A DNA stretch of 64,000 bases from an uncultured Bacillota bacterium (GTDB lineage: Bacteria > Bacillota > DTU025 > MWDF01). The notes under the pieces were generated by a model, which saw nothing but the letters and a program-made list of their open reading frames with translations, did no database searches and was not told the DNA's origin. The first letter of the stretch is position 1, and the number at the start of each line of letters is the position of its first letter. The position numbers were made by a program, and so were the translations under genes. Location of the stretch: the NCBI GenBank assembly GCA_963823655.1, contig CAWGMK010000006.1, positions 160,001 through 224,000 on the forward strand, in the 5' to 3' direction. Shown piece after piece: positions 1 to 64,000 of this stretch.

Positions 1-990
1 ATAGAATTCATCCAAAGGGCCAGGACTGGCGCGCTTATTGTCATGGGCGACAGCCCTGAGGTAATGGAAATCGCCAAGGGGGGCTTCAAAATCGATGCCC
101 CATACCTTCCCAACAGCATATATGAGTTGGCCAAGATGGATGGAGCCATCATACTTTCATCTTCCCTGGACAGGATATTGTACGCGGGCGTGCACCTCTT
201 CCCGGATTCAGCGCTCCCCACTAACGAGACAGGAACCAGGCATGCGTCGGCCGAAAGGACCTCAAGGGCCACGGGTAAGCCCGTCATAGCCATTTCGAGC
301 AGGCGCAATGTGATTACGATATATTACAACAAGATCAAGTACATAATGCGAGACATAGACTACATACTAAACATGGCAAACCAGGCACTGCAGACGCTTG
401 CCCGCTACCGCGAGGTCCTCGACAAGGCCTTGAACATGCTCAACACCTTCGAATTCGAGGACGATGTGACAATAGCGGATGTTGCCGAGTGCATCAGGCG
501 CTGGGAGCTTACCAGGAGGGTCGCAGACGAGGTCAACAGCTACATAATCGAGCTGGGGTCCGAAGGCCGCCTGATCAGGATGCAGATGCAAGAGCTCATA
601 AGAGGCCGCCGCGAGGAGGCTGTGTACCTGCTGAAAGACTATATGGACGATTCGGAGTACAAGAACCCGGAGAAGCTTCTGGAGGCTATGGAACAGTGGG
701 ACCTGGACGATGTTATAGAAAACGGGATCATCGAGAGGGCCATCAGGAAGCTGGGTGAGGAAGGGGCTGACTCCGAGGTAAGCGCCAGGGGCTACAGGAC
801 GCTTTCTAGGCTTGCTGCCAGGATGCCCGAACAGGTTGTCGAGAATCTCATAAACGCCTTCGGAAGGCTGCCGGTGCTTCTGAGAGCAAGTGTGGACGAG
901 CTTGACGAGGTTGAAGGCATAGGTAAAAGCAGGGCAATCACCCTTTATGAGGGGCTTAGAAGGATAAGAGACCAGGTGAGCAGCTCTTAA
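1..990 (+). CDS. disA: DNA integrity scanning diadenylate cyclase DisA (5'-truncated by window edge)
   Basis: Frame is open from base 1 (IEFIQRARTGALIVMG). DAC motifs ELAKMDGAIIL and ETGTRHASAER, C-terminal HhH VEGIGKSRA; upstream of yacL/ispD as in Bacillota. Confidence 0.95.
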   Translation: MEFIQRARTGALIVMGDSPEVMEIAKGGFKIDAPYLPNSIYELAKMDGAIILSSSLDRILYAGVHLFPDSALPTNETGTRHASAERTSRATGKPVIAISSRRNVITIYYNKIKYIMRDIDYILNMANQALQTLARYREVLDKALNMLNTFEFEDDVTIADVAECIRRWELTRRVADEVNSYIIELGSEGRLIRMQMQELIRGRREEAVYLLKDYMDDSEYKNPEKLLEAMEQWDLDDVIENGIIERAIRKLGEEGADSEVSARGYRTLSRLAARMPEQVVENLINAFGRLPVLLRASVDELDEVEGIGKSRAITLYEGLRRIRDQVSSS

Positions 991-994
991 TGGC

Positions 995-1402
995 CTAGCG
1001 CATGCTGAACTTCCCTAAAGCGCTGATCTTGCCCCTCTCGGAGGCGACTATGTCCTCCACCTGCATGCCAAGGGTATCGCACAGCGCGGTAAGATAGAAC
1101 GCGACGCGGCCGGCCTCTTCCTCTACGTGCTCGCGGCACTCGGGGCAGAGCTGACCCTGAAGGTGGGTAGAAAGCTGGTCTTTTATTTGCTCGAACGGAA
1201 GGTCCTCGGGAAAACGCTGCCTTTCGACCGCATTTATCTTCAGGCATCCGCAAACGGTGACTGCCTTGGTAACAGCCCTGTTCAGGCGGGCCGAGGACTC
1301 ATTTAGCTTCGACATGGTGTCAAGGATGCTCTTATGGCGGAATAGGCTCTCATGGACTTCGTCCTGGAATGTGCGCTCCATGGATTTGTTCAACCGGGGC
1401 AC
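995..1402 (-). CDS. Conserved hypothetical protein (clostridial disA-adjacent family, CGC...CPEC motifs)
   Basis: FQDEVHESLFRHKSILDTMSKL...AVTVCGC...LCPECRE resembles the small protein commonly convergent with disA in Clostridia; start codon uncertain. Confidence 0.7.
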   Translation of the reverse strand: MPRLNKSMERTFQDEVHESLFRHKSILDTMSKLNESSARLNRAVTKAVTVCGCLKINAVERQRFPEDLPFEQIKDQLSTHLQGQLCPECREHVEEEAGRVAFYLTALCDTLGMQVEDIVASERGKISALGKFSMR

Positions 1403-1504
1403 CCCCTTAAGCAGGCTTCGATACCCTAATTATCGTAGTAGATGCGTTTATTGTCAAACTTGAAAGTGACCTGCTTCACAATAGATAAGGATGTAGGTGT
1501 GCTA

Positions 1505-2602
1505 ATGCAGAAGCTGCTGAAGACTTTGCTGATTATTATCGGGGCCGCGATCGGATATCTGGTCTATATGCTGCTGATATCGGGCAACACCCTCATGGCG
1601 GGGCTCGACGCGCAGGATCGAAACCGGCTGATGCTGATGACGGTGCTTTGCGGTGCCCTTGTGGGGATACTGCTGGCAATCCTTGGGTCGGGCATGGTAA
1701 AAGGGCTCACAAAGAGGATCTACGGCGCCATGCAGAGGATGAACCTGTACGACTTTTTCATCGCGGCAGTGGGCCTGATACTGGGCCTTGTGGTGGCCAA
1801 CCTGATAGCGCTTCCCGTGATGGAGGTGCCGGTCGTAGGCAACTATATTGCGCTCATATTGAATGCATTGCTAGGCGCCCTGGGCCTAATTCTGGCCGTA
1901 TCCCTTAAAGATGACATCAACGATAGGATAAGCGGCACAATAGCGGGGGGCGGGCCGGGCCGGCACGGTGGGTTCAAGGCCTTCAGCAGGGTGAGCGCCA
2001 AAGTCATCGATACGAGCGCGATAATCGACGGCAGGATCCTGGACATCGCAAGAAGCGGCTTTTTGGACGGCACCCTGATAATCCCCGAATTCGTGATTAA
2101 CGAGCTGCAGAAGGTAGCCGACAATCCCGACCAGTTTAAAAGGGCGAGGGGCAGGAGGGGCCTAGATGTGCTCAAGCGCATGCAAGATGATGCCAGCATC
2201 GACTTGAGGGTGATGGCCTACCCGCCCGAGGATGCCGAAACGGACTCCAGCCTGGTGAAACTGGCAAGAAGCATTGGAGCTGCCATAGTAACCAACGACT
2301 ACAACCTCAACAAAGCCGCTACCCTGCAGGGAGTGGCAGTGCTGAACGTCAATGAGCTTTCCAACTCGGTAAAACCCATGGTGCTCCCGGGGGAGGATAT
2401 GAGGGTATTCGTCCTTAAGGAGGGCAAGGAGTACGGCCAGGGCGTGGGATACCTTGACGACGGAACCATGATAGTCGTGGAAGGGGCGAAGAAGCTCTTA
2501 GGAACAGAAGTACAAGTTACCGTAACCAGCGTCCTGCAGACCTCAGCGGGCAGGATGGTATTCACTAAGCTAAAGGAAGGATTGAGTTCAAATGGATCGT
2601 GA
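1505..2602 (+). CDS. yacL: PIN/TRAM domain membrane protein YacL
   Basis: Four N-terminal TM segments, PIN motif VIDTSAIIDGRI, TRAM motif GKEYGQGVGYLDDGTMIVVE, VLQTSAGRMVF. Confidence 0.92.
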   Translation: MQKLLKTLLIIIGAAIGYLVYMLLISGNTLMAGLDAQDRNRLMLMTVLCGALVGILLAILGSGMVKGLTKRIYGAMQRMNLYDFFIAAVGLILGLVVANLIALPVMEVPVVGNYIALILNALLGALGLILAVSLKDDINDRISGTIAGGGPGRHGGFKAFSRVSAKVIDTSAIIDGRILDIARSGFLDGTLIIPEFVINELQKVADNPDQFKRARGRRGLDVLKRMQDDASIDLRVMAYPPEDAETDSSLVKLARSIGAAIVTNDYNLNKAATLQGVAVLNVNELSNSVKPMVLPGEDMRVFVLKEGKEYGQGVGYLDDGTMIVVEGAKKLLGTEVQVTVTSVLQTSAGRMVFTKLKEGLSSNGS

Positions 2603-3320
2603 GACTAATCCTCTTGGCCTCAAGTGCGGAGCTATCGTAGTTGCCGGCGGCGCCGGCCTAAGGATGGGCTCGAATGTTCCGAAGCAGTTTCTGAAGATTG
2701 CAGACAAGCCGATAATGTGGTGGACCCTGCAAAGGCTCGCCGAAAGCGGCCTTTTCGAGGAAATTGTCCTTGTGCTGCCGCAAGGGTGGCTATCCAGGGC
2801 AGATGAGCTGCTTTCGGGCCTAGCGCTTGAGGCCAGGGTCGCCGAGGGCGGCCCGAGACGCCAGATTTCCGTGAACAATGGGCTGATGCAAATAGACGAG
2901 GATGTAGATATCGTGCTTGTCCATGATGCGGTCCGGCCCTTCGTTAAGAAGGAGACCCTCAGGGCAGTCATAGAGGCTGCGAATAGATACGGCGCCGCTA
3001 CGGCAGCGATGCCCGCCAAGGAGACTATAGGCGTTTCTTCAGATGGAGAGCTCCTATCGGAGATCCCCGACCGCTCGAAGCTGTGGCATATACAGACGCC
3101 CCAGGCCTTCAGGCGTTCATTGCTTGCGAAAGCTCATGAGGAGGGCAGGGATGCCTGCTCTTATGCCACCGATGATTGCGCGCTTGTCATGAGAAGCGGC
3201 ATCAAACCCGCAATCGTGCACGGTTCTGAGGCCAACATCAAGATCACAAGCCCGCTCGATCTGGTAATCGCAGAGCATCTGGCAAGGATGAAGGACACAG
3301 AGGACGCGGACTATGAATAA
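2592..3320 (+). CDS. ispD: 2-C-methyl-D-erythritol 4-phosphate cytidylyltransferase
   Basis: AGGAGLRMG...PKQFL, VLVHDAVRPF, QTPQAF, NIKITSPLDL. Confidence 0.95.
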   Translation: MDRETNPLGLKCGAIVVAGGAGLRMGSNVPKQFLKIADKPIMWWTLQRLAESGLFEEIVLVLPQGWLSRADELLSGLALEARVAEGGPRRQISVNNGLMQIDEDVDIVLVHDAVRPFVKKETLRAVIEAANRYGAATAAMPAKETIGVSSDGELLSEIPDRSKLWHIQTPQAFRRSLLAKAHEEGRDACSYATDDCALVMRSGIKPAIVHGSEANIKITSPLDLVIAEHLARMKDTEDADYE

Positions 3321-3811
3321 GTCCGAAATGCCGCCTGAGGGTGTCATTCGGATATGATTCCCACAGGACGGCCGAAGGAAGGCCTCTCATACTCGCAGGG
3401 GTGGCCATTGCCGGTTCAATGGGCCTATTGGGGCATTCGGATGCCGATGTTATAACCCATGCGGTCATAGATGCCCTTGTGTCGGGCTCGAGGCTTGGAG
3501 ATATCGGCAGGATGTTTCCCGATGACGATGAGAGATTTGCGGGGGCTGACAGCATTAAGCTTCTCGAGAATGCTTCCGTCCTTTCCAGGGCAAAAGGATA
3601 CAGCGTTGTGAACTGCGATTGCACGCTGGTTGCCGAAAGGCCGAAGATTGCGCCCCTGAGCTCGGCCATGGAGAAGAATATTGCCTCTGCGCTGGGCATA
3701 GCGGCCGATATGGTTACGGTCAAAGCGAAGACCAACGAGGGATTGGACAGCATCGGCAGGGGAGAGGCAATGGCCGCTTACGCTGTGATGCTTTTAGAAG
3801 TTCCCGCATAG
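3313..3811 (+). CDS. ispF: 2-C-methyl-D-erythritol 2,4-cyclodiphosphate synthase (apparent +1 frameshift near 3334)
   Basis: GYDSH, GLLGHSDADV, GDIG, VKAKTNEGL; ATG 3313 overlaps the ispD stop but is one base out of frame with the body (ORF 3341-3811). Confidence 0.92.
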
Positions 3812-3827
3812 CAATGTCCAAATTTAT

Positions 3828-3866
3828 GGACTGTCCCAAACAGAAGGGACAGTCCTTTTGTTTTAT
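3828..3866 (+). terminator. Intrinsic terminator after ispF
   Basis: Perfect 10-bp stem GGACTGTCCC/GGGACAGTCC followed by TTTTGTTTT. Confidence 0.8.
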
Positions 3867-3944
3867 AAGGAGGAACTAGATATTCATAAAGAGAATATTG
3901 TAAATATCAAATAAAATTGATGTTAACAAAAAGGGGGTGGTTCT

Positions 3945-4757
3945 ATGGGGATTGCTAGAAGGTTTCTTTTACTATTGATGCTCTCTTTGATGATAATATT
4001 CGCACAGAGTGGGTGCTCAGGCAGGATGAGAATCCTATATTACAACGACACGAATTGGGATTATGCAGGTCAGGCTTTGGATTTACTCGGATATGACTAC
4101 GAAGAGGCGATAACCGCCCAGCAGTTCTACGACACATTCAGGTCGAAGGCTTGGGACCTTGTCATCTTCGACAACAGCCTTACTGATTCCGAAATCAACC
4201 CGTACATTGAGGCATGCCTGCTCAACATCGCATATTTCGCGATGAGCGGGGCCAAAGTAATAATAACCACGCCTGTGCTAGGAAAAGAAAGTGCCGATAG
4301 CTTTTGGGAGCTGTTCGGCTACGAGTATGCGGGGCTATCATATGACGAGCCGTGGTCGGTTTACAGGTTGATACCGGAAGCGGAATTATGGAACTCTCCT
4401 AACGTTGCCCCTGACCTAAACCCGTTTTATGCAGAGGATTCCCCGGCACATGAAATCAACGCATTCAGAGGTAATCCCGTTGGGACGGGCCAGATGATTG
4501 CATCGTTCAACGCATTTGTCATGGAAGACATGGGAGCTGTTTTCAAGGCTAATAGCAACAGGACGATTATAAACGCTTTCTACATGGACGACTTCACAAA
4601 AGCGGACTATGAACCAGTAGACATGGATGAAGATGGAATAGGTGACAGCATTGAATGGTATATGAACGAGATCGCATACCTTGATAAGACAAATGGCTTG
4701 AGGGTGAAGCCAGAAGTGCCCAGCGGAGGAGACCCGATTCCCATGTCAATTTGGTAA
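3945..4757 (+). CDS. Hypothetical lipoprotein
   Basis: RBS AAGGGGGTGG, signal peptide with lipobox-like QSGC, acidic body with a DxDxDG motif (DMDEDGIGD). Confidence 0.7.
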   Translation: MGIARRFLLLLMLSLMIIFAQSGCSGRMRILYYNDTNWDYAGQALDLLGYDYEEAITAQQFYDTFRSKAWDLVIFDNSLTDSEINPYIEACLLNIAYFAMSGAKVIITTPVLGKESADSFWELFGYEYAGLSYDEPWSVYRLIPEAELWNSPNVAPDLNPFYAEDSPAHEINAFRGNPVGTGQMIASFNAFVMEDMGAVFKANSNRTIINAFYMDDFTKADYEPVDMDEDGIGDSIEWYMNEIAYLDKTNGLRVKPEVPSGGDPIPMSIW

Positions 4758-4945
4758 TGGGTGAAGGCATTTTAGGTAATCTGGGAAAGAAATCCATGCA
4801 ATTAGGCTGAAGAGCTTGACGTCCTCAAATGCCAGATAGCTTGCAGATGGCAACCTTACATGAGTTGTTCGAACTGGCAAGAACCAACGGAAACCGGTTG
4901 CTCAGGGGAGCCTCCTTTCGAGAGCTTGGCCGTCGATACTGAATG

Positions 4946-4983
4946 TGTAGTGCTCCCTCCTGGACAGTGGAGGGAGCATATCA
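4946..4983. mobile_element. 38-bp palindromic miniature IS3-end derivative
   Basis: TG...CA ends and a 10-bp stem TGCTCCCTCC/GGAGGGAGCA; one end (TGATATGCTCCCTCC on -) matches the IS3 end at 18425-18439 in 14/15 positions. Confidence 0.55.
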
Positions 4984-5064
4984 TTGCAATACCTATTTAA
5001 GTCAATTTTCCGTCTATGGAAATCTGATTTCTCAAACCAAATCGGATAGCCCCATTTTCTCGTA

Positions 5065-5874
5065 TCACTGGGCATCTCTTACAAGGCGCAGGCCGATTAT
5101 ATGTGATGTTGTTGAAGGAGGTGCGCACATCCGATTGGCGGACCGGAAGGCAGGGGGCGAGTTGTTCCATGAGCCGCCCCTGTAGACCTTCTGCATGCCT
5201 GAAGAGGGGCCTGAGAAGTCAACCGCCTTGTCCGGGCTGAAAGGAAAATGGTACCAGTCGGCGCACCACTCCGCCACGTTGCCCTGGATATCGAAGAGGC
5301 CCCATGCGTTAGGCTTCTTCCTACCGACAGGCTGCGTCTTAAACTGCGCGTTATTAGGATACCAGGCGTAGTCCCCCAATTTGAGATGATTGGTGTCCTC
5401 GCCCCAGTAGAATGCGGTTGTGGTACCTGCCCTGCACGAGTACTCCCATTCTACTTCCGTAGGCAGTCTGAAATTGCCCAGTTCCATTTTGTTCAGCCTC
5501 TCGATAAACTCCTGACAGTCAACCCAGCTGACCTTCTCTACAGGGTTATTCGGATTATCGGAGAATCTCGATGGGGAAGTGCCCATTACAGCGGACCACT
5601 GTGCCTGCGTAACTTCGTAGATTCCCAAATAAAAGGGTTTACTTATCTCCATTTTGTGCTGGCTTCCTTCGTTTTCCCCTCTGTCTGGTTCATTGATGGG
5701 CGAACCCATGATGAAAACACCTGCCGGAATCAGCCTCATTTTCAGCTGTACCTTGCTTGGACCAGGGATTATGAGGGTTATTTGCTCCGGCAAAGCTGTA
5801 ATATTGTTCCCCCACGCAGTTTGCATACAGCAGAGAAGGGCGCCCAGTGCGATTAGGATTGTCAGCCTTTTCAC
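5065..5874 (-). CDS. Secreted formylglycine-generating enzyme (FGE-sulfatase/SUMF1) family protein
   Basis: Signal peptide; FIMGS, EVTQAQW, PVEKVSW, RLPTEVEWEY, NAWGLFDIQGNVAEW, RGGSW...GLRLV. Confidence 0.9.
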   Translation of the reverse strand: MKRLTILIALGALLCCMQTAWGNNITALPEQITLIIPGPSKVQLKMRLIPAGVFIMGSPINEPDRGENEGSQHKMEISKPFYLGIYEVTQAQWSAVMGTSPSRFSDNPNNPVEKVSWVDCQEFIERLNKMELGNFRLPTEVEWEYSCRAGTTTAFYWGEDTNHLKLGDYAWYPNNAQFKTQPVGRKKPNAWGLFDIQGNVAEWCADWYHFPFSPDKAVDFSGPSSGMQKVYRGGSWNNSPPAFRSANRMCAPPSTTSHIIGLRLVRDAQ

Positions 5875-6258
5875 GTTGTCACCTCCATTCGCGTCGCTTG
5901 TCCCAAAGCTTCTGTACCATAATAGTTCTATTCACGACCTATATTCCCTTCCACCAACTGGAATTTTCCACGGTTTCAATGACCAATGATTTATTTTTTG
6001 GTCAATGATTGCGTACTTTGCCTTCGGGCAATGTGCCTGAATAGTAGATTCCATATGGAACTGCAATGATTATTTCACGTTATGGCTCTAGCACTGATTC
6101 GGCACGCAATTGCCCAGGAAAAATATTAAACTCCACTACAAAGAGATATAATATATAGCAACAGAATGAATAGAACACCTGACAATTGCCAGCTTAATCC
6201 CTATATATTAGGAGAAGTTAATGGTATTATAGGCATAGTCAGTCAGTGAGGTGTATAG

Positions 6259-7275
6259 ATGAATAAATACAGGATTGCCATATTGGCTACGGCTATATTG
6301 CTGGTTTTCGGCTTGGCAACGCTCGCCGCAGAGAAGTACGCCCAAGGGATGATAGTCGGTTTCGGCGAGAAGATGAGCGGCCCTCAGCAGGCGATAATGA
6401 AAGTCCAGCTGGGAGCGTCAACCCAGAGCGGACACGAGGAGCTCGGGGAGGCCGTAGAGACAATCACGATATCTGCAGCTGAAGAGAAGGCCGCATACAA
6501 GGGCCTTTTAGGCGAGGACGAGATGGGGCCCGTCGGAGTATCCGGTACTTTCATCAGGAAATCGGAAGCAAACGGCGGAATTTGGGTGGCATCATCCAAT
6601 AACGACTATTCGCCATTGGTATATGCAAATGCATTCTATACCGCGGGCATCCGCGACGTGATCATGAGCGTGAGCTCGGTGGAGCCCGTGCCCGGGATGA
6701 TGGTACTCGGAGTTGTAGCAGGCGCTTATGAGAAGCTGACAGGGTCATCGCTTGATGATGATGCGCTGAAGCTCGCTGCCGAGGAGATGCTCCTTACAGC
6801 AAAGTTGGGCAAGTCGCTTGGACACTATGAAATGGGCGCAGAAGTCGCAGCATATGCCAAAGAGTACGCTACGACGAACAAGGATGCATCGGCTTCGGAT
6901 ATAGCCAATGTAATGGGCGAAAGGATAGCCCTGTATGAAAGGGAAATCGCCGACACCGAGCTTACAGAGCTTGCCGGATGCATAAGCAGGTATGCCGCGA
7001 GAGGGGATGCTCATGCGGACATGGGGGCCCAGCTTGCGACTTTAAGAGCCGAGCAGCTTTGGCTTGTCGAACCCAAGGAGCGGATGATGGACGAAGAGGA
7101 GCTCGCCCAGGCCGACGAAGAGCTGCAGGAGATAATTCAGTACCTGGACGAGGAAGAGAAGGAGCCTAGCTTCTTCCAGAAGAATTCGGGATGGATAATG
7201 CCGCTGGGTTTAGTCCTTATCGCCGCACTGCTTGCCATCGCCATTGCCTATTTCCAGACCAGGCAAAGGGAATAA
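6259..7275 (+). CDS. DUF1002 (YpuA-like) secreted protein with C-terminal membrane anchor
   Basis: Signal peptide; YANAFYTAGI...V.S..PV.G...L....AYE...G pattern of DUF1002; hydrophobic C-terminus. Confidence 0.7.
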   Translation: MNKYRIAILATAILLVFGLATLAAEKYAQGMIVGFGEKMSGPQQAIMKVQLGASTQSGHEELGEAVETITISAAEEKAAYKGLLGEDEMGPVGVSGTFIRKSEANGGIWVASSNNDYSPLVYANAFYTAGIRDVIMSVSSVEPVPGMMVLGVVAGAYEKLTGSSLDDDALKLAAEEMLLTAKLGKSLGHYEMGAEVAAYAKEYATTNKDASASDIANVMGERIALYEREIADTELTELAGCISRYAARGDAHADMGAQLATLRAEQLWLVEPKERMMDEEELAQADEELQEIIQYLDEEEKEPSFFQKNSGWIMPLGLVLIAALLAIAIAYFQTRQRE

Positions 7276-7321
7276 GGGCGGCAAGAACGGCAGATCCTAA
7301 TTGACCCAAGGGGGAATTGGA

Positions 7322-8845
7322 ATGAGCATCAGGATATTCAACACACTGACAAGGCGCAAGGAGGACTTTACCCCTTATACTGAGGGCAAAGTGGGTATGT
7401 ACTGCTGCGGGCCTACGGTGTACGATTATTTCCACATAGGAAATGCCAGGGCATTCGTAATTCCGGACATGGTCAGGAATTACCTTAGGTATCGTGGCTT
7501 CGAGGTCAAATACGTACAGAACATCACTGACATCGAGGATAAGATCATAAGGCGCGCGCAGGAGCGCGGTGTTCCCACATCTGCCATAGTCGACCAGTAT
7601 GTGAAGGCCTTCTATGACGACAGGGCATCTTTAGGCGTGGGTGCGCCAGACTATCAGCCGAGGGCGACAGAACACGTCCTGGAGATAGTAGCGATGGTCA
7701 AAGAGCTCATCGAGAAGGGCCATGCATATGAAAGCAAAGGAGACGTCTACTTCGACGTTTCGAGCTTCGAAGGTTACGGCAAGCTCTCAGGGCAGAATGT
7801 AGACGACTTGCAGGCGGGCGCAAGGGTGGAACTATCGGAGCAGAAGCAGGATCCGCTGGACTTCGTGCTTTGGAAGGCGGCAAAGCCCGGGGAGCCGTCA
7901 TGGGACAGCCCCTGGGGGCCCGGAAGGCCCGGATGGCATATTGAGTGCTCAGTGATGTCGGCGGGTTTCCTTGGGGGCTCAGTAGATATCCATCTTGGAG
8001 GAACCGACCTCATATTCCCACATCACGAAAACGAGATTGCGCAGAGCGAGAGCCTTGGAAAAGGCGAATTCGTGAAGTACTGGATGCACAACGCGATGGT
8101 CAACATCGACGGAGAGCGCATGGGAAAATCCATGGGCAACTTCTTCACAGTGCGGGACATCCTCAAGAAATATCAGGGAAAGACCATACGCTACTATCTT
8201 GTGGCAAGCCATTACCGCCAGCCGATTAGCTTTGGCGTCGATGAGCTGGACATGTGCGGCAAGGCGCTTTCCAGGCTGGAAGATGCTATAGCCAATACCA
8301 TGGGCGCCTTCGGCTTGAAACCGGAAGATGTGCTCCAATATGATAGGGAATATAAGGGTGAGCAGCAGTCTTCAGGCCCTGCCTTGAAGGGCAATGGCGA
8401 GGAAGTTGCGGCGGCTCAGGCGCTTATTGGGCTTGCAGTATCAGCTACAGGCTCTTTCGTAGAGTTCATGGACGACGACTTCAACACTTCCGGCGCGATG
8501 TCTACGCTTCATGAGCTTGCAAAAGGGATAAACGCCTTCACAAGCTCAGGCGGCAGGGGGCAAGCAGCCTCCGATGCCGCGGCATTTGCATTGTACAAGC
8601 TTTGGAAGATGGGATCTGTCCTTGGCTTCATGGACGCCGCCACTTTAGATACTGGAAAAGAGGCCCTCGGCGACAAAGGCGGGCTGACAGAGGAGCTTAT
8701 GGGGCTGATTTTGAAAATCAGGGCTGAGGCCAGGGCGAAGAAGGACTGGTCCATATCCGATTTCATAAGGGATGGGCTGAAGAGCCTGGGCATCACAGTA
8801 GAAGACACGTTGGACGGGGCGAGGTGGAAGATTGAGCGCAGGTGA
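7322..8845 (+). CDS. cysS: Cysteine--tRNA ligase
   Basis: CGPTVYDYFHIGNAR, WDSPWGPGRPGWHIECS, DLIFPHHENE, RMGKS (KMSKS variant), MDDDFNT. Confidence 0.97.
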   Translation: MSIRIFNTLTRRKEDFTPYTEGKVGMYCCGPTVYDYFHIGNARAFVIPDMVRNYLRYRGFEVKYVQNITDIEDKIIRRAQERGVPTSAIVDQYVKAFYDDRASLGVGAPDYQPRATEHVLEIVAMVKELIEKGHAYESKGDVYFDVSSFEGYGKLSGQNVDDLQAGARVELSEQKQDPLDFVLWKAAKPGEPSWDSPWGPGRPGWHIECSVMSAGFLGGSVDIHLGGTDLIFPHHENEIAQSESLGKGEFVKYWMHNAMVNIDGERMGKSMGNFFTVRDILKKYQGKTIRYYLVASHYRQPISFGVDELDMCGKALSRLEDAIANTMGAFGLKPEDVLQYDREYKGEQQSSGPALKGNGEEVAAAQALIGLAVSATGSFVEFMDDDFNTSGAMSTLHELAKGINAFTSSGGRGQAASDAAAFALYKLWKMGSVLGFMDAATLDTGKEALGDKGGLTEELMGLILKIRAEARAKKDWSISDFIRDGLKSLGITVEDTLDGARWKIERR

Positions 8846-9236
8846 GTTCAAGCCTTCCGAGCTGCCTGCCCTGGTTCTCGCCTACCTGGGCGATGTGATC
8901 TGGGAAGCATACGTAAGGCGGAGGCTGGTTTTGGAGCAGGGCATCGGATCGACCGCTAAAGGCCTGCATACTGCTGCACTCAAGCTTGTCAGCGCAGGCG
9001 CACAGGCTTCGATGCTCGTAAACTTCGAGGCACTGCTTACAGAGGAAGAACTTGCCGTCCTGAAAAGGGGCCGAAGGGCCAGGGCAAGGAGGGCTAACAG
9101 GCCTTCCACCATGTCCGAATACAGGAAAAGCACTGGATTTGAGGCCCTGCTTGGTTACCTCGATTTGTCATGCAGGAAGGAAAGGCTCGAGGAGCTGATG
9201 GCATCGGCATACGAGCTTGAGAGGGAAAATGAGTAA
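8832..9236 (+). CDS. mrnC: Mini-ribonuclease III
   Basis: LAYLGD, KRGR, YRKSTGFEALLGYL; lies between cysS and rlmB. Confidence 0.92.
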   Translation: MSAGEFKPSELPALVLAYLGDVIWEAYVRRRLVLEQGIGSTAKGLHTAALKLVSAGAQASMLVNFEALLTEEELAVLKRGRRARARRANRPSTMSEYRKSTGFEALLGYLDLSCRKERLEELMASAYELERENE

Positions 9237-10035
9237 GATAGAAAAGGAAAGGGCAACGTTTCTGAAGGCGCAGGCAGCGGCAGGCCCGGCTCAGCAGGAG
9301 AGCGATTACCTGCTCGGCCCCAGGGCCATTATGGAGGCGATTGCGGCCGGGCGAGAGTTCAACAGGATAATGATAGCCAAGGGCTCCGAAAACGCAAGGG
9401 AGGCGTCGGAGGTCTGGAATGCTGCAAGGTCCAAGGGCATCATAGTCCAATTGGTGGACAGGGCGGCTTTGGATAAGGTCTCGATGGGCGCCAACCACCA
9501 GGGGATTGCAGCGATGGTGGCACCGTTCGCATACGCGGAGCTGGACGATTTGCTGAACCTGTCCCTTGGAAGGAGCAGGCCGCTGTTTCTCGTGCTTCTA
9601 GACGGGATAATGGATCCGGGCAACCTGGGTTCGATAATAAGGACCGCCAATGCCGCAGGTGCGGATGGCGTGGTCATTACGAATAGAAGATGTGCTCCAG
9701 TAACTTCGGCCGTAGTTAGATCCAGCGCAGGGGCTGTAGAGCACACTCCGGTAGCGAGGGTCAGCAATCTCAGCTACGCCATAGACAAGGTTAAGGCGGC
9801 AGGCGTGTGGGTGGCAGGGCTTGATATGGATGGCAAGCAGACGATATGGGAGGCCGACTTGAAGATGCCTCTTGCAGTGGTAATAGGGTCCGAGGGCGAA
9901 GGGATGTCGAGGCTCGTGGGGGAGAAGTGCGATTTTATGTTGAGGATACCTATGATGGGCAAGATCGGATCCCTTAACGCGTCTGTCTCATTCTCTGTGG
10001 TTGCTTATGAAGTGTTGAGGCAAAGAGGCGCATAG
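9229..10035 (+). CDS. rlmB: 23S rRNA Gm2251 2'-O-methyltransferase (TrmH/SpoU family)
   Basis: NHQGIAA, LDGIMDPGNLGSIIRTA, GSEGEGM, SLNASV. Confidence 0.93.
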   Translation: MSKIEKERATFLKAQAAAGPAQQESDYLLGPRAIMEAIAAGREFNRIMIAKGSENAREASEVWNAARSKGIIVQLVDRAALDKVSMGANHQGIAAMVAPFAYAELDDLLNLSLGRSRPLFLVLLDGIMDPGNLGSIIRTANAAGADGVVITNRRCAPVTSAVVRSSAGAVEHTPVARVSNLSYAIDKVKAAGVWVAGLDMDGKQTIWEADLKMPLAVVIGSEGEGMSRLVGEKCDFMLRIPMMGKIGSLNASVSFSVVAYEVLRQRGA

Positions 10036-10058
10036 GCGCCTTTAAATGGGTTATCTCG

Positions 10059-10087
10059 TTGACTAGACATCATTGCGATTATATAAT
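10059..10087 (+). promoter_or_regulatory. SigA-type promoter of sigH
   Basis: TTGACT-17 bp-TATAAT. Confidence 0.75.
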
Positions 10088-10147
10088 TCTTTCATCCAGC
10101 CTTTTTAATCAATGATCCGAAGGACAGCCGTCCGAGGAGGTGCTTCA

Positions 10148-10789
10148 TTGGACGAACTTAAAGAAGAAGCCGCTCAGAGCTTCAATGAACTAACGGATGA
10201 AGCAATAGTCGAGTATGCGCGCGACGGTAATACCGAAGCCGCCGAGTACTTGATTCATAAATACAAGAACTTCGTCAGATCCAAGGCGAGGTCCTATTTC
10301 CTTGTCGGCGCCGATCGCGAGGACATCATTCAGGAGGGCATGATCGGCCTTTATAAGGCGATAAGGGATTTCAGGCAGGACAAGCAGGTATACTTCAGGT
10401 CGTTTGCGGAGCTGTGCGTAACAAGGCAGATAATCACTGCGATAAAGACGGCCACGCGACAGAAGCACATCCCTTTGAACTCCTATGTATCTCTCAACAA
10501 GCCGATATACGACGAGGAATCGGACAGGACCCTGATGGATGTTCTCACCGGCAACCATGTAGCCGACCCGGAGGAGATGATAATCAGCCGGGAGGAGATG
10601 GAGGACATGGAATCCGAGATGACAGGCGCGCTGTCAGAGCTTGAGATGCAAGTCCTTGTTTCATACCTTGACGGCAGGTCTTATCAGGAGATAGCTGACG
10701 ACCTGGACAGGCACATCAAGTCGGTGGACAATGCGCTGCAAAGGATAAAAAGGAAGATAGAGAAGTACCTGGAGAAAAGGACTAAATAA
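10148..10789 (+). CDS. sigH: RNA polymerase sigma-H factor
   Basis: SYFLVGADREDIIQEGMIGLYKAIRDF, KTATRQKHIPLNSYVSL, SVDNALQRIKRK; TTG start after GAGGAGGTG. Confidence 0.96.
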   Translation: MDELKEEAAQSFNELTDEAIVEYARDGNTEAAEYLIHKYKNFVRSKARSYFLVGADREDIIQEGMIGLYKAIRDFRQDKQVYFRSFAELCVTRQIITAIKTATRQKHIPLNSYVSLNKPIYDEESDRTLMDVLTGNHVADPEEMIISREEMEDMESEMTGALSELEMQVLVSYLDGRSYQEIADDLDRHIKSVDNALQRIKRKIEKYLEKRTK

Positions 10790-10800
10790 CTGGCTAAATA

Positions 10801-10841
10801 CGCTGTCCGGTTCCCTGATTCGAACCGGCGGCGATTTTTTT
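10801..10841 (+). terminator. Intrinsic terminator after sigH
   Basis: CCGGTTC...GAACCGG stem followed by a T7 run. Confidence 0.65.
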
Positions 10842-10848
10842 GGAGTAT

Positions 10849-11514
10849 ATGATGGGATTGCCGAAATTTCTGGTGCTGGACCTGGACAATACGCTTTACC
10901 CAAAGTCAAGCGGACTTGACGAAGCGATGAGGCTGAGGATACTTTCATACCTTGTTGTTAGGCACGGGCTTACTGAAAAGCAGGCAAGCGATGCAAGGGA
11001 ACGCTATGTCAAGATGTACGGTTTGTCGCTTCCCGGCATAATGAACGATTTCGACGTGGATATTGTGGACTATCAGGAATACATCCACGATGTTGACATT
11101 AAATCCTTCATCAAGCCCAATGCAGCTTTGAACCTCATCTTGAAGAGCGTCCCGGCCGAGAAAGTGATATATACGAACTCCTCTTTGCCTCATGTGGAGA
11201 GAGTCCTTTCTGCGCTTGGGGTAGAAAGCGGGATGTTCAGCCATATCGTCGACTACAGGGCCACAGGCTGCATCGCAAAGCCGCAGGCGGAGTCCTTCGC
11301 CTCGATGCTGGGGATCATCGGCGCAGCGGGAGAGGATTGCATAATGGTGGATGATATGCCCAAAACAGTCTGTGTCGCCAAGAAGCAATTCGGCATGAAG
11401 GGCGTCCTGGTAGATGAAGACGAAAAGGGCGGCTGCCCGGAGGCGGATTGGACGATTACCAACATTAACGATATTAAGGCAGTACTGAGTTCGATTTACG
11501 GCATTGTGAATTAA
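10849..11514 (+). CDS. HAD-superfamily pyrimidine 5'-nucleotidase-like hydrolase
   Basis: DLDNTLYP (motif I), YTNS, KP, MVDD. Confidence 0.85.
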   Translation: MMGLPKFLVLDLDNTLYPKSSGLDEAMRLRILSYLVVRHGLTEKQASDARERYVKMYGLSLPGIMNDFDVDIVDYQEYIHDVDIKSFIKPNAALNLILKSVPAEKVIYTNSSLPHVERVLSALGVESGMFSHIVDYRATGCIAKPQAESFASMLGIIGAAGEDCIMVDDMPKTVCVAKKQFGMKGVLVDEDEKGGCPEADWTITNINDIKAVLSSIYGIVN

Positions 11515-11694
11515 AATCATTTGCTTCCGTTTCCAGCAATTGAAGAAGATTGCAGAATGCAGGATTTCTCAAGAGAGCTGCTCGACAACCAGAGATCATC
11601 GTCAGCATGCAACAATCGAAAAAGATCGGGATTTGCCATCATTCCCCCCTTGTTTTATTAAGGGCCAAAGCTTAACCTAAGTGGCCAAACTTGA

Positions 11695-11726
11695 TAAAAA
11701 ATGCAGTGACTTTGGCCACTGCATTT
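11695..11726 (-). terminator. Terminator downstream of tRNA-Arg
   Basis: AATGCAGTG/CACTGCATT stem with a T-run on the minus strand. Confidence 0.7.
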
Positions 11727-11746
11727 CCACTCTAGATGATGTTAAT

Positions 11747-11822
<76 letters not shown>

Positions 11823-12113
11823 ATTAAAACGCTTTCTATATCTGCCGCTATGTTGCAGACAATAAACATTATATCCAGATAGCCCTCTGCATTCAATCAT
11901 TCTTGACCTACATTCTACCAAAAACCGCAATGCATCAAGGACTTTGACTGCCCATGGCATTAATTGGGGTCTTGTGAGTGCAGATCGACAAGTGAATGAA
12001 GCATAAAAAACAGAGCCTTCAGCAAACATGGTACTTTAAGATGCTCCATATTTGGTTTGTTAGCAGCAATATGTGTGGTGCTTTTTGAAAGGGCTCACGA
12101 TCCTCGCTATTCT

Positions 12114-12485
12114 TTACTTTCGCCAAAAAGATGAACAATCTGCCTTGTCCGCTATATTGAACTCGATAATCCTCTCTAGTAAAGCGTAATCAACTTGGCT
12201 TTCCCACGGTATGCGCATAAGCATCTTACCGTGGTCATACCCCGCCTTTATTATCTCATCCGAAAAACGAATTATCCCCGCTCTTTCGGGGGCAATTGCC
12301 AGATGATGCTGTGCAACGCTGAAGCCGATAATATAAGTGCCGTGGTCTGTAAACATTGGCTGGTTCCAAGCTATTCTCTGTTTAAGATTGGGATATCTCT
12401 TGGTCACCCAATTTAAAACCTCTTCTGTCCGTGCCCGGTTCTGCGGATTTTCGATACTGGCCAGATATTCTGCAAAAACCTCCAT
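12114..12485 (-). CDS. YdhG/DUF1801 family (frataxin-like iron chaperone) protein
   Basis: [30 protein letters not shown]...[22 protein letters not shown]. Confidence 0.88.
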
Positions 12486-12799
12486 AATGCCCTCCTTAGA
12501 ACCACTGCTAACTCAGGCACAAATATGTGCCTGTTAGGGGGATATCGAACAAGTAGCCGAAATTTACTTTCGGTTCGCATCAAGGATTCTCCTTCATTTA
12601 TTGGCAGTTGGTTACCGGATATGAAGTCCAGGTCCAAAACCCCGGAAAAATGATTCGAGATGTGCGAAACTCCCTCAAACCGATTATAATGTAAGGAATA
12701 TTTTGACCAGTCTTAAAACGAATAAGTAGACGGCCAGGCAGGGAATATTTATAGGGAGATTGCAGAAACGGCCTGGATCGACTGAAAGAAGGTGGATTA

Positions 12800-13348
12800 A
12801 TGAGAGACAGAGCATTAGCAGTCCTGAGGCAATATAACAAGAGCGAATCGCTTATAAAGCACGCTTTTGCGGTAGAGGCCGTAATGCGGCATTTTGCCAA
12901 GAAGGCAGGCGAGGACGTCGAGTATTGGGGTGATGTAGGCCTCCTTCACGATGTGGATTACGAAATGTACCCCGATGAGCATTGCAAAAAGACACCTGAG
13001 TTGCTGAAATCGGCCGGTTATGACGATGCATTCATACATTCGGTAATCAGCCATGGACATGGCATTGTCGTAGATGCCAAGCCAGAGCTCTACATGGAAA
13101 AGGTGCTGTTTGCCGCCGATGAACTGACCGGCTTGATTGGAGCTGCGGCCCTTATGCGTCCCTCGAGGTCCGTAATGGATATGGAAGCCAAAAGCGTAAA
13201 GAAGAAGTTCAAGGATAAGAGCTTTGCTGCCAGCGTTAATAGGGAAGTTATACTGCAAGGGTGCGAAGACCTTGGAATTGAACTGGATTCACTGATCGAG
13301 GAATGTATTATCGGGATGAGAACCGTAGCCGTTGCGATAGGACTCTAA
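12800..13348 (+). CDS. HD-domain (HDIG) hydrolase
   Basis: LIKHAFAVEAVM, GLLHDVDYE, LFAADELTG, KKFKDKSFAA. Confidence 0.9.
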   Translation: MRDRALAVLRQYNKSESLIKHAFAVEAVMRHFAKKAGEDVEYWGDVGLLHDVDYEMYPDEHCKKTPELLKSAGYDDAFIHSVISHGHGIVVDAKPELYMEKVLFAADELTGLIGAAALMRPSRSVMDMEAKSVKKKFKDKSFAASVNREVILQGCEDLGIELDSLIEECIIGMRTVAVAIGL

Positions 13349-13918
13349 GGCGCCTTAGTATAGTAAAAATACGATGGTTTCGCCGATATGCCCCCTTAAC
13401 CAGGCAGCAGAACAAACTGGCTGATCTAGGGGGCATTGTTATTGAAAAACTAATGCTGAGCATGCGTTATTCAAAGCTGGTCGTATGCGCGATGTTGAGC
13501 AGCGTCTTTTAATAATGCTCCACGAGTGTAAAGATAGCAGCAAATGTCTTTGTACTGTCCGGAAAAGGCCAATTCGACTTCAATCGGCAACTGCCGATGT
13601 CATAAGGCGATTTAAGTTGTAGGGAATTCTCCGATCTCCAGCCCGGACAGAAGGGCTAATGCTGCGACAATTATAAAGACAGCAACAAGGACAATCTTGG
13701 CAATTTTCAAGCTTCCTTCCCCCTAAATATTCGTATCTAGAAAGCAGACCGGCAATAAGGATGGAATGGAGCGAATATCTCATTATTCCCTCACGCATGA
13801 CAGCTAGAATACAGCAGCATCATCCGCTTTGGAATGAAAGCACGTCCGCCCCTATCTTTCCTTCTGACAGCATGTATTTGATGTAGCACAGCTGCCTGCT
13901 CAGATTGATACCAAATAG

Positions 13919-14257
13919 CTAAATGGTCAACAGCTTCTGGTCCTCTTTCAGGATTTTCGTTAAGCCTTCGCCCCAGTACTTAAGCTCTATTCCGAGGCTT
14001 TCCAAGATATTCGATACACCCAGGCCGTCCGCGCATGCCTTACATGCGGAAATTTCCACTCCTGCTTCCTGCAGCTCCCTTATGCCCTCCTGCACCATGC
14101 CTGACTCGGCCGTCAAAGAAGCTGTACGCCCCCAGATGATAATCGTCACTTTTCCCCACCAGTTTTTCCGGAGCGAATTTACGGCATACATTCTAACCAT
14201 CTTGTCGAAAGTGACTTCATCTGCGTTTGTCCAAAGGATTACCAACTCATTGCTCAT
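13919..14257 (-). CDS. DsrE-family protein
   Basis: LVILWT...MYA.NS....WW..V.IIIWG...ACKACAD. Confidence 0.85.
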   Translation of the reverse strand: MSNELVILWTNADEVTFDKMVRMYAVNSLRKNWWGKVTIIIWGRTASLTAESGMVQEGIRELQEAGVEISACKACADGLGVSNILESLGIELKYWGEGLTKILKEDQKLLTI

Positions 14258-14442
14258 GTTGCCTCCTATTTTTAACTACTCCGTTTGGTATGATTCTTCC
14301 CATTGTAGTTCCAGGTGTCAAGCGGCGTTCACTAATCGATACTCATTTAAGCAAGATATTTCAAGAAACGACAGTCAGCCCAATAAAGGATAAGAGCGCT
14401 TGCTCTTGAAAGAGTAAGTATTATCGGTGAAGGGGTGAGCTT

Positions 14443-15094
14443 ATGAGGATATCCAGGTTTATGCTTATTGTTGTGTTAATCTGCTTCTCGCTTTTGCTAA
14501 CCGGATGCATGAAGACATGGTCGGTAGACTTCACTCGTGTTGCTGACATCGATGACTGGTACTATAACGACTTCGGAACCAAGACCCTAATAGAAGACGA
14601 AGGACTGCGAATATTTGGAAATGGCAGCGTAGGGACCCCATTCGCCTTTAGCGGGGACTTCGAGGCCACGTTAACATTCACGCTAAACACTGATTTGGAG
14701 AATACTGCCTGGTTGTTCCTATATCCAGGAGACAGCAACATATGGGATCCCGACAACCACCTTTATATAGAATTCGATGGAATTGGGGATATGGGATCCG
14801 AAGGCATCGATATTGCGGATGTCGGCGAATTTACGTACATTGATGCAATAAATCTTGACGATACAACGATACCGCATATTCAGCGTATCGGGGAGAACAA
14901 GCTAATAATCAGGAAGACCGGCAGCCTTATGGAGATCTTGATCAACGACGGCCTGATTGTCGACTTCACCCTGGTTAAATGCGAAGCGCAGCACTTCTAT
15001 CATCAATTTTGGCACAAAGCTTTACAACTCAGCGGATTTCGTTTTTACGAGCATCAAGGTCAAATATTCTGGGGAGAAAATTGGGAACCTTTAG
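14443..15094 (+). CDS. Lipoprotein of unknown function, beta-rich (paralogue of 27576-28214; +1 frameshift at ~15001)
   Basis: Lipobox LTGC; WSVDFT...IDDWY; removing one base at ~15001 restores INFGTK...FTSIKVKYS, which aligns with the paralogue C-terminus. Confidence 0.75.
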
Positions 15095-15232
15095 TCGCGG
15101 CCTGATGATTGAAAGGATAGACTGGTCCCATAAAGCAGGCTAGCTGAACAATTCGACAACGAAAGTGGTAAAATACAGGCATGTTGGCTTTTCGGGCTGC
15201 ACAATGGCTTATTGACTAGAAAGGTAATCACA

Positions 15233-15751
15233 ATGAACGAAATTGATAGGGCGAAGCTGATAAAAAGGGCATTTGATACTGGATTTGATTATGAGAAGAA
15301 TTACAGAGGATGCGCACAATGCACGTTGGCCACATTCTTCGACATTACCGGGCACACCGAACCTGCGCTTTTCCAGGCCGCCAGCGGATTGTCGGCCGGT
15401 ATTGGAATTAATGGGGACGGATCCTGCGGCGGATATACGGGAGGCGTGCTCTTCATGAGTTCGCTCATCGGGAGAAGGCTTGATCGTATACCAATAGACA
15501 AGGACAGGCCCGCCCAGCTTAAATCATATGAAATGGCGCAGAAGCTGCATGACAGGTTCGTTGAGACATATGGAAGCGTCACTTGTGCTGACATCCATAA
15601 AAAGATTTTCGGCAGGTCCTATTGCCTGAGGGAGCCCGGTGTATCGGAGGCATTCGAAGAGGCCGGCGCACATGTCGATAAGTGCACAACTGTAGTGGGG
15701 AATGCATGTTCATGGGTCGCTGAAATACTGATTGATGAGGGATTGCTCTAG
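15233..15751 (+). CDS. C_GCAxxG_C_C family putative redox protein
   Basis: GCAQC, GSCGGYTGG, GSVTC, KCT. Confidence 0.88.
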   Translation: MNEIDRAKLIKRAFDTGFDYEKNYRGCAQCTLATFFDITGHTEPALFQAASGLSAGIGINGDGSCGGYTGGVLFMSSLIGRRLDRIPIDKDRPAQLKSYEMAQKLHDRFVETYGSVTCADIHKKIFGRSYCLREPGVSEAFEEAGAHVDKCTTVVGNACSWVAEILIDEGLL

Positions 15752-15914
15752 GGTTCACACGATAACCAATCTTGGGGCTTCCGGATGTCGGTTTGCGCAT
15801 ATATCCAAATGGGAAGTCAGAGGCTGGCAGATTGGCGAGGTATATCGTCAATACTGCCAGCTTCTACTTTGCTCCTAATATGTTTTGCGAGGCATCCTTA
15901 GTCTTGTCCGGAAC

Positions 15915-16748
15915 TTAGATCTTCTTCAGCAACATCCGCCTGCACATGGACTTTATCAGCATCAATAGGGGAATAGCCCCGATATAGGCTGCAAGCGCCA
16001 AGTTGCTTGGTATGAGGATTAACCCCTCATCCAGGAATGTTCTCGCCGCCTCTACGCTATAAAACTGCCGTCTGAGCACTTCCATAAGGAAAATATACGC
16101 AATGCCGAACGCAAGAGGCAGAAGAAAAGCCCAGTTCCTCTTCGAAGTAGTCAGGGACTTGGCTAGAGGAATGAGCAAGAAGGAGATGAGCAGGAAAAGC
16201 ACTATCATGCTGATTTCGATCTTCACGTTGAAGAACCCGTTTTCCGTGTTTTCAAGCCAAATCGCGAGGTTCGTAAACAAGACGAACACTGAAAGGAATA
16301 CTCCGCTGTCGAAGAGGTTCAGCAGAAAGAAGCTTGATGGCTTAGCGAATGAGCTGATTATTTCATCTGCAAATGACTGGGGGTTAATGATCACATCAGC
16401 AACGGATCTGCCCGCTTTCTGGGCCGTTATCAGCATCTCGAGGACATCATCAGTTACGTCTTTTTTTAAGCCGGATGGAAGCTGCGATAGCGCTATGGCA
16501 TCCTTGACTAACTCGTATTCCCGATAGAAATCTAAGTCAAGTAATCTTTCGTCCCTGTTCTTTCGCACTTTCATGAAGTACACGTATAGTATCGAGGCAA
16601 GGCTAATGAGAATCGCCGAGATAGTCACTATTAGACCCGAAATCTGTGCAGAGCCCTTTGAACTCAGCGCCCAGATTAATGAGGTGGCAGTAACGCAAAG
16701 ACCGAGCAGGATTGCACTGAAGAAGACAACTTTACTCCGATAAGTCAT
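15915..16748 (-). CDS. PadR-associated membrane protein (DUF1048-like soluble segment)
   Basis: About six TM segments flanking DVLEMLITAQKAGRSVADVI..PQSFADEII; overlaps the padR stop. Confidence 0.7.
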   Translation of the reverse strand: MTYRSKVVFFSAILLGLCVTATSLIWALSSKGSAQISGLIVTISAILISLASILYVYFMKVRKNRDERLLDLDFYREYELVKDAIALSQLPSGLKKDVTDDVLEMLITAQKAGRSVADVIINPQSFADEIISSFAKPSSFFLLNLFDSGVFLSVFVLFTNLAIWLENTENGFFNVKIEISMIVLFLLISFLLIPLAKSLTTSKRNWAFLLPLAFGIAYIFLMEVLRRQFYSVEAARTFLDEGLILIPSNLALAAYIGAIPLLMLIKSMCRRMLLKKI

Positions 16749-17070
16749 TTATTTCTGCCTCCATCACGTTATTTACGATGATCCTGAACCTAAGCCAGCT
16801 TTCTTTGAACTCTGCCAGGCTCTTCTCTCCTTCTTTGGTGAGCGAGAAGTACTTCCTGTCCGGGCCAAGCGGCGAGGGCCTTCTTTCTGCTTTGAGAAGC
16901 CCCTTATTCTGAAGGCGCAGCAGGATGGGGTAGACGGTGGCTTCATTTACATCGAATCCCAGCTCCCTGATAATTTCAACGGCCCTGTAACCGTACATTT
17001 CCGAGCTGCTTAGCACTTTTAAGATGCAACCTTCAAGTATGCCCTTCATAAACTGCGTATCGTTGTACAT
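16732..17070 (-). CDS. PadR-family transcriptional regulator
   Basis: TQFMKGILEGCIL, YGY, EATVYPILLRL, GPDRKYFSLT. Confidence 0.92.
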   Translation of the reverse strand: MYNDTQFMKGILEGCILKVLSSSEMYGYRAVEIIRELGFDVNEATVYPILLRLQNKGLLKAERRPSPLGPDRKYFSLTKEGEKSLAEFKESWLRFRIIVNNVMEAEINDLSE

Positions 17071-17081
17071 CCGACCAACTC

Positions 17082-17139
17082 CTATGTATTGCATAGTAGA
17101 CGACTTAATAATAGCACTCTACTATGTAATGTCAAGTAG
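17082..17139. promoter_or_regulatory. Two palindromic putative PadR operators
   Basis: CTATGTATTGCATAG (17082-17096) and CTACTATGTAATGTCAAGTAG (17119-17139) immediately upstream of padR. Confidence 0.6.
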
Positions 17140-17189
17140 CGGATCAAAAGAAACCAATAACCAATTAGAATCAAGCTCACACGCATAAA

Positions 17190-18439
17190 AAAGGCGGACA
17201 CTGCCAAGGTCGAGTATTGCGCAAAGATACGCCTTGTTGTTGCCATACGCAAGCTCAGTGACATCACAAAGCCATTTCTCATTGCTCCTCTGGTTTTGAA
17301 CCTCCTGTCCTAGATGTTCTCGGCCAAGACTTGCGGAGTGAGAGTAAGCGTAGATCTTGCGTTTGATACGGATCACGGCCTTGATGCCAACATACGCGCA
17401 TCAACCTTCTGATGCGTTTGGGATTGTATCGCTTTGCTCCTTTGCGGTTGAGTAGCCATCGTGATACGACGGTATCCGTAGATGCCGTTAACGGAGTGAT
17501 AGATTGCTAAAATGCTGGGGATAAGCTTCTCGTTCTCTAGCTCAAGCCTGCTGGGCTTGCGCTTGGCCCAATGATAGTAGCCGGAGCGAGATATGTTCAA
17601 CAGCTGGCACAGACATGATTACAGGATATCCCTTTTGGGTGATTGAGCTCCTTTATCGCTTTGTATTGTCCTTCAAGCCGGACAGCGCTGAGCCATACCC
17701 CCTTTCTATTTCGCGGACTTTTTTTAGCAGGTCATTCTCCATCTGTAAGCGGTAATTCTTGGCTTCAAGTATCTTGTTCTCGGCCTTGAGCTTCTCAAGC
17801 TCTGTCATGTCCTCAATTGCCTTGCCTTTGCCTCTCGTATCCTTAAGCCCGGCCAAGCCTCTTGCTTCGTACTTCCTTACCCAGCTGTAGATCTGGGCGT
17901 AGGATACTTTGAATTCCTTGGCCGTAAGTATGTAGTTATGGTCGTTCTCAAGGCAAAAGGCTACAATCCCGACCCTTTCCTCCAAGGTCGTCTTTCTTCC
18001 TTCGGTCATGTGGACGCTACCTCCCGGACATACTTTGCGTGCGCCTCTATGACCATTATTGTATTCTATGACCCATCTTGAAACTATTGATCTTTCGAAG
18101 CAATGCTGTACTTTATTGCAAGGTCGGCTGAAGAGCCTTCACCTGCCAGGTACTCCCTTAACTACCTTGTCCTTGAATTCTCTTGTGTACCTCTGATGAG
18201 TTATCCTCCTTAAGATAGAAAACCTCACCTTTGGCATAGTAACACTGCATAAGCGCTCGTAAAGTACTACAATTTATACCATGAGTCTCTCGAAATGCTT
18301 TCTCCTAGATTCCCCTTCTAAACATCTATTGATGATATCCAATCTTGCTTCGTTAGATAGCTTTCCGAGCTTTGACATAAGAATACTCCCCCCTGGACAG
18401 TTTGTTTATTTCACTGTCCACTTCGGGGGGAGCATATCA
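17190..18439 (-). mobile_element. Degenerate, 3'-truncated IS3-family element
   Basis: Left end TGATATGCTCCCCCCGAAGTGGACAG at 18439; orfA HTH fragments (KVSYAQIYSWVRKYE...ENDLLKKV), A7G slippage site at 17718-17725, orfB fragments (SRSGYYHW, YGYRRIT, NEKWLCDVTE...YLCAILDL); no right end found. Confidence 0.9.
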
Positions 18440-18453
18440 TGAAGTGCCGCCCA

Positions 18454-20345
18454 TTAAGAATCTATTCGCTGTTTTAATTTCTCGGAAGCTTGACTGTGCC
18501 ACCTCCAGGAGGAAGGAACTGGCCGCCTCCGGCTTTTCCGCCCGGGCCTCCCCTGGCTGATGACACCTGTTTCCGATATGGCGCTTACCATGCCGGCGAT
18601 CGATACATCGACGATTTTATTACTGCCTGCATAAAGCGTATATGAAGACCCAATGGCCAAATCCTTGGTTGAAATAACTACAGATGAGTAGCTTTTCGAG
18701 GGTGTAAAGCTTGCGATCTGCTTGCCTGTGGAGTCCTTTAAGTAAAGAGTAGTGCCGGCCGACTGGGAAGTGCCATAGTACATCAATATCGATGGTTGAG
18801 TAGAGCCTGAGCTGGGCGCCTGTGCCATTCCGGAACTTCCCGAAGCGATTAATATCCCGCCGCTTATCATAAACTTCCCGTTGTAGTCCACGCTGCCGTT
18901 CATATTTGCCGTTGGCCCATCAACATATACCACGCCGCCCGTCATTTCAATGTTTCCATTAGAGTCAAGGCCATCCCCGTCTGCCACTATGGAAACGCTC
19001 CCTTTGCTTATTGCCAGCAGGCCGCTATTCTGGTTGACGTTGATCCCATCATCCGATGAGACAATGCTGACTTCTCCTCCATTGATGTTTATATGGGCTG
19101 CCTCAAGGCCCTCATAGGAGTTTTCGATGTCTATTTGTCCGGCATTTATCGTAATGCTATTGTCGGCATGCATGGCATCATCACCGCTTTGAATGCTCAA
19201 ATCGCCTCCGTTAATAATGATCTCGTCATTGCTATGTATTGCATCGTCATATGAAGATAGCTTAAAGACACCTCCTGCGATGATCACTTTTCCGGTAGAT
19301 TTAATGCCCTTCTTGCTCTCTTCAACCGCCTGAGCGTTGGACTGCGCTGTACCGAATGCCTGGCCGGCAACCCTGCCGAAGCCTTCGTTTCCGCTGCTGA
19401 TGCTCCTTCCGGGGTAGCCGCCCCCTGTTGCGATGTCGAACTTGCCATCTTCTATGCTGAGCACGTTGTACGCCTGTATGCCGTCATTGGCCGCTTTTAT
19501 CGTGAAAGCGCCATTATGTATTGTTACATTCCCCTTTCCTTCTTCCGTATCATTGGTAGCGCGAATTCCATCCTTGCCGGCGGTAATTGTTAACGTGCCA
19601 TCCATGATTTCTACTTTGTCCTTGCCTACTATTGCATCCGAGGCCGCGTCGATTGTAATATTGCCCCCGGTTATCATTAAATCGTCTCTGCTCGTTATAC
19701 CGTCATTGTAAGAGGTCTTCACCATCAGGGATCCGCCTCCGCCGATAGTCAGGTCCGCTTTGCTGAAGATTGCCGCAGTGGGTTCTTCATCTTCGTTTAT
19801 TTTCACCCTGCTGCCCTGTGTAATGCTGTTTTCGGAGGCGTCGGCAAGCACGAGCATGACTTCTTTGGCCTCAGATATGTATATTGGGGAGCTGGTTTCG
19901 CTATTAATCTGAACTCCGTTTAATACGACTTTGACGAGACCCTTATCAACCGATTTATCCACATTAATAAGAATGCTGCCATCTGTAAGGGCGCCAGTAA
20001 TCTCGTATTCGCCGGAAGCTGCAATCGTTATGATTGAACCCCTTATAGTTACTCCGGGTCCGTTTGAGCTTGCTGTATCCCCGCTCAGCTTGATTGCTAC
20101 GCTACCTATGCCATGTGAGCTGATTGCATCTGCTCCTGATCCGTTGCTTTCGACATTACCGAGATCTGCGGTAGTATCAATGTCAGCTGTAGAGGTTTCG
20201 TTTCTACGAAAATCTGGCCATCGGCCATACCTGTGGCAGATGTACAGCCGGTTAGCAGGCTCGCGCCTAATAGTGCTATCATTGCGACTGTGACTGGTCT
20301 GTTCTTTTGCATCCGTTCAAAAGCTAAAAATCCGAAAATATCCAT
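18454..20345 (-). CDS. Cthe_2159/DUF4353 carbohydrate-binding beta-helix lipoprotein (frameshift at ~20210 and probably near the C-terminus)
   Basis: Lipobox LTGC in ORF 20106-20345; repeated DGI/DAIH/SYEGLEA/DGLDSNG coils, AAIFSKADLTIGGGG, GSSGMAQAPS. Confidence 0.85.
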
Positions 20346-20414
20346 TCGTTTGTCTTCCTTTCAGATCTGATCCATGCCTTGCTTCAGGCTTTCAAAATCA
20401 TAGTAATAAACGGA

Positions 20415-20453
20415 TGTTACAGCAGTGTTACAGGAATGTTAACTCCTGTTGAG
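20415..20453. promoter_or_regulatory. Tandem 11-bp-phased direct repeats (OmpR/PhoB-family binding site-like)
   Basis: TGTTACA 20415, TGTTACA 20426, TGTTAAC 20437, TGTTGAG 20447. Confidence 0.55.
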
Positions 20454-20746
20454 ACTCGGTTATTTTGCTCTAGCTGACAACTGACATGGCATCTGACAAT
20501 AGCGGTACATTTTATTGCAAATACTCAATAAGAAGTCCTGTCAAGCTGGGTGGTTGTGCCAAGCCAAAGGCAAATCTTGCTGGCTCTTACTGTCGAAAAA
20601 GAAGGAATTGCGAGAAGGGTGTATAATTACCTATATACAGGGAAATCCAGTTAACGAGCTTGCCGTGTATTCAGACGGGTGCAGTGTTGTGATTGCCCCA
20701 AAATTGGGATAAGCTTGCTATTAAGAAAAGAAGGAGGGGATATTTG

Positions 20747-21601
20747 ATGAAAAGAAACTCCATAGTCCTTGCAGGAATCGCGATAATGCTAATGTTTGCG
20801 AGCATTGGAGTTGCTTCCTCCGGAATGACACTAGTGCACAACCTGGGTGAAACACTTCCCGACATCAACCTGACTGACGGTCAGACTTTGACGATAAAAT
20901 TCATCGCCGACCCAGGTTCCGTAATAACTTATGGTGCATTGCCGGAGGGCGCAACTTTCGACCAGGCGACTCATACTTTTACTTGGACCGCCGAAATTGA
21001 GCAAAAAGGAATATACCCACTCAGTTTCTCCGGGTTCTTAGGCAGTCTGGCAGTAACGTCCACAGTATCGGTCGAGATTTTGGACTGCCGGGTACAGGTA
21101 GTCGCAACCGGGCTTGATTATATCTGGTCGCCAAATAATAAGCTTGTTGAAGTGGAAATAATTCTTTTGGATTCTGCCGGGAACCGGGCCGATATCGAGA
21201 TCCTTAGCGTAGAGGTTGTAGACACTCTCAGGAAGAGCCTGGCAGAGGAAAAGGAATCAAACGGCAAGGGAAAGGGCCTTCTTAAAGAGGTCCATGTGCC
21301 AAGCGCGCTTTTGAACGGAAAGAAGGACGGGGAATTCCAGGACGTTGAAGGATCGTATTTCCTCAGGGCGACAAGGCTTGGCCTTATTGAGGAGAGGACG
21401 TATGTAATCTCTTTCAGGGCGACTTATCCTCTAACCGGCGTGGTTGAGGAAGCCACGATCAGCATCTCGATACCTCACGATATGTCAGAGATCAAACCTG
21501 ATGTAGAAGAGGAAGATGAAGAAACCGAGGAAGAGATCGAAGAAGAGGAAGAGACTGAAGGCGAAGAAGAGGGACCGAAAAAGGAAAAGAAAGAAAAGTA
21601 G
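20747..21601 (+). CDS. Secreted Ig-domain protein with acidic/basic tail
   Basis: Signal peptide; He_PIG-like LPEGATFD....FTWT; second domain IWSPNNKLV...LRATR...RTYVISF...ISIPHD; poly-Glu then KKEKKEK. Confidence 0.75.
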   Translation: MKRNSIVLAGIAIMLMFASIGVASSGMTLVHNLGETLPDINLTDGQTLTIKFIADPGSVITYGALPEGATFDQATHTFTWTAEIEQKGIYPLSFSGFLGSLAVTSTVSVEILDCRVQVVATGLDYIWSPNNKLVEVEIILLDSAGNRADIEILSVEVVDTLRKSLAEEKESNGKGKGLLKEVHVPSALLNGKKDGEFQDVEGSYFLRATRLGLIEERTYVISFRATYPLTGVVEEATISISIPHDMSEIKPDVEEEDEETEEEIEEEEETEGEEEGPKKEKKEK

Positions 21602-21623
21602 ACTTAAAACCTGCTTAATCTCT

Positions 21624-21660
21624 CCCCTTTGGGTATCATGCCCAAAGGGGTTTTTTATTT
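21624..21660 (+). terminator. Intrinsic terminator
   Basis: CCCCTTTGGG/CCCAAAGGGG stem plus T6. Confidence 0.85.
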
Positions 21661-21837
21661 ACTGCCCAAAGGAAGCAGCCCAGCCAGCAAAGCAATTGGG
21701 TGTTCTACCAACGCTTTAGAAGTTTAATCTAGCTGAAAAGCAGTCGGCATGAAATCATGATCTCCAACTAATGATTAAGGGATTAGCCCCTTTTAAAATC
21801 ATGACCCGGCAAATTAGCGTAAGCCTTTGTGATTATC

Positions 21838-21866
21838 GCCTTGTTCTTTAGAGCAAGGCTTTTTCT
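21838..21866 (+). terminator. Second terminator-like hairpin, ~150 bp upstream of the DUF11 operon
   Basis: GCCTTGTTC-TTTA-GAGCAAGGC plus TTTTT. Confidence 0.6.
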
Positions 21867-22013
21867 TCCTGCGCCGGCTTCACCTGTTTTTTAATCCCGA
21901 TGGTAGCGATCGCCTTGAAAATTACTACTTAAAGGCGCTACATACAGCAAGCAAGCGTGACTATACTACCAAATTAGCTGTAAGTCTGCCCTTAAGGAGG
22001 TTCAACAGGCGAG

Positions 22014-23096
22014 ATGAAAATATGGCGTACTCCATTGGTTTCGCTTCTTCTAATCTTCGCAATGTCCGCATCGGCCTTTTGCTCGAATGGCATGAAGCCA
22101 GAAGACTCGTTAACTTTGCCCTGGATTATCTTTGAGGCCTTGAATTTGCCCTTTAGCCAACCGCCGGTGGGCAATGCGGGCAAGCAACAAGATATACGCG
22201 TTCTCATTATCGAGGATTTTGAAGGGAGGTTGCTTACAGAAGCGACTTGGGATGGCTCTGCGCCTCGTGTGTCAGCGGGTGGCAAGGAGTGGGCTTTTAA
22301 ACTTTCCGCGCTGTTAGAAGGACGTCAAGTCGAGTATGAGCTTTGCATCAGTATCGAGGACAAGGCGAAATTACCTGGAGGTTCCGCCGTCCTTACCTTA
22401 AAAGACCTGAGCGGACTTGAGCTTGGCTCAAGCTTTACGCATGTTTTGAATTTGCATGGATTTGAAGGTCTTGCTTCGGATGACGGCAGGTCGGCGGCGC
22501 TCTCGCCAAATGGGGCTCAATCAAACGGGCTTTCCCAATTCATTGCAATGGTTGCTCGGATGGGAACGTGCCTTTTCCGGTTTGAGCAGGCCGGAGGGAT
22601 GGATGAGGAGCCGAGCATTATCATCGCCGAATCCGAAAACAAAGTCGGAAAAGGGCGTGATGGCACGGCCTTGATGGAAATCCTCTTCGCTTCGGCACAA
22701 TCCTGGGCTCCGGGACATGTATTAGATTTTGCAAACGCCATTGATGGGGGAGAAAGAAAGCCTGACATAAGGGTCCTGGGAGTCTCGGACAAGGCGGCAG
22801 TTAACCCAGGAGAGGCCATTGGGTATACTTACTTCCTTTTCAACGCCGGAACAGGAAGCGCGGTTGATGTTGAGTTCACTATCCCGATCTCGGCTGAAGT
22901 CCAGCTGATTCCTGCATCCCTTAGCTGCAGCAAGGGAGAGCTGAAGCTTATCCAGCAGGAGTACGGTATCCCGGGGTCGGGAAGCATTGAAGAGGCGAAA
23001 GGTGCCGGCTATGAGGAGAGGACCATTAGGCTGCTGCTTACCGAAGAAATCATCCCGGGCGAAGCGATATATATCGAATTTGAAGTCTCAGTATGA
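22014..23096 (+). CDS. Secreted protein with C-terminal incomplete DUF11 domain
   Basis: Signal peptide; DKAAVNPGEAIGYTYFLFNAGTGSAVDV...IIPGEAIYIEFEVSV*. Confidence 0.75.
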   Translation: MKIWRTPLVSLLLIFAMSASAFCSNGMKPEDSLTLPWIIFEALNLPFSQPPVGNAGKQQDIRVLIIEDFEGRLLTEATWDGSAPRVSAGGKEWAFKLSALLEGRQVEYELCISIEDKAKLPGGSAVLTLKDLSGLELGSSFTHVLNLHGFEGLASDDGRSAALSPNGAQSNGLSQFIAMVARMGTCLFRFEQAGGMDEEPSIIIAESENKVGKGRDGTALMEILFASAQSWAPGHVLDFANAIDGGERKPDIRVLGVSDKAAVNPGEAIGYTYFLFNAGTGSAVDVEFTIPISAEVQLIPASLSCSKGELKLIQQEYGIPGSGSIEEAKGAGYEERTIRLLLTEEIIPGEAIYIEFEVSV

Positions 23097-23111
23097 TAGG
23101 AGGTTATCATT

Positions 23112-24854
23112 TTGTATAAGAAGCTTATTAGGACCTATTTGCTCGCTTTGATAATTGTCGGCATAGCAGCCGCGGCCGCCAACGCATCGGGGACATTAGC
23201 AGGTACAATGATAAGAAACAGCGCTACAGTAAGCTACAAGGACGCGAATAGCAACCCGATGACGTCCGTAACATCCAATGAAGTGATTACCGAGGTGGAC
23301 AGTGTGTTCGGCGTCGATATTTCGCCGAACGGATACCCTGTTGCCGGATTCAGCGAGAGCAAGACAAGGGATTTCGTGTTTACCGTAACAAATACTGGAA
23401 ATGACCTGGACATGTTTGCCCTTGCTGTTACAGGAATCCCCGCCGGTTGGGGCGCTGTCATATACCACGATGCCGATGGCGATGGCATCTTGGATGCCGG
23501 CGAGCCGACTACTAGCAATACAGGCTCCCTTGATCCTAACCCTCCCACATTGCCTGCCTCTACCAATTACGAATACTTCATAATAGTACGGGTCACGGCT
23601 CCCGCGGCGCCTGTGGTAGTAAACAATATTGCGACTTTTACGCTTACTGCAATATCGGCGGGGTCGGCTTCCGTTACTGATACAGCAAGCTTCAGCATGG
23701 AAGTAGAACAGGCGGAAATCGCAGTATCAAAGACGGCGGAACTTGCAAACCCGATGCCCCTGGAGCCTTTCGACTATACGATTTCTGTTACCAATTCGGG
23801 GACTGTTCAGGCATATGATGTAGTAGTGAGCGACGTTCTCCCAAGCGGTATTTCATTTAGAGGTCCGGTGCTGTACGACGCCGATGGGGCGGGGGCACTG
23901 TTCTCACCAGTCATTTTAGCTGGTGCTTACTCCATGGGCACGGTAACAGTGAACATCGGCAGCCTTGGAGCTGGGATTACGGCTACGATTTCGTTTGAAG
24001 CTGAAGTGACCGCCGAAATTCCTGCCGGGACCGGCATTCTTAACTCTGCCGGCGTAACGTATGACGACTGGAATGATTATCATTTCATCTCAGCAAATTC
24101 CAGCACCGTGACAGTAAAAATCCGCGGCGGCGTCAATATTGAAAGCAGCCGCAATGCATATGTCGATCCGGGGGACGTGCTGCAAATCCCATTCACCATT
24201 GAGAACACCGGCAACGGAACCGATGACATGATAATTTCCGCAACGCACAATGATTGTAATCTCAGCCTTACTTGGACTATCCTTTGGGACTCTGATGAGG
24301 ACGGCACATATGAAACTACAGTGGGTACCACCTCAGGTTCGGATAACATGGTAGGGAATACCGGACCCATCGCAAAAGATGATGTTTACAGTTATGTCGC
24401 AACGGCCAGTATTCCGGTGGGAACCGCCGACACCCTGTTCAACAAGGTTGTCATTTGGGCCAGCAGCACAAAGGGCCCTATACCTTTTATGTCAGACGGC
24501 ATAACTTTGATAAATACTGTGAAGTCGCCTACGCTAACGCTAGTCAAGCAGGTTGATAAGCAGAACTCTGTTCCTGGCGAGATCCTAACTTATACGTTGA
24601 CTGTCACGAATACCGGGACTGGAGATGCCTTAACGGTCCTTATACAAGATAGTATCGACCTGATGAAGGATTCTATAGACTTTATAGCAAGTTCGATAAG
24701 GGTTGATAACGTGCCTCAGACCGATGCCCTGGATTCCGATTATGCGGATTTCGCTGCCAATGTGGTAACAGTCAGAATTCCTCAGATCGGCGGGACTCTC
24801 ACACTACCGCTGAAGACCTCATACGTGATAACTTTCCAGGTAAGGGTAAAATAG
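23112..24854 (+). CDS. Secreted DUF11-repeat protein (circularly permuted, two-fold internal repeat)
   Basis: RBS GGAGG with TTG start, signal peptide ending ANA; two DUF11 domains (VSKT...YTISVTNSG...VVSDVLP; LVKQ...YTLTVTNTG...IQDSI) alternating with two Ig-like domains carrying DxDxDG loops. Confidence 0.85.
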   Translation: MYKKLIRTYLLALIIVGIAAAAANASGTLAGTMIRNSATVSYKDANSNPMTSVTSNEVITEVDSVFGVDISPNGYPVAGFSESKTRDFVFTVTNTGNDLDMFALAVTGIPAGWGAVIYHDADGDGILDAGEPTTSNTGSLDPNPPTLPASTNYEYFIIVRVTAPAAPVVVNNIATFTLTAISAGSASVTDTASFSMEVEQAEIAVSKTAELANPMPLEPFDYTISVTNSGTVQAYDVVVSDVLPSGISFRGPVLYDADGAGALFSPVILAGAYSMGTVTVNIGSLGAGITATISFEAEVTAEIPAGTGILNSAGVTYDDWNDYHFISANSSTVTVKIRGGVNIESSRNAYVDPGDVLQIPFTIENTGNGTDDMIISATHNDCNLSLTWTILWDSDEDGTYETTVGTTSGSDNMVGNTGPIAKDDVYSYVATASIPVGTADTLFNKVVIWASSTKGPIPFMSDGITLINTVKSPTLTLVKQVDKQNSVPGEILTYTLTVTNTGTGDALTVLIQDSIDLMKDSIDFIASSIRVDNVPQTDALDSDYADFAANVVTVRIPQIGGTLTLPLKTSYVITFQVRVK

Positions 24855-24882
24855 CAGAAGGATCTTGTGTATAGCGGAAAGA

Positions 24883-24920
24883 GGGCTTGGCTTCGCGCAA
24901 TAGGCGATGCCAAGCTCCTT
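24883..24920. terminator. Hairpin between convergent genes
   Basis: GGCTTGGC...GCCAAGCT stem. Confidence 0.55.
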
Positions 24921-24991
24921 GCCTGCTTGTGCTTATTGAAAGAGGAAGACGCCTAAGTATTGCCCTGCAGCGCACAGGGCTATAGGATGCT

Positions 24992-25874
24992 CTAGATCGA
25001 AGATAAGCAGCCCTTTAGATATTCGATACCCTTACGGGCATACATGTCCTGCTCTGCCTTACAGATCGCCGTTTCTCTTGTACAGCCCTCTTCGCACGGA
25101 GTATATTCCATGGTTAGAGCTCCCTCATATCCGATGCTACGAAGTGCGCGAAGTATCGATATCAGGCTCATTTTTGTTAGGGATGGGCACTTCCTGTCGG
25201 CATCTGCTATATGGAAACATGCCAGGCGCCCTGCAGAGCGCACGATCGCTGCTTCGATATCTTCACATTCCCTCAGCATATGAAAAGTATCAAGGTTTGC
25301 CATGACGCGCGGCGAGCCTACTTCATCAAGGAATTGCAGAAGGGCATCGGTATTATTGATGCTATCTGAATCGAAACGGCATATAGCCTCAATAGCCAGT
25401 GTGCTGCCGATTTCCTCTGCGAATCGGGCAAGCCTGCTTACCAATTCCGTCAGTCTCTTGTATGAGTCGCCACGTGTGGCGTGCCCCCTCTTTGCCGAGG
25501 CTTCCGCGCGCAATGCCAATGATGACCACAGCCCCATATTTGCAGCTGTCTTGCATCACTGAGCTTATTGCAGCTTCCGCCCGCGAAACAATCTCCTTGT
25601 TGGCATGAGAAAGCGAAAGGCCGTCCCTGGCATAGATATTGCCTGTGGCAACCGCTGCAAGCTTGATTCCCGCAGGATCGAGAATTCTGCCTATGCCCTT
25701 CAACGAAATGTCCGACTTCCCGGAGAGGTGAAGGTCAATGCATGAATAGCCGATATCAGCTGCTCTACGCACGGATTCGGAAAGGGGGCCTCGAAAAAGA
25801 ATAGGAGAGGATGTGGCTGGATTCTCGGCAACCGAGGCTGAAATCGGAGGATCCCATTTATTTGGCTTGTTCAT
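24992..25874 (-). CDS. Sugar phosphate isomerase/epimerase (xylose isomerase-like TIM barrel), frameshifted at ~25470
   Basis: Two overlapping ORFs: GYSCIDLH...ATG...DGLSL...VIIG..RG, then LAIEAICRF, LDTFHM, FHIADADR, GYEGALTME. Confidence 0.8.
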
Positions 25875-26272
25875 TTTTAACCTGCTTCTTTCTGTCGCAT
25901 TATAGGTTCATTATACTCAAAGGCCGCATTATTGCCCGAATTCTGCTTGGTTTTGTCCCTTGGCAATTAACCTTGCATCAGATCGCTTTTTGGAATGTAG
26001 TCACTGGGCGCCCATTGGTGGCATTGGATTTTACATGGCCGATCCTACGGGCAGCTATGGTAAGCGCACATGTTCAACCCTTCGTAGAAAGCCCATACAA
26101 TAAGATGTTTGCCGGAAGAAAGAATAACACATAATTGCAGACTCAAATGATTCCTAGTTGGCTCATTGCCACAAGGGAATTGGCAGTCCGTTCTCGCCTT
26201 TTTAAACTCGCCGTATGCCTGGCTGCTATAATTGACTCAGCCAAAATCATGTGTCATTGCGAGGTGGTCATT

Positions 26273-27487
26273 ATGTCTGTCGAAGCGAAGGCAAGCTGGT
26301 TTCGAAGCCTTGATTCAGTTAGGCAAGCCGGGACCGGTTATCCGGCGTTTGACGTATCAGAAAGCCTGATTTCTGAGGTCATTCGCTTCCACAGGGGTTT
26401 CCCGAAGTATGAAGCGACGCCTCTTCACTCACTAGACTGCAAGGCGGAAAAGCTGGGGCTTGGTGGTATTTTATTAAAGGATGAGTCAAAAAGGTTTGGT
26501 CTGAATGCCTTTAAGGCTCTCGGAGGCACGTATGCTATCGGAAGATGGCTTGGCAATCAACTGGGAATGAACTCGCACGAAGTCTCATATCTTGCCCTTG
26601 TGGAGGCGCTGAAGGATAGCGGGCGCGAACCATATTCGTTCGTGACCGCCACCGACGGAAATCACGGCAGGGGAGTGGCGTGGGCTTCAAGGATGCTCGG
26701 GTGCAAGGCGACTGTATTCATGCCGCGGGCAAGCGCGGTTTCGCGCGTCAAGGCAATAGAGGCGGAGGGCGCTGAGGTCTTCGTAACCAAGTCCAATTAC
26801 GATGATGCAGTTAGGGAAGCGTCCGATTACGCCAGAGCCCATGGCGCTGTAATGCTGCAAGATACATCTTGGGAAGGGTATGAGGATGTCCCCAGGTGGA
26901 TCATGAAGGGCTACCTGAGCATAATCAGCGAGGCAATTAGCCAGATACGCCTATCAGGCCACAAAGCCCCAACGCACGTGTTCCTGCAAGCCGGCGTAGG
27001 CTCTTTCGCCGCAAGCATGCTGGCAGGGCTTGAGTGCCTGCTAGGTAAAGATATGCCCATTGCACTCATCGTAGAACCCAGGAATGCGGCATGCATATAC
27101 GAATCTGCCAGGAGCGAGGGCGGCAGGCTGGTTAAGGTAGGCGGAGAGCTTAATACTATTATGGCCGGGCTGGCCTGTGGAGAGCCGAACCCGATTGCGC
27201 TGGGAAGGATATTGAAAAATGCCAGCTATTTCGCCTCCTGCGCAGACAGTGTGGCCGAATTGGGTATGCGCGCGCTTTACAACCCTGAGGGCACGGACGC
27301 GAAGGTGGTCTCCGGCGAATCGGGCGCCGTCGGAATGGGGCTCCTCCAATCGATCATGAAAGACAGCGAACTAGAAGGCCTCAGGGAAAGCATGGGGCTT
27401 GATGGCGCCTCTAAAGTGCTTCTTATAAGCACGGAAGGTGCGACCGACCCTGATGGGTTCAGGAGGATAGTTGGTTGCCAAGCATAG
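26273..27487 (+). CDS. dpaL: Diaminopropionate ammonia-lyase
   Basis: KDESKRFGLNAFKALGG, TATDGNHGRGVAW, QDTSWEGY, LQAGVGSFA, TIMAGLACGEP, SGESGAVG. Confidence 0.93.
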   Translation: MSVEAKASWFRSLDSVRQAGTGYPAFDVSESLISEVIRFHRGFPKYEATPLHSLDCKAEKLGLGGILLKDESKRFGLNAFKALGGTYAIGRWLGNQLGMNSHEVSYLALVEALKDSGREPYSFVTATDGNHGRGVAWASRMLGCKATVFMPRASAVSRVKAIEAEGAEVFVTKSNYDDAVREASDYARAHGAVMLQDTSWEGYEDVPRWIMKGYLSIISEAISQIRLSGHKAPTHVFLQAGVGSFAASMLAGLECLLGKDMPIALIVEPRNAACIYESARSEGGRLVKVGGELNTIMAGLACGEPNPIALGRILKNASYFASCADSVAELGMRALYNPEGTDAKVVSGESGAVGMGLLQSIMKDSELEGLRESMGLDGASKVLLISTEGATDPDGFRRIVGCQA

Positions 27488-27510
27488 AACCCCTAGATAT
27501 TGGCGAGAAA

Positions 27511-27549
27511 GATTTGGCCGGATCTGCAGTATGCAATCCGGCCAAAATC
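27511..27549. terminator. Hairpin between convergent genes
   Basis: TTTGGCCGGAT...ATCCGGCCAAA inverted repeat. Confidence 0.65.
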
Positions 27550-27575
27550 CTTGCTTATAGAGTTAACGCAGGACT

Positions 27576-28214
27576 CTAGGCAATCATATTGTTGTAATAC
27601 ACTACCTTGATGCTCCTGAACGCGAGGAAGCCATCACCTGTGAAGTCGCCGTGGATATTAATCATAAACTGCGAAGCGGCGTAATGCTCGATGTCGAATG
27701 AAGCGACCAAAGTATCTCCGTTCATGGTAATAGTTATGTGCTCGCCCTTTTTAACAAGCTTCCAAGTATTGCGCCCCTGCCTGATTAGCCCCGGGAAGGC
27801 TGCGTCTTCATCCACGATATATCGGTCAGTAAGCTCCGATTCGGTATAGTCGCGCACGGCGTACTCCTCATCAGGAGGGTTTCCCAATCCCCTTCCAACA
27901 CAATTAATGTAGTTATTCGGCGAAATCGAAGGCCCGTCAGACAACCATATAGCGAAGTTTGCCCTATTCAAAAGGGTGTTTAGGTCCAAATCGAAGATTA
28001 CGGTAACCGTGAAGTCTCCGTCAAATTCAACTGGGGATGAGATAAAGCCTCCTTCCATGATTATGCCGTCAGGTCCTGTTTCAACCGGCCCTTCTTCATA
28101 CCAGTCATCGATTGGACTGGGATCCGTGAAATCTACGGACCAAATTCTTGCGCAGCCTGCAAGCGTAATGCAAGCTAATATTAAGGTTGCTGCCAGTGCC
28201 ACCCGCATCTTCAT
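27576..28214 (-). CDS. Lipoprotein of unknown function (paralogue of 14443-15094)
   Basis: RBS GGAGGTG, lipobox LAGC, WSVDFT..IDDWY, F.GDF..T..F.L. Confidence 0.78.
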   Translation of the reverse strand: MKMRVALAATLILACITLAGCARIWSVDFTDPSPIDDWYEEGPVETGPDGIIMEGGFISSPVEFDGDFTVTVIFDLDLNTLLNRANFAIWLSDGPSISPNNYINCVGRGLGNPPDEEYAVRDYTESELTDRYIVDEDAAFPGLIRQGRNTWKLVKKGEHITITMNGDTLVASFDIEHYAASQFMINIHGDFTGDGFLAFRSIKVVYYNNMIA

Positions 28215-28397
28215 TGATATCACCTCCAAAGATACAATTTCGACAGTAGTGGATAATATCCTACAAAATATGAATAATTGGCACGGCGAAACAACATTTC
28301 CTTGGCTTCTAGCCCTTATTGCTGCTCACGGGTTGGAGGTGAATGGCCGGTAGTATTAGAATGTATATATGAAACAATAGGAGAAGGGGAGGCCGCC

Positions 28398-30881
28398 ATG
28401 ACACATCCTGATCCAAAGAACTTCTTTATAGGCAGGGCCTATGACCTCAAACAGGGCAAGATTAAAGATGGAGAAGATAAAGAAGACATAATGTTAAACC
28501 CGTCCGATCTGACGACACATGCAGTCGTAACGGGGATGACAGGCTCCGGTAAAACCGGACTTTGTATAGGGCTTTTGGAGGAAGCGGCATTAAAGGGCCT
28601 TCCTGCGATTATCATAGATCCAAAAGGGGATCTGACAAATCTCATCCTTCATTTTCCAGAGCTTGCTCCCGCCGATTTCGAGCCATGGATCGATGAGGAC
28701 TCTGCAAGGCTGAAGGGCAAGTCCAAGCGGGAAGCAGCTCAGGAGGCTGCGACCAGCTGGGGTACTAGTATTGACCAATGGGAGCTTGACAGGGCAACGC
28801 TTACTATGCTTAAGAAATTCAGTTTTGCGATCTATTCTCCCGGATCGGCCGCAGGTATTCCTGTCAATATTCTCTCCTCTTTCGAAGCACCTGCCATACC
28901 GTGGGAGGGCAATGAGGAGTCCCTTAGGGAACGGATATCCAGCACGATCACCGCAGTGCTCGGCCTCGTAGGGATGAACGACATCGACCCTCTCAGGTCA
29001 AGAGAGCATATACTCCTCTGCAACATCCTTGAGAGCTCCTGGAGCGCAGGCAGGGGGCTGACTTTGACCGATCTGATTATGCAGGTCCAGAAGCCTCCGA
29101 TGGACAGGCTCGGCGCCTTCCCGATGGACAAGTTCTTCCCCGAGAAGGACCGCTTCGAGCTTGCCATGCTGCTGAACAACTTCCTGGCGTCGCCCTCGTT
29201 CCAGGTCTGGCAGCAGGGCCAGCCGCTAGACATAGAAAAGCTCCTTTATACTGTCGACGGCAAGCCAAGGCACAGCATATTCTATCTTTCACATTTGAGC
29301 GAGAACGAGAGGATGTTCTTTGTGACACTCCTCTTCTCGGCAATTAAATCCTGGATGCGCAAGCAAAGGGGCACCAGCGGGCTTCGCGCTCTTGTCTACT
29401 TCGACGAGATCCTCGGTTACCTGCCGCCTGTGGCGAACCCCCCTTCAAGGGGAGTAATGCTAAGGATGATCAAACAGGCAAGGGCGTTTGGCGTAGGGCT
29501 ATTGCTGGCCACGCAGAACCCAGTCGACCTGGACTACAAGGCGCTGTCCAACATCGGCACATGGTTCATCGGCAGGCTTCAGACCGAAAGGGACAAGATG
29601 CGGCTCATGGACGGATTGGAAACCCTGACGGGAGGAATGGATGCTTCCGCAATCAGCGATATAATCTCCAGCCTGGGCAAAAGGGTGTTCCTTATGAACA
29701 ATGTGAACAGGCCCGGCCCGAAGGTGTTCCACGCCAGGCAGGTTCTAAACTACTTGGCCGGGCCGCTGTCGAGGGACCTGCTGCCCGAATTGAACAGGCT
29801 TGCCGGCGCCTCACAGGCAATAATTTCCGGGCCCGCCAATAAAGCCAAGGAAGACGAGAAGGAGTCGGTCGGTTCAGCAGAGGGCTTTGCCAAAATGAGG
29901 CCTGCGGTACCGTCCAAAATCGACGAGTTCTTCCTGCCTGCCCAGCTTGCGATAACCAGGGCGATTTCCGCCTCAGGCGCTAATATCCCGGTGCCGGAAG
30001 TGTACTCGACATGCTATAAGCCCTCATTCATAGCCCAAGCGGAGATCAGGTATACAGCTTCGAAATTCGGCGTGAATAAAGCCCAGCTAATGACCGGGAT
30101 CTTGGAAGAGGGCGGCACAAACAGGCCGGATTGGGAGGAGAGCCTTGCCCAGGGCATGGACTCAAGGGGTTTCGACAGGGGGCCTGAGCCCGATGCTCTG
30201 TTTGCACCGCTTCCGGGCTGGCTTTCGGATCCCAAGTCCATCAAAGAGAACGCCGACGATTTTTCGGACTGGCTTTACAGAAACTCAAGAATATCGATAT
30301 TGGCCAACGAGAACCTGAAGCTGTACGCCGCCATCGATGAGGGGGAGGACAGCTTCCTTGAGAGGTGCCGTCAGCAGGCGAAGGAAATGATGGAAGGCGA
30401 GCTGGACAAGCTGGAGGACTCTTATAAGAAGAAGATGGACGCCCTTGAGGACAAAGTGCGCAAGCAGGAGGGCGAAGTCGAGCTAAGGGAACAGAAGGTA
30501 AGCCAGCACACAATGGATGCGATAGGCACCGCCGGCTCTACTATCATCGGCATGCTCATGGGCAGGAAGAGAAGCCTCGGCTCGTCCATAACCAAGACGA
30601 GGATGACCTCAGAGGCGAAAAGCATGCTCTCCCGCGAGAAGAAGGAACTTGAAGACATGAAAGACGAGCTTGAGGACTTGGAGAAGGAATTTGGCGACAA
30701 GCAAGAAGAGCTTGCCGCGGATTTCGAGAAGCTCGCCCGGGATATTACTAAAGTGCCATACTCGCCGAAGAAGTCGGACATATTCCTATCCTTCTACGGC
30801 GTGGCATGGCTTCCTTACTACATCTTCAAGGACGGCAACTATACCAGGCAGGTAAGGGCATTCTCCTTGAAGGAGCAATAG
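28398..30881 (+). CDS. HerA/FtsK-superfamily ATPase (DUF87/DUF853-like) with C-terminal coiled coil
   Basis: LTTHAVVTGMTGSGKT (Walker A), IIDPKGD, YFDEILG (Walker B), KQARAFGVGLLLATQNPVDLDYK, IGRLQT. Confidence 0.88.
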   Translation: MTHPDPKNFFIGRAYDLKQGKIKDGEDKEDIMLNPSDLTTHAVVTGMTGSGKTGLCIGLLEEAALKGLPAIIIDPKGDLTNLILHFPELAPADFEPWIDEDSARLKGKSKREAAQEAATSWGTSIDQWELDRATLTMLKKFSFAIYSPGSAAGIPVNILSSFEAPAIPWEGNEESLRERISSTITAVLGLVGMNDIDPLRSREHILLCNILESSWSAGRGLTLTDLIMQVQKPPMDRLGAFPMDKFFPEKDRFELAMLLNNFLASPSFQVWQQGQPLDIEKLLYTVDGKPRHSIFYLSHLSENERMFFVTLLFSAIKSWMRKQRGTSGLRALVYFDEILGYLPPVANPPSRGVMLRMIKQARAFGVGLLLATQNPVDLDYKALSNIGTWFIGRLQTERDKMRLMDGLETLTGGMDASAISDIISSLGKRVFLMNNVNRPGPKVFHARQVLNYLAGPLSRDLLPELNRLAGASQAIISGPANKAKEDEKESVGSAEGFAKMRPAVPSKIDEFFLPAQLAITRAISASGANIPVPEVYSTCYKPSFIAQAEIRYTASKFGVNKAQLMTGILEEGGTNRPDWEESLAQGMDSRGFDRGPEPDALFAPLPGWLSDPKSIKENADDFSDWLYRNSRISILANENLKLYAAIDEGEDSFLERCRQQAKEMMEGELDKLEDSYKKKMDALEDKVRKQEGEVELREQKVSQHTMDAIGTAGSTIIGMLMGRKRSLGSSITKTRMTSEAKSMLSREKKELEDMKDELEDLEKEFGDKQEELAADFEKLARDITKVPYSPKKSDIFLSFYGVAWLPYYIFKDGNYTRQVRAFSLKEQ

Positions 30882-30895
30882 CGCAGTCATTTAAA

Positions 30896-30938
30896 TGGGG
30901 CGGGCTCCCCGGGGCTCCGGGCAAGCCCACCCTTTTTC
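30896..30938 (+). terminator. Intrinsic terminator
   Basis: GGGCGGGCT...AGCCCACCC plus TTTTT. Confidence 0.65.
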
Positions 30939-30985
30939 ATCTATATGCCGAAATCCGGCAAAGATTATGATCGGGGCAGTGAAGA

Positions 30986-31669
30986 ATGGACAAAATTCTG
31001 CTAATCGAGGACGACAGACAGATAAGAGAACTGTTGCCTCGCTATTTCGTGCGCGAAGGTTTCAAGATGGAGACCGCGGCCAATGGGTACGAGGGCATGG
31101 ACCTAATCCTCAGAGAGGCTCCTGCGCTGGTGCTTCTGGATGTGAACCTTCCCGATATAGACGGTTGGTCGGTGCTGAGTAGATTGAGGCTGGGCGACAA
31201 CGAAGGCCCTTCTGTGATAATGCTTACAGGCAGGAGCGACGTTCCGGACAGGCTGATGGGCCTGAATCTAGGAGCGGATGATTACATCATCAAGCCCTTC
31301 GAGCCGCTTGAAGTAGTCGCCAGGGTCAAAGCGGTGCTCAGAAGGTCGGGCAGGGGGCCCGCCGAAGTCAAGGAGCTCTCCTACGAAGGGCTTTCGATCG
31401 GGCTTGAAGGCAGGACGGTTACAAGGGAAGGCAAGCAGGTGCGCCTTACTACAAAGGAATTCGATATACTAACAGCCCTTGCTTTAAGGCCCGGAAAAGT
31501 CATCGCGCGCGTTGATTTGCATGAGCTTGTATGGGGTGATGAGCTCATGGAGGGCGACCACGCCCTTGATGTCCACATCAACAAGATAAGGACCAAGCTG
31601 CAAGGCTTAGACAATAAGAGCTACATTACTACGCTTCGCGGCGTCGGCTACAAATTCGAGGTGTCCTGA
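30986..31669 (+). CDS. OmpR-family response regulator
   Basis: LLIEDD, LLDVNLP, GADDYIIKPF, LTTKEFDIL, TLRGVGYKF. Confidence 0.95.
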   Translation: MDKILLIEDDRQIRELLPRYFVREGFKMETAANGYEGMDLILREAPALVLLDVNLPDIDGWSVLSRLRLGDNEGPSVIMLTGRSDVPDRLMGLNLGADDYIIKPFEPLEVVARVKAVLRRSGRGPAEVKELSYEGLSIGLEGRTVTREGKQVRLTTKEFDILTALALRPGKVIARVDLHELVWGDELMEGDHALDVHINKIRTKLQGLDNKSYITTLRGVGYKFEVS

Positions 31670-31670
31670 G

Positions 31671-33119
31671 ATGAACAAGGACAAGGGCCGCAAGCCCACC
31701 CTGTTGGCCCGCTTCATAACGCAAAACAGCATGGCGGCGGCAGTCGCCCTGCTCATTATGCTGGCCCTTGCGCTGTTGCTGGCCGATAGGGCGGCACTTG
31801 CAGTTGCAGCAAGGTCTCTGTCTTCCGATCTAAACCAGGTCGAAAGCGTGGAGCAGTTCGCGGAGAGGTTCAAGGGGAGAGGAAGCCGCATACTCCTGGA
31901 CTCTTCCGGCAAGCCTGTTACCGACGTGCAAGGGGCGGGCAACGGGGGCGGTAAAGGGCCGGGCGCGCAGGAACACTGGGTTTTGATAGACCCTCTTCTG
32001 ATATGGGAAAAGGCCTCCGAGGCATACGAAGCAGGGACTATGTCAGGCTATGGTGGATTGCCATGGGTTGATGGAAATGTGCTCTGGGCCTCCAGGGTGC
32101 TGCTGCAGGACGACCAAACGGCCCGTATAATGGTCATATGGGAAAAAGTCGGCTCTGTGAGGGCGGAAGGCTGGCCGATCTATGCCATAGGTATCTTCGG
32201 CATAATAATATCCTTCGTCCTCAACCTTTTCTTCTCCCACAGAGCCGCGAGGAAGATATCCGCCGGATTGCGGGAAGTAGCAGACGCAGGACGGATGATG
32301 GCCGCCGGCGATTACAATGTCAGCCTGCCGGAACAGGAGATTTCGGAGCTTGATCAGATAGGCAAGGCTTTTAACGAGCTTGCGGCAAACCTGAAAATGG
32401 CGACTGAAGAATTGAAAGATGAGGCAAAGCGGCTTGTAAGGCTGGAAGACACCCAGAAAAGGTTCATAGCCGATGCATCGCATGAGATAAGGGCGCCGCT
32501 GGCAACGATGGCAATAACGCTGGATGCATGGAAGGACGGGCTGCTCTCAGAGGAGGAGAAGGCCGACGCCCTAGGACATGTCAGATCGGAGCTTACCAGG
32601 CTGAGCAAACTTGCGGAACAGCTGCTCGATCTATCCAGGATAGAGTCCGGCAGGCTTCAGATAGAACTGGCGCCCGTGGATGTCGAAGCCGTCATATGCA
32701 GTGTGTTGGAATCATACAGGAACATTGAAGGCGCAAAGGTTTCATTCACGGTGCAACCGGGGCTTAATCCTGCCCTTGCCGACGAGCAGAGCCTTCACAG
32801 GATGATCAGGAACCTGGTAGACAACTCCCTCAGGTTCACACCTTCTGACGGGAATATTGAGGTACTGGCCTTTGAATCGGAAGGTCAAGTAATTATTGAA
32901 GTGAAGGATGACGGCCCCGGGATACCTGCGGGTGAGCTTGAACACATGTGGGACAGGTTCGCAAGGGCGGGCCGTGACAGGGCGGCAGGAAAGGCCGGCA
33001 CGGGCTTGGGCCTTGCGATTGTGAAGGCATTGGCAGATGCTATGTCGGCTGAAGTAGGCATTTCAAGCGTTGAGGGCGAGGGGACTACAGTAAGCATAGG
33101 ATTAAAAGGCTTCCGCTGA
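31671..33119 (+). CDS. Sensor histidine kinase (2 TM, HAMP, HisKA, HATPase)
   Basis: DASHEIRAPL, NLVDNSLRF, DDGPGI, GTGLGLAIV. Confidence 0.95.
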   Translation: MNKDKGRKPTLLARFITQNSMAAAVALLIMLALALLLADRAALAVAARSLSSDLNQVESVEQFAERFKGRGSRILLDSSGKPVTDVQGAGNGGGKGPGAQEHWVLIDPLLIWEKASEAYEAGTMSGYGGLPWVDGNVLWASRVLLQDDQTARIMVIWEKVGSVRAEGWPIYAIGIFGIIISFVLNLFFSHRAARKISAGLREVADAGRMMAAGDYNVSLPEQEISELDQIGKAFNELAANLKMATEELKDEAKRLVRLEDTQKRFIADASHEIRAPLATMAITLDAWKDGLLSEEEKADALGHVRSELTRLSKLAEQLLDLSRIESGRLQIELAPVDVEAVICSVLESYRNIEGAKVSFTVQPGLNPALADEQSLHRMIRNLVDNSLRFTPSDGNIEVLAFESEGQVIIEVKDDGPGIPAGELEHMWDRFARAGRDRAAGKAGTGLGLAIVKALADAMSAEVGISSVEGEGTTVSIGLKGFR

Positions 33120-33220
33120 TTATTGGGCGGCCGGTGAGGCAGCCTTGAGCTCCTCTTGAGGTTCGTATGTTAGCTTTGAGTTGCATGGTAACATGCGAAT
33201 TTAAATCAGGAGGAAAGAAT

Positions 33221-34030
33221 ATGAAGAGGAATTTGGGAAAAGCAACACTGGCGCTTGCGATGGCATTAGTCGCGATTGCGGGCATGACAATAGCAGTAGG
33301 CGCACAGATGAACGGCAAGGTCCGCGGCAACAACCAGATGCAGGGAACCGGCGTTGCCACAACAGCGGTAACAGCGATGGCGGATGCCGAGAAGGCAAGC
33401 CTGATCTACATGAGGGAAGAAGAGAAGCTGGCACACGACGTGTACCTGGCACTATCCGAGAAATGGGGAACTTCGGTGTTCGCCCAGATTGCAGGAAGCG
33501 AACAGAGGCATACTGACAGCATAGCGGCATTGCTTGAGAAGTACGGCATCGCAGACCCGGCGGTTGGCGCAAAGGCCGGCGTATTCACAAACAAACAGCT
33601 GCAGGGGCTGTATGACTCTCTAGTAGCCGAAGGCAGCAAGTCCCTGGTCGCAGCCCTAGCCGTGGGCGCAACTATCGAGGATCTGGATATAGCAGACCTG
33701 GACGCGGCGCTGAAGACAGCAAAGAACGCAGATCTGATAAGGGTATATGAGAACCTGAGGGCCGGATCGGTCAACCACATGAAGGCATTCTATTCGCAGT
33801 TGAAGACGGCCGGCGGAGACTATACCCCGAAACATATCAGCGCAGAGCTTTTCAATCAGATAATTTCTGAACCTGCCGGCCAGGCTCGCATGAATAACGG
33901 CGGCGGCGGAATGGGTAAAGGCAAAGGCGGCAACAGAGCCGGTGCCAATGGGGCCGACTGCGAATGCGACGAAACGACAGTTAAGGGAAGCGGGACGCCT
34001 CAGGGTGGCATGTTCCGCAATGGTAAGTAG
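33221..34030 (+). CDS. Secreted DUF2202 ferritin-like protein
   Basis: Signal peptide; LIYMREEEKLAHDVY, SEQRH, IEDLDIADL, GSVNHMKAF; Gly/Met-rich tails. Confidence 0.88.
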   Translation: MKRNLGKATLALAMALVAIAGMTIAVGAQMNGKVRGNNQMQGTGVATTAVTAMADAEKASLIYMREEEKLAHDVYLALSEKWGTSVFAQIAGSEQRHTDSIAALLEKYGIADPAVGAKAGVFTNKQLQGLYDSLVAEGSKSLVAALAVGATIEDLDIADLDAALKTAKNADLIRVYENLRAGSVNHMKAFYSQLKTAGGDYTPKHISAELFNQIISEPAGQARMNNGGGGMGKGKGGNRAGANGADCECDETTVKGSGTPQGGMFRNGK

Positions 34031-34085
34031 CGCAATACAGCTCCCGGTAAAACAAAAAGCTAAACGCAACTGATAGTGGATATAA

Positions 34086-34112
34086 GAGCCGGCCGCAAGG
34101 CCGGCTTATCTT
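34086..34112. terminator. Hairpin between convergent genes
   Basis: AGCCGGCC-GCAA-GGCCGGCT. Confidence 0.7.
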
Positions 34113-35156
34113 ATGATTCCTCCGCAGGCGATTATATTCGCCTGATAGCAAACAAGGCTCTGCCCCGCGGCAGGGGCCCAGGTTGGGCTGCCAAACTGGG
34201 CTGTAAGCATATCGCCGTCAAGGGAAACTCGTGCAGGGACCGGCGCCATAGACGAGCGCGTCCTGACAAGCAAGCTCCATTCCGGCTTGCAGCTTTTCGC
34301 GCCTGGCTGCGCCGAGCACCACGTCGCTTGCCGTTACTCTGTCGACCAGGCACTGCTGCTTGGCTCCAAGGTAGATGGAATTGGTCTTATGATCGATCCT
34401 TACAATGTAGGCCCTCTCGCCAGTCGCCACGCCGTGGCCTTTCCTTTGCCCTATGGTAAAACCCAGGGATCCGGGGTGCTGCCCCAGAAGCTTGCCGCTC
34501 GACGCATCATATGCCATGCCTGGAACAAGCAGCCCCGGCCTTTTGCAATCTAGCCATGCGCGCATGTCGCCTTCGATGAAGCAGACATCCTGCGAGGATT
34601 TCACGCTCGAGTAACCCAGCCCCAGCCTGCAGGCTTCGGCTATTACATCGTCTTTGGACATGCTCCCAGAGGGAATACCAGCATGCGCCGTAATTGCTTC
34701 ATTGAGCCTGTAAAGGAAGTAGGATTGGTCATTCTTTAAGGAAGCCGCCCTTGCGATATAGCGGGCATCGCCGTCTTCCTCGATTCTTGCGTAGTGCCCT
34801 GTAGCAATATGGGCAATTCCAAGCTTTGTGGCCTCATCCGAAAGCGTCGCGAACTTGAACAAGGGGTTGCAAATCACGCAAGGATTTGGCGTAATGCCTG
34901 CAGCATATGCGTTTATGAAAGGATTTATCACGGTTTCGTCGAATTTTGCCGACAAATCCTTTATAATCAACTTTATATTGAGCCTGTCTGCCGCCGATTT
35001 CGCCCTTTCAATGGCGGCAGGGGGCATAGTGCCGGTCACAAGCATCATTCCGGTGACTTCGAAGCCGCGGTCTTTCAGCACTTGTACTGCAACGGAGCTG
35101 TCGACTCCGCCGGACATCCCAAGCAATACTCTATTTGCGTTATGATCAATGGGCAT
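34106..35156 (-). CDS. mnmA: tRNA-specific 2-thiouridylase (frameshift at ~34270)
   Basis: GMSGGVDSS, TPNPCVICN, ATGHYAR, DQSYFL, SQDVCF, TIGQRKG; alternative frame supplies the C-terminus ..APAAGQSLVCY...CGGIIR*. Confidence 0.9.
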
Positions 35157-35211
35157 AGGCTTACCTCCTTTAGAGATTATACTATTTATCCGGCATCTGG
35201 AGGGCAACGGC

Positions 35212-36440
35212 ATGGATTACCAGCTAAAACTGCCAATGAAGATCTTTTGGGCAATGATGTCCCCATTTACCAAGGCATGGATGCAAATATCGATGCACCC
35301 TGTCATCGAAAACAGGCTTCCGGTGGATCTGAAGCCCCCGTACCTTTTAATTTCCAATCATGTGACAGTCTACGATGGCCTTATAGTGGTGCTTTACTCG
35401 AAGCACCTTCCGGTGTCCGTTTTCGACGATATCCAGAGGACGGACATTTTCAAACGCTTGATTTTCCAAAACGCGGGAGTGATTTTCAAACCTGTCGGGG
35501 TGGCCGATCCGCTTGTTGTAAGGAAGATGATCAAAGCCAGGGATGAAGGCAGGTCCATCTTGCTATATCCGGAAGGGGCGATTACGTGGGACGGTGATTT
35601 ATTACCCCTTGAGATGAACTTCGCCAGGTTGGTAAGGCTTCTGGGAATTCCCGTCGTACTGGCAAAGTTTAAGGGCGGATATGTCAAGCAGCCCAACTGG
35701 TCAAACATCAACAGGAGCGGAGGGTGCAAAGTAGAGTTTAGCCTGTTGGCAACCCGTGAGCAGATAAAAGGGATGAACGACGAACAACTGCTCTCCTACC
35801 TGAGGCAGGGGCATGCCCATAGCGAAATTGACTGGCTCGGAAGCCCTGAGGGAAGCAGGTTCAAGTATTCGACGAAAAGCCCATCAAAAGGGCTGGAACA
35901 TCTGCTCTATCTGCTGCCCTTCATGCCACGCATGCAACAGCATGACGACTTTCGACCCGGATGCGATTTCGTGCAGCTGCTGCGGCTACACGGCGGGGGT
36001 AGATGCCAGGCTAAGGCTGTCGGCAACTGAAGGCAAACTCGTTTTCGATGACATTAGAAGCTGGTACAAATGGCAGAAGCAGTTCTGGTTTGATGAGATA
36101 GTCAAAAGGGCCGCCCAAGGCGGAGATATCCTTAAGGCCGAGTGCCCGAAAGTCAGTGAAGCAAAGATCAACGGCAGCAAGATGGTCAAGATCGGGCACG
36201 GGCCGGCGTATCTTAGGAACGATGGCGTCCATTTCAGCATGGATGATGGCAAAGAGGGCATGATTACCCCTTGAAGGGATACTTGCCTGCCACAGCACGA
36301 AATTCTCGGCCAATAGGGATTACCAGCTCACAATAAGGACAAAGGAAAGCTTCATACTGCTCCAGCTAACGGAGCCCAACCTGCCGGTCCTTGCATGGGA
36401 GCAGGCCATAAAGGCGCTGCAGGCCCAAAAGAGGCAGTAG
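35212..36440 (+). CDS. PlsC-like lysophospholipid acyltransferase with C-terminal Zn-ribbon extension (frameshifted)
   Basis: NHVTVYD (HX4D), YPEG; a second frame carries CPSC...CSCC and WYKWQ; a third ends AWEQAIKALQAQKRQ*. Confidence 0.75.
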
Positions 36441-36544
36441 CGAAACGCCGGGATTGGGCAGGAGCAGGCAGCTTGAAGGGCCCTGGCCCAAAAAGGGCGA
36501 ACCTCACTTCAGTACATCAGCTTTTGCAGCGGCTTTGAAAAACA

Positions 36545-36582
36545 ATGGCTTGGCCCTATTGATTTAGGAGCCAAGCCATTTG
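36545..36582. terminator. Hairpin between convergent genes
   Basis: ATGGCTTGGC...GCCAAGCCAT stem. Confidence 0.7.
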
Positions 36583-36631
36583 CTTTATCGAAGTTGTGAT
36601 ACACATATTCCTTATGAGGTTAGCGCAACTG

Positions 36632-38038
36632 TTAACCTATCATCACGTGCTCTTCCGGGAATGTCACCTTCACCTTGCTCATGCTCTTCTTGTAGTTCAG
36701 GGCTACGGCAAAAGTAAGAGGGCCCAGCCTGCCCATGAGCATGATCACAATGATGATGAACCTGCTGATCGGCCCCAGGTTCGGAGTGATCCCTCTAGAA
36801 AGGCCGACTGTCGCGAAAGCCGAAATTACCTCGAACATAATATCGAGGAAAGACGCGCTCTCCACAAGGGAGACGATCAAAGTGCCGATAAGCACAACGA
36901 ATGCCGCAAGCAACACGACTGCGGTGGCCCTTAGCACCTGGTCCCTGGGTATCCTGCGCTCGTGGTATTCCACTACATCGTCGCCTTTAATCGTAGAAAC
37001 CAGGCTCATCATCAGCACTCCTGCGGTAACCGTTTTAATACCGCCTCCGGTAGAGCTAGGTGAGGCGCCGATGAACATCAGCATCATGATAATCAAAGCG
37101 GTGGATTCCCTGAGCCCGCCCGTTGGAATCGTATTATAACCTGCTGTCCTTGGCGTGATGGAAGTAAAGAACGAGTTGATGATCTTATGCACGAAGGGCA
37201 GGTCCCTTAGAGTTTCAGGGTTCGTATACTCGAGTATCAGGATAGCGATGGTTCCGAAAATGAGCAGAGCCGCCGTAATCTTAATGACGAGCCTGGTATG
37301 TAGGGATACATGGGTATTCCTGTTGGAGCCATAAGAGATTACCTCGGCAAGCACAGGAAAACCTAGGCCTCCGACAATTATGAGAAGCCCTATGACAATC
37401 GGGATGTATCCGTCCGTCGTATATGCGGCAAGGCTCGAGAACTGGCCGTTCAGCCTGCCGAATATGTCGAAACCGGCGTTGCAGAATGCCGAAATTGAAT
37501 GGAAGACCCCCGCGAAAACGGCTTCGCCCATGGGCATGAAATTCTTGAGCCTTAAGAAAAGGAATAGCGCACCCAGGCCTTCTATAAAGAAAGTAAGCCC
37601 CATGACCATCTTAGTTAGCCTGACAAGGCCGCTCAGGCTGAACTTATTGAATGATTTCCTGCAGTAACAGCCTGCTTCTCAGACCTATTCGCCTTCCGAG
37701 AATCAAGAATATCATGGTTGCCATGGCCATGAAACCAAGGCCGCCGACTTGTATCAGTATCAATATCACTACCTGACCGAAACGGGTGAAATTCGTGGCA
37801 GTGTCCACAACGACGAGACCTGTCACACAAGTTGCAGAAGTTGCTGTAAAGAGGGCATCCAGGTATTTCATATATGCCCGCCGACATTTGAGATGGGCAG
37901 GGACAAGATGAGGCCACCTAGCAGGACTATGACTATAAACCCAAGTACAAGCACCTGGGAGGGGGACATATTTGTAAAGAAGGAGCTGAGCTTCTTGATT
38001 TTGCTCTTGCCATTATCCTTGGCGATATTACTGACCAT
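36632..38038 (-). CDS. ktrB: Trk/Ktr K+ uptake membrane subunit (frameshifts at ~37640 and ~37870)
   Basis: Four pore loops TSATCVTGL, SAFCNAGF, TPRTAGY, SAFATVGLS; GASPSSTGGGIKT; GRLGPLT. Confidence 0.9.
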
Positions 38039-38277
38039 ATAAATTGCCCCTGAAGCTTCGGCATAATGCATCCGCGCAACTACATCAAGCGTTAATGCCC
38101 GGCGCTGACCGCCTAACTGCCAAAAATGCTTCCTATCACCGGAGCTTCCGATTTCCGCTCGAAACCACCTCTCCGGATTCCTTCATTATTCAACACTACA
38201 TAAGAGGATAAGTCAAGGCATATTGCATTTAATGAAGAATATCGGGGCCATTGTATGATTCCTGTCGCACTTACTTA

Positions 38278-38307
38278 TTGCCTCTGGCGTGCACTTCATT
38301 GTATAAT
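38278..38307 (+). promoter_or_regulatory. SigA-type promoter of the tRNA pair
   Basis: TTGCCT-18 bp-TATAAT. Confidence 0.55.
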
Positions 38308-38335
38308 TCCTTTTGCGGCTTTTGCCGTTGAACGT

Positions 38336-38413
38336 GGTGGGTGTAGCTCAGGTGGCTAGAGCATCAGATTGTGGCTCTGAGGGCCGTGGGTTCAAGTCCC
38401 ATCATCCACCCCA
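38336..38413 (+). tRNA. tRNA-His (GUG)
   Basis: G-1 GTGGGTG acceptor, anticodon arm TCAGA-TTGTGGC-TCTGA, GGTTCAAGTCC, C discriminator plus CCA. Confidence 0.97.
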
Positions 38414-38440
38414 TTTTCAACAAAGCCGCGATGGGAAATT

Positions 38441-38515
38441 GCGGAAATAGCTCAGTGGTAGAGCATCACCTTGCCAAGGTGGGGGTCGCGGGTTCGAATC
38501 CCGTTTTCCGCTCCA
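38441..38515 (+). tRNA. tRNA-Gly (GCC)
   Basis: GCGGAAA acceptor, CACC-TTGCCAA-GGTG, GGTTCGAATCC, TCCA end. Confidence 0.97.
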
Positions 38516-38532
38516 TTAAAGTCATCTAGCAT

Positions 38533-38562
38533 CGGCGGCGGACTAGTATCGCCGCCGTTTAT
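38533..38562 (+). terminator. Terminator after the tRNAs
   Basis: CGGCGGCG/CGCCGCCG stem plus TTT. Confidence 0.7.
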
Positions 38563-38602
38563 AGTTTATCAGGGCCAGAAGGCCGGATTAAGAGGTGTAA
38601 AA

Positions 38603-40044
38603 ATGATAAAAGTCAATTTCGTAGGCAAGGCGGCAAGCGTCGCAACTGTAGAGGTAGTAATCGACCAGGAGAGCGCAAAGCAGGAGATCGAGGCGGCTAT
38701 CGCAAGAATTGGCAAGAGGGTCACGGATTCCCGGCTTCAGGCAGGGCAAGGCTCCAAAGGCAATGGTTGAGCGCTATGCAGGCAAAGAGGCCATGATGCA
38801 GGAAGCAATGGAACAGATCGTCAACGATTCATATAAGCGCGCCGTAACAGAGAACAATCTGATGCCCATAGCCGACCCCAATTTCGAGGGCCTTGACGAT
38901 CTAAATCTGGAATCGGGCAAGGAAGTCTCATTCAAGATGATGATTACGCTAGATCCGGAAGTAAAGCTTTCGGACTATAAGGCATATAAGATGAAGAAGG
39001 ACCTCAAAGCGGTAACCGACGAGGATGTGTCCAAGGAAATCGACAAGTATGCCGACCAGCTGGCCGAATACATTCCCTCCAACCGCAAAAAGGTGAAGGA
39101 TGGCGACATGGTCACCATCAACTTCAAGGGCATAATCAATGAGGGCACCCCGAGGAGGAGGCTTTCGAGGGAGGCACCGCCGAGGGCGTGGACCTTCATA
39201 TCGGCTCCGGTCAATTCATTCCGGGCTTCGAGGAACAGCTGGTAGGAGCCAAGAAGGGCGAAGCCGTCGACGTCAAGGTCGCCTTCCCCTCCGATTACAG
39301 GGCGACACACCTGGCTGGCAAGCCCGCCGTCTTCAAGTGCACGGTCACTGAGATAAAGGACAAGGCCGTCGCCGCAAAAGACGACGAGCTTGCCAAGAAG
39401 CTCGGATTCGAGAAGCTTGATGAGATGAATAGCGCAATCAAGCATAGCCTGGAGCACAGGAATTACGACAGCGCGGTAAGAGGGCTCGGCATAGACGCAC
39501 TTAAGAAGCTGACTGATGAATCCGAGTCGGAGATGCCCCTTGAGATGGTTGAATCGGAAGCAGCCGACATGATAAACGACCTTGCAAGGCGCGTTGAGGA
39601 ACAGGGGCTTAAGTGGGAAGAGTATCTGAGCTCTCGTTCTACTACGCAGGATGCAATGCTCGAAGAGATGAAGCCCAAGGCGGAAGCCGCCGTCAAGCAG
39701 CAGCTTGTGGTGCGCGCACTGCTTCGTGAAAATGACATGAGGGTGACTGCGGCAGAAGTTGACAGGGCGATTGAGATGATGGCAGGAAGCCCGGCGAAGT
39801 AAAGCCAGCAGAGATCAAGCGCCTGAAGGACAACGAAAACGTGAGGATGTCGGTAAGCAGGCTGGTGGCGCAGGACAAGGCGATGAGGCTGCTTTCCACC
39901 CTATGTGATGAGAACCCTGAGGAGGGAAAGTGCGCAGTGGACCACGAACATGAGCATGAGCACAACCATGAGCATGACCACGATCACGGACATGACCATG
40001 GGCACGATCACGAGCATGCCTCTGAGGACCACAAACAGGACTAA
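38603..40044 (+). CDS. tig: Trigger factor with His-rich C-terminal tail (three apparent frameshifts)
   Basis: [10 protein letters not shown] signature, [29 protein letters not shown]...[12 protein letters not shown]; upstream of clpP. Confidence 0.9.
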
Positions 40045-40075
40045 TGCATCTCAAAAAGCGGAAGGGGGCGCGGTT

Positions 40076-40690
40076 ATGAGCTTCATACCTTATGTCGTAG
40101 AGCAGTCCAATAAGGGCGAGAGGGTATACGATATCTATTCGCGCCTTTTAAAAGACAGGATCATCTTCCTCAACGGGGAGATAGACATGCACACTTCCGA
40201 CCTTATAATTGCCCAGTTCCTGTTCTTGCAGGCGGAAGATCCGGAGAAGGAGATCAACCTCTACATAAACAGCCCGGGAGGCTCGGTATACGCCGGCATG
40301 GCGATATATGATACCATGCAGTTCATAAAGCCACCTGTTGCCACGTTCTGCGTCGGGATCGCAGCCAGCATGGCCTCGATAATCCTTATGGGAGGCTCAC
40401 CCGGCAAAAGATATGCGCTTGCCAACTCAAGGGTGCTGATACATCAGCCCTTGGGCTCGGCCTCAGGGCAGGCCACCGACATACAGATACACGCCAAGGA
40501 GATCCTTAAGCTGAAGGACCTTGTGAAGGACATCATAGTGAAGCATACGGGGCAGAGACCATCAAAAGTCGGTTCGGACATCGAAAGGGATCTTTACATG
40601 ACGGCCCAGGAGGCGATCGATTACGGGATAATCGATAACATCCTGGAGGGCAATAAACAAGAAACACCCAGGAGGGCAACGAAGAAGTAA
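40076..40690 (+). CDS. clpP: ATP-dependent Clp protease proteolytic subunit
   Basis: [35 protein letters not shown]. Confidence 0.98.
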
Positions 40691-41955
40691 TGCCAAGGAA
40701 GAGCTCCAAAGAGAATAAGGGTAAAGTGGCTGAATGTTCCTTCTGCGGAAGGAACGAAAAGGACGCGGGCGGGATGATAGCAGGCCCCGATGTGTCCATA
40801 TGCAGCGATTGCGTGAAACTCTGCACCATGATATTCGAAAAAGAGGCGAAAGAGGGCAAGGGGGATTTCCAGCCGGCGCTGAGAAAGCCCAGCGAAATCA
40901 AGAAGGCCCTGGACCAGTACGTAATCGGCCAGGAGGACGCGAAGAAAGTCCTATCGGTCGCCGTTTATAACCATTATAAGAGAGTCCTCGCCAAGTCGAG
41001 CGGCTTCGATGAGGATGTTGAGCTGCAGAAGAGCAATATACTCATGCTGGGCCCCACCGGAAGCGGCAAAACACTGCTGGCGCAAACTCTTGCCAAGGTT
41101 CTGGACGTGCCGTTTGCTATAGCCGATGCGACTTCACTTACCGAGGCGGGATATGTGGGCGAGGATGTCGAGAACATCCTTCTGAGGCTTATACAGGCGA
41201 GCGACTGGGATGTGAACAAGGCGAAGTTCGGAATCGTCTATATCGACGAGATCGACAAGATAGCCAGGAAATCCGAGAACCCGTCGATAACCAGGGACGT
41301 ATCGGGAGAAGGAGTCCAGCAGGCGCTTCTTAAGATACTTGAAGGAACGCTTGCCAATGTACCCCCTCAGGGAGGCAGGAAGCACCCCCAGCAGGAGTAC
41401 ATCCAGATAGATACTACCGATATACTCTTCATATGCGGCGGGGCTTTCGACGGGCTTGAGAAGATAATCGAGCGCAGGACCGGCGCGAAGACGCTGGGCT
41501 TCACAGCTGTGCCTAGGCCTGTGGGCAAGGCAGCCTCCTCGGAGGCTCTCAAAAGGCTTATGCCTGAGGACTTGCTGAAGTTCGGGCTCATTCCCGAGTT
41601 CGTAGGCCGTATGCCGGTAATTGTGACTCTTGAGGAGCTGGGAATAGCGGCGCTCGTCGAGGTCCTGACAAAGCCCAAGAACGCGCTCACAAGGCAATAC
41701 CAGACGTTGATGTCGATGGAAGGCGTTGAGCTTGAATTCACCGAAGGTGCCATAGCTGCAGTGGCCAACAAGGCCATGAGGCTTGGAACAGGGGCGAGGG
41801 GCCTGAGGTCTATAATGGAGAAGCTCATGCTGGACATCATGTTCTCGGTGCCGGATAAGCCCGAGATGAAAAAGATACATATCGATGAGGACGCCGTCGA
41901 GAAGGCATCGGAGGCCATCAAGAAAAGGCCCCCGGCCAAATCGGAAACGGCATAA
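40690..41955 (+). CDS. clpX: Clp protease ATP-binding subunit ClpX
   Basis: CSFC...CSDC zinc finger, [38 protein letters not shown] loop, GARGLR. Confidence 0.98.
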
Positions 41956-42104
41956 GGCTTCACCCGGCGTCTTCTCGGTTGGCGAGTTGCGCCGGGTTTT
42001 CCGTCTTTTGGAAGCCCGCTGAAAACGGAGCCGAGACTAGAGTATAATGTAAGTGGAACTATGGCGCATTTGTCTGCGTTATGTAAACCAGGAGGTGCAC
42101 TCGA

Positions 42105-44495
42105 ATGACGCACAGGACAATAGATGAAAAAGGTCAGATGGTAGAGATGCGCCTGCTCCCAGTAGTCCCGTTAAGGGGAGTAGTATTCTTCCCGGGCATG
42201 TTCACGCCTTTAGAGGTTGGAAGGGCCAAATCGGTAAACGCGGTGGAGAAGGCGTCTTTGGACGATTCTATGGTATTGCTAGTATCCCAGAAGGACCCGG
42301 CGGTAGAGGAACCTACTTCCGCCGATCTATTCGAAATGGGCTGCTTGGCCGAGATCAAGCAGTCAGTTAAGGGCCAGGATGGAACATTAAGAGTTCTTAT
42401 GCAGGGAGTTAACCGCGGGCATGTAGTCAGCTACATCGACAAGGACGATGTGCTGATGGCAGAGGCCAGGATTATTACCGACCCTGTTGTCCATAGCGCA
42501 AAGACTGAGACCCTCATGAGGATGGCGCTGAGCAGCTTCGAATCGCTGCTGCAGTCAGCTCGCAACATACCCAGCGAGGTCGCATTAGGCATAAGCCGCA
42601 TCGATAGCCCTGCAAAACTTGCGGACGAAATAGCTCCGAGGTTGCCGCTCAGGCTGACACAAAGGCAGAGCCTTCTGGACGCCGCCGATGTCGATGAGAG
42701 GCTTGAGAAGCTTATCGCCATCATGGAGACCGAGAAGCAGGTGCTGGAGATTGAGCAGGACCTGCAGGCCAAGGTGAGAAGGCAGATCGACAAGTCCCAG
42801 AAGGAATACTACCTGCGCGAGCAGATGAGAGTCATCCAAAAGGAGCTTGGCGAGGAGGAAGACAAGGAGGCCGATGCCGAAGCCTGGCGCAAGAAGCTGG
42901 ATGACAACAAGGCTCCGGAAGAGGTAAAAGCCAAAGCTGAAGCCGAGATCAAAAGGCTCAAGCTCATGGGGTCCATGGCCCCGGAGGCAACGGTCTCGCG
43001 CACTTATATCGAATGGTTAGCTGCCATGCCCTGGGGCAATTACACAGAGGATGTAATGGACCTGAAACAGGCTAAAAGGGTTCTCGACGAGGATCATTGG
43101 GGCCTTGAGAAGGTAAAGGAGAGGATACTCGAATTCCTGGCAGTCAGGAAGCTCTCTTCTTTGAATAAGGGCCCGATACTTTGCCTTGTTGGCCCTCCCG
43201 GCGTCGGCAAGACATCATTGGCGAAGTCCATAGCCCGCTCCCTGAACAGGAAGTTCGTAAGGTTCTCGCTGGGCGGCCTTAGGGATGAAGCTGAAATCAG
43301 GGGACACAGGCGCACTTACATAGGGGCACTGCCTGGCAAATTGGCGCATGCTCTTAAGCAGGCGGGGTCCGGCAATCCGGTGATATTGCTGGACGAAATC
43401 GACAAGCTGGGATCCGACTGGAGGGGAGACCCTTCCTCGGCAATGCTTGAAGTGCTCGACCCCGAGCAGAACAAGGCGTTTCTGGACCACTATATGGAAG
43501 TGCCGCTCGACTTGTCCAAAGTGATGTTCATCACTACGGCCAACTCGCTGCATAATGTACCTAAACCGTTGGCCGACAGGATGGAGATCATCGAGCTGTC
43601 CGGCTACACTGAGGATGAGAAGCTAGGCATCGCCAAGCAGTTTCTGATCCCCAAACAGAAGTCAGAGAACGGGCTTTCCGATACGGGCCTGGATTTCGTA
43701 GATGAAGCCGTGCTCGAGATTACGAGGCGCTACACTCGCGAGGCAGGTGTACGTGAGCTCGAAAGGCAGATAGGCAACATCATGCGCAAGATGGCATGGC
43801 GCAAAGTGGCGGGGGAGAAGACCCTCGAAAGCCCGATAGGGGCGGCCGACTTGCACGAGCTTCTTGGCGTCGAGAGATACCGCTACGGGGTCAGCGACAA
43901 GGAGAACAAAGTGGGATTGTCGACGGGCCTTGCCTGGACTGAAACCGGAGGAGACATCCTCTTCATAGAAACCACGGTCACAAAAGGCACCGGCAAGCTT
44001 ACCCTTACCGGGCAGATGGGCGACGTTATGAAGGAAAGCGCCCAGGCTGCGTACACTTATGTGCGCTCAAGGGCCAAGGAACTGGGGATAGACCCCTCGT
44101 TCTATGAGTCAACCGATGTGCACATCCACGTTCCGGAGGGCGCGATACCTAAAGACGGACCATCTGCCGGAATTGCGATGGCTACGTCTTTGGCTTCAGC
44201 CCTGTCCAACAGGCCCGTAAGGGCGGATCTGGCCATGACGGGGGAGATTACTTTAAGAGGCAGGGTGCTGCCCATCGGAGGGCTCAAGGAGAAGTCGCTG
44301 GCAGCGCTGAGAGCTGGCATAAAGACTGTGATCATTCCGGCAGACAACCATAAGGACCTGGAGAATATCCCGGCCAAAGTGAAGGAGCAAGTGCTATTCA
44401 TAGAGACCGACCAGATGGACAAGGTTCTTGAGACTGCCATGGCGATTGGGACCCCTGTTGGGCTTGAAGCAGTTGACAAGGCGGAATCCCGGTAA
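42105..44495 (+). CDS. lon: Lon protease
   Basis: [36 protein letters not shown]. Confidence 0.98.
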
Positions 44496-44556
44496 TCGGG
44501 CAGGAACCGCGGGCAGGAAAGACCAAGCGCATAAGCCAATAATTCAGGATGAACCG

Positions 44557-44604
44557 AGTGCCGCCCGGGATGCTGCTCATGCGAATCCCAGGCGGCGCTT
44601 TTTC
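44557..44604 (+). terminator. Terminator after lon
   Basis: AGTGCCGCCCGGGA...TCCCAGGCGGCGCT plus TTTT. Confidence 0.7.
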
Positions 44605-44762
44605 GTACTTGAAGTCAGAATAAAAGGGACACTGAAGCTACTCGGACTTGGCATGCAGTAAATAATTACTTGACATCACAGCTAATGGCCTTAATAGGTC
44701 TCTATTCTCGTAGAATTGTTAGATTGCTTGTGGACATTGATACCCCATGCATGTTTCGGTTA

Positions 44763-44889
44763 AGTAAACAAATGCTTTACATTGCAGCTTAAATACGATT
44801 AGGGCTAGCTCAATGCACAGATGGGCAGGATTGTAGAGGCACACAAGCTTCATCGCAACCGGCAATTAGTAAACAAATACTTTACAATG
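44763..44889. repeat. Two 22-bp palindromic direct repeats 105 bp apart
   Basis: AGTAAACAAATGCTTTACATTG (44763) and AGTAAACAAATACTTTACAATG (44868), 20/22 identical. Confidence 0.7.
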
Positions 44890-45135
44890 GATATTCAGCC
44901 AAGTCTTAAATGTCCGTGGAAGCCAACTTCTTCAAACCAAAGTGCGAATTCTGCCGGCTACATGCTGATTCTTGCTAAAATCCCGCGGTTCTGATTCTGA
45001 TTTTCCCGGAATCCTTGCCTATGCCACTTTGCTAATGTAAAATTAACTATTGCATTGCGAATTACGCCGACGGCCATGGCATCGCGCAAATTCCGCGATT
45101 TACGGGCCGGTGCGGTTTACAGGAGGAGATCTCTG

Positions 45136-47229
45136 TTGAAGAAATATGGCCCTGAAAATCTCCGGGACATAGCTGTAATAGCCCACGGCGGCGCAGGGAA
45201 GACCACACTGACCGAGGCTATGCTCTATCTCAGCGGAGGAACGGACCGTTTCGGCCGTGTAGAAGACGGCACTGCGACCACTGACTTCGATGACGACGAG
45301 AAGAAGCGCAAGATTTCTATAAGCATGGCTTTTGCCCCTATAGAATGGAAGAATACGAAGATTAACATCATAGACATCCCGGGCTTCCTTGACTTCGTGG
45401 GTGAAGTGCACGCAGGCCTCAGAGTAGCCGACGGGGCCGTCGTGATGGTGGATGCCGTATCGGGCGTTGAAGTAGGAACAGAGATAGTCTGGAGGATCGC
45501 AGACGACAAGCTAGTCCCCAGGCTCATCACGATAAGCCGTATGGACAGGGAGAACGCCAACTTCAAACAGGCGCTGGGGAGCATCAATGAATCATTCGGC
45601 CCCAAATGCTGTCCCGTCAGCCTGCCGATCGGCTTCGGAGAGCACTTGAAGGGAATCGTCGATATCATCTCCAACAAAGCCTATATGTATGCCGACCACA
45701 GCGGAAAGACAATGACGGAAGCCCCTGTACCTGAGGATATGGCCTCAGATGTGGAGGAATACAGAGGAAAGCTCATGGAGTTCGCGGCCGAGACCGACGA
45801 AGAACTTCTCGCCAAGTATTTCGATACGATGGAGCTCAACCAGGAGGAATTCGAAAAGGGCCTGGTAGCTGCCGTATCCGGTTGCAGCTTGTATCCTGTC
45901 ACAGCAGTATCAGGAGGCAAGCTCGTCGGAGTCCAGCAGCTGTTGGACAACATAGTAAGGCTCATGCCGCCCAGCGGATCCGGCAAGCCCGCGAAGGGCC
46001 TAGGCCACGGCAATGAAGAAGTAGTCAGGAAGCCTATGGAGTCGGAGCCGCTGTCAGCATTCGTATTCAAGACGACCGCCGACCCGTTTGTTGGCAAGAT
46101 CAACGTACTCAGGGTCATGAGCGGGGTTTTGAAGCCCGATGCCACATATTACAACGCCACCAAGGACAAGATGGAGAGGTTCGGCTCGATATTCTTCCTC
46201 AAGGGCAAGCAGCAGATCCAGGCGACCGAGGCGGGCCCAGGCGAAATCGTTGCCATTGCGAAACTTGCGGATACCACGACAAATGATACTTTCAGCGACA
46301 AAGATAAGCCGGTAAGATATCCTGCAACCATATTCCCGAAACCGGTCCTTTCCTTCGCCATGAAGCCAAAGGCCAAGGGCGATGAGGAGAAGATAGGTTC
46401 AGGACTTGCAAGGCTCTCCGAAGAGGATCCGACGATATTACACTATAAGCACCCTGAGACCAGCGAGCTGCTAGTGTCAGGCATGGGCGATTCCCATATC
46501 GACGTCATCGCCGAGCGCCTGAAGAGGAAGTTCGGAGTTGAAGTCACCCTTGATACGCCTACCATTCCTTACCGCGAAACCATTACCAAGCAGGTGAGGG
46601 TCCAGGGAAGGCACAAGAAGCAGACGGGCGGCCGCGGCCAGTTCGGCGACATTTGGGTGAGGTTCGCACCCCTTGAAAGAGGAGCGGGCTTCCAGTTCAT
46701 AGATGAAGTATTCGGAGGCTCAGTGCCAAGAAACTTCATACCTGCGGTAGAGAAGGGCCTTAGAGAAGAGCTTTCGCACGGAAGGCTGGCAGGCTACCCT
46801 ATGGTGGACTTCAGCGCAACCCTGGATGACGGTTCGTACCATCCTGTGGACAGCTCTGAAATGGCCTTCAAACTGGCTGCCAGACTTGCGGTCGAGAAGG
46901 CTTGGGAAGAGTCCGGGCCCATACTTCTGGAGCCCATCGTTAGAGCAGAAGTGCTCGTACCCGAGGAGTACATGGGAGATGTCATGGGCGACTTCAACAA
47001 GAAGCGCGGCAAGATACTCGGAATGGAATCCCAGGGCAGGTACCAGATAGTCAGGGCGCTTGCGCCTCAGTCAGAGATGTTCAAGTACTCCATAGACCTT
47101 CGTTCGATGACTGGCGGCAGGGGCACATTCACAATGGAATTCGACCACTATGAAGAGGTTCCGGCGCAGATATCGGCCCATATCGTGGAGGCCGCGAAGA
47201 AGGCCAAGGAAGCCGCAAGGGACAACTAG
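45136..47229 (+). CDS. fusA: Elongation factor G paralogue (EF-G2 type)
   Basis: AHGGAGKTT (not AHIDAGKTT), DIPGFLDF, KKQTGGRGQFG, GSYHPVDSSEMAF; not in the rpsL-rpsG-tuf operon; TTG start after AGGAGG. Confidence 0.92.
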   Translation: MKKYGPENLRDIAVIAHGGAGKTTLTEAMLYLSGGTDRFGRVEDGTATTDFDDDEKKRKISISMAFAPIEWKNTKINIIDIPGFLDFVGEVHAGLRVADGAVVMVDAVSGVEVGTEIVWRIADDKLVPRLITISRMDRENANFKQALGSINESFGPKCCPVSLPIGFGEHLKGIVDIISNKAYMYADHSGKTMTEAPVPEDMASDVEEYRGKLMEFAAETDEELLAKYFDTMELNQEEFEKGLVAAVSGCSLYPVTAVSGGKLVGVQQLLDNIVRLMPPSGSGKPAKGLGHGNEEVVRKPMESEPLSAFVFKTTADPFVGKINVLRVMSGVLKPDATYYNATKDKMERFGSIFFLKGKQQIQATEAGPGEIVAIAKLADTTTNDTFSDKDKPVRYPATIFPKPVLSFAMKPKAKGDEEKIGSGLARLSEEDPTILHYKHPETSELLVSGMGDSHIDVIAERLKRKFGVEVTLDTPTIPYRETITKQVRVQGRHKKQTGGRGQFGDIWVRFAPLERGAGFQFIDEVFGGSVPRNFIPAVEKGLREELSHGRLAGYPMVDFSATLDDGSYHPVDSSEMAFKLAARLAVEKAWEESGPILLEPIVRAEVLVPEEYMGDVMGDFNKKRGKILGMESQGRYQIVRALAPQSEMFKYSIDLRSMTGGRGTFTMEFDHYEEVPAQISAHIVEAAKKAKEAARDN

Positions 47230-47267
47230 TCAGCTTGCCTCATTAAAGAGGCTGAGATATTCAGAAT

Positions 47268-47550
47268 AAGGCAATGAGGAAGAGGAGTACGCAAAGACCG
47301 CGCTTGGCAGAGAAGCGGCCCTTAGGCTGGAAGGCCGCGAAGCGTTTTGGTGGCGGAAGTCGCTTCTGAGCCCCGCAGGCGAGCGCAAAACGGTCCTGGA
47401 GATTGGACAGTATTGCGCCAGACGCGGAGGGTGCGCCCTATAAAGCGCTTAGAGTGCGGAAGGGCTTCATTGATTCAGCCCCGATGCGACAAAGGTGGTA
47501 CCGCGAAGAGCCCCTTCGCCCTTTGATGGGTAGGGGCTCTTCTTATTTCT
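47268..47550 (+). promoter_or_regulatory. Val T-box riboswitch leader
   Basis: AGAGA and GCTGGA stem I motifs, specifier GAA-GTC (Val, 47359-47361), T-box AAAGGTGGTACCGCG (47491-47505), terminator GAAGAGCCCC...GGGGCTCTTC. Confidence 0.9.
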
Positions 47551-47572
47551 CATTCTGGCAGGAGGGATGATC

Positions 47573-50219
47573 ATGAGCACCAAACAATTAGCGCCGGCAT
47601 ATGAGCCGTCAACAGTAGAGGATAGGATATATGGTTTCTGGGAGGAGGGCGGCTACTTCCACGCAGAGCCCGACAAGAGCAAGGAGCCTTTCGTAATAGT
47701 CATGCCCCCGCCCAACATCACAGGCACGCTGCATATAGGACACGCACTGATGTCGACCATAGAGGACATACTTGTGCGTATAAGGCGCATGCAAGGCTAC
47801 AACACAGAATGGTGGCCGGGAACCGATCATGCATCCATAGCCACAGAGGCTAAAGTGGTCGCCTCCCTTGCGAAGGAGGGCATCACAAAGGCTGACCTGG
47901 GCCGCGAGGAGTTTCTTAAAAGGTGCTGGCAGTGGAAGGAGAACTACGGCGGCGCCATAGTGAACCAGCAGAAGAAGCTGGGCTGCTCGGCGGACTGGCA
48001 GAGGAGCCGCTTCACTATGGACGAAGTCTGCTCCAGGGCTGTCAGGGAAGTGTTCGTAAGGCTCTACGACGAAGGGCTTATATACCGCGGAAACCGCATG
48101 GTTAACTGGTGCACCAGCTGCAACACGTCCATATCCGACATTGAGGTGGAGCACGAGGACGTTACCGGAACCCTCTGGTACATCTCCTATCCGCTATCAG
48201 ATGGAACGGGAAGCATAACCATAGCGACTACAAGGCCTGAGACTATGCTCGGAGATACTGCAGTTGCCGTACATCCGGAGGACGACAGGTACAAGGCGGC
48301 AATAGGCAAGACCGTGAGGCTGCCCTTGGTCGGAAGGCTTATTCCCGTAATCGCCGACGAGTACGTAGACAGGCAGTTCGGCACGGGAGCCCTGAAAGTT
48401 ACGCCCTCACATGACGTCAACGACTATGAGCTGGGCAAGAAGCACAAGCTCGAAAGCGTACAAGTAGTAGGGCAGGATGGACTTATGACGGAGGATGCTG
48501 GTAAATTTGCCGGCATGAAGGCGGAGCTTGCCAGAAAGGCCGTGCTCGCGGAGCTGGAGGCGCTAGGTCTCATCAGCAAGACCGAGCCGCTTACCCACGC
48601 CGTCGGTCATTGCCAGAGGTGCGGCACCGTGGTAGAGCCGCTGCCCTCTCTGCAGTGGTTCGTGAAGATGGAGCCATTGGCAAAGCCGGCGGTAGAAGCC
48701 GCAAAATCAGGCGACATCAAGTTCGTGCCGGACCGCTTCACGAAGACATACCTCAATTGGATGGAAAACTGCAAGGACTGGTGCATATCCAGGCAGTTAT
48801 GGTGGGGCCACAGGATACCGGTGTGGTACTGCCAGTCCTGCGGGAAGCTCACTGCCTCCCGGGTAGACTTGGATAAATGCCCTGACTGCGGCGGGCCCGT
48901 AAACCAGGATGAGGATGTGCTCGATACATGGTTCTCGTCCGCCCTCTGGCCATTCTCCATAATGGGCTGGCCCGATATGACGCCTGAGCTGGAGCACTGG
49001 TACCCCGGTACGGTGCTTGAGACCGGCTATGACATCATCTTCTTCTGGGTGGCAAGGATGATCTTCTCGGGGCTGAAGTTCATGGGGCAGAAGCCCTTCT
49101 CGTATGTGCTCCTGCACGGACTGGTAAGGAATGCGGACGGCAGCAAGATGAGCAGGTCCAAAGGCCAGGGCGTGGACCCTCTGGAGATCATCTCCCAATA
49201 TGGGGCGGATGCTCTCAGGATGACCGTGATTTCGGGCAATACGCCCGGCAACGACATACGCTGGAACCCGGAGAAGGTGGAGGCTAACCGCAATTTCGCG
49301 AACAAGGTCTGGAACGCTTCCAGGTTCGTACTTATGAACCTTAGAAGGGTTTGACCCGGATGCGGTGGAGCCGGAGAAGCTGGAGATGACGCTGCCTGAC
49401 AGGTGGATTATCTCAAGGCTTGCGGCCGCTTCGGCCGAGGTGCAGAGGTTCACCGACAGGTTCGAAATAGGAGAGGCTGCCCGCATAGTGCAGGAATTCA
49501 TATGGGGGGAGTACTGCGACTGGTATATCGAGGCGGCAAAGCCAAGGCTATATGGCAAAGAGGGGGAGGATGCGAAGAAGACCGCACAGTTTATCCTCTG
49601 GAAGGGGCTCGACGGCGCCTTGAGGCTGCTGCACCCATTCATGCCCTTCATCACCGAGGAGATCTGGCAGATGCTTCCAGGATCCGTAGGGGCGCTGATC
49701 AATTCCCATCTGCCGGCATCCGCCGAAGCATTGAGGGATATGGCCGCCGAGGCTGAGATGGGCTCGATGATGGAGCTCATCAGGACGATCAGGAATATCA
49801 AGGCGGAGTTCGGCGTGGCAAGCAACAAGAAGGTCGATGCGGTGTTCCAGGGTGGCGACGGCGAGCTTGCCCTTGTAAACAGGAACATGGGCCTGATAAG
49901 GACCCTTGCCGGCGTTGAGAACGCAAGCACGATAACGCCTGAAGCAGGCAAACCCGCCAAAGCCGCAGCAGGCGTGGCCTCCGGGATGGGAGTGTTCCTC
50001 CCTCTTGAGGGAATGATCGACATCGGCAAGGAGATTGAAAGGCTCAAAAAGGAAGTAGCTGGCATCGAGAAAGAGCTTGCAGGCGTAATGGGCAAGCTGT
50101 CGAACGAATCATTCGTAAGCCGTGCCCCCGAGTCAGTAGTTGAGCGCGAAAGGAACAAGGCCTCAGAGCTCGAAGCTGCCTCCATCAAATTCAAGGCAAG
50201 GATAGAGGAGCTGAGCTAG
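47573..50219 (+). CDS. valS: Valine--tRNA ligase (+1 frameshift at ~49343)
   Basis: [44 protein letters not shown]; C-terminal EYCDWYIE and [13 protein letters not shown] lie in ORF 49365-50219. Confidence 0.96.
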
Positions 50220-50912
50220 TTGAGGCGTACTAACGCTGCGGTTGCCAGGAAGGAAGCTTCCCTGACTGACAAGCTGCTGGAGCTGGACCGGATGCTACTT
50301 GACGCTTATGGCCCCAAGTCCAACGATAGGGGCGAAGACGCCGTAACTTCCTTGGTGCATACGATACTGTCGCAGAACACGACGGACAGGACCAGCGACA
50401 GGGCCTTCGAAAACTTGATGAAGACGTTCGGCAGCTGGGATTCAATTCTCGAAGCCGATGTAAAGCTGGTAGCCGATTCCATCAGGCAAGGGGGTCTTGC
50501 CGACCAAAAGGCAGCCTCTATTCAGGCGGTCCTTCAAAGGATCAAGGATGACAAAGGGAAGATCAGCCTGGAGTTTCTAAAGAAGCTTCCTGAAGACGAA
50601 GTCCTGTCGTACTTGACATCCATGAAGGGTGTCGGTCCGAAGACTGCGGCATGCACTATGCTTTTTGCGCTGGGGAAGAAGGCTTTCCCTGTAGATACTC
50701 ACATACACAGGGTCGCCAATAGGCTGGGGATTGTAACGACCAAGGGAGCCGAGGAGAGCCAGAAGGCGCTGACCGAGGCTGCGCCGTTCGATATCTGTTA
50801 CAGCCTGCACTTGAACATGATACAGCACGGAAGGCAGCGCTGCCACGCCAGAAAGCCGGTCTGCGCAGGCTGCCCGCTGTTAGGATCCTGCAAGTCGGCG
50901 GAGGTAAGCTGA
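50220..50912 (+). CDS. Endonuclease III-like HhH-GPD glycosylase with 4Fe-4S motif
   Basis: ILSQNTTD, GVGPKTA, FPVDTHIHRV, CHARKPVCAGCPLLGSC. Confidence 0.9.
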   Translation: MRRTNAAVARKEASLTDKLLELDRMLLDAYGPKSNDRGEDAVTSLVHTILSQNTTDRTSDRAFENLMKTFGSWDSILEADVKLVADSIRQGGLADQKAASIQAVLQRIKDDKGKISLEFLKKLPEDEVLSYLTSMKGVGPKTAACTMLFALGKKAFPVDTHIHRVANRLGIVTTKGAEESQKALTEAAPFDICYSLHLNMIQHGRQRCHARKPVCAGCPLLGSCKSAEVS

Positions 50913-52216
50913 TGAAATATGAGGAGGCCATGTCCTACCTTTCCTCTGCATCCAGGTTCGGGATAAAGCCGGGGCTTGCCAGGACTTCGGCTTTGGCTGC
51001 CGCCCTGGGGCATCCGGAGCGGCACATGAGGTTCGTCCACATCGCGGGAACCAATGGAAAAGGGTCGGTTTCCGTGATGGTCGAATCTGCGATAAGGAAG
51101 GCCGGCATAAGGACCGGGCTATTTACCTCTCCTCACCTCAGCTCATATACGGAGCGGATTAAGGTGGCCGGCAGGGACATCTCTCAAGAAGACCTGTCAG
51201 TTATGGTTGAATCGGTTAAGGTTGCGGCCGAAGGTTTGACAGGAGAGGGCATTGATGCGCCGACAGAATTCGAGTTGTGCACTGCCTTCTGCCTGGAGCA
51301 TTTCAGAAGGCAGGAAGTCAGGCTTGCAGTAATGGAAGTAGGCCTTGGCGGAAGATACGATTCGACGAACATCATCGCACCCGACGTAGCTGTGATAACG
51401 CATATAGCATACGATCATATGGAGCGGTTGGGCAGGACTTTGGGGAGGATAGCGTTCGACAAGTGCGGCATAATAAAGCCCGGGGTTGAAGTCGTATCTG
51501 CCTCACAGTGCGAAGAAGCGGCCTCGATGATAAGGCGGGAAGCCAAGGCAAAAGGCGCGCCGCTCTACGAACCGGGCTGCGGATATGAATACGCGATGAC
51601 GGGCTTGAGCATTGAGGGCACTCAGGTGGAGTTTTCGGGGCAAAGCCTGTCAGGAAGGTTTACGACCTCGCTTGTGGGCATACACCAGGCGGACAACATG
51701 GCGGCGGCGCTTGCGGCGCTCGACTGCCTTATCGAATCCGGCTGGCAGATTTCGGAGCAGGACATATCGGAGGGGTTGAAGCAGGCGGTCCATCCCGGAA
51801 GGTTCGAAGTGATTCCGGGCGACCCGATGGTAATCCTCGACGGCGCGCACAACCCGGACGGTGCCAAGGCGCTTTCCGAGACGCTCGGACATGTCATGGG
51901 CGGCAAGAAGCCCGTAGCTATAATGGGCTTTTCGGCAGATAAGCCGTACGCTAGTATGATTGAGACGCTTGCAGGCAGGATATCGTACCTTATCGGAACG
52001 GACATTGCCCACACAAGGTCAGGCTGCGTAAAGTGCAGTGACATCGCAGCAAGTGGCAACGGTTTAGGGATCAAGTCGATTTGCATCGAAAACCACGAGG
52101 AGGCGCTTCATAAGGGCCAGGAGCTGGCTCGTTTAGCGGGAGTGCCACTTCTGGTCTGCGGGTCGTTATACCTCATCGGAGAAATCAGGGGGCTTGTGCT
52201 GGACAGGAGGCAATAA
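50912..52216 (+). CDS. folC: Folylpolyglutamate synthase/dihydrofolate synthase
   Basis: HIAGTNGKGS, FTSPHL, EVGLGGRYDSTN, LDGAHNP, CGSLYL; follows valS. Confidence 0.95.
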   Translation: MKYEEAMSYLSSASRFGIKPGLARTSALAAALGHPERHMRFVHIAGTNGKGSVSVMVESAIRKAGIRTGLFTSPHLSSYTERIKVAGRDISQEDLSVMVESVKVAAEGLTGEGIDAPTEFELCTAFCLEHFRRQEVRLAVMEVGLGGRYDSTNIIAPDVAVITHIAYDHMERLGRTLGRIAFDKCGIIKPGVEVVSASQCEEAASMIRREAKAKGAPLYEPGCGYEYAMTGLSIEGTQVEFSGQSLSGRFTTSLVGIHQADNMAAALAALDCLIESGWQISEQDISEGLKQAVHPGRFEVIPGDPMVILDGAHNPDGAKALSETLGHVMGGKKPVAIMGFSADKPYASMIETLAGRISYLIGTDIAHTRSGCVKCSDIAASGNGLGIKSICIENHEEALHKGQELARLAGVPLLVCGSLYLIGEIRGLVLDRRQ

Positions 52217-52219
52217 CCT

Positions 52220-52954
52220 ATGGAAGATGCCGGCATGGAATTTGAAAGGATTGATTACGGGCTTTTCGCCCCGAAAAGGCTAACAGTCCTTTTCGGCGCT
52301 TTCGGAAGCGGCAAGACGGAGCTTGCTGTCAATATCGCGATAGGCCTTGCAGGATCGTACAAGGACGTATCCCTTATCGACATCGACATAGTAAAACCCA
52401 TGTTCAGATCCAGGGAGCTCAGGAAGCAAGTGCAGGCAGCCGGCGTCAGGATGGTAGACACTATGGCAGGTCTGGAGAATGCCGATTTACCCATCGTCAC
52501 CGGAGAGGTGGACGCGCTGGTAGGTTCCAAAGGCGGCAGAGTGGTCGTAGATGTAGGAGGCGACCACCTCGGGGCAAGGGCACTGGGAAGGTACGCAGGC
52601 AGGGTGAGCCGGGACTATGACGCGCTATACGTAATTAATACTAGACGGCCATTCGCCTCGAGCAAAGAAGAAATTATGAAGATGATGGCAATGGTCGAGG
52701 AGGCCTCGCGCCTTAAGACGACAGGGCTTGTGGCAAACACCAACCTGGGGATAGAAAGCGACATCGAGCTGGCATATGAAGGGCTTGGCATCATCAAAGA
52801 GGTGTCTGAGGAGACAGGATTGCCGATACGCTTCGTCGCCCTGCATGACAGCCTGATCCGAAAGGATCCGAAGAGGGCCGCTGAACTTGGGCTAAGCACC
52901 GGGCTGCCGATCCTTCCGCTGAAGAGGTATCTGTTAAAACCGTGGGAAGCATAG
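52220..52954 (+). CDS. P-loop NTPase (CobQ/MinD/ParA-like clostridial family)
   Basis: GAFGSGKTE, DIDIVKPMFRSRE, DVGGD..GA. Confidence 0.8.
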   Translation: MEDAGMEFERIDYGLFAPKRLTVLFGAFGSGKTELAVNIAIGLAGSYKDVSLIDIDIVKPMFRSRELRKQVQAAGVRMVDTMAGLENADLPIVTGEVDALVGSKGGRVVVDVGGDHLGARALGRYAGRVSRDYDALYVINTRRPFASSKEEIMKMMAMVEEASRLKTTGLVANTNLGIESDIELAYEGLGIIKEVSEETGLPIRFVALHDSLIRKDPKRAAELGLSTGLPILPLKRYLLKPWEA

Positions 52955-53002
52955 CAGGAGAAAGCGCCCGGCAGATGAATATGTTATCCGGAGGAAAGAT
53001 GG

Positions 53003-53753
53003 ATGGATAGTAGAGGCGGTACGAACAGCAGGAGAGTATTATCATGGATCGCGGCGGTGATCTTGATCGCAGCAGGCGCTGTTGCGATAGGATGGTTCGC
53101 CGGGGCCGCCCTTATAGATTTCTGGGCACCTGCCAGCGAGGATTACCCGATAGAAGAAGAGGGTACAGAGGGCACCGATCCTGATGCAGCAGCAGATGGA
53201 GAAACCGCTATTGATTTGGAAGTGCAGGATGATGCCGAACCCGCGTCGCAAGGCGCCGAGGGTTCCGGTGCAGAAGCAGACGCAACAGATGCGGGAACTT
53301 CGCCTTTCGCCAGCCCGCCGTGGGCGAACAATCTGGTAATCAAACCTCTGGACGAGGAGCCGGAAGCAGCCTCTGAAGTGGCTTCCGATCTGATCGATAT
53401 CGAGGTTTCGACAGACGAACAAACGGCAGATACAGCTGCAGTAGTTGACCTCCCGCAGGCAGATCAGGCAGCAGCTGCCGACCAAGTGCCGTCAGTGCCG
53501 GCTTCCTACGGCGGGGACAGCCGCTGAGCAGCAAAGCGCATCGCCGCTTTATAAAGTAAGGGTCGGCCCGTATCCCAATAAAGAAGAGGCAACCGCAGCC
53601 GCAGCGAAACTGACTGAGCTGCAATATCCGACAATTGTGATTTCAAGCGGGCCTTTCTATGTGCAAATCGGCGCATTTACAGTCTGGGCCAATGCCGAAA
53701 ATCTCCTGAAAAAGGTTCAGGCCTCCGGTTTTACGGCTGCTATAGTCAATTAG
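53003..53753 (+). CDS. SPOR-domain membrane protein with acidic linker (frameshift at ~53500)
   Basis: N-terminal TM segment, acidic linker, then YKVRVGPY and YVQIGAF...NAE SPOR repeats in ORF 53445-53753. Confidence 0.8.
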
Positions 53754-53767
53754 GCAGGGAGGCGGCA

Positions 53768-54136
53768 ATGAAGATAGACGAGGTGGCCTCGCTACTTGAG
53801 GCAGAGGTAATGGCCTGTGGGATGGATTCGCTCTCCGAAGAGGCGGATTTCGCCTTCGCGGCCGATCTTCTCAGCGATGTCCTTGCCTTCGGAAGGCCGG
53901 GTTATCTTCTGCTGACCGGCCTTATGGGAGGGCAGCTGATCAGGACTGCCGAGATTTCGGGCGTTGCGGCGATAATTTTCGTAAGGGGCAAAAGGCCAAC
54001 CCACGATATGACAGAGCTTGCGACAAAGACAGGAATGCCTTTGCTTACTACCAGGATGACGATGTACGAGGCCTGCGGAAAGCTCTATGAGGCAGGGGTC
54101 AGCCCCGCCGACTGCACTTCGGTAAGGGGGTCGTAA
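53768..54136 (+). CDS. DRTGG-domain protein
   Basis: AADLLSDVLA, LLLTGL, IRTAE, IIFVRGKRP, YEACGKLYEAG. Confidence 0.88.
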   Translation: MKIDEVASLLEAEVMACGMDSLSEEADFAFAADLLSDVLAFGRPGYLLLTGLMGGQLIRTAEISGVAAIIFVRGKRPTHDMTELATKTGMPLLTTRMTMYEACGKLYEAGVSPADCTSVRGS

Positions 54137-54137
54137 T

Positions 54138-54572
54138 ATGTCTTCTGCCGACAACACAAAGCTGCATTTTGAGATCATCTCCCGCGATTTTCTAAGGGCG
54201 GGGGATGCGGCGTCGACCATCAAGCGCTACCTGAGCCAGAACGGCTTCGATCCCGAGCTGGTCAGAAGGGCGGCTGTGGCGGCATACGAGGCCGAGATGA
54301 ACATAGTCATCCACTCCCTTGGAGGTATGCTCACAGCGCAGGTTGAACCAGACCTGATTCTGATAACAGCTGTAGATGTAGGGCCCGGGATACCCGACAT
54401 ACCGTTGGCAATGACCGAGGGCTGGTCGACTGCGGACGAAGAGGCGAGGCGGATGGGCTTCGGAGCAGGCATGGGACTGCCGAATATGCAGAAGTGCTCA
54501 GACAAGTTCGAGATCACTTCAAGCCCCGGTACAGGCACGATGGTGAGGATGACCTTGAACAGGCACAAGTAG
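54138..54572 (+). CDS. RsbT/RsbW-like Ser/Thr kinase (HATPase)
   Basis: DF..AG.A...IK, YEAEMNIVIH, DVGPGIPDI, GWST, GFGAGMGLPNM. Confidence 0.88.
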   Translation: MSSADNTKLHFEIISRDFLRAGDAASTIKRYLSQNGFDPELVRRAAVAAYEAEMNIVIHSLGGMLTAQVEPDLILITAVDVGPGIPDIPLAMTEGWSTADEEARRMGFGAGMGLPNMQKCSDKFEITSSPGTGTMVRMTLNRHK

Positions 54573-54606
54573 TGTATTTTTAAAGATACAATCGATATTT
54601 AACCTG

Positions 54607-54646
54607 TTGAGGGTGGGGGAAAGGGCCTTACCCTCAATTTTCTTTG
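54607..54646 (+). terminator. Terminator ending the valS operon
   Basis: TTGAGGGT...ACCCTCAA plus TTTTCTTT. Confidence 0.7.
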
Positions 54647-54824
54647 CTTTAGCAGGCAATTCATGCTCATAGGTGTGTCCCCTCCCCCTTATGCGCCGAT
54701 TATGCGGATATTCAGGCGAAAGTGAAGAACTTTGTGAAAAGTTGTTGTATAATTCATATTGGATTTGGGCGCACTTGCGGACAATAAGCCGTTGAAGTGC
54801 AAGAATAGTGAACGGAGAGGTAAG

Positions 54825-55280
54825 ATGCAGCAGACCGGAAAGGTTTTGGCCGTAGAGAAGGGTTGGGCGGTCCTGGAGATAATCAGGCCCCATGCATGCG
54901 CAGGTTGCGGCATGTGCAAGCCTTCAGATAACGCCAAAAAAGTTAAAGCAATCTGCGAAATTGACGTAACACCGGGAGATTTCGTGACCGTTGAGATAAA
55001 AGACGGAGACCTCGTCAAGGTTGCCGGCATAGCATACGGGGTTCCTCTATTGGGTTTCCTTGCAGGCATGATCGCCGGGAACGGTGTCGCGAAGTATTTC
55101 AAGATGGCTGACAAGGCGAACGGTTTCGCCGCTATAGGAGGCTTCCTGTTCCTTGCTCTGGCATATTTCGCTGTTAGGAAATATGACATGGGCCTGGATA
55201 AGAGGAAGTACTGTCCGACGGTTTCAGGTAAAGCAGATCCCGGGGAAGATTCGTGCCCGGGCAGGGGCAATGCCTCTTGA
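54825..55280 (+). CDS. RseC/MucC family membrane protein
   Basis: G.V......A.....ACAGCGMC, PGDFVTV, AYGVPL, two TM segments. Confidence 0.85.
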   Translation: MQQTGKVLAVEKGWAVLEIIRPHACAGCGMCKPSDNAKKVKAICEIDVTPGDFVTVEIKDGDLVKVAGIAYGVPLLGFLAGMIAGNGVAKYFKMADKANGFAAIGGFLFLALAYFAVRKYDMGLDKRKYCPTVSGKADPGEDSCPGRGNAS

Positions 55281-55304
55281 TTCTAAAAACAGGGGGGTTA
55301 AAGC

Positions 55305-55952
55305 ATGAGCGAGCAGAAAGTACCTGATGTAGTAATCAGAAGGCTTCCTATGTACCTTAGGGCTTTGGACAACCTGGAAAGCGCCGGCTTGACCATCGTC
55401 TCATCAAAGGAGATGGGTGATGTAACGGGCATCTCTCCTACTCAGGTTCGTAAGGACCTGACAATATTCGGAGGCTTCGGCAAGCAGGGGGTAGGCTACA
55501 AGATCAGCACCCTGAAGAAACAGCTCATGACCATCCTGAAGCTCGACAAGGACGTTAAGATCGCGATAATCGGGCTCGGCAGGATGGGCAAGGCGATCAT
55601 TCATTACAATGCATACAGGCGCGGCACGGGGCAGAGGACCAGCGGCTCTGAGAAGCTCGTGATAGAGGCCGGATTCGATGTCGATGAGGCCGTACTCAAG
55701 GAAGGCCCGTTCGATACTGTGCCCGCATACAATATAAGCATGCTCAAGGACGTAATTGCGCAGAATGAGATTAAGATCGCAGTCCTTACTGTACCTGCGG
55801 AATCGGCCCAGAAGGTGGCGGACATCTGTGTACAAGCGGGCATAAAGGCGATACTCAACTTCACTCCCGCGACGCTTTCTGTGCCCGAGCATGTGAAAGT
55901 AAGCAATGCCGATGTGACGGTATCGCTCCAGAGCCTTTCATTCTACGCTTGA
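55305..55952 (+). CDS. rex: Redox-sensing transcriptional repressor Rex
   Basis: RRLPMYLR, QVRKDL..FG.FGKQGVGY, IGLGRMG, ILNFTP. Confidence 0.95.
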   Translation: MSEQKVPDVVIRRLPMYLRALDNLESAGLTIVSSKEMGDVTGISPTQVRKDLTIFGGFGKQGVGYKISTLKKQLMTILKLDKDVKIAIIGLGRMGKAIIHYNAYRRGTGQRTSGSEKLVIEAGFDVDEAVLKEGPFDTVPAYNISMLKDVIAQNEIKIAVLTVPAESAQKVADICVQAGIKAILNFTPATLSVPEHVKVSNADVTVSLQSLSFYA

Positions 55953-55986
55953 TCTCTAACCTATCGAATCAAGGAGGTAAATCCCT

Positions 55987-56904
55987 ATGTCCGGCAAGGC
56001 ATCGATTTTTACGCGCGGCAAGGTCCAGGGAATAATCCTTCTGGTGCTGATAATCGTCATCGGGGCGACTATCGCAGCAGCAAGCTACACCGAGACTGAC
56101 AAGTATTGCAGTTCCTGCCATTCAATGAAGCCCCTGGCCGATACATGGTCTGAAAGCAACCATGCACAGGTTGGATGCGCCGAATGCCATATGAAGCCCG
56201 GTTTCACGGGCTGGTTTGAGAACCGCTTCGCCATAGCCCGTATGAGGGGCGTAGAGAAGAAGGGCGGAACCACAAGTTTCGCCGAAATGCAGATAGAGGA
56301 CCAGTTCTGCGTGCGCTGCCATGCCAATGCGAGCACTTCCAAAGGATCGGAAGAGGTGGCGGCTCCGCACACCATACATGTTGGCGGAATGGGCATCGCC
56401 TGCTATGAGTGCCACGAGGGCCAGGTTCACGGGCTGGATGGCAACATGCCAGAGGGTATAAGCCATGACAAGTGCAACACCTGCCATTACGACTGGTTCG
56501 CAGAAGGCACCGCCGACTGCGCCAAGTGCCACATAAAAGCCGACATCGAAGCCACCGACAAGCTTATTATCCCTCACGAGACCCACAACTTCTTCGGGTG
56601 CGAATCCTGCCATGTCGAGTACGTGATAGGCGCTGAGGGCGAGCTGGGGCATCCGACCTGCACGCAATGCCATGAGGATTGGTTCAATGCGGCGGCCCCA
56701 AGCTGCGGAAGCTGCCATATCAATTTGGAGTTCACAGAGACCGAGGAATATACAATCCCCCATGGCGCACACATCGGCTTCGGGTGCGAGACCTGCCACA
56801 GCGACCAGGTTACACCCGCAGGAGAGGGCCTGAGCCATGCATCCTGCGAAGGCTGCCACGGCGACTGGTTCGAAGAAGAGTGCACCAAGTGCCATAAGTG
56901 GTAG
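55987..56904 (+). CDS. Membrane-anchored dodecahaem c-type cytochrome (NapC/NrfH-like head plus three trihaem repeats)
   Basis: 12 CxxCH motifs counted; N-terminal TM helix; first motif is CSSCHSM; RBS AAGGAGG. Confidence 0.9.
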   Translation: MSGKASIFTRGKVQGIILLVLIIVIGATIAAASYTETDKYCSSCHSMKPLADTWSESNHAQVGCAECHMKPGFTGWFENRFAIARMRGVEKKGGTTSFAEMQIEDQFCVRCHANASTSKGSEEVAAPHTIHVGGMGIACYECHEGQVHGLDGNMPEGISHDKCNTCHYDWFAEGTADCAKCHIKADIEATDKLIIPHETHNFFGCESCHVEYVIGAEGELGHPTCTQCHEDWFNAAAPSCGSCHINLEFTETEEYTIPHGAHIGFGCETCHSDQVTPAGEGLSHASCEGCHGDWFEEECTKCHKW

Positions 56905-56918
56905 GAAGGCGGGAAAGT

Positions 56919-57761
56919 ATGCACAAGATCCTTGAGAAAAGGCCTCTGGCCCAATCTGTCTACATGTTCGTGCTGGAAGCCCCGCTGGTGGCAAGGGCCG
57001 CCAAACCGGGCAACTTCGTTATGGTAAGGGCTGATGAGGCCGGCGAGAGGATACCTCTTACCATCGTAGATAACGACCCTGCAAAAGGGACGATAACCAT
57101 CGTAGTCCAGGAAATCGGCGCATCAACCATGAAGATGTGCGCATTTCCGGAAGGCGCATCATTCTCGGATGTTTTGGGCCCCTGCGGCACGCCCACCAAG
57201 ATCGAGAAGGTCGGCACCGTCATTGCCGTTGCAGGGGGCATCGGGATAGCACCCCTCATCCCGCAGATAAGGGAACACATGAGAGTAGGCAACAAGGTAG
57301 TAACAATCCTCGGCGCAAGGACTGAGGACCTCTATGTGCTAAGGGATACGGCGACTATGGTTTCAAGCGAGATGATACTTTGCACAGATGACGGAAGCTG
57401 CGGCTTCCACGGTTTCGTTACGCAGGCCCTTGAAGAGTATATAAAGGCGGGCAAGCCTGCGGATGAGGTTGTGGCGATAGGTCCGGTCAGGATGATGAAG
57501 GCCTGCGCCGATGTGACAAGGAAGTATGGAATCAAGACGACGGTCAGCCTCAACGCCACCATGCTTGACGGCACCGGAATGTGCGGCTGCTGCAGGGTCA
57601 GCATCGACGGCGTGACGAAGTTCTCGTGCGTTGACGGGCCCGAGTTCGATGCCCACAAAGTGGATTTCGACGAGCTGATAAAAAGGCAGACTTTCTTCCG
57701 CGAAGAGGAGAAGCTCGCAGTTGAAAAGCACAGGGCGGGGGAGGGCTGCAAATGCCAGTAA
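56919..57761 (+). CDS. nfnA: NADH-dependent ferredoxin:NADP+ oxidoreductase small subunit (NfnA/SudB type)
   Basis: GERIPLTI, GGIGIAP, TDDGS, MLDGTGMCGCCRV, CVDGPEF. Confidence 0.9.
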   Translation: MHKILEKRPLAQSVYMFVLEAPLVARAAKPGNFVMVRADEAGERIPLTIVDNDPAKGTITIVVQEIGASTMKMCAFPEGASFSDVLGPCGTPTKIEKVGTVIAVAGGIGIAPLIPQIREHMRVGNKVVTILGARTEDLYVLRDTATMVSSEMILCTDDGSCGFHGFVTQALEEYIKAGKPADEVVAIGPVRMMKACADVTRKYGIKTTVSLNATMLDGTGMCGCCRVSIDGVTKFSCVDGPEFDAHKVDFDELIKRQTFFREEEKLAVEKHRAGEGCKCQ

Positions 57762-59155
57762 AGGATCTTTTCGCGCGGCCTGAGATGCCCAAACAGGACC
57801 CGGGCGTGCGCAGTACGAATTTCAATGAAGTGGCCCTGGGCCTGGCCGAAGAAACCGCAATGCTTGAAGCCCAGAGGTGCATACAGTGCAAGAACAAGCC
57901 TTGCGTTGCCGGCTGCCCCGTCGAAGTGCCAATACCGGAATTCCTGGCCCTTTCGGCCCAGGGCAAGTTCACCGAAGCTTCTTTGAAAATCAAGGAGAAG
58001 AACAGCCTTCCTGCGGTATGCGGCAGGGTGTGCCCTCAGGAGAGCCAGTGCGAACAGGTATGCACGCTCGCCAAGAAGTTCAAGCCTGTGGCGATAGGCA
58101 TGATGGAGCGTTTCGTTTCCGACTATGAAAGGGCTAATTCCTCTGAGGATACGAAGAGAAGGACCAAGGATGGCGCAAAGAAAGTCGCAGTCATCGGATC
58201 CGGCCCGTCGGGGCTCACCTGCGCCGCGGACCTTGCGCTGATGGGCTATAACGTTGACATCTACGAGTCTTTGCACGAGACAGGTGGCGTCTTGAGGTAC
58301 GGCATCCCTGAGTTCAGGCTTCCCAAGGACATCGTCGACAAGGAAGTGCAGTACGTAAGGGAGCTTGGCGTAAGGATCATCACCAATGCCGTGATCGGCA
58401 TGAGCCTGACTTTAGAGGAGCTTCTGAGCACAGAGGGCTACAGCGCCGTCTTCATAGGCACGGGCGCAGGCCTTCCTTATTTCCTCGGCATACCGGGCGA
58501 GAACCTCAACGGCGTATATTCTGCCAATGAGTTTCTCACCAGGGTGAACCTTATGAAAGCCTACAAATTCCCCTGCTACGGGACGCCTGTGAAGATTGGC
58601 GAGAAGGTAGCGGTAGTCGGAGCGGGCAATGTGGCGATGGACTCGGCGAGGACCGCGCTCAGGCTGGGTGCCAAGGAAGTAAGCATAGTATACAGGAGGT
58701 CCCGCCAGGAGATGCCGGCGAGGATCGAGGAGATCGAAAACGCCGAGGAAGAGGGAGTCAAGCTTAACCTACTGACGAACCCGCTGGAGATCGTCGGCGA
58801 CTCTAATGGCGCAGTAATGAAGATGATCTGCCAGAGGATGGAGCTTGGTGAACCGGATGCCTCCGGGAGGCGCAGACCGGTTCCTGTGGCAGGCTCTGAG
58901 TTCGATGTTGAAGCACAGACGGTCGTTGTGGCGATAGGACAGGGGCCCAACCCCGTTCTGACGAGGAACACCAAGGGACTTGAGCTGAATAAGTATGGCA
59001 ATATTGTGTCAAGGGACGAGTATGGTCAGACCAGCATGCCCGGTGTATTCGCCGGTGGCGACATAGTCACGGGCGCGGCTACAGTCATAGCCGCCATGGG
59101 AGCAGGCAAGTTAGCAGCCAAAGGTATAGATATCTACATTAAATCGAAAGTATAA
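57752..59155 (+). CDS. nfnB: NfnB/SudA (GltD-like) large subunit
   Basis: [60 protein letters not shown]. Confidence 0.9.
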
Positions 59156-59169
59156 GTGGAGGTGCCAAG

Positions 59170-60849
59170 ATGCCCATACCAAGCGACATCCAGATAGCAC
59201 AGGCAACAGAGTTGAGACCGATATCGGAAGTGGCGGCAAGCATCGGCCTTTCCGAGGAAGACCTCGAGCATTACGGCAAATACAAGGCAAAGCTCCCCTT
59301 AAGCCTGCTTGAAAGGCTCAAGGACAGGAAAGACGGCAAGCTGATCTACACAACTGCAATCACCGCGACGCCAGCTGGCGAGGGTAAGACCTGCACCGCG
59401 ATAGGCGTGACCCAGGCGCTGGGCAAGCTCGGCAAGAAAGTGGCCGTAGCCCTCAGGGAACCTTCCCTGGGCCCTGTTTTCGGAGTAAAAGGCGGAGCCA
59501 CCGGCGGGGGCTACTCCCAGGTCCTTCCGATGGAGGACATCAACCTCCACTTCACAGGCGATATTCACGCCGTCACAACGGCGCATAACCTGATGGTAGC
59601 GCTTCTGGACAACCATATTTTCCAGGGCAACGTCCTTAACATCGACCCGAGAAGGGTTACCGTTAAGCGCGTTATGGACATGAATGACAGGCAGCTGAGG
59701 AACATCGTATGCGGGCTTGGCGGCACAAACAACGGAGTGCCCAGGGAGAGCGGCTTCGATATCAGCGTCGCATCAGAAGTGATGGCGATACTTTGCCTGG
59801 CATCGGGCACCGAGGACCTGAAGGCCAGATTGGGAAGGATAATCGTCGCTTATACCCACGACAGGAAGCCTGTGACTGCAGCCGACATCAAAGCAGTAGG
59901 CTCCATGGCAGTGCTGCTCAAGGACGCCATTAAACCGAACCTTGTACAGACAGTCGAAGGGCAGCCCGCGCTGATACACGGCGGCCCGTTCGCCAATATC
60001 GCCCACGGCAACAACTCGATAATCGCAACCCGGCTGGCTCTTAAGTTAGCCGACTATGTAGTAACCGAGGGCGGCTTCGCTTCAGACCTGGGAGCGGAGA
60101 AGTTCTTCGACATAGTACACAGGCAGACCGGCCTCAAGCCGGACGTGGCAGTCCTGGTGGCATCGGTAAGGGCCTTGAACATGCACGGCGGAGTAGCGAA
60201 GGACAAGGTCTCGGAGACCAACCTCGAAGCGCTTGCCAAAGGCTGCGAGAACCTGGAAGCCCACATCGACAACCTGAAGAACAACTTCGGCCTTCCTGTG
60301 GTAGTCGCGATAAACAGGTTCCCGTCCGACAGCCCGGAGGAGCTGGAGCTTGTTAAGGACCGCTGCGAGAAGCGCGGCGTCCGTTACGCGGTTTCCGAAG
60401 TCGTCGCCAAGGGCGGAGATGGCGGCGCAGAGCTTGCAAAGCAGGTCCTGGAAGCGCTCGAGAACGACAAGAACGACTTCAGGATGCTGTACAGCCTCGA
60501 TATACCGGCTGAGGAGAAGATAAAGAAGCTGGCCAAGGAAGTATATGGCGCTGACGATGTGATATTCTCCGAGTCCGCCAAGAATATGCTCGGTACAGTC
60601 AGGAAGATCGGCTATGGCAATCTGCCCATATGCATGGCGAAGACGCAGCATTCCCTCTCGGACAACCCTGATATGAAGGGAAGGCCCAGAGGATGGAAGC
60701 TGAGCGTAAGGGAAATCAGGATATCGGCTGGCGCTGGCTTCATAGTTGCGATAACAGGCGAAGTAATGACCATGCCTGGGCTTCCGAAGGTGCCCGCTGC
60801 GGACAGCATCGATATTCTTGAGGATGGCACTATACTAAATCTGTTCTAA
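59170..60849 (+). CDS. fhs: Formate--tetrahydrofolate ligase
   Basis: [40 protein letters not shown]. Confidence 0.97.
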
Positions 60850-60895
60850 GTAGTTAAATAGATAGGGTTTCCAAATCGTCTAAGGAGTGAGATAG

Positions 60896-62212
60896 ATGGC
60901 TGTGAGGACATTCATCGGTGGAATCCACCCGGTATCGTGCAAATTCACCGGGGATTTGCCGATAGTAGCCGGCAAGCTGCCAGCTAAGCTGACGGTGCCG
61001 GTCGGTCCCTCTTGGGTCGGCTACACCGTTCTGGCGCCCAGGGGCACCGAAGTAAAAGTGGGCCAGAAGCTAGCCGACAATGAGGGCTTTATGTGCGTTC
61101 CTACGCACTCCCCCGTATCAGGGAAAGTGGTTGACGTAAAACCTTACAGGGGGCCCAACGGCCTCGAGTACCTCGGGATCACGATCGAAACTGACGGCAG
61201 GCAGGACATACACGAGAGCGTGCAGCCCCTGCCAGCTTTGGAGACGATGAGCCCCGAGGACATCAGGAAGGCCATTAGGGAGGCCGGCATGCTGGGACAG
61301 GGCGGGGCTGAGTTCCCGACACACGTCAAGCTATCTCTCCCCCAGGGCTGCAAAGTGGACACTTTGGTTGTAAATGGCGGTGAATGCGAACCGTACCTGA
61401 CAGCCGACCACAGGATTATGCTAGAGCACGCGGAGAAAGTCGTTCACGGGACTTCCATCCTGATGAGGAGCATCGGCGTAGACCGGGCGATCATCGGCGT
61501 AGAGGACAACAAGATGGATGCCGTGATGGCATTGAACAGCGCAGCGCTTTCCTATAAGGGAATAGAGATTGCGGCGTGCAAGGCAAATTATCCGCAAGGA
61601 TATGAGAAGTCGATGATCAAAGCGACGCTAGGGCGCGAAGTGCCCCCAGGCGGGCTGCCTAGGGATGTCGGCGTGGTAGTCGTCAATGTCGGCACCGCCG
61701 CATCAATATCCGAGAGATTCCGCACAGGCATGCCCCTTATAAAAAGGATTGTGACCGTAGGCGGCTCAGCCGTGCAGAATCCGTCGAACATCGAAGCCCT
61801 TATCGGGACCTACGCCCAGGACCTTGTGGAACAGTGCGGCGGCACTAAAGGCGAGGTGGGGAAGGTCATCTTCGGCGGCCCCATGATGGGAGTCGCCGCA
61901 TCAGGCCTTAACTTCCCGGTCTCGAAGGGAACGTCCGGGATAATCCTGTTCGACCGCAAGGAGACGCTCTTCTGGAAAGAGATGCCTTGCATAAGATGCG
62001 GCAGGTGCAATGAAGTCTGCCCGATGTTCATTGAGCCTTCTGAGATACACAAGTACGCCCTTGCAGGCGATATGCAAAGGGCTGAAAAGCTAAACGCCGT
62101 AGATTGCATGGAGTGCGGGAGCTGTTCATACGTGTGCCCGTCAAAGAGGCCTATAGTGCAGTCTATCAAGCTGGCCAAGCAGTACGTGCAGGCCAAGCGC
62201 GGCAAGAAGTGA
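60896..62212 (+). CDS. rnfC: Rnf complex subunit C
   Basis: FIGGIHP, GQGGAEFPTHVK, ECEPYLTAD, YPQGYEK, GGPMMG, two CxxCxxCxxxCP motifs. Confidence 0.95.
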   Translation: MAVRTFIGGIHPVSCKFTGDLPIVAGKLPAKLTVPVGPSWVGYTVLAPRGTEVKVGQKLADNEGFMCVPTHSPVSGKVVDVKPYRGPNGLEYLGITIETDGRQDIHESVQPLPALETMSPEDIRKAIREAGMLGQGGAEFPTHVKLSLPQGCKVDTLVVNGGECEPYLTADHRIMLEHAEKVVHGTSILMRSIGVDRAIIGVEDNKMDAVMALNSAALSYKGIEIAACKANYPQGYEKSMIKATLGREVPPGGLPRDVGVVVVNVGTAASISERFRTGMPLIKRIVTVGGSAVQNPSNIEALIGTYAQDLVEQCGGTKGEVGKVIFGGPMMGVAASGLNFPVSKGTSGIILFDRKETLFWKEMPCIRCGRCNEVCPMFIEPSEIHKYALAGDMQRAEKLNAVDCMECGSCSYVCPSKRPIVQSIKLAKQYVQAKRGKK

Positions 62213-62219
62213 CGGGGTG

Positions 62220-63198
62220 ATGGACATGTCAGATAACGGCCTAATAATCACTGCGGCTCCGCACATAAGAGAAAGGGTGGCGACACCCAGAATCATGAGG
62301 GCGGTATTCGCGGCCCTAGTGCCGGCTCCGCCTGCGGAATATATTTCTTCGGGCCCTGGGCTGCGATCAATATCGTAGTCGGCGTGGCGTCTGCAGTCAT
62401 CTTGGAGTACCTGATACAGAAGATATGGAAGCTCGAGATAACCATTAGCGACGGTTCGGCTGCCCTTGACAGGGCTTTTCATAGCGATGAGTCATGCCTC
62501 CGGCAGTAGAACCATGGGTGACCGCACTTGCGTGCCTTATAGCCATAGGGCCCGGCAAAATGGTGTTCGGCGGCTGGGCTTCAACATATTCAATCCCGCG
62601 CTAATCGGAAGGACCTTTGCGGCGCTCGCTTGGCCTGGCGGTCGTAGGCGCAGGTTATGTGGCGCCCGGCGGCATAGAGGCCTGGATAGCGAGGTTTCGA
62701 CGTAGTTTCGACAGCGACTCCGCTCACACTGCTGAAGACGGAGAGATCGGAGGCACAACGCTTTCAAAGTACTATTGCCCGCTCTTCTTTGGCAATGTTG
62801 CAGGGTCGCTCGGGGAGACTTCGGCGGTTGCGCTTCTTATCGGGGCGCTATTCCTGCTCTTTGCAGGCATCATTACACTGAGGATACCGCTGGTCTACAT
62901 ATTGACTACAGTAGGCCTTGCCATGGCTTTCAATCAGGATCCGATCTTCCATCTGCTGTCGGGAGGCCTGATTCTTGGAGCATTCTTCATGGCCACAGAC
63001 TATGTGACAAGCCCGATAAAGCCTACCGCGCAGATAGTATATGCGGTGGGGTTAGGGGTATTCACGTTCCTTATAAGGATGTTCGGCAGCTATCCTGAGG
63101 GCGTGGCGTTCTCGATACTTCTTATGAACTGCTTCGTGCCGCTCATTGAGAGGTTCGGCAAGCCGAGGCGTTTCGGGGAGGTGCGCAACCATGCGTGA
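62220..63198 (+). CDS. rnfD: Rnf complex subunit D (several frameshifts)
   Basis: APHIR, NIFNPALIGR, GSLGETS, GAFFMATDYVTSP, YPEGVAFSILLMN. Confidence 0.88.
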
Positions 63199-63753
63199 TC
63201 TAGTTAAGTACGGAGCGATACTGACGATAATATGCATAGTTTCCGGCGTTTCATTGGCCTTCGTTTACAGCAAGACCAGCGTGATAATCGCCGACAGGCA
63301 GGCAAAAGAAGCGATGAAGGCAATGGCAGTAGTGCTTCCCGCAGCGACGGATTTCGTAGAGATTCCGGCGGACGAGCTTTCGCAGCGGCGGGAGAGGCTA
63401 CAGGAATTCTGCAGGCATACCTCGGAAAGCCGCGGATGAGACCGTAGGGGCGATTGTAAAAGTGGAAAGCCCGGGTTACGGCGGCATGATATCATGCTAA
63501 TTGGCATGGATAGCTGCGGAGTATGCCAGGGCATGCAGGTCATAAGCCAGAGCGAGACGCCCGGGCCTCGGGGCCAATGTCAAGGAAGAGGCCTTCTATG
63601 GCCAGTTCGCTGGACAAGCAGGGACGTATTGTCCCTGAAGAAAGCGGGCGGCAGACATCGACGCGATATCGGGCGCCACGATTTCGTCCAAGGCGTGCGG
63701 TTGCCGGGGTCAATAAGGCCCTTGATGTGGCAAGAGCGCTCCTTGGGCTGTAG
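63191..63753 (+). CDS. rnfG: Rnf complex subunit G (frameshifted)
   Basis: N-terminal TM segment, PGYGG, QSETPG and the DAISGATISS FMN-binding motif spread over shifting frames. Confidence 0.8.
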
Positions 63754-63766
63754 GGAGGAATCGAAG

Positions 63767-64000
63767 ATGAGCGCAATCAAGGAATTCAAGAAGGGTTTAT
63801 GGGCGGAGAGCCCGACCTTCGTACTGCTCATTGGCATGTGCCCTACAATGGTGTCTTCGACATGCGGTGTCAAATGCGCTGGGAATGGGGCTTGCCGCAA
63901 CATTCGTTTTGGTCTTCAGCAACCTGTTCATAGCGGCCCTTAGGAGCATAATACCTGACAAGATAAGGATCCCCTGCTTCATCGTTGTAATTGCGACCTT
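63767..64000 (+). CDS. rnfE: Rnf complex subunit E (partial, frameshifted)
   Basis: SPTFVLLIGMCPT...GMGLA..FVL..SN...IPDKIRIPCFIVVIAT. Confidence 0.85.

Follow-up and report, generated by a model that had tools for sequence, protein, structure and literature searches.

A DUF11 protein with one isopeptide-type domain divided between its two ends is a candidate subunit of a donor-hairpin fibre

If a protein opens with the two strands that form the end of a domain, and closes with the same kind of domain lacking them, does it complete itself or its neighbour? The question is raised by a protein encoded in the 64-kb stretch of DNA analysed here (the window), which we refer to as the major subunit (Table 1). 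On balance, we favour the reading that this protein builds an extracellular fibre as its major subunit, the N-terminal hairpin inserting in trans and then being joined to its partner by an autocatalytic Lys-Asn bond. Anatomy, homology and gene order are observed and the docking in trans is predicted; that the joint is covalent, how long the polymer grows, which way it runs and how it is exported are inferred.

Table 1. Coordinates of the major subunit gene, its parts and the gene upstream
Feature	Position	Strand	Description
Upstream "minor" gene, 360 aa	22014..23096	+	co-oriented ORF; AAGGAGG before ATG
Shine-Dalgarno-like AGGAGG	23098..23103	+	8 nt 5' of the major subunit's TTG, by sequence reading
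Major subunit gene	23112..24854	+	580 aa, TTG start; signal peptide, donor hairpin, Ig1, complete DUF11, Ig2, truncated DUF11
Signal peptide, residues 1-25	23112..23186	+	A-N-A at end; sequence reading
Donor hairpin, residues 26-62	23187..23297	+	homologous to strands 304-335, the last two of the internal DUF11
N36 codon	23217-23219	+	proposed isopeptide Asn of the donor hairpin
Ig-like domain 1 (Ig1), residues 63-200	23298..23711	+	DxDxDG loop D120-G125; all-beta in the model
Complete internal DUF11/CLIPPER domain, residues 201-335	23712..24116	+	holds K207, D241, N311; Pfam, TIGR04226 and fold match
Ig-like domain 2 (Ig2), residues 336-470	24117..24521	+	DxDxDG loop D393-G398; alignable with Ig1
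Acceptor (truncated DUF11), residues 471-580	24522..24851	+	without the last two strands; stop codon directly after
K479 codon	24546-24548	+	in the acceptor domain
D513 codon	24648-24650	+	in the acceptor domain

The earlier note on this DNA had proposed that the protein is a tandem duplication of a unit of about 273 residues, and the alignment bears this out: residues 26-300 against 301-580 give a local score of 185, compared with a mean of 42.75 (sd 6.98, maximum 74) for 300 shuffles. The DxDxDG loops of the Ig-like domains are read in the sequence as D120-x-D122-x-D124-G125 and D393-x-D395-x-D397-G398; across 25 homologues, N94, G96, N97, D100 and G125 of the first domain and D393 and G398 of the second are invariant. 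In the monomer model the signal peptide region forms a helix (residues 2-20). The A-N-A at its end is followed by S-G-T, and in two-unit homologues the match to an HMM of the hairpin begins at residues 10-55, mostly 24-35. The chain ends in the strand ...FQVRVK.

The protein belongs to the DUF11 family, matching Pfam DUF11 (PF01345) with 63.2 bits against a cut-off of 24.6 and TIGR01451 with 77.6 bits. The internal domain is complete, since the best Pfam stretch, residues 203-335, spans model positions 2-114 of 114; this domain also matches TIGR04226, a K-to-N isopeptide-forming domain, with 46.2 bits (cut-off 30). The hairpin HMM, made from 25 homologues, matches residues 27-62 (65.2 bits) and again 304-334 (16.3 bits), confirming that the mature N-terminus corresponds to the last two strands of the internal DUF11. 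An HMM of residues 470-580 matches that region itself (111.2 bits) and residues 213-299 (27.7 bits). Since the internal match ends at residue 299, the C-terminal domain stops where the internal copy runs on into the hairpin, that is, before its last two strands, as had been claimed. N36 and N311 fall on the same position of the first HMM, and D513 and D241 on the same position of the second. By sequence reading, both K207 to D241 and K479 to D513 are 34 residues apart, and the pairs N36/N311, K207/K479 and D241/D513 are offset by 275, 272 and 272 residues. K207/D241/N311 of the complete domain and K479/D513/N36 of the split one therefore occupy equivalent positions and show the Lys/Asp/Asn layout of CLIPPER domains. 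Judged by this homology, the C-terminal K479 and D513 together with the N-terminal N36 are split copies of the internal triad.

DUF11 has been described as an experimentally proven Lys-Asp-Asn isopeptide domain (PDB: 9IFR, K715/D748/N806; PMC12617251). There the first strand is bonded to the penultimate one, in agreement with the positions of K479 and N36. All single-domain structural matches of the monomer model align to the internal domain (198-337). The best of them are pilins of sortase-assembled pili, led by BcpA (PDB: 3KPT, Z 13.9). The comparison with 9IFR concerns the internal domain only: range 198-336 of the AF2 model aligns over 119 of 123 residues with a Z of 12.2 and an rmsd of 2.8 Å. 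In sequence, a phmmer search of PDB entries with the whole protein and with residues 200-338 gave no match below E 0.04, BcpA 3KPT being the best (E 0.041) and 9IFR not being reached. A Foldseek search with the whole 580-residue model returned generic tandem-Ig matches only (TM 0.14-0.28).

The structure check proposed in the earlier note was run on fragments. Residues 27-200 against 336-580 reached an ipSAE of 0.86 in 3 of 3 runs, the best of three controls reaching 0.34; the mark set for this score is attained by 58 of 80 solved complexes and by 2 of 110 mismatched pairs. Contact agreement between runs was at least 99%, and partner pLDDT was at least 85. The predicted interface places residues 27-65 in trans on 471-522 and 579-580 and includes N36, K479 and D513, with D513 contacting residues 38-39 and K479 contacting 55, 56 and 58; the pair 479-36 is not among the lowest-error residue pairs listed for the complex. 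Because the fragments were cut, the hairpin had no cis option in this prediction. Moreover, the predictor may rebuild a familiar complete domain from two halves, so that a pass can reflect memory. On this modelling, insertion of the hairpin in trans is supported, short of proof.

We propose the following mechanism. After Sec export and removal of the signal peptide, the mature protein would start with the two-strand hairpin. The acceptor would have the CnaA-like DUF11/CLIPPER fold except for its end, which a hairpin of this kind supplies. The hairpin of one subunit would enter the unfinished domain of the subunit ahead, with its first strand predicted to lie against residues 506-513 and its second against 475-481. 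Insertion would put N36 beside K479 and D513, allowing an autocatalytic Lys-Asn isopeptide bond to form in the way known from complete CLIPPER domains. The internal domain would then be the same joint in genetically fused form; this view, already put forward in the earlier note, gains support from the predicted docking, from triad conservation and from DUF11 chemistry.

Conservation bears on whether the joint would be covalent. The hairpin is the most conserved segment of the protein, with a mean majority fraction of 0.73 against 0.45-0.54 elsewhere and 0.45 in its internal paralogue. Among 58 two-unit homologues, which share the same C-terminal end and are kin, so that the events counted are not independent, the terminal triad keeps N in 55, K in 52, D in 56 and all three in 51, whereas the internal triad keeps K in 35 and D in 40. 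The split triad is thus the better conserved of the two in this set. In two homologues (P0025 and P0035) the terminal triad is gone as a whole, a joint loss that may be one event, and in two others (P0005 and P0006) E is aligned with K479 while N and D are retained. The single-unit homologues that the earlier note had suggested searching for exist, at about 330 aa. Donor N and acceptor D are present in all four one-unit forms, and in three-unit forms each is present in 56 of 56.

A head-to-tail donor-hairpin fibre that does without the covalent bond, its K, D and N being kept through inheritance of the DUF11 fold or for core stability, appears unlikely to us. Such a fibre would have precedents: those of the chaperone-usher, type V and TasA kinds hold together stably with no covalent link. 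Oligomers of the N35A mutant of Clostridium perfringens BsaA are reported to be still SDS-resistant when unheated (bioRxiv 10.1101/2024.11.04.621531). Some DUF11 domains are described as missing the bond (PMC12617251), and the aligned Lys is missing in P0005, P0006 and P0238. However, inheritance alone would predict the reverse of what is seen, a split triad that persists beside a decaying internal one, and the partner proteins described below carry K in 9 of 9 tip acceptors and N in 10 of 12 giant donors.

The gene context, read from sequence, supports the trans reading most strongly. Related loci were collected from metagenome contigs searched with a 9-sequence alignment. The gene order tip-minor-major-giant is complete in seven of them (L010, L013, L014, L015, L017, L019 and L020) and partial in five, and a small DUF11-like protein is encoded directly upstream of the major subunit in L010-L017 and L019-L021. 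Tips have no donor match (8 of 8) and end in the truncated core (8 of 8); of nine tip acceptors, all with K, seven have D and two have E at the Asp position. Giants have a single donor match, at the N-terminus (6 of 6), and no unfinished C-terminal domain. With the tip an acceptor only and the giant a donor only, neither partner can complete itself in cis. The C-terminal domain of the giants, about 750 aa, resembles an outer-membrane barrel; its fold matches include FimD and PapC, and it matched no family in Pfam or NCBIfam. In related organisms, the fibre would probably begin at the tip protein, with its unfinished domain only, and end at the giant, with its hairpin only, whose large barrel would anchor the fibre and may pass it through the membrane.

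Of this set, the window holds the minor protein and the major subunit, the tip and giant genes being absent from it. The minor protein begins with a signal-peptide-like segment and an N-terminal part of unknown fold; a C-terminal DUF11-like domain then extends to the last residue. Residues 251-304 match Pfam DUF11 model positions 1-54 of 114 (E 0.24), TIGR01451 gives 26 bits, and an alignment pairs residues 248-286 with 471-509 of the major subunit (E 4e-4). It has no donor hairpin and carries G256 at the position aligned with K479. The gene at the same position in a same-genus genome encodes a homologue (E 3e-18), and in an ESM Atlas search the best score, 0.85, lies below the level for more than a lead. 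The only other cluster in the host genome lies on another contig (C10) and is broken by frameshifts and stops; where an intact N-terminus of the second barrel-bearing giant was sought on C10, the contig changes to unrelated high-GC sequence. Since the window lacks tip and giant and the second cluster is broken, the system may be incomplete in the host organism.

Two statements of the earlier note are narrowed by this context. It had called the subunit a candidate for self-polymerisation: its hairpin is indeed predicted to fit its own acceptor, but in related loci it does not stand alone, its gene being one of four in a cluster and its partners including an acceptor-only and a donor-only protein. 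It had also listed LPXTG motif, sortase and usher as absent, which holds for the window; for the system, "no usher" does not stand, given the outer-membrane-barrel-like partner in related loci. The major subunit has no LPXTG motif and no adjacent sortase, and the sole Pfam sortase match in the genome (28.9 bits) lies outside the window, on contig C10. The 97%-complete genome has no match to the Pfam usher family PF00577.

The exact complementarity of the operon ends would also suit a stalk of fixed length, in which one tip, one major subunit as spacer and one anchor are connected by the same hairpin joints and no polymer forms. The number of units (one, two or three) looks like a genetic setting of length, which free polymerisation would need less. 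We nevertheless consider such a stalk improbable, since the donor of the major subunit is predicted to fit its own acceptor (0.86), the donors of major subunit and giant match one HMM and the acceptors of tip and major subunit another, and no feature was seen that would block joining of one major subunit to the next.

Cis completion, in which the hairpin folds into its own C-terminal domain and the protein is a closed monomer, circularly permuted and with no role in assembly, seems very unlikely. It is compatible with the monomer model, where the hairpin is confidently structured (pLDDT near 80) with partial strand pairing, and a chain of four domains is long enough for ring closure. Against it stand the tips and giants, which cannot be completed in this way, and the identical ends of one-, two- and three-unit forms, which a single ring geometry cannot all suit; the hairpin is also far better conserved than its fused internal copy. 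Least credible is an accident of repeat phase, by which duplication boundaries cut a domain of a DUF11 stalk adhesin and left non-functional half-domains at both ends: tandem repeats are common in DUF11 proteins (5077 matches at E ≤ 1e-3, many of them thousands of residues long), but of 106 long ones (>1100 aa) only two have the hairpin at the start and none has the truncated core at the end, so that split ends are not general among them, while at least 118 cluster representatives of one, two and three units share these ends and the supposed leftover hairpin is the best conserved part.

The donor-hairpin fibre with a Lys-Asn lock thus remains our preferred reading. A broader one is more tentative: that widespread "split-CLIPPER" pili, anchored in the outer membrane, assemble from four genes by tag-and-catcher self-ligation, the hairpin carrying the Asn and the truncated DUF11 the Lys and Asp, with no sortase and no classical chaperone-usher pair, and with the giant as terminator and anchor bearing an export barrel of about 30 strands. 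Within the same phylum the family is patchy, as only 2 of 301 sampled genomes (G000 and G125) have a match at E ≤ 1e-20, and this sample added no gene context other than that of G125. Half or more of the sequence words looked for were present in three DNA sequencing runs, all from one study, and no RNA run was listed.

In the literature, we found no paper connecting DUF11/CLIPPER to donor-strand assembly or to a bond between molecules, and a hairpin-plugged, self-locked fibre of split DUF11 domains was not found described for this family. Two apparent precedents fell away: the "DUF11" of the "tafi" paper is DUF1102, and in the F-ENA paper DUF11 occurs only as spacer domains of the anchor. If the model is correct, it adds a further route to covalent surface fibres, with an isopeptide Ig domain split over the subunit ends and joined autocatalytically in bacteria with an outer membrane, and CLIPPER/DUF11 would pass from an intramolecular to an intermolecular staple. 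It would give a function to many proteins annotated as "DUF11 domain-containing" or "beta strand repeat-containing" (about 330, 550 and 880 aa, in many phyla), point to a new large outer-membrane barrel family linked to fibre assembly, and offer a ready-made hairpin/catcher pair of natural origin, useful in protein ligation and in self-assembling materials that withstand heat and proteases.

Compared with known systems, the nearest relative by domain is CLIPPER 9IFR, which shares the Pfam family, the CnaA-like fold and the Lys/Asp/Asn triad, with a K-D spacing of 33 against 34 here and an Asn about 22-24 residues before the domain end. There the bond lies within a single domain of a single chain, part of a fibrillar adhesin's stalk, and the CLIPPER survey was confined to intramolecular bonds in monomer models (PMC12617251). 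In the major subunit, by contrast, one of two DUF11 domains is split across both chain ends, so that the bond would link two chains.

Closer in proposed operation is BsaA, a TasA-family protein for which "donor-strand exchange and lock" has been described (bioRxiv 10.1101/2024.11.04.621531). According to that work, it is Sec-exported and sortase-free, inserts an N-terminal segment into the neighbour's sheet and locks it with an autocatalytic Asn-Lys bond (N35, K74, E56); Asn lies on the N-terminal donor and Lys and the acidic residue on the acceptor, as proposed here for N36, K479 and D513. We take this as functional analogy only, since BsaA, as described there, has a TasA/camelysin-like fold, a single-strand donor, a monoderm host, a SipW operon and no outer-membrane barrel partner. 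No TasA/camelysin-like family is among the nine Pfam matches of the major subunit at E ≤ 1, and its fold matches are CnaA-type pilin domains. The thread protein Saci_0406 of Sulfolobus acidocaldarius also combines head-to-tail donor-strand complementation with a proposed spontaneous inter-subunit isopeptide bond (PMC9715654). Unlike the major subunit, it comes from an archaeon and lacks Pfam domains, and its bond connects Asp24, through the N-terminal amino group, with Asn57 of subunit n+2, whereas a Lys-Asn bond between direct neighbours is proposed here.

Chaperone-usher pili (Fim/Pap) share with the major subunit an incomplete Ig fold and an N-terminal donor extension, and their ushers FimD and PapC recur among the fold matches of the giant's barrel. 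They differ in having a one-strand rather than a two-strand donor; here, in addition, a covalent lock is probable and the barrel is fused to the donor-bearing giant. The hallmarks of type V pili, a lipobox Cys and an N-terminal strand removed by a protease, were not seen, the signal peptide ending in A-N-A before S-G-T with no Cys. Sortase-assembled pili (BcpA, RrgB, SpaD) are likewise covalent fibres of Ig-like isopeptide domains, covalency being proposed here, but there an enzyme links the subunits, joining a C-terminal Thr to the Lys of a pilin motif. In the engineered split isopeptide domains SpyTag/SpyCatcher and DogTag/DogCatcher, a small tag bearing Asn or Asp and a Lys-bearing remainder re-associate and ligate spontaneously, and DogTag is itself a hairpin. 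Those pairs are laboratory constructs derived from Gram-positive adhesin domains, whereas the split here would be a natural one, used for polymerisation. By analogy, then, the fibre would operate like chaperone-usher pili fitted with a covalent lock of the BsaA or thread type, and belongs to neither.

The major subunit gene starts with a TTG, 8 nt downstream of an AGGAGG box, and runs uninterrupted for 580 codons. The minor gene, in the same orientation and with its own AAGGAGG, ends 15 nt before it, and two terminator-like hairpins separate the pair from the preceding gene. Local alignment of residues 26–300 of the major protein with residues 301–580 scored 185, against a mean of 42.75 (sd 6.98) and a maximum of 74 in 300 shuffles; the tandem duplication of a ~273-aa unit, which an earlier note had read from the sequence, is therefore real. 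Pfam DUF11 (CLIPPER, PF01345) scored 63.2 bits, its best stretch (203–335) covering model positions 2–114 of 114, that is, the entire model. From 25 aligned homologues we built two HMMs, one for the hairpin columns (27–62) and one for the last-domain columns (470–580). The former matched residues 27–62 (65.2 bits) and 304–334 (16.3 bits), with N36 and N311 at the same model position, and the latter matched 470–580 (111.2 bits) and 213–299 (27.7 bits), with D513 and D241 likewise coinciding. These matches indicate that the mature protein, whose signal peptide ends in A-N-A, starts with the two strands that close a DUF11 domain, and that its C-terminus stops one residue short of where those strands would begin. 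In the complete domain, K207 lies in the first strand, D241 follows 34 residues on, and N311 sits in the penultimate strand, 24 residues from the domain end; their copies in the split domain are K479, D513 and N36. The split ends, the shared K–D spacing of 34 and the two DxDxDG loops all agree with the earlier note.

Location and nature of features in the window and on contig C10 of the same genome
Location	Strand	Length	Feature
Window 17653-18009	-	118 aa	ORF resembling, by eye, the first ORF of an IS3-type transposase
Window 18454-19962	-		Secreted-looking Cthe_2159 carbohydrate-binding beta-helix protein, E 2e-80
Window 20693-21601	+	302 aa	Secreted-looking He_PIG Ig-domain protein, long Glu/Lys-rich tail
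Window 21624, 21838			Terminator-like hairpins
Window 22014-23096	+	360 aa	Minor gene
Window 23112-24854	+	580 aa	Major subunit gene
Window 24992-25874	-		Xylose-isomerase-like TIM-barrel gene in two overlapping ORFs, as by frameshift; 3' piece AP_endonuc_2, E 3e-20
Window 28278-30881	+	867 aa	HerA/DUF87/TrwB-type P-loop N-terminus; long charged coiled-coil-like C-terminal part
C10 ~92000-109900 (L041)			Arg/Ala/Gly-rich ORFs as in high-GC DNA
L037 2721-7445		1574 aa	Five DUF7507 repeats, barrel-like C-terminal domain
C10:117874-129222 (L037 7874-19222)			Paralogous cluster: tip, minor, major, giant
C10:441658-442536			Omp85/BamA, 137 bits

PMC12617251 renames DUF11 as CLIPPER and shows by crystal structure (9IFR) an autocatalytic Lys–Asn bond with a catalytic Asp (K715, D748, N806); in CnaA-like folds, it states, the isopeptide bond links the first and penultimate strands. 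In the AlphaFold2 model of the major protein (mean pLDDT 75.9, pTM 0.43), the internal domain (198–336) superposes on 9IFR with a Z-score of 12.2 (rmsd 2.8 Å, 119 aligned residues), on the BcpA pilin with a Z-score of 13.9, and also on EbpB, PilA/PilB, SpaD and RrgB. NCBIfam TIGR04226, a K-to-N isopeptide domain, scored 46.2 bits in the major protein against a cut-off of 30.

Conservation peaks in the hairpin, whose mean majority fraction is 0.73; the acceptor (the truncated last domain) follows at 0.54, the two Ig domains at 0.51 and 0.48, and the internal core and hairpin at 0.46 and 0.45, respectively. Among 58 two-unit proteins, the terminal N, K and D are kept in 55, 52 and 56, respectively, and all three in 51, while the internal K and D are kept in 35 and 40; in several (e.g. 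P0010, P0014, P0016, P0020) the internal K, D and N are gone and the terminal set persists. In two homologues (P0025 and P0035) the three terminal residues have disappeared jointly, although the Asn lies ~420–425 residues from the Lys in sequence; as close kin, they may record a single event. In the three-unit class, the donor N and acceptor D are each present in 56 of 56. At the sequence level, this pattern argues for a functional split joint, and we lean, with modest conviction, towards a covalent head-to-tail fibre of the major protein. The position of K479 is occupied by E in P0005 and P0006 and by Q in P0238, which counts against a covalent joint; a head-to-tail fibre lacking the covalent bond strikes us as improbable.

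Fold prediction with fragments 336–580 and 27–200, each with a 25-row alignment, gave a docking score of 0.86 in all three runs, with 0.02, 0.34 and 0.00 for three controls; in calibration, 58 of 80 solved complexes attained the mark, as did 2 of 110 mismatched pairs. At least 99% of contacts agree among the runs, with partner pLDDT of at least 85. The interface comprises residues 27–28, 32, 34–48, 50, 53–65 and 97 on one side and 471–522, 552, 559, 579–580 and a few Ig2 residues on the other. In the predicted complex, 38–43 run alongside 506–513 and 55–58 alongside 475–481, D513 contacting 38–39 and K479 contacting 55, 56 and 58. The predicted interface looks like the hairpin completing the truncated domain, as anticipated in the earlier note; the cut fragments offered no cis option. 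A predictor rebuilding a known fold from its two halves may also account for the score.

We regard the gene context as the strongest argument for joining in trans. In a genome of the same genus (G125), a 575-aa major homologue stands third in a row of four genes. The first encodes a 611-aa protein, the tip, with an N-terminal part of no known kind, one complete DUF11 and a terminal truncated DUF11, and without a hairpin; the second, a 365-aa homologue of the minor protein (E 3e-18); and the fourth, the giant, a protein of at least 1906 aa with the hairpin motif directly after the signal peptide. The full row recurs in seven metagenome loci (L010, L013, L014, L015, L017, L019, L020) and is cut by contig ends in five more (L011, L012, L016, L018, L021). 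A hairpin-first protein lies directly 3' of the major gene in 10 of 10 two-unit loci that reach that far, the window being the exception. All eight tips lack a hairpin match and end in the truncated core, and all six giants have exactly one hairpin match, at the N-terminus. Tip acceptors carry K in 9 of 9 cases and D in seven, with E in two; giant donors carry N in 10 of 12, with S in L013 and L014. A chain ordered tip ← major(n) ← giant would leave every half-domain balanced. A discrete stalk of the three parts, rather than a fibre, is an improbable alternative. Closure in cis, the hairpin completing the last domain of its own chain, appears very unlikely: the tip has only an unfinished domain and the giant only a spare hairpin, so neither can be completed in this way. 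Six loci with three-unit majors (~870–913 aa; L022, L023, L025, L028, L032, L035) are arranged differently: a small DUF11-like protein precedes the major, and a hairpin-less ~1634-aa protein with the barrel domain follows it; four (L023, L025, L032, L035) also have an ORF of 349–2439 aa with a truncated DUF11 core at its end.

A word-indexed search with the major protein returned 173 proteins at E ≤ 1e-3 among 8000 candidates scored, and an exhaustive search 5077, 1470 and 178 representatives at E ≤ 1e-3, 1e-10 and 1e-30. Strong matches were mostly very long DUF11 repeat adhesins or fell into three narrow length classes. With the duplicate P0001 excluded, 58 of 61 two-unit proteins (500–640 aa) combine an N-terminal hairpin match with a last-domain match that reaches to within 5 residues of the C-terminus; the other three (P0075, P0106, P0116) fall below threshold. 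By the same test, 56 of 82 three-unit proteins (820–960 aa) pass, the 26 failures having mostly borderline scores or divergent ends. The single-unit homologues sought in the earlier note exist: four proteins of 327–338 aa, each with donor and acceptor. Among 106 proteins longer than 1100 aa, only P0173 and P0224 start with the hairpin and, by thresholds, the truncated core terminates none of them (by eye, P0265 closes with a similar strand). The split ends thus mark a particular family and are not general to DUF11 repeats, which makes an accident of repeat phase the least credible explanation. Source names include Firmicutes, Marinimicrobia, Armatimonadetes, Proteobacteria, Thermus and others; within the window's phylum, 2 of 301 sampled genomes, this one counted, have matches at E ≤ 1e-20.

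The minor protein lacks a hairpin. Its C-terminal domain, aligned over 248–286 with the acceptor start (471–509, E 4e-4), extends to the last residue and keeps the truncated phase; read from the alignment, it has G at the K479 position and no Asp at that of D513. Its first ~245 residues matched no family, and no ESM Atlas score exceeded 0.85. Candidate roles are a second distal cap, joined non-covalently, an adaptor, or a holder preventing premature hairpin reaction.

The C-terminal ~750 residues of the giants form a conserved domain, with 67%, 59% and 45% identity among L012, L037 and L010, that ends in ...KF. The ~1634-aa proteins of L023, L025, L028 and L032 share this domain from end to end at ~25% identity, and a 188-residue part in L035 matches it. 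No Pfam or NCBIfam family matched. Modelled with AlphaFold2 from 11 sequences (pLDDT 65.3), the domain has an all-beta fold in which some 30 long strands, linked through hairpins, follow one another from residue ~230. Every Foldseek match was a large outer-membrane barrel (SlpA of Deinococcus, LptD, FimD and PapC among the ushers, SprA, MtrB), at E 1e-6 to 1e-4 but with TM-scores of only 0.19–0.26. The 1574-aa L037 protein carries the same domain (59% identity), so the barrel family also anchors ordinary repeat adhesins. The genome encodes Omp85/BamA; neither LpxC nor a Pfam usher was found in this 97%-complete assembly. Omp85/BamA without LpxC fits a diderm lacking classical LPS, and we infer an outer membrane in which the giant is anchored. 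By analogy with ushers, one might speculate that the barrel doubles as a fibre pore.

Of the four genes, the window, on contig C6, carries only minor and major. In the paralogous C10 cluster, the minor protein has 373 aa, the major is 35–58% identical to the window's, and the giant is hairpin-first with a barrel domain; tip, major and giant are each spread across several reading frames and interrupted by in-frame stops, reflecting either pseudogenes or assembly errors. The window copy may be the working major of a system with other parts damaged; alternatively, the system may no longer function here. The damage and missing partners weaken the case in this organism but not in the family at large. 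The sequence 5' of the C10 cluster, high-GC-like and with very different ORFs, passes straight into a DUF7507 repeat protein, and C10 looks chimeric at about C10:109,900 (stated contamination of the bin, 3.77%). In the window, the IS3-type-like ORF, ~4 kb 5' of the pair and beside surface-protein genes, may mark rearrangement, and the terminator-like hairpins close off the He_PIG gene.

Our search of openly accessible article texts found no description of a split-CnaA/DUF11 fibre design. Chaperone-usher pili follow the same logic as the proposed fibre, but the PF00577 usher is absent here. CLIPPER and sortase pilins share the proposed chemistry and the fold of the major protein, whereas, as the earlier note had stated for LPXTG, sortase and usher alike, it has no LPXTG motif or adjacent sortase; it also lacks a lipobox. 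The proposed joint shares a covalent lock with BsaA of C. perfringens, although the TasA fold is absent here; the preprint proposes a lock between N35 and K74 with E56, oligomers being lost in mutants (bioRxiv 10.1101/2024.11.04.621531). A further likeness is the covalent lock of the Sulfolobus thread, proposed in PMC9715654 to join the Asp24 amine to Asn57 of subunit n+2. Relative to these systems, the new features would be a CnaA-type isopeptide domain split between chain ends, a two-strand donor, and a partner that fuses donor and barrel.

Follow-up and report, generated by a model that had tools for sequence, protein, structure and literature searches.

A gene for a 12-haem c-type cytochrome, probably anchored in the membrane, was found inside a predicted Rnf/Nfn/Fhs operon of the window (the whole 64-kb stretch of DNA that was analyzed), and this location hints at a route for electrons out of the cell. 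As shown in Table 1, the + strand carries a closely spaced row of intact genes, namely rseC, rex, the cytochrome gene (cyt), nfnA, nfnB, fhs, and rnfC, followed by rnfD, rnfG, and the 5′ part of rnfE; rnfA and rnfB lie beyond the window end. The gaps are 24 nt (rseC-rex), 34 nt (rex-cyt), 14 nt (cyt-nfnA), −10 nt (nfnA-nfnB, an overlap), 14 nt (nfnB-fhs), 46 nt (fhs-rnfC), and 4 nt (rnfC-rnfD). An earlier note on this DNA had described one strand, gaps below 50 bp or overlaps, and no internal terminator, which agrees with gaps of at most 46 nt and with a terminator scan that found no terminator-like site in any intergenic gap of the operon. The order from rseC to rnfE given in that note is real and holds for intact genes from rseC through rnfC, but rnfD, rnfG, and the start of rnfE are frameshifted, a point that escaped the note, and do not form open reading frames in the window.

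Table 1. Genes and signals of the predicted operon and their positions in the window.
Feature	Position	Strand	Characteristics
Intrinsic terminator ending the upstream unit of DRTGG and HATPase genes	54606..54638	+	13-pair stem with 6 G-C pairs, then TTTCTTTGCT
Promoter-like block ACTTTGTGAAArrTTGTTGTATAATTC	54727..54756	+	TATAAT at 54748-54753; one TTGTGAA half-site
rseC	54825..55280	+	PF04246, E 7e-24
rex, redox-sensing repressor	55305..55952	+	NF003995, 223 bits vs cutoff 126; PF06971 and PF02629
cyt, 12-haem c-type cytochrome, 305 aa	55987..56904	+	12 CXXCH
nfnA, small subunit of NADH-dependent ferredoxin:NADP+ oxidoreductase	56919..57761	+	NF004862, 385 vs 220
nfnB, large subunit	57752..59155	+	TIGR01316, 582 vs 472
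fhs, formate--tetrahydrofolate ligase	59170..60849	+	PF01268, E 4e-263; NF010030, 876 vs 652
rnfC, intact	60896..62212	+	TIGR01945, 475 bits vs 246
rnfD	62217..63198	+	7 single-base indels at ~62328, 62465, 62493, 62575, 62637, 62689, and 62741
rnfG	63191..63753	+	5-7 single-base indels between 63383 and 63696
rnfE, 5′ part	63767..64000	+	at least 1 frameshift near 63863; runs off the window end

RseC is a small membrane protein that has two helices and an N-terminal cluster of Cys residues. The open reading frame of nfnA opens at 56898. NfnA and NfnB would together form an NfnAB enzyme: both subunits are encoded, and each matches solved NfnAB/NfnI structures over its full length, NfnA matching PDB 5jca_S (E 1e-87) and 4ylf_A (E 8e-74) and NfnB matching 4ylf_B (E 2e-171) and 5jca_L (E 2e-152).

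The 5′ boundary of the operon is marked by the strong intrinsic terminator of the upstream unit; in an alignment of the relatives a hairpin with a T-run occurs at the equivalent place with a different stem sequence. The promoter-like block that follows is near-invariant in all five aligned genomes, the remaining spacer being poorly conserved, and it was not called by the promoter scan because it lacks a good −35 hexamer. The terminator scan returned 14 sites in total versus 9.3 ± 2.9 in shuffles; of those on the + strand, the matches at 59452, 62462, and 63096 fall within genes, and rseC ends in a weak stem of 5 pairs (match at 55259). Only the Shine-Dalgarno sequences are conserved in the rex-cyt and fhs-rnfC spacers. 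This layout fits one transcription unit, from which we infer co-transcription.

The Rex operator is a palindrome with the consensus TTGTGAAnnnnTTCACAA or TTGTTAAnnnnTTAACAA. A canonical Rex box was found in the leader of none of the five genomes, the best matches having 4 to 5 mismatches to this consensus. The promoter-like block, with 5 mismatches, is not a full box, and the leader holds only a conserved TTGTGAA half-site; the window contains 7 Rex-box matches at ≤3 mismatches, 0 of them in the leader. Rex may nevertheless control the operon.

The cytochrome was described in the earlier note as a 12-haem protein, and we counted exactly 12 CXXCH motifs, which consume all 24 Cys residues; in 20,000 shuffles of the sequence the number of such motifs averaged 0.13 and never exceeded 3. 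It consists of a helix (residues 7-34), a tetrahaem head resembling NrfH, which holds haems 1-4 and has CXXCHXM at haem 1, and a tail in which two trihaem c7-like repeats of 62 to 64 aa provide haems 5-10 and a dihaem half-repeat ending in ...CTKCHKW provides haems 11 and 12. The hydrophobic stretch of residues 13-33 gives the top Kyte-Doolittle windows of the protein, helix 7-34 was modeled at a pLDDT of ~92, and this helix, which directly precedes haem 1, aligns with the membrane anchor of NrfH. It probably holds the cytochrome in the cytoplasmic membrane. The helix might be cleaved, because by eye A30-A31-A32 before S33 fit the −3/−1 rule of signal peptidase. The term "surface" cytochrome used in the earlier note found no support in the sequence, which has an NrfH-type anchor helix; wall or surface attachment by SLH, LPXTG, or lipobox elements, as expected of surface or extracellular cytochromes of Gram-positive metal reducers, was not indicated, and Pfam found only cytochrome domains and thus none for wall or surface anchoring.

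The head resembles NrfH in sequence (2j7a_C, E 1e-10, residues 22-89) and in fold, for which Foldseek returned 2vr0_F and 2j7a_C with a probability of 1.00 and TM scores of 0.56-0.61 on the target over 141-146 columns; the match to PF03264 scored 33.9 versus 24.1. The haem 1 motif reads C41-S-S-C-H45-S-M47, M47 and P49 are invariant in nine aligned sequences, and NrfH has CTSCHIM at the aligned place; CXXCHXM at haem 1 is a feature of the NrfH type. With such a head the cytochrome could be acting on its own as a menaquinol dehydrogenase (NapC/NirT/NrfH/CymA kind) that has a haem wire built in, draws from or feeds a menaquinone pool without contact to Rnf, and shares the operon with Rnf and Nfn only through co-expression under over-reduced conditions. 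We regard this as rather unlikely, although the match to NrfH spans the anchor helix as well as the four haems and, of 149 representatives of the wider family, 126 retain CXXCHXM, as do 8 of 8 close sequences. The nearly invariant Arg80 aligns with Lys82 of NrfH, which together with Asp89 presumably belongs to the quinol site, but the position aligned with Asp89 varies (G, S, or K). Likewise, petB-type cytochrome b and ResB were found in 7 and 6, respectively, of 31 scanned ORFs flanking distant relatives, whereas all four close relatives strictly keep the rnf context of the subfamily. Further points against a menaquinol dehydrogenase are that the cytochrome reaches 36 bits with the NrfH equivalog model, whose cutoff is 134, that no nrfA or other reductase gene lies nearby (the window contains no nrfA-like ORF, and the cytochrome is its sole ORF with at least two CXXCH motifs), and that neither quinone biosynthesis genes nor an NADH:quinone oxidoreductase are encoded within the window. 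To our knowledge, many Rnf-dependent clostridia are without quinones.

The tail matches the c7 family PF14522 (46.6 bits vs 24.8), and its internal repeats 158-222 and 220-284 align with a score of 158, whereas the structural model is unreliable in the C-terminal half (pLDDT 35-60). The relatives P0130 and P0129 contain 21 and 30 CXXCH motifs and 5 and 8 full repeats, respectively, those of P0129 being 64 to 65 aa long. In the eight close sequences all 12 CXXCH motifs and all 11 other His residues are invariant. These 11 non-motif His would serve 11 bis-His haems, so that one NrfH-type haem site could be open, as might be expected if the cytochrome were a redox-stress or detoxification device, either an electron sink or capacitor or a non-specific reductant of O2, peroxide, nitrite, or metals, that is switched on together with redox-balancing enzymes. 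Its position directly behind rex, in an operon for enzymes that balance NAD(P)H and ferredoxin, would also suit such a device. We nevertheless consider it very improbable, as the sequence lacks a haem signature of the catalytic type such as CXXCK, the folds of NrfA, ONR, and HAO were not matched (E ≥3), and variation of the haem number in steps of whole trihaem modules is more in keeping with a wire than with an enzyme.

Conserved linkage in relatives, which the earlier note had named as a check, was observed in all four genomes with a close cytochrome homologue (68-77% identity): each keeps the order rseC-rex-cyt-nfnA-nfnB-fhs-rnfC-D. These genomes are MAGs of uncultured Clostridia/Bacillota; L001, L002, and L004 continue through rnfG-E-A-B to maf, and the contig of L003 ends inside rnfD. 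The identities of the first two genes are 68-71% for rseC and 82-84% for rex. Beside the distant cytochrome relatives, rnf, nfn, or fhs was found at 0 of 76 loci within the flanks covered. Judged from these loci, the rnf-operon context is specific to the close cytochrome subfamily in a narrow clade of uncultured Bacillota. The distant relatives also adjoin other multihaem cytochromes, in a setting of the quinone type.

The confinement of the linkage to one narrow clade (four relatives and the window) and the faster evolution of the cytochrome (68-77% identity) compared to its neighbours (74-91%) would both be expected of a passenger that was inserted in the clade ancestor and kept for a function unrelated to Rnf, Nfn, and Fhs. 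This explanation has little to recommend it, since the cytochrome gene holds the same position in five genomes with saturated synonymous sites (dS 1.1-3.7 when the window, the L001-3 group, and L004 are compared) and the 13-14 nt between cyt and nfnA are too few to accommodate separate signals. The dN/dS ratio of the cytochrome was 0.04-0.14 in 10 of 10 pairs, by which measure it is under purifying selection.

In the case of rnfD, rnfG, and rnfE, frameshift-aware alignment to the intact genes of relatives placed a total of 13-15 single-base indels, all between 62328 and 63863 (~1.5 kb), whereas the controls rnfC (versus L002) and the cytochrome showed 0 frameshifts and the preceding 7.4 kb of the operon 0 indels. 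This dense packing, the location of the indels away from long homopolymers, and the lack of an intact near-identical RnfG among the sequences found (best P0284, 146/186 identical residues) are what real pseudogenes would show, with the Rnf part decaying and the operon unit lost in this strain. However, frame-corrected RnfD is identical to that of L002 in 258/319 and to that of L004 in 269/319 residues (81-84%, the level of intact RnfC, 81%), and nucleotide identity does not drop across the indel stretch, a pattern of a gene still under selection. Moreover, splits also affect valS, tig, trkH, and the genes for an AP endonuclease and a SPOR-domain protein, pointing to an indel-prone assembly. 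Because the corrected identity equals that of the neighbours and housekeeping genes of the window are split as well, the breaks are most likely assembly indels, and decay is improbable. The Rnf set rnfCDGEAB is complete and intact in L001, L002, and L004, and the RnfG of the intact relatives carries an SGAT flavinylation-type motif in the alignment.

We tentatively favor the following reading, to which we give somewhat less than an even chance. The unit rseC-rex-cyt-nfnA-nfnB-fhs-rnfCDGE(AB) would be a single operon, and its cytochrome would be exported, loaded with haem outside the cytoplasm, and held at the membrane as a short haem wire, with the NrfH-type tetrahaem head at the membrane followed by c7-type trihaem modules whose number varies across the family to give 12, 21, or 30 haems. 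At the outer face of the membrane it would let electrons out of, or into, the ferredoxin/NAD(P)H pool that is interconverted by Rnf and NfnAB, and might tap Rnf directly at its outward-facing flavin subunits, as MmcA serves the Rnf of Methanosarcina; Fhs would link the unit to formate/C1 flux. The path of the electrons, its direction, and the acceptor are what we infer from this arrangement, and about extracellular or interspecies electron transfer we can only speculate. Several observations weigh against an Rnf outlet: the NrfH-type head with CXXCHXM points equally to menaquinol as the electron partner, the neighbourhood of the distant relatives is of the quinone type (cytochrome b, ResB, multihaem cytochromes), haem maturation, menaquinone, and ApbE genes are absent from the 64 kb, no canonical Rex operator was found in the leader, and rnfD, rnfG, and rnfE are not intact in the window.

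The stronger idea of a bacterial Rnf with its own multihaem subunit, the NrfH-c7 cytochrome being docked on the outward-facing flavin side, appears unlikely at present. If it were true, ferredoxin oxidation, coupled to ion pumping, would drive electrons directly into the haem wire, from which they would pass to minerals, electrodes, shuttles, or a partner cell, and reverse flow through the docked wire would amount to electron uptake. The length of the wire would be set by adding trihaem modules (6+3n: 12, 21, 30) to match the envelope crossed, and uncultured anaerobe lineages would possess a convergent bacterial counterpart of Rnf-MmcA.

The cytochrome shares features with several known proteins. 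Like NrfH (2j7a, 2vr0), it has an N-terminal membrane helix, four haems of the same fold and spacing in residues 1 to ~150, and CXXCHXM at haem 1; unlike NrfH, which has ~145-160 aa and docks to NrfA, it carries eight further fused haems. NrfH proper was rejected on the score with TIGR03153 (36.4 bits vs cutoff 134.2) and the lack of an nrfA partner. GSU1996 of Geobacter sulfurreducens (3ov0) is a soluble, periplasmic protein of four trihaem domains. Like it, the cytochrome has twelve haems in ~300 residues, repeated c7-like modules, and a PF14522 match; unlike it, the cytochrome has an NrfH head with two full trihaem repeats and two partial ones. 3ov0 was the fourth-best fold match and a weak one (E 0.022, probability 0.47), and the similarity rests mainly on sequence motifs because the model of the tail is poor.

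With respect to the operon, in Clostridium ljungdahlii, C. autoethanogenum, C. carboxidovorans, and C. kluyveri rseC is described as the gene immediately preceding rnfC, and RseC of C. ljungdahlii as required for rnf expression and autotrophy (PMC9124969). Like these rseC-rnfCDGEAB clusters, the operon has rseC at its head, and unlike them it contains rex, the cytochrome gene, nfnA, nfnB, and fhs between rseC and rnfC. The closest analogy is with the Rnf-operon cytochromes of Methanosarcina and Desulfovibrio, as the earlier note aptly suggested (PMC11024163, PMC4215793, PMC11434368). The DhcA/CbcC-like gene of the latter encodes a multihaem cytochrome c and is reported to be cotranscribed with rnfCDGEAB(F) (PMC4215793, PMC11434368), and nearly all Desulfovibrionaceae rnf operons are said to include a cytochrome c gene (PMC11434368). 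According to PMC4215793, dhcA mutants of D. alaskensis had no fitness defect where rnf mutants had one, and DhcA had no fitness role in most conditions tested; a common operon therefore does not prove a common function. DhcA differs in its host, Desulfovibrionaceae instead of Bacillota, and by description belongs to a different cytochrome family; rex, nfn, and fhs do not figure in the accounts of its operon (PMC4215793, PMC11434368).

MmcA of M. acetivorans is described as a membrane-associated c-type cytochrome with multiple haems whose gene precedes rnfC within the rnf operon, and it is proposed to pass electrons from Rnf to a membrane carrier or external acceptors (PMC11024163, PMC12174285). 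It is a 476-aa heptahaem relative of octahaem tetrathionate reductase with a cleaved signal peptide and two non-canonical haem motifs, stated to be missing in those Bacteria whose Rnf works between ferredoxin and NAD (PMC11024163). An MmcA homologue was rejected, all 12 motifs of our cytochrome being CXXCH without CXXXCH or CXXXXCH, as was an MmcA-type fold, for which the octahaem reductase 1sp3 gave no match (E 4.5, probability 0.05) and MmcA itself was compared by its description. Like MmcA, the cytochrome is encoded in an rnf operon; unlike MmcA, it joins an NrfH-like head to c7-type repeats (305 aa, 12 haems), has a bacterial host, and belongs to an operon that also comprises rex, nfnAB, and fhs.

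The genes from rseC to rnfC are intact and tightly packed (see the table), and the + strand gene map proposed in the earlier note is correct as far as rnfC. Family assignments for rseC, rex, fhs, rnfC, nfnA, and nfnB are firm; NfnA and NfnB matched the solved NfnAB (4ylf) and NfnI (5jca) structures with E values ranging from 8e-74 to 2e-171. From rseC to rnfD, the gaps measure 24, 34, 14, -10, 14, 46, and 4 nt. A scan of both strands found no terminator-like site in any of them, in agreement with the earlier note, in which no internal terminator had been noticed; on both strands together, 14 such sites were found, compared with 9.3 ± 2.9 in shuffled sequences.

Features of the operon, split genes, and tRNA genes (window positions)
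Feature	Position	Strand	Remark
tRNA gene	11750-11822	-	Rfam match at gathering score
AP-endonuclease-family gene	24992-25874		split by frameshift
trkH	36632-37609		split; N-terminal 150 profile positions missing
tRNA gene	38337-38410	+	Rfam match at gathering score
tRNA gene	38441-38512	+	Rfam match at gathering score
Trigger factor gene	38471-39802		split into two or three pieces
valS	47567-49354 and 49365-50219		split; different frames, joint near 49340-49365
SPOR-domain gene	53003-53753		split by frameshift
Terminator-type hairpin	54606-54638	+	13 pairs and T-run, upstream of rseC
rseC	54825-55280	+	RseC_MucC, E 7e-24
rex	55305-55952	+	NF003995, 223 bits (cutoff 126)
Cytochrome gene	55987-56904	+	305 aa
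nfnA	56919-57761 (ORF opens 56898)	+	full-length match to 4ylf and 5jca
nfnB	57752-59155	+	full-length match to 4ylf and 5jca
fhs	59170-60849	+	FTHFS, E 4e-263
rnfC	60896-62212	+	TIGR01945, 475 (cutoff 246)

Close relatives of the cytochrome are scarce: among 5.8 billion proteins we found 7 clusters with 66-97% identity and one with 26%. A genome scan with one genome per species yielded 571 confirmed relatives, and among the best 80 loci, which were taken further, only L001 to L004 were close (68-77% identity), all from uncultured Clostridia or Bacillota metagenome-assembled genomes (MAGs). In all four, the order rseC-rex-cytochrome-nfnA-nfnB-fhs-rnfC-rnfD is retained in identical orientation, which bears out the linkage in relatives. 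Intact rnfG, rnfE, rnfA, and rnfB followed by maf come next in L001, L002, and L004; the contig of L003 stops within rnfD. At the 76 distant loci (24-30% identity), no rnf, nfn, or fhs gene was detected at E ≤1e-6 in the flanks, some of which are short; one of these loci, L021, carries a rex-like gene.

Conservation in the leader upstream of rseC is poor outside a 27-nt block, ACTTTGTGAAArrTTGTTGTATAATTC (~54727-54756), which is nearly invariant in all five genomes (the window and L001 to L004) and includes TATAAT and a single TTGTGAA half-site. Judged against what we take to be the Rex operator consensus, this block differs from the canonical palindrome by 5 mismatches, and the best sites in the five leaders have 4-5 mismatches, none being closer. 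The only conserved parts of the rex-cytochrome and fhs-rnfC spacers are the Shine-Dalgarno sequences. Because of the upstream hairpin, the short gaps, the conserved leader block, the spacers, and the shared gene order, the locus fits a single transcription unit that would extend from ~54760 to rnfB. An Rfam scan of the whole window found no riboswitch or leader RNA before rseC, the three tRNA genes being the only matches at gathering score.

Upstream of the operon, at 53768-54572, lie a DRTGG-domain gene and a small HATPase/anti-sigma-like gene with a weak SpoIIAB match; no protein of the locus is more conserved than the product of this second gene (90-93% identity to L001 to L004), and a link of this pair to redox control is possible. 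Immediately 3' of the HATPase stop codon and upstream of the terminator hairpin, a short inverted repeat (54573-54591, TGTAT-N9-ATACA; consensus TTGTAT-N8-ATACAA) is kept in all five genomes and might serve as an operator or belong to the terminator region. Within RseC, residues ~25-44 contain a cysteine cluster of the form CxxCxxC-x12-C; the E. coli RseC motif is given as CX5CX2CX5C in PMC11729352.

The rnfD-rnfG-rnfE continuation that had been described is recognizable, but the open frames are lost from 62217 on. When intact proteins of relatives were aligned to the window DNA with a frameshift-aware script, 7 single-base indels were required in rnfD (62328-62741), 5-7 in rnfG (63383-63696), and at least one in rnfE (near 63863), whereas the rnfC and cytochrome controls required none. 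Frame-corrected RnfD is identical to its L002 and L004 counterparts at 258 and 269 of 319 positions, respectively, which equals the identity of intact RnfC (358/440), and sliding nucleotide identity showed no clear break and no decrease at 62.3 kb that would indicate a chimeric junction. The indel sites did not coincide with long homopolymers, runs of at least 4 accounting for 3.3% compared with 3.4% where the operon is intact. A near-identical intact RnfG was not found; as the best match is only 78% identical, this comparison leaves the choice between assembly error and pseudogene undecided. Several housekeeping genes elsewhere in the window are also split (see the table), suggesting an indel-prone, perhaps long-read, assembly, and the damage to rnfD, rnfG, and rnfE is probably a bad patch at 62.3-63.9 kb in such an assembly. 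We assign a smaller share of the probability to true and very recent decay of these genes in the window strain.

The identity of Fhs is 87-90% within the clade and then 72-74% to many proteins of Bacillota/Firmicutes MAGs; among named proteins, the closest come from Mahella (70-71%) and Limnochordia MAGs (69%). DisA, a sigma factor, and a SpoIIAB-like kinase are among the other gene products of the window. The stretch 10000-22000 has a G+C content of 0.46-0.48 compared with 0.52-0.58 elsewhere, carries a transposase-type HTH fragment (17653-18009), a PadR regulator, a Cthe_2159 carbohydrate-binding protein, and several ORFs without a family, and may be an acquired island.

In the cytochrome, 12 CXXCH motifs were counted, as had been claimed, and all 24 cysteines lie within them; shuffles of the protein contained on average 0.13 such motifs and at most 3. 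The protein has 23 histidines, 12 in the motifs and 11 others, the latter being invariant in 8 close sequences, and the haem 1 site is a CXXCHXM motif with invariant M47 and P49. Ligands would thus be available for eleven bis-His haems and one NrfH-type haem. In all 10 pairs among the five genomes, dN/dS was 0.04-0.14. A sequence match to Desulfovibrio vulgaris NrfH (2j7a_C, E 1e-10) spans residues 22-89. An AlphaFold2 model that drew on 71 sequences (mean pLDDT 66.5; good to residue ~170 and poor thereafter) gave NrfH chains as top structural matches (probability 1.00, TM 0.56-0.61 on the target, ~145 columns) and the dodecahaem protein GSU1996 as the fourth (probability 0.47), no match having an E value of 0.001 or better. 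The C-terminal half consists of tandem trihaem units of 62-64 aa (residues 158-222 and 220-284), preceded by a degenerate dihaem copy and followed by a dihaem half-copy at the end.

K4, R10, and K12 lie ahead of the N-terminal helix, and A30-A31-A32 precede S33, which could form a signal-peptidase site; by homology to NrfH, the helix should stay attached. The location at the outer surface that the earlier note had assumed was dropped, as no wall-anchoring or surface domain was found. A complex prediction for RnfG and the cytochrome (both from L002, each with an alignment), run without controls, scored 0.00 against a mark of 0.32 and is neutral with respect to binding.

Two members of the close family are longer: P0130 has 494 aa and 21 CXXCH motifs, and P0129 has 683 aa, 30 CXXCH motifs, and eight repeats of 64-65 aa, both being lengthened by added trihaem repeats of this size. 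From the counts of 12, 21, and 30, the haem number in the family follows 6+3n; the step between these counts corresponds to three repeats. The profile search that yielded these two proteins covered 1.84 billion representatives and gave 4251 matches at E ≤1e-3 and 186 at E ≤1e-30; the 149 listed representatives have a median of 660 aa and 16 CXXCH motifs, and 126 of them carry CXXCHXM near the N-terminus. Look-alikes in the ESM Atlas were generic NapC/c7 clusters only; one cluster of 57 members, 305 aa in length and mostly from Bacillota, is probably the close family.

In a neighbour survey covering 31 of 60 listed flanking ORFs, from 16 loci, we found 6 ResB proteins, 7 petB-type cytochromes b, 2 cytochrome b561/multihaem fusions, 12 other multihaem cytochromes, 1 ferredoxin-type protein, and 3 proteins without a family. 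This content places the distant relatives in quinone-type, cytochrome-rich clusters, and the rnf-operon setting is, among the loci compared, limited to the short subfamily. The cytochromes of the 76 distant loci (L005 to L080) are widespread NapC-like proteins of ~600-700 aa with 17-21 haems (e.g., L006 7703-13452, L007 4946-10679, and L075 7782-13488), typically flanked by ResB on one side and a petB-type cytochrome b on the other or located beside further multihaem cytochromes; their hosts belong to many phyla, including Gemmatimonadota, Acidobacteriota, Aminicenantes, and some Clostridia MAGs.

What the sequences establish is the gene content and order, their conservation, the selection on the cytochrome, and its architecture; the way in which the operon works is inferred. 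By the known roles of these protein families, Rnf couples electron exchange between ferredoxin and NADH to ion translocation, NfnAB connects NADPH, NADH, and ferredoxin, and Fhs connects formate and ATP to the folate C1 pool. The cytochrome would be exported, with its haems attached outside the cytoplasm, and would remain on the outward-facing side of the cytoplasmic membrane next to Rnf, where it might provide an extracytoplasmic outlet or inlet for the ferredoxin/NAD(P)H pool. Two entry points for electrons are conceivable: Rnf itself, in line with the proposal for MmcA, and menaquinol. We consider direct coupling to Rnf a tentative reading with somewhat less than an even chance; entry from menaquinol, suggested by the NrfH-type head of the protein, is only a little less likely. 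Smaller shares go to a role as a stress or detoxification device and to a mere passenger gene in the operon.

Rnf is the main ion pump in many strict anaerobes, and the bacterial complex is usually regarded as a closed ferredoxin:NAD+ device. A conserved cytochrome from a family other than that of MmcA, in a Bacillota rnf operon with NfnAB and Fhs, is a concrete, testable candidate for the means by which some uncultured fermenters or syntrophs might discard or acquire electrons extracellularly without hydrogen or formate. The modular proteins with 12, 21, and 30 haems also form a natural series in which to study what determines haem-wire length.

MmcA is a heptahaem protein related to octahaem tetrathionate reductases (PMC11024163, PMC12174285) and is reported to be absent from Bacteria in which Rnf operates between ferredoxin and NAD (PMC11024163; 10.1101/2022.07.20.500911). 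Membership of our cytochrome in the MmcA/octahaem tetrathionate reductase family was ruled out (fold match to 1sp3, E 4.5), as was NrfH proper (TIGR03153, 36 versus 134 bits; nrfA absent within the window). In D. alaskensis, the decahaem gene dhcA is reported to be cotranscribed with rnfCDGEABF and unimportant for fitness under most conditions (PMC4215793), and a cytochrome c gene is present in nearly all Desulfovibrionaceae rnf operons (PMC11434368). Four clostridia, C. ljungdahlii among them, have rseC directly 5' of rnfC, and rnf expression in C. ljungdahlii requires rseC (PMC9124969); in the window operon, by contrast, five genes intervene. A literature search of main texts, which covered papers on syntrophic acetate oxidizers and Limnochordia, did not turn up any report of a Bacillota rnf operon that contains a cytochrome. 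The operon, found in an uncultured Bacillota clade, is a real and conserved variant, apparently not described before, of the theme of an Rnf operon with a multihaem cytochrome, and the modular NrfH-c7 architecture of its cytochrome is unusual.
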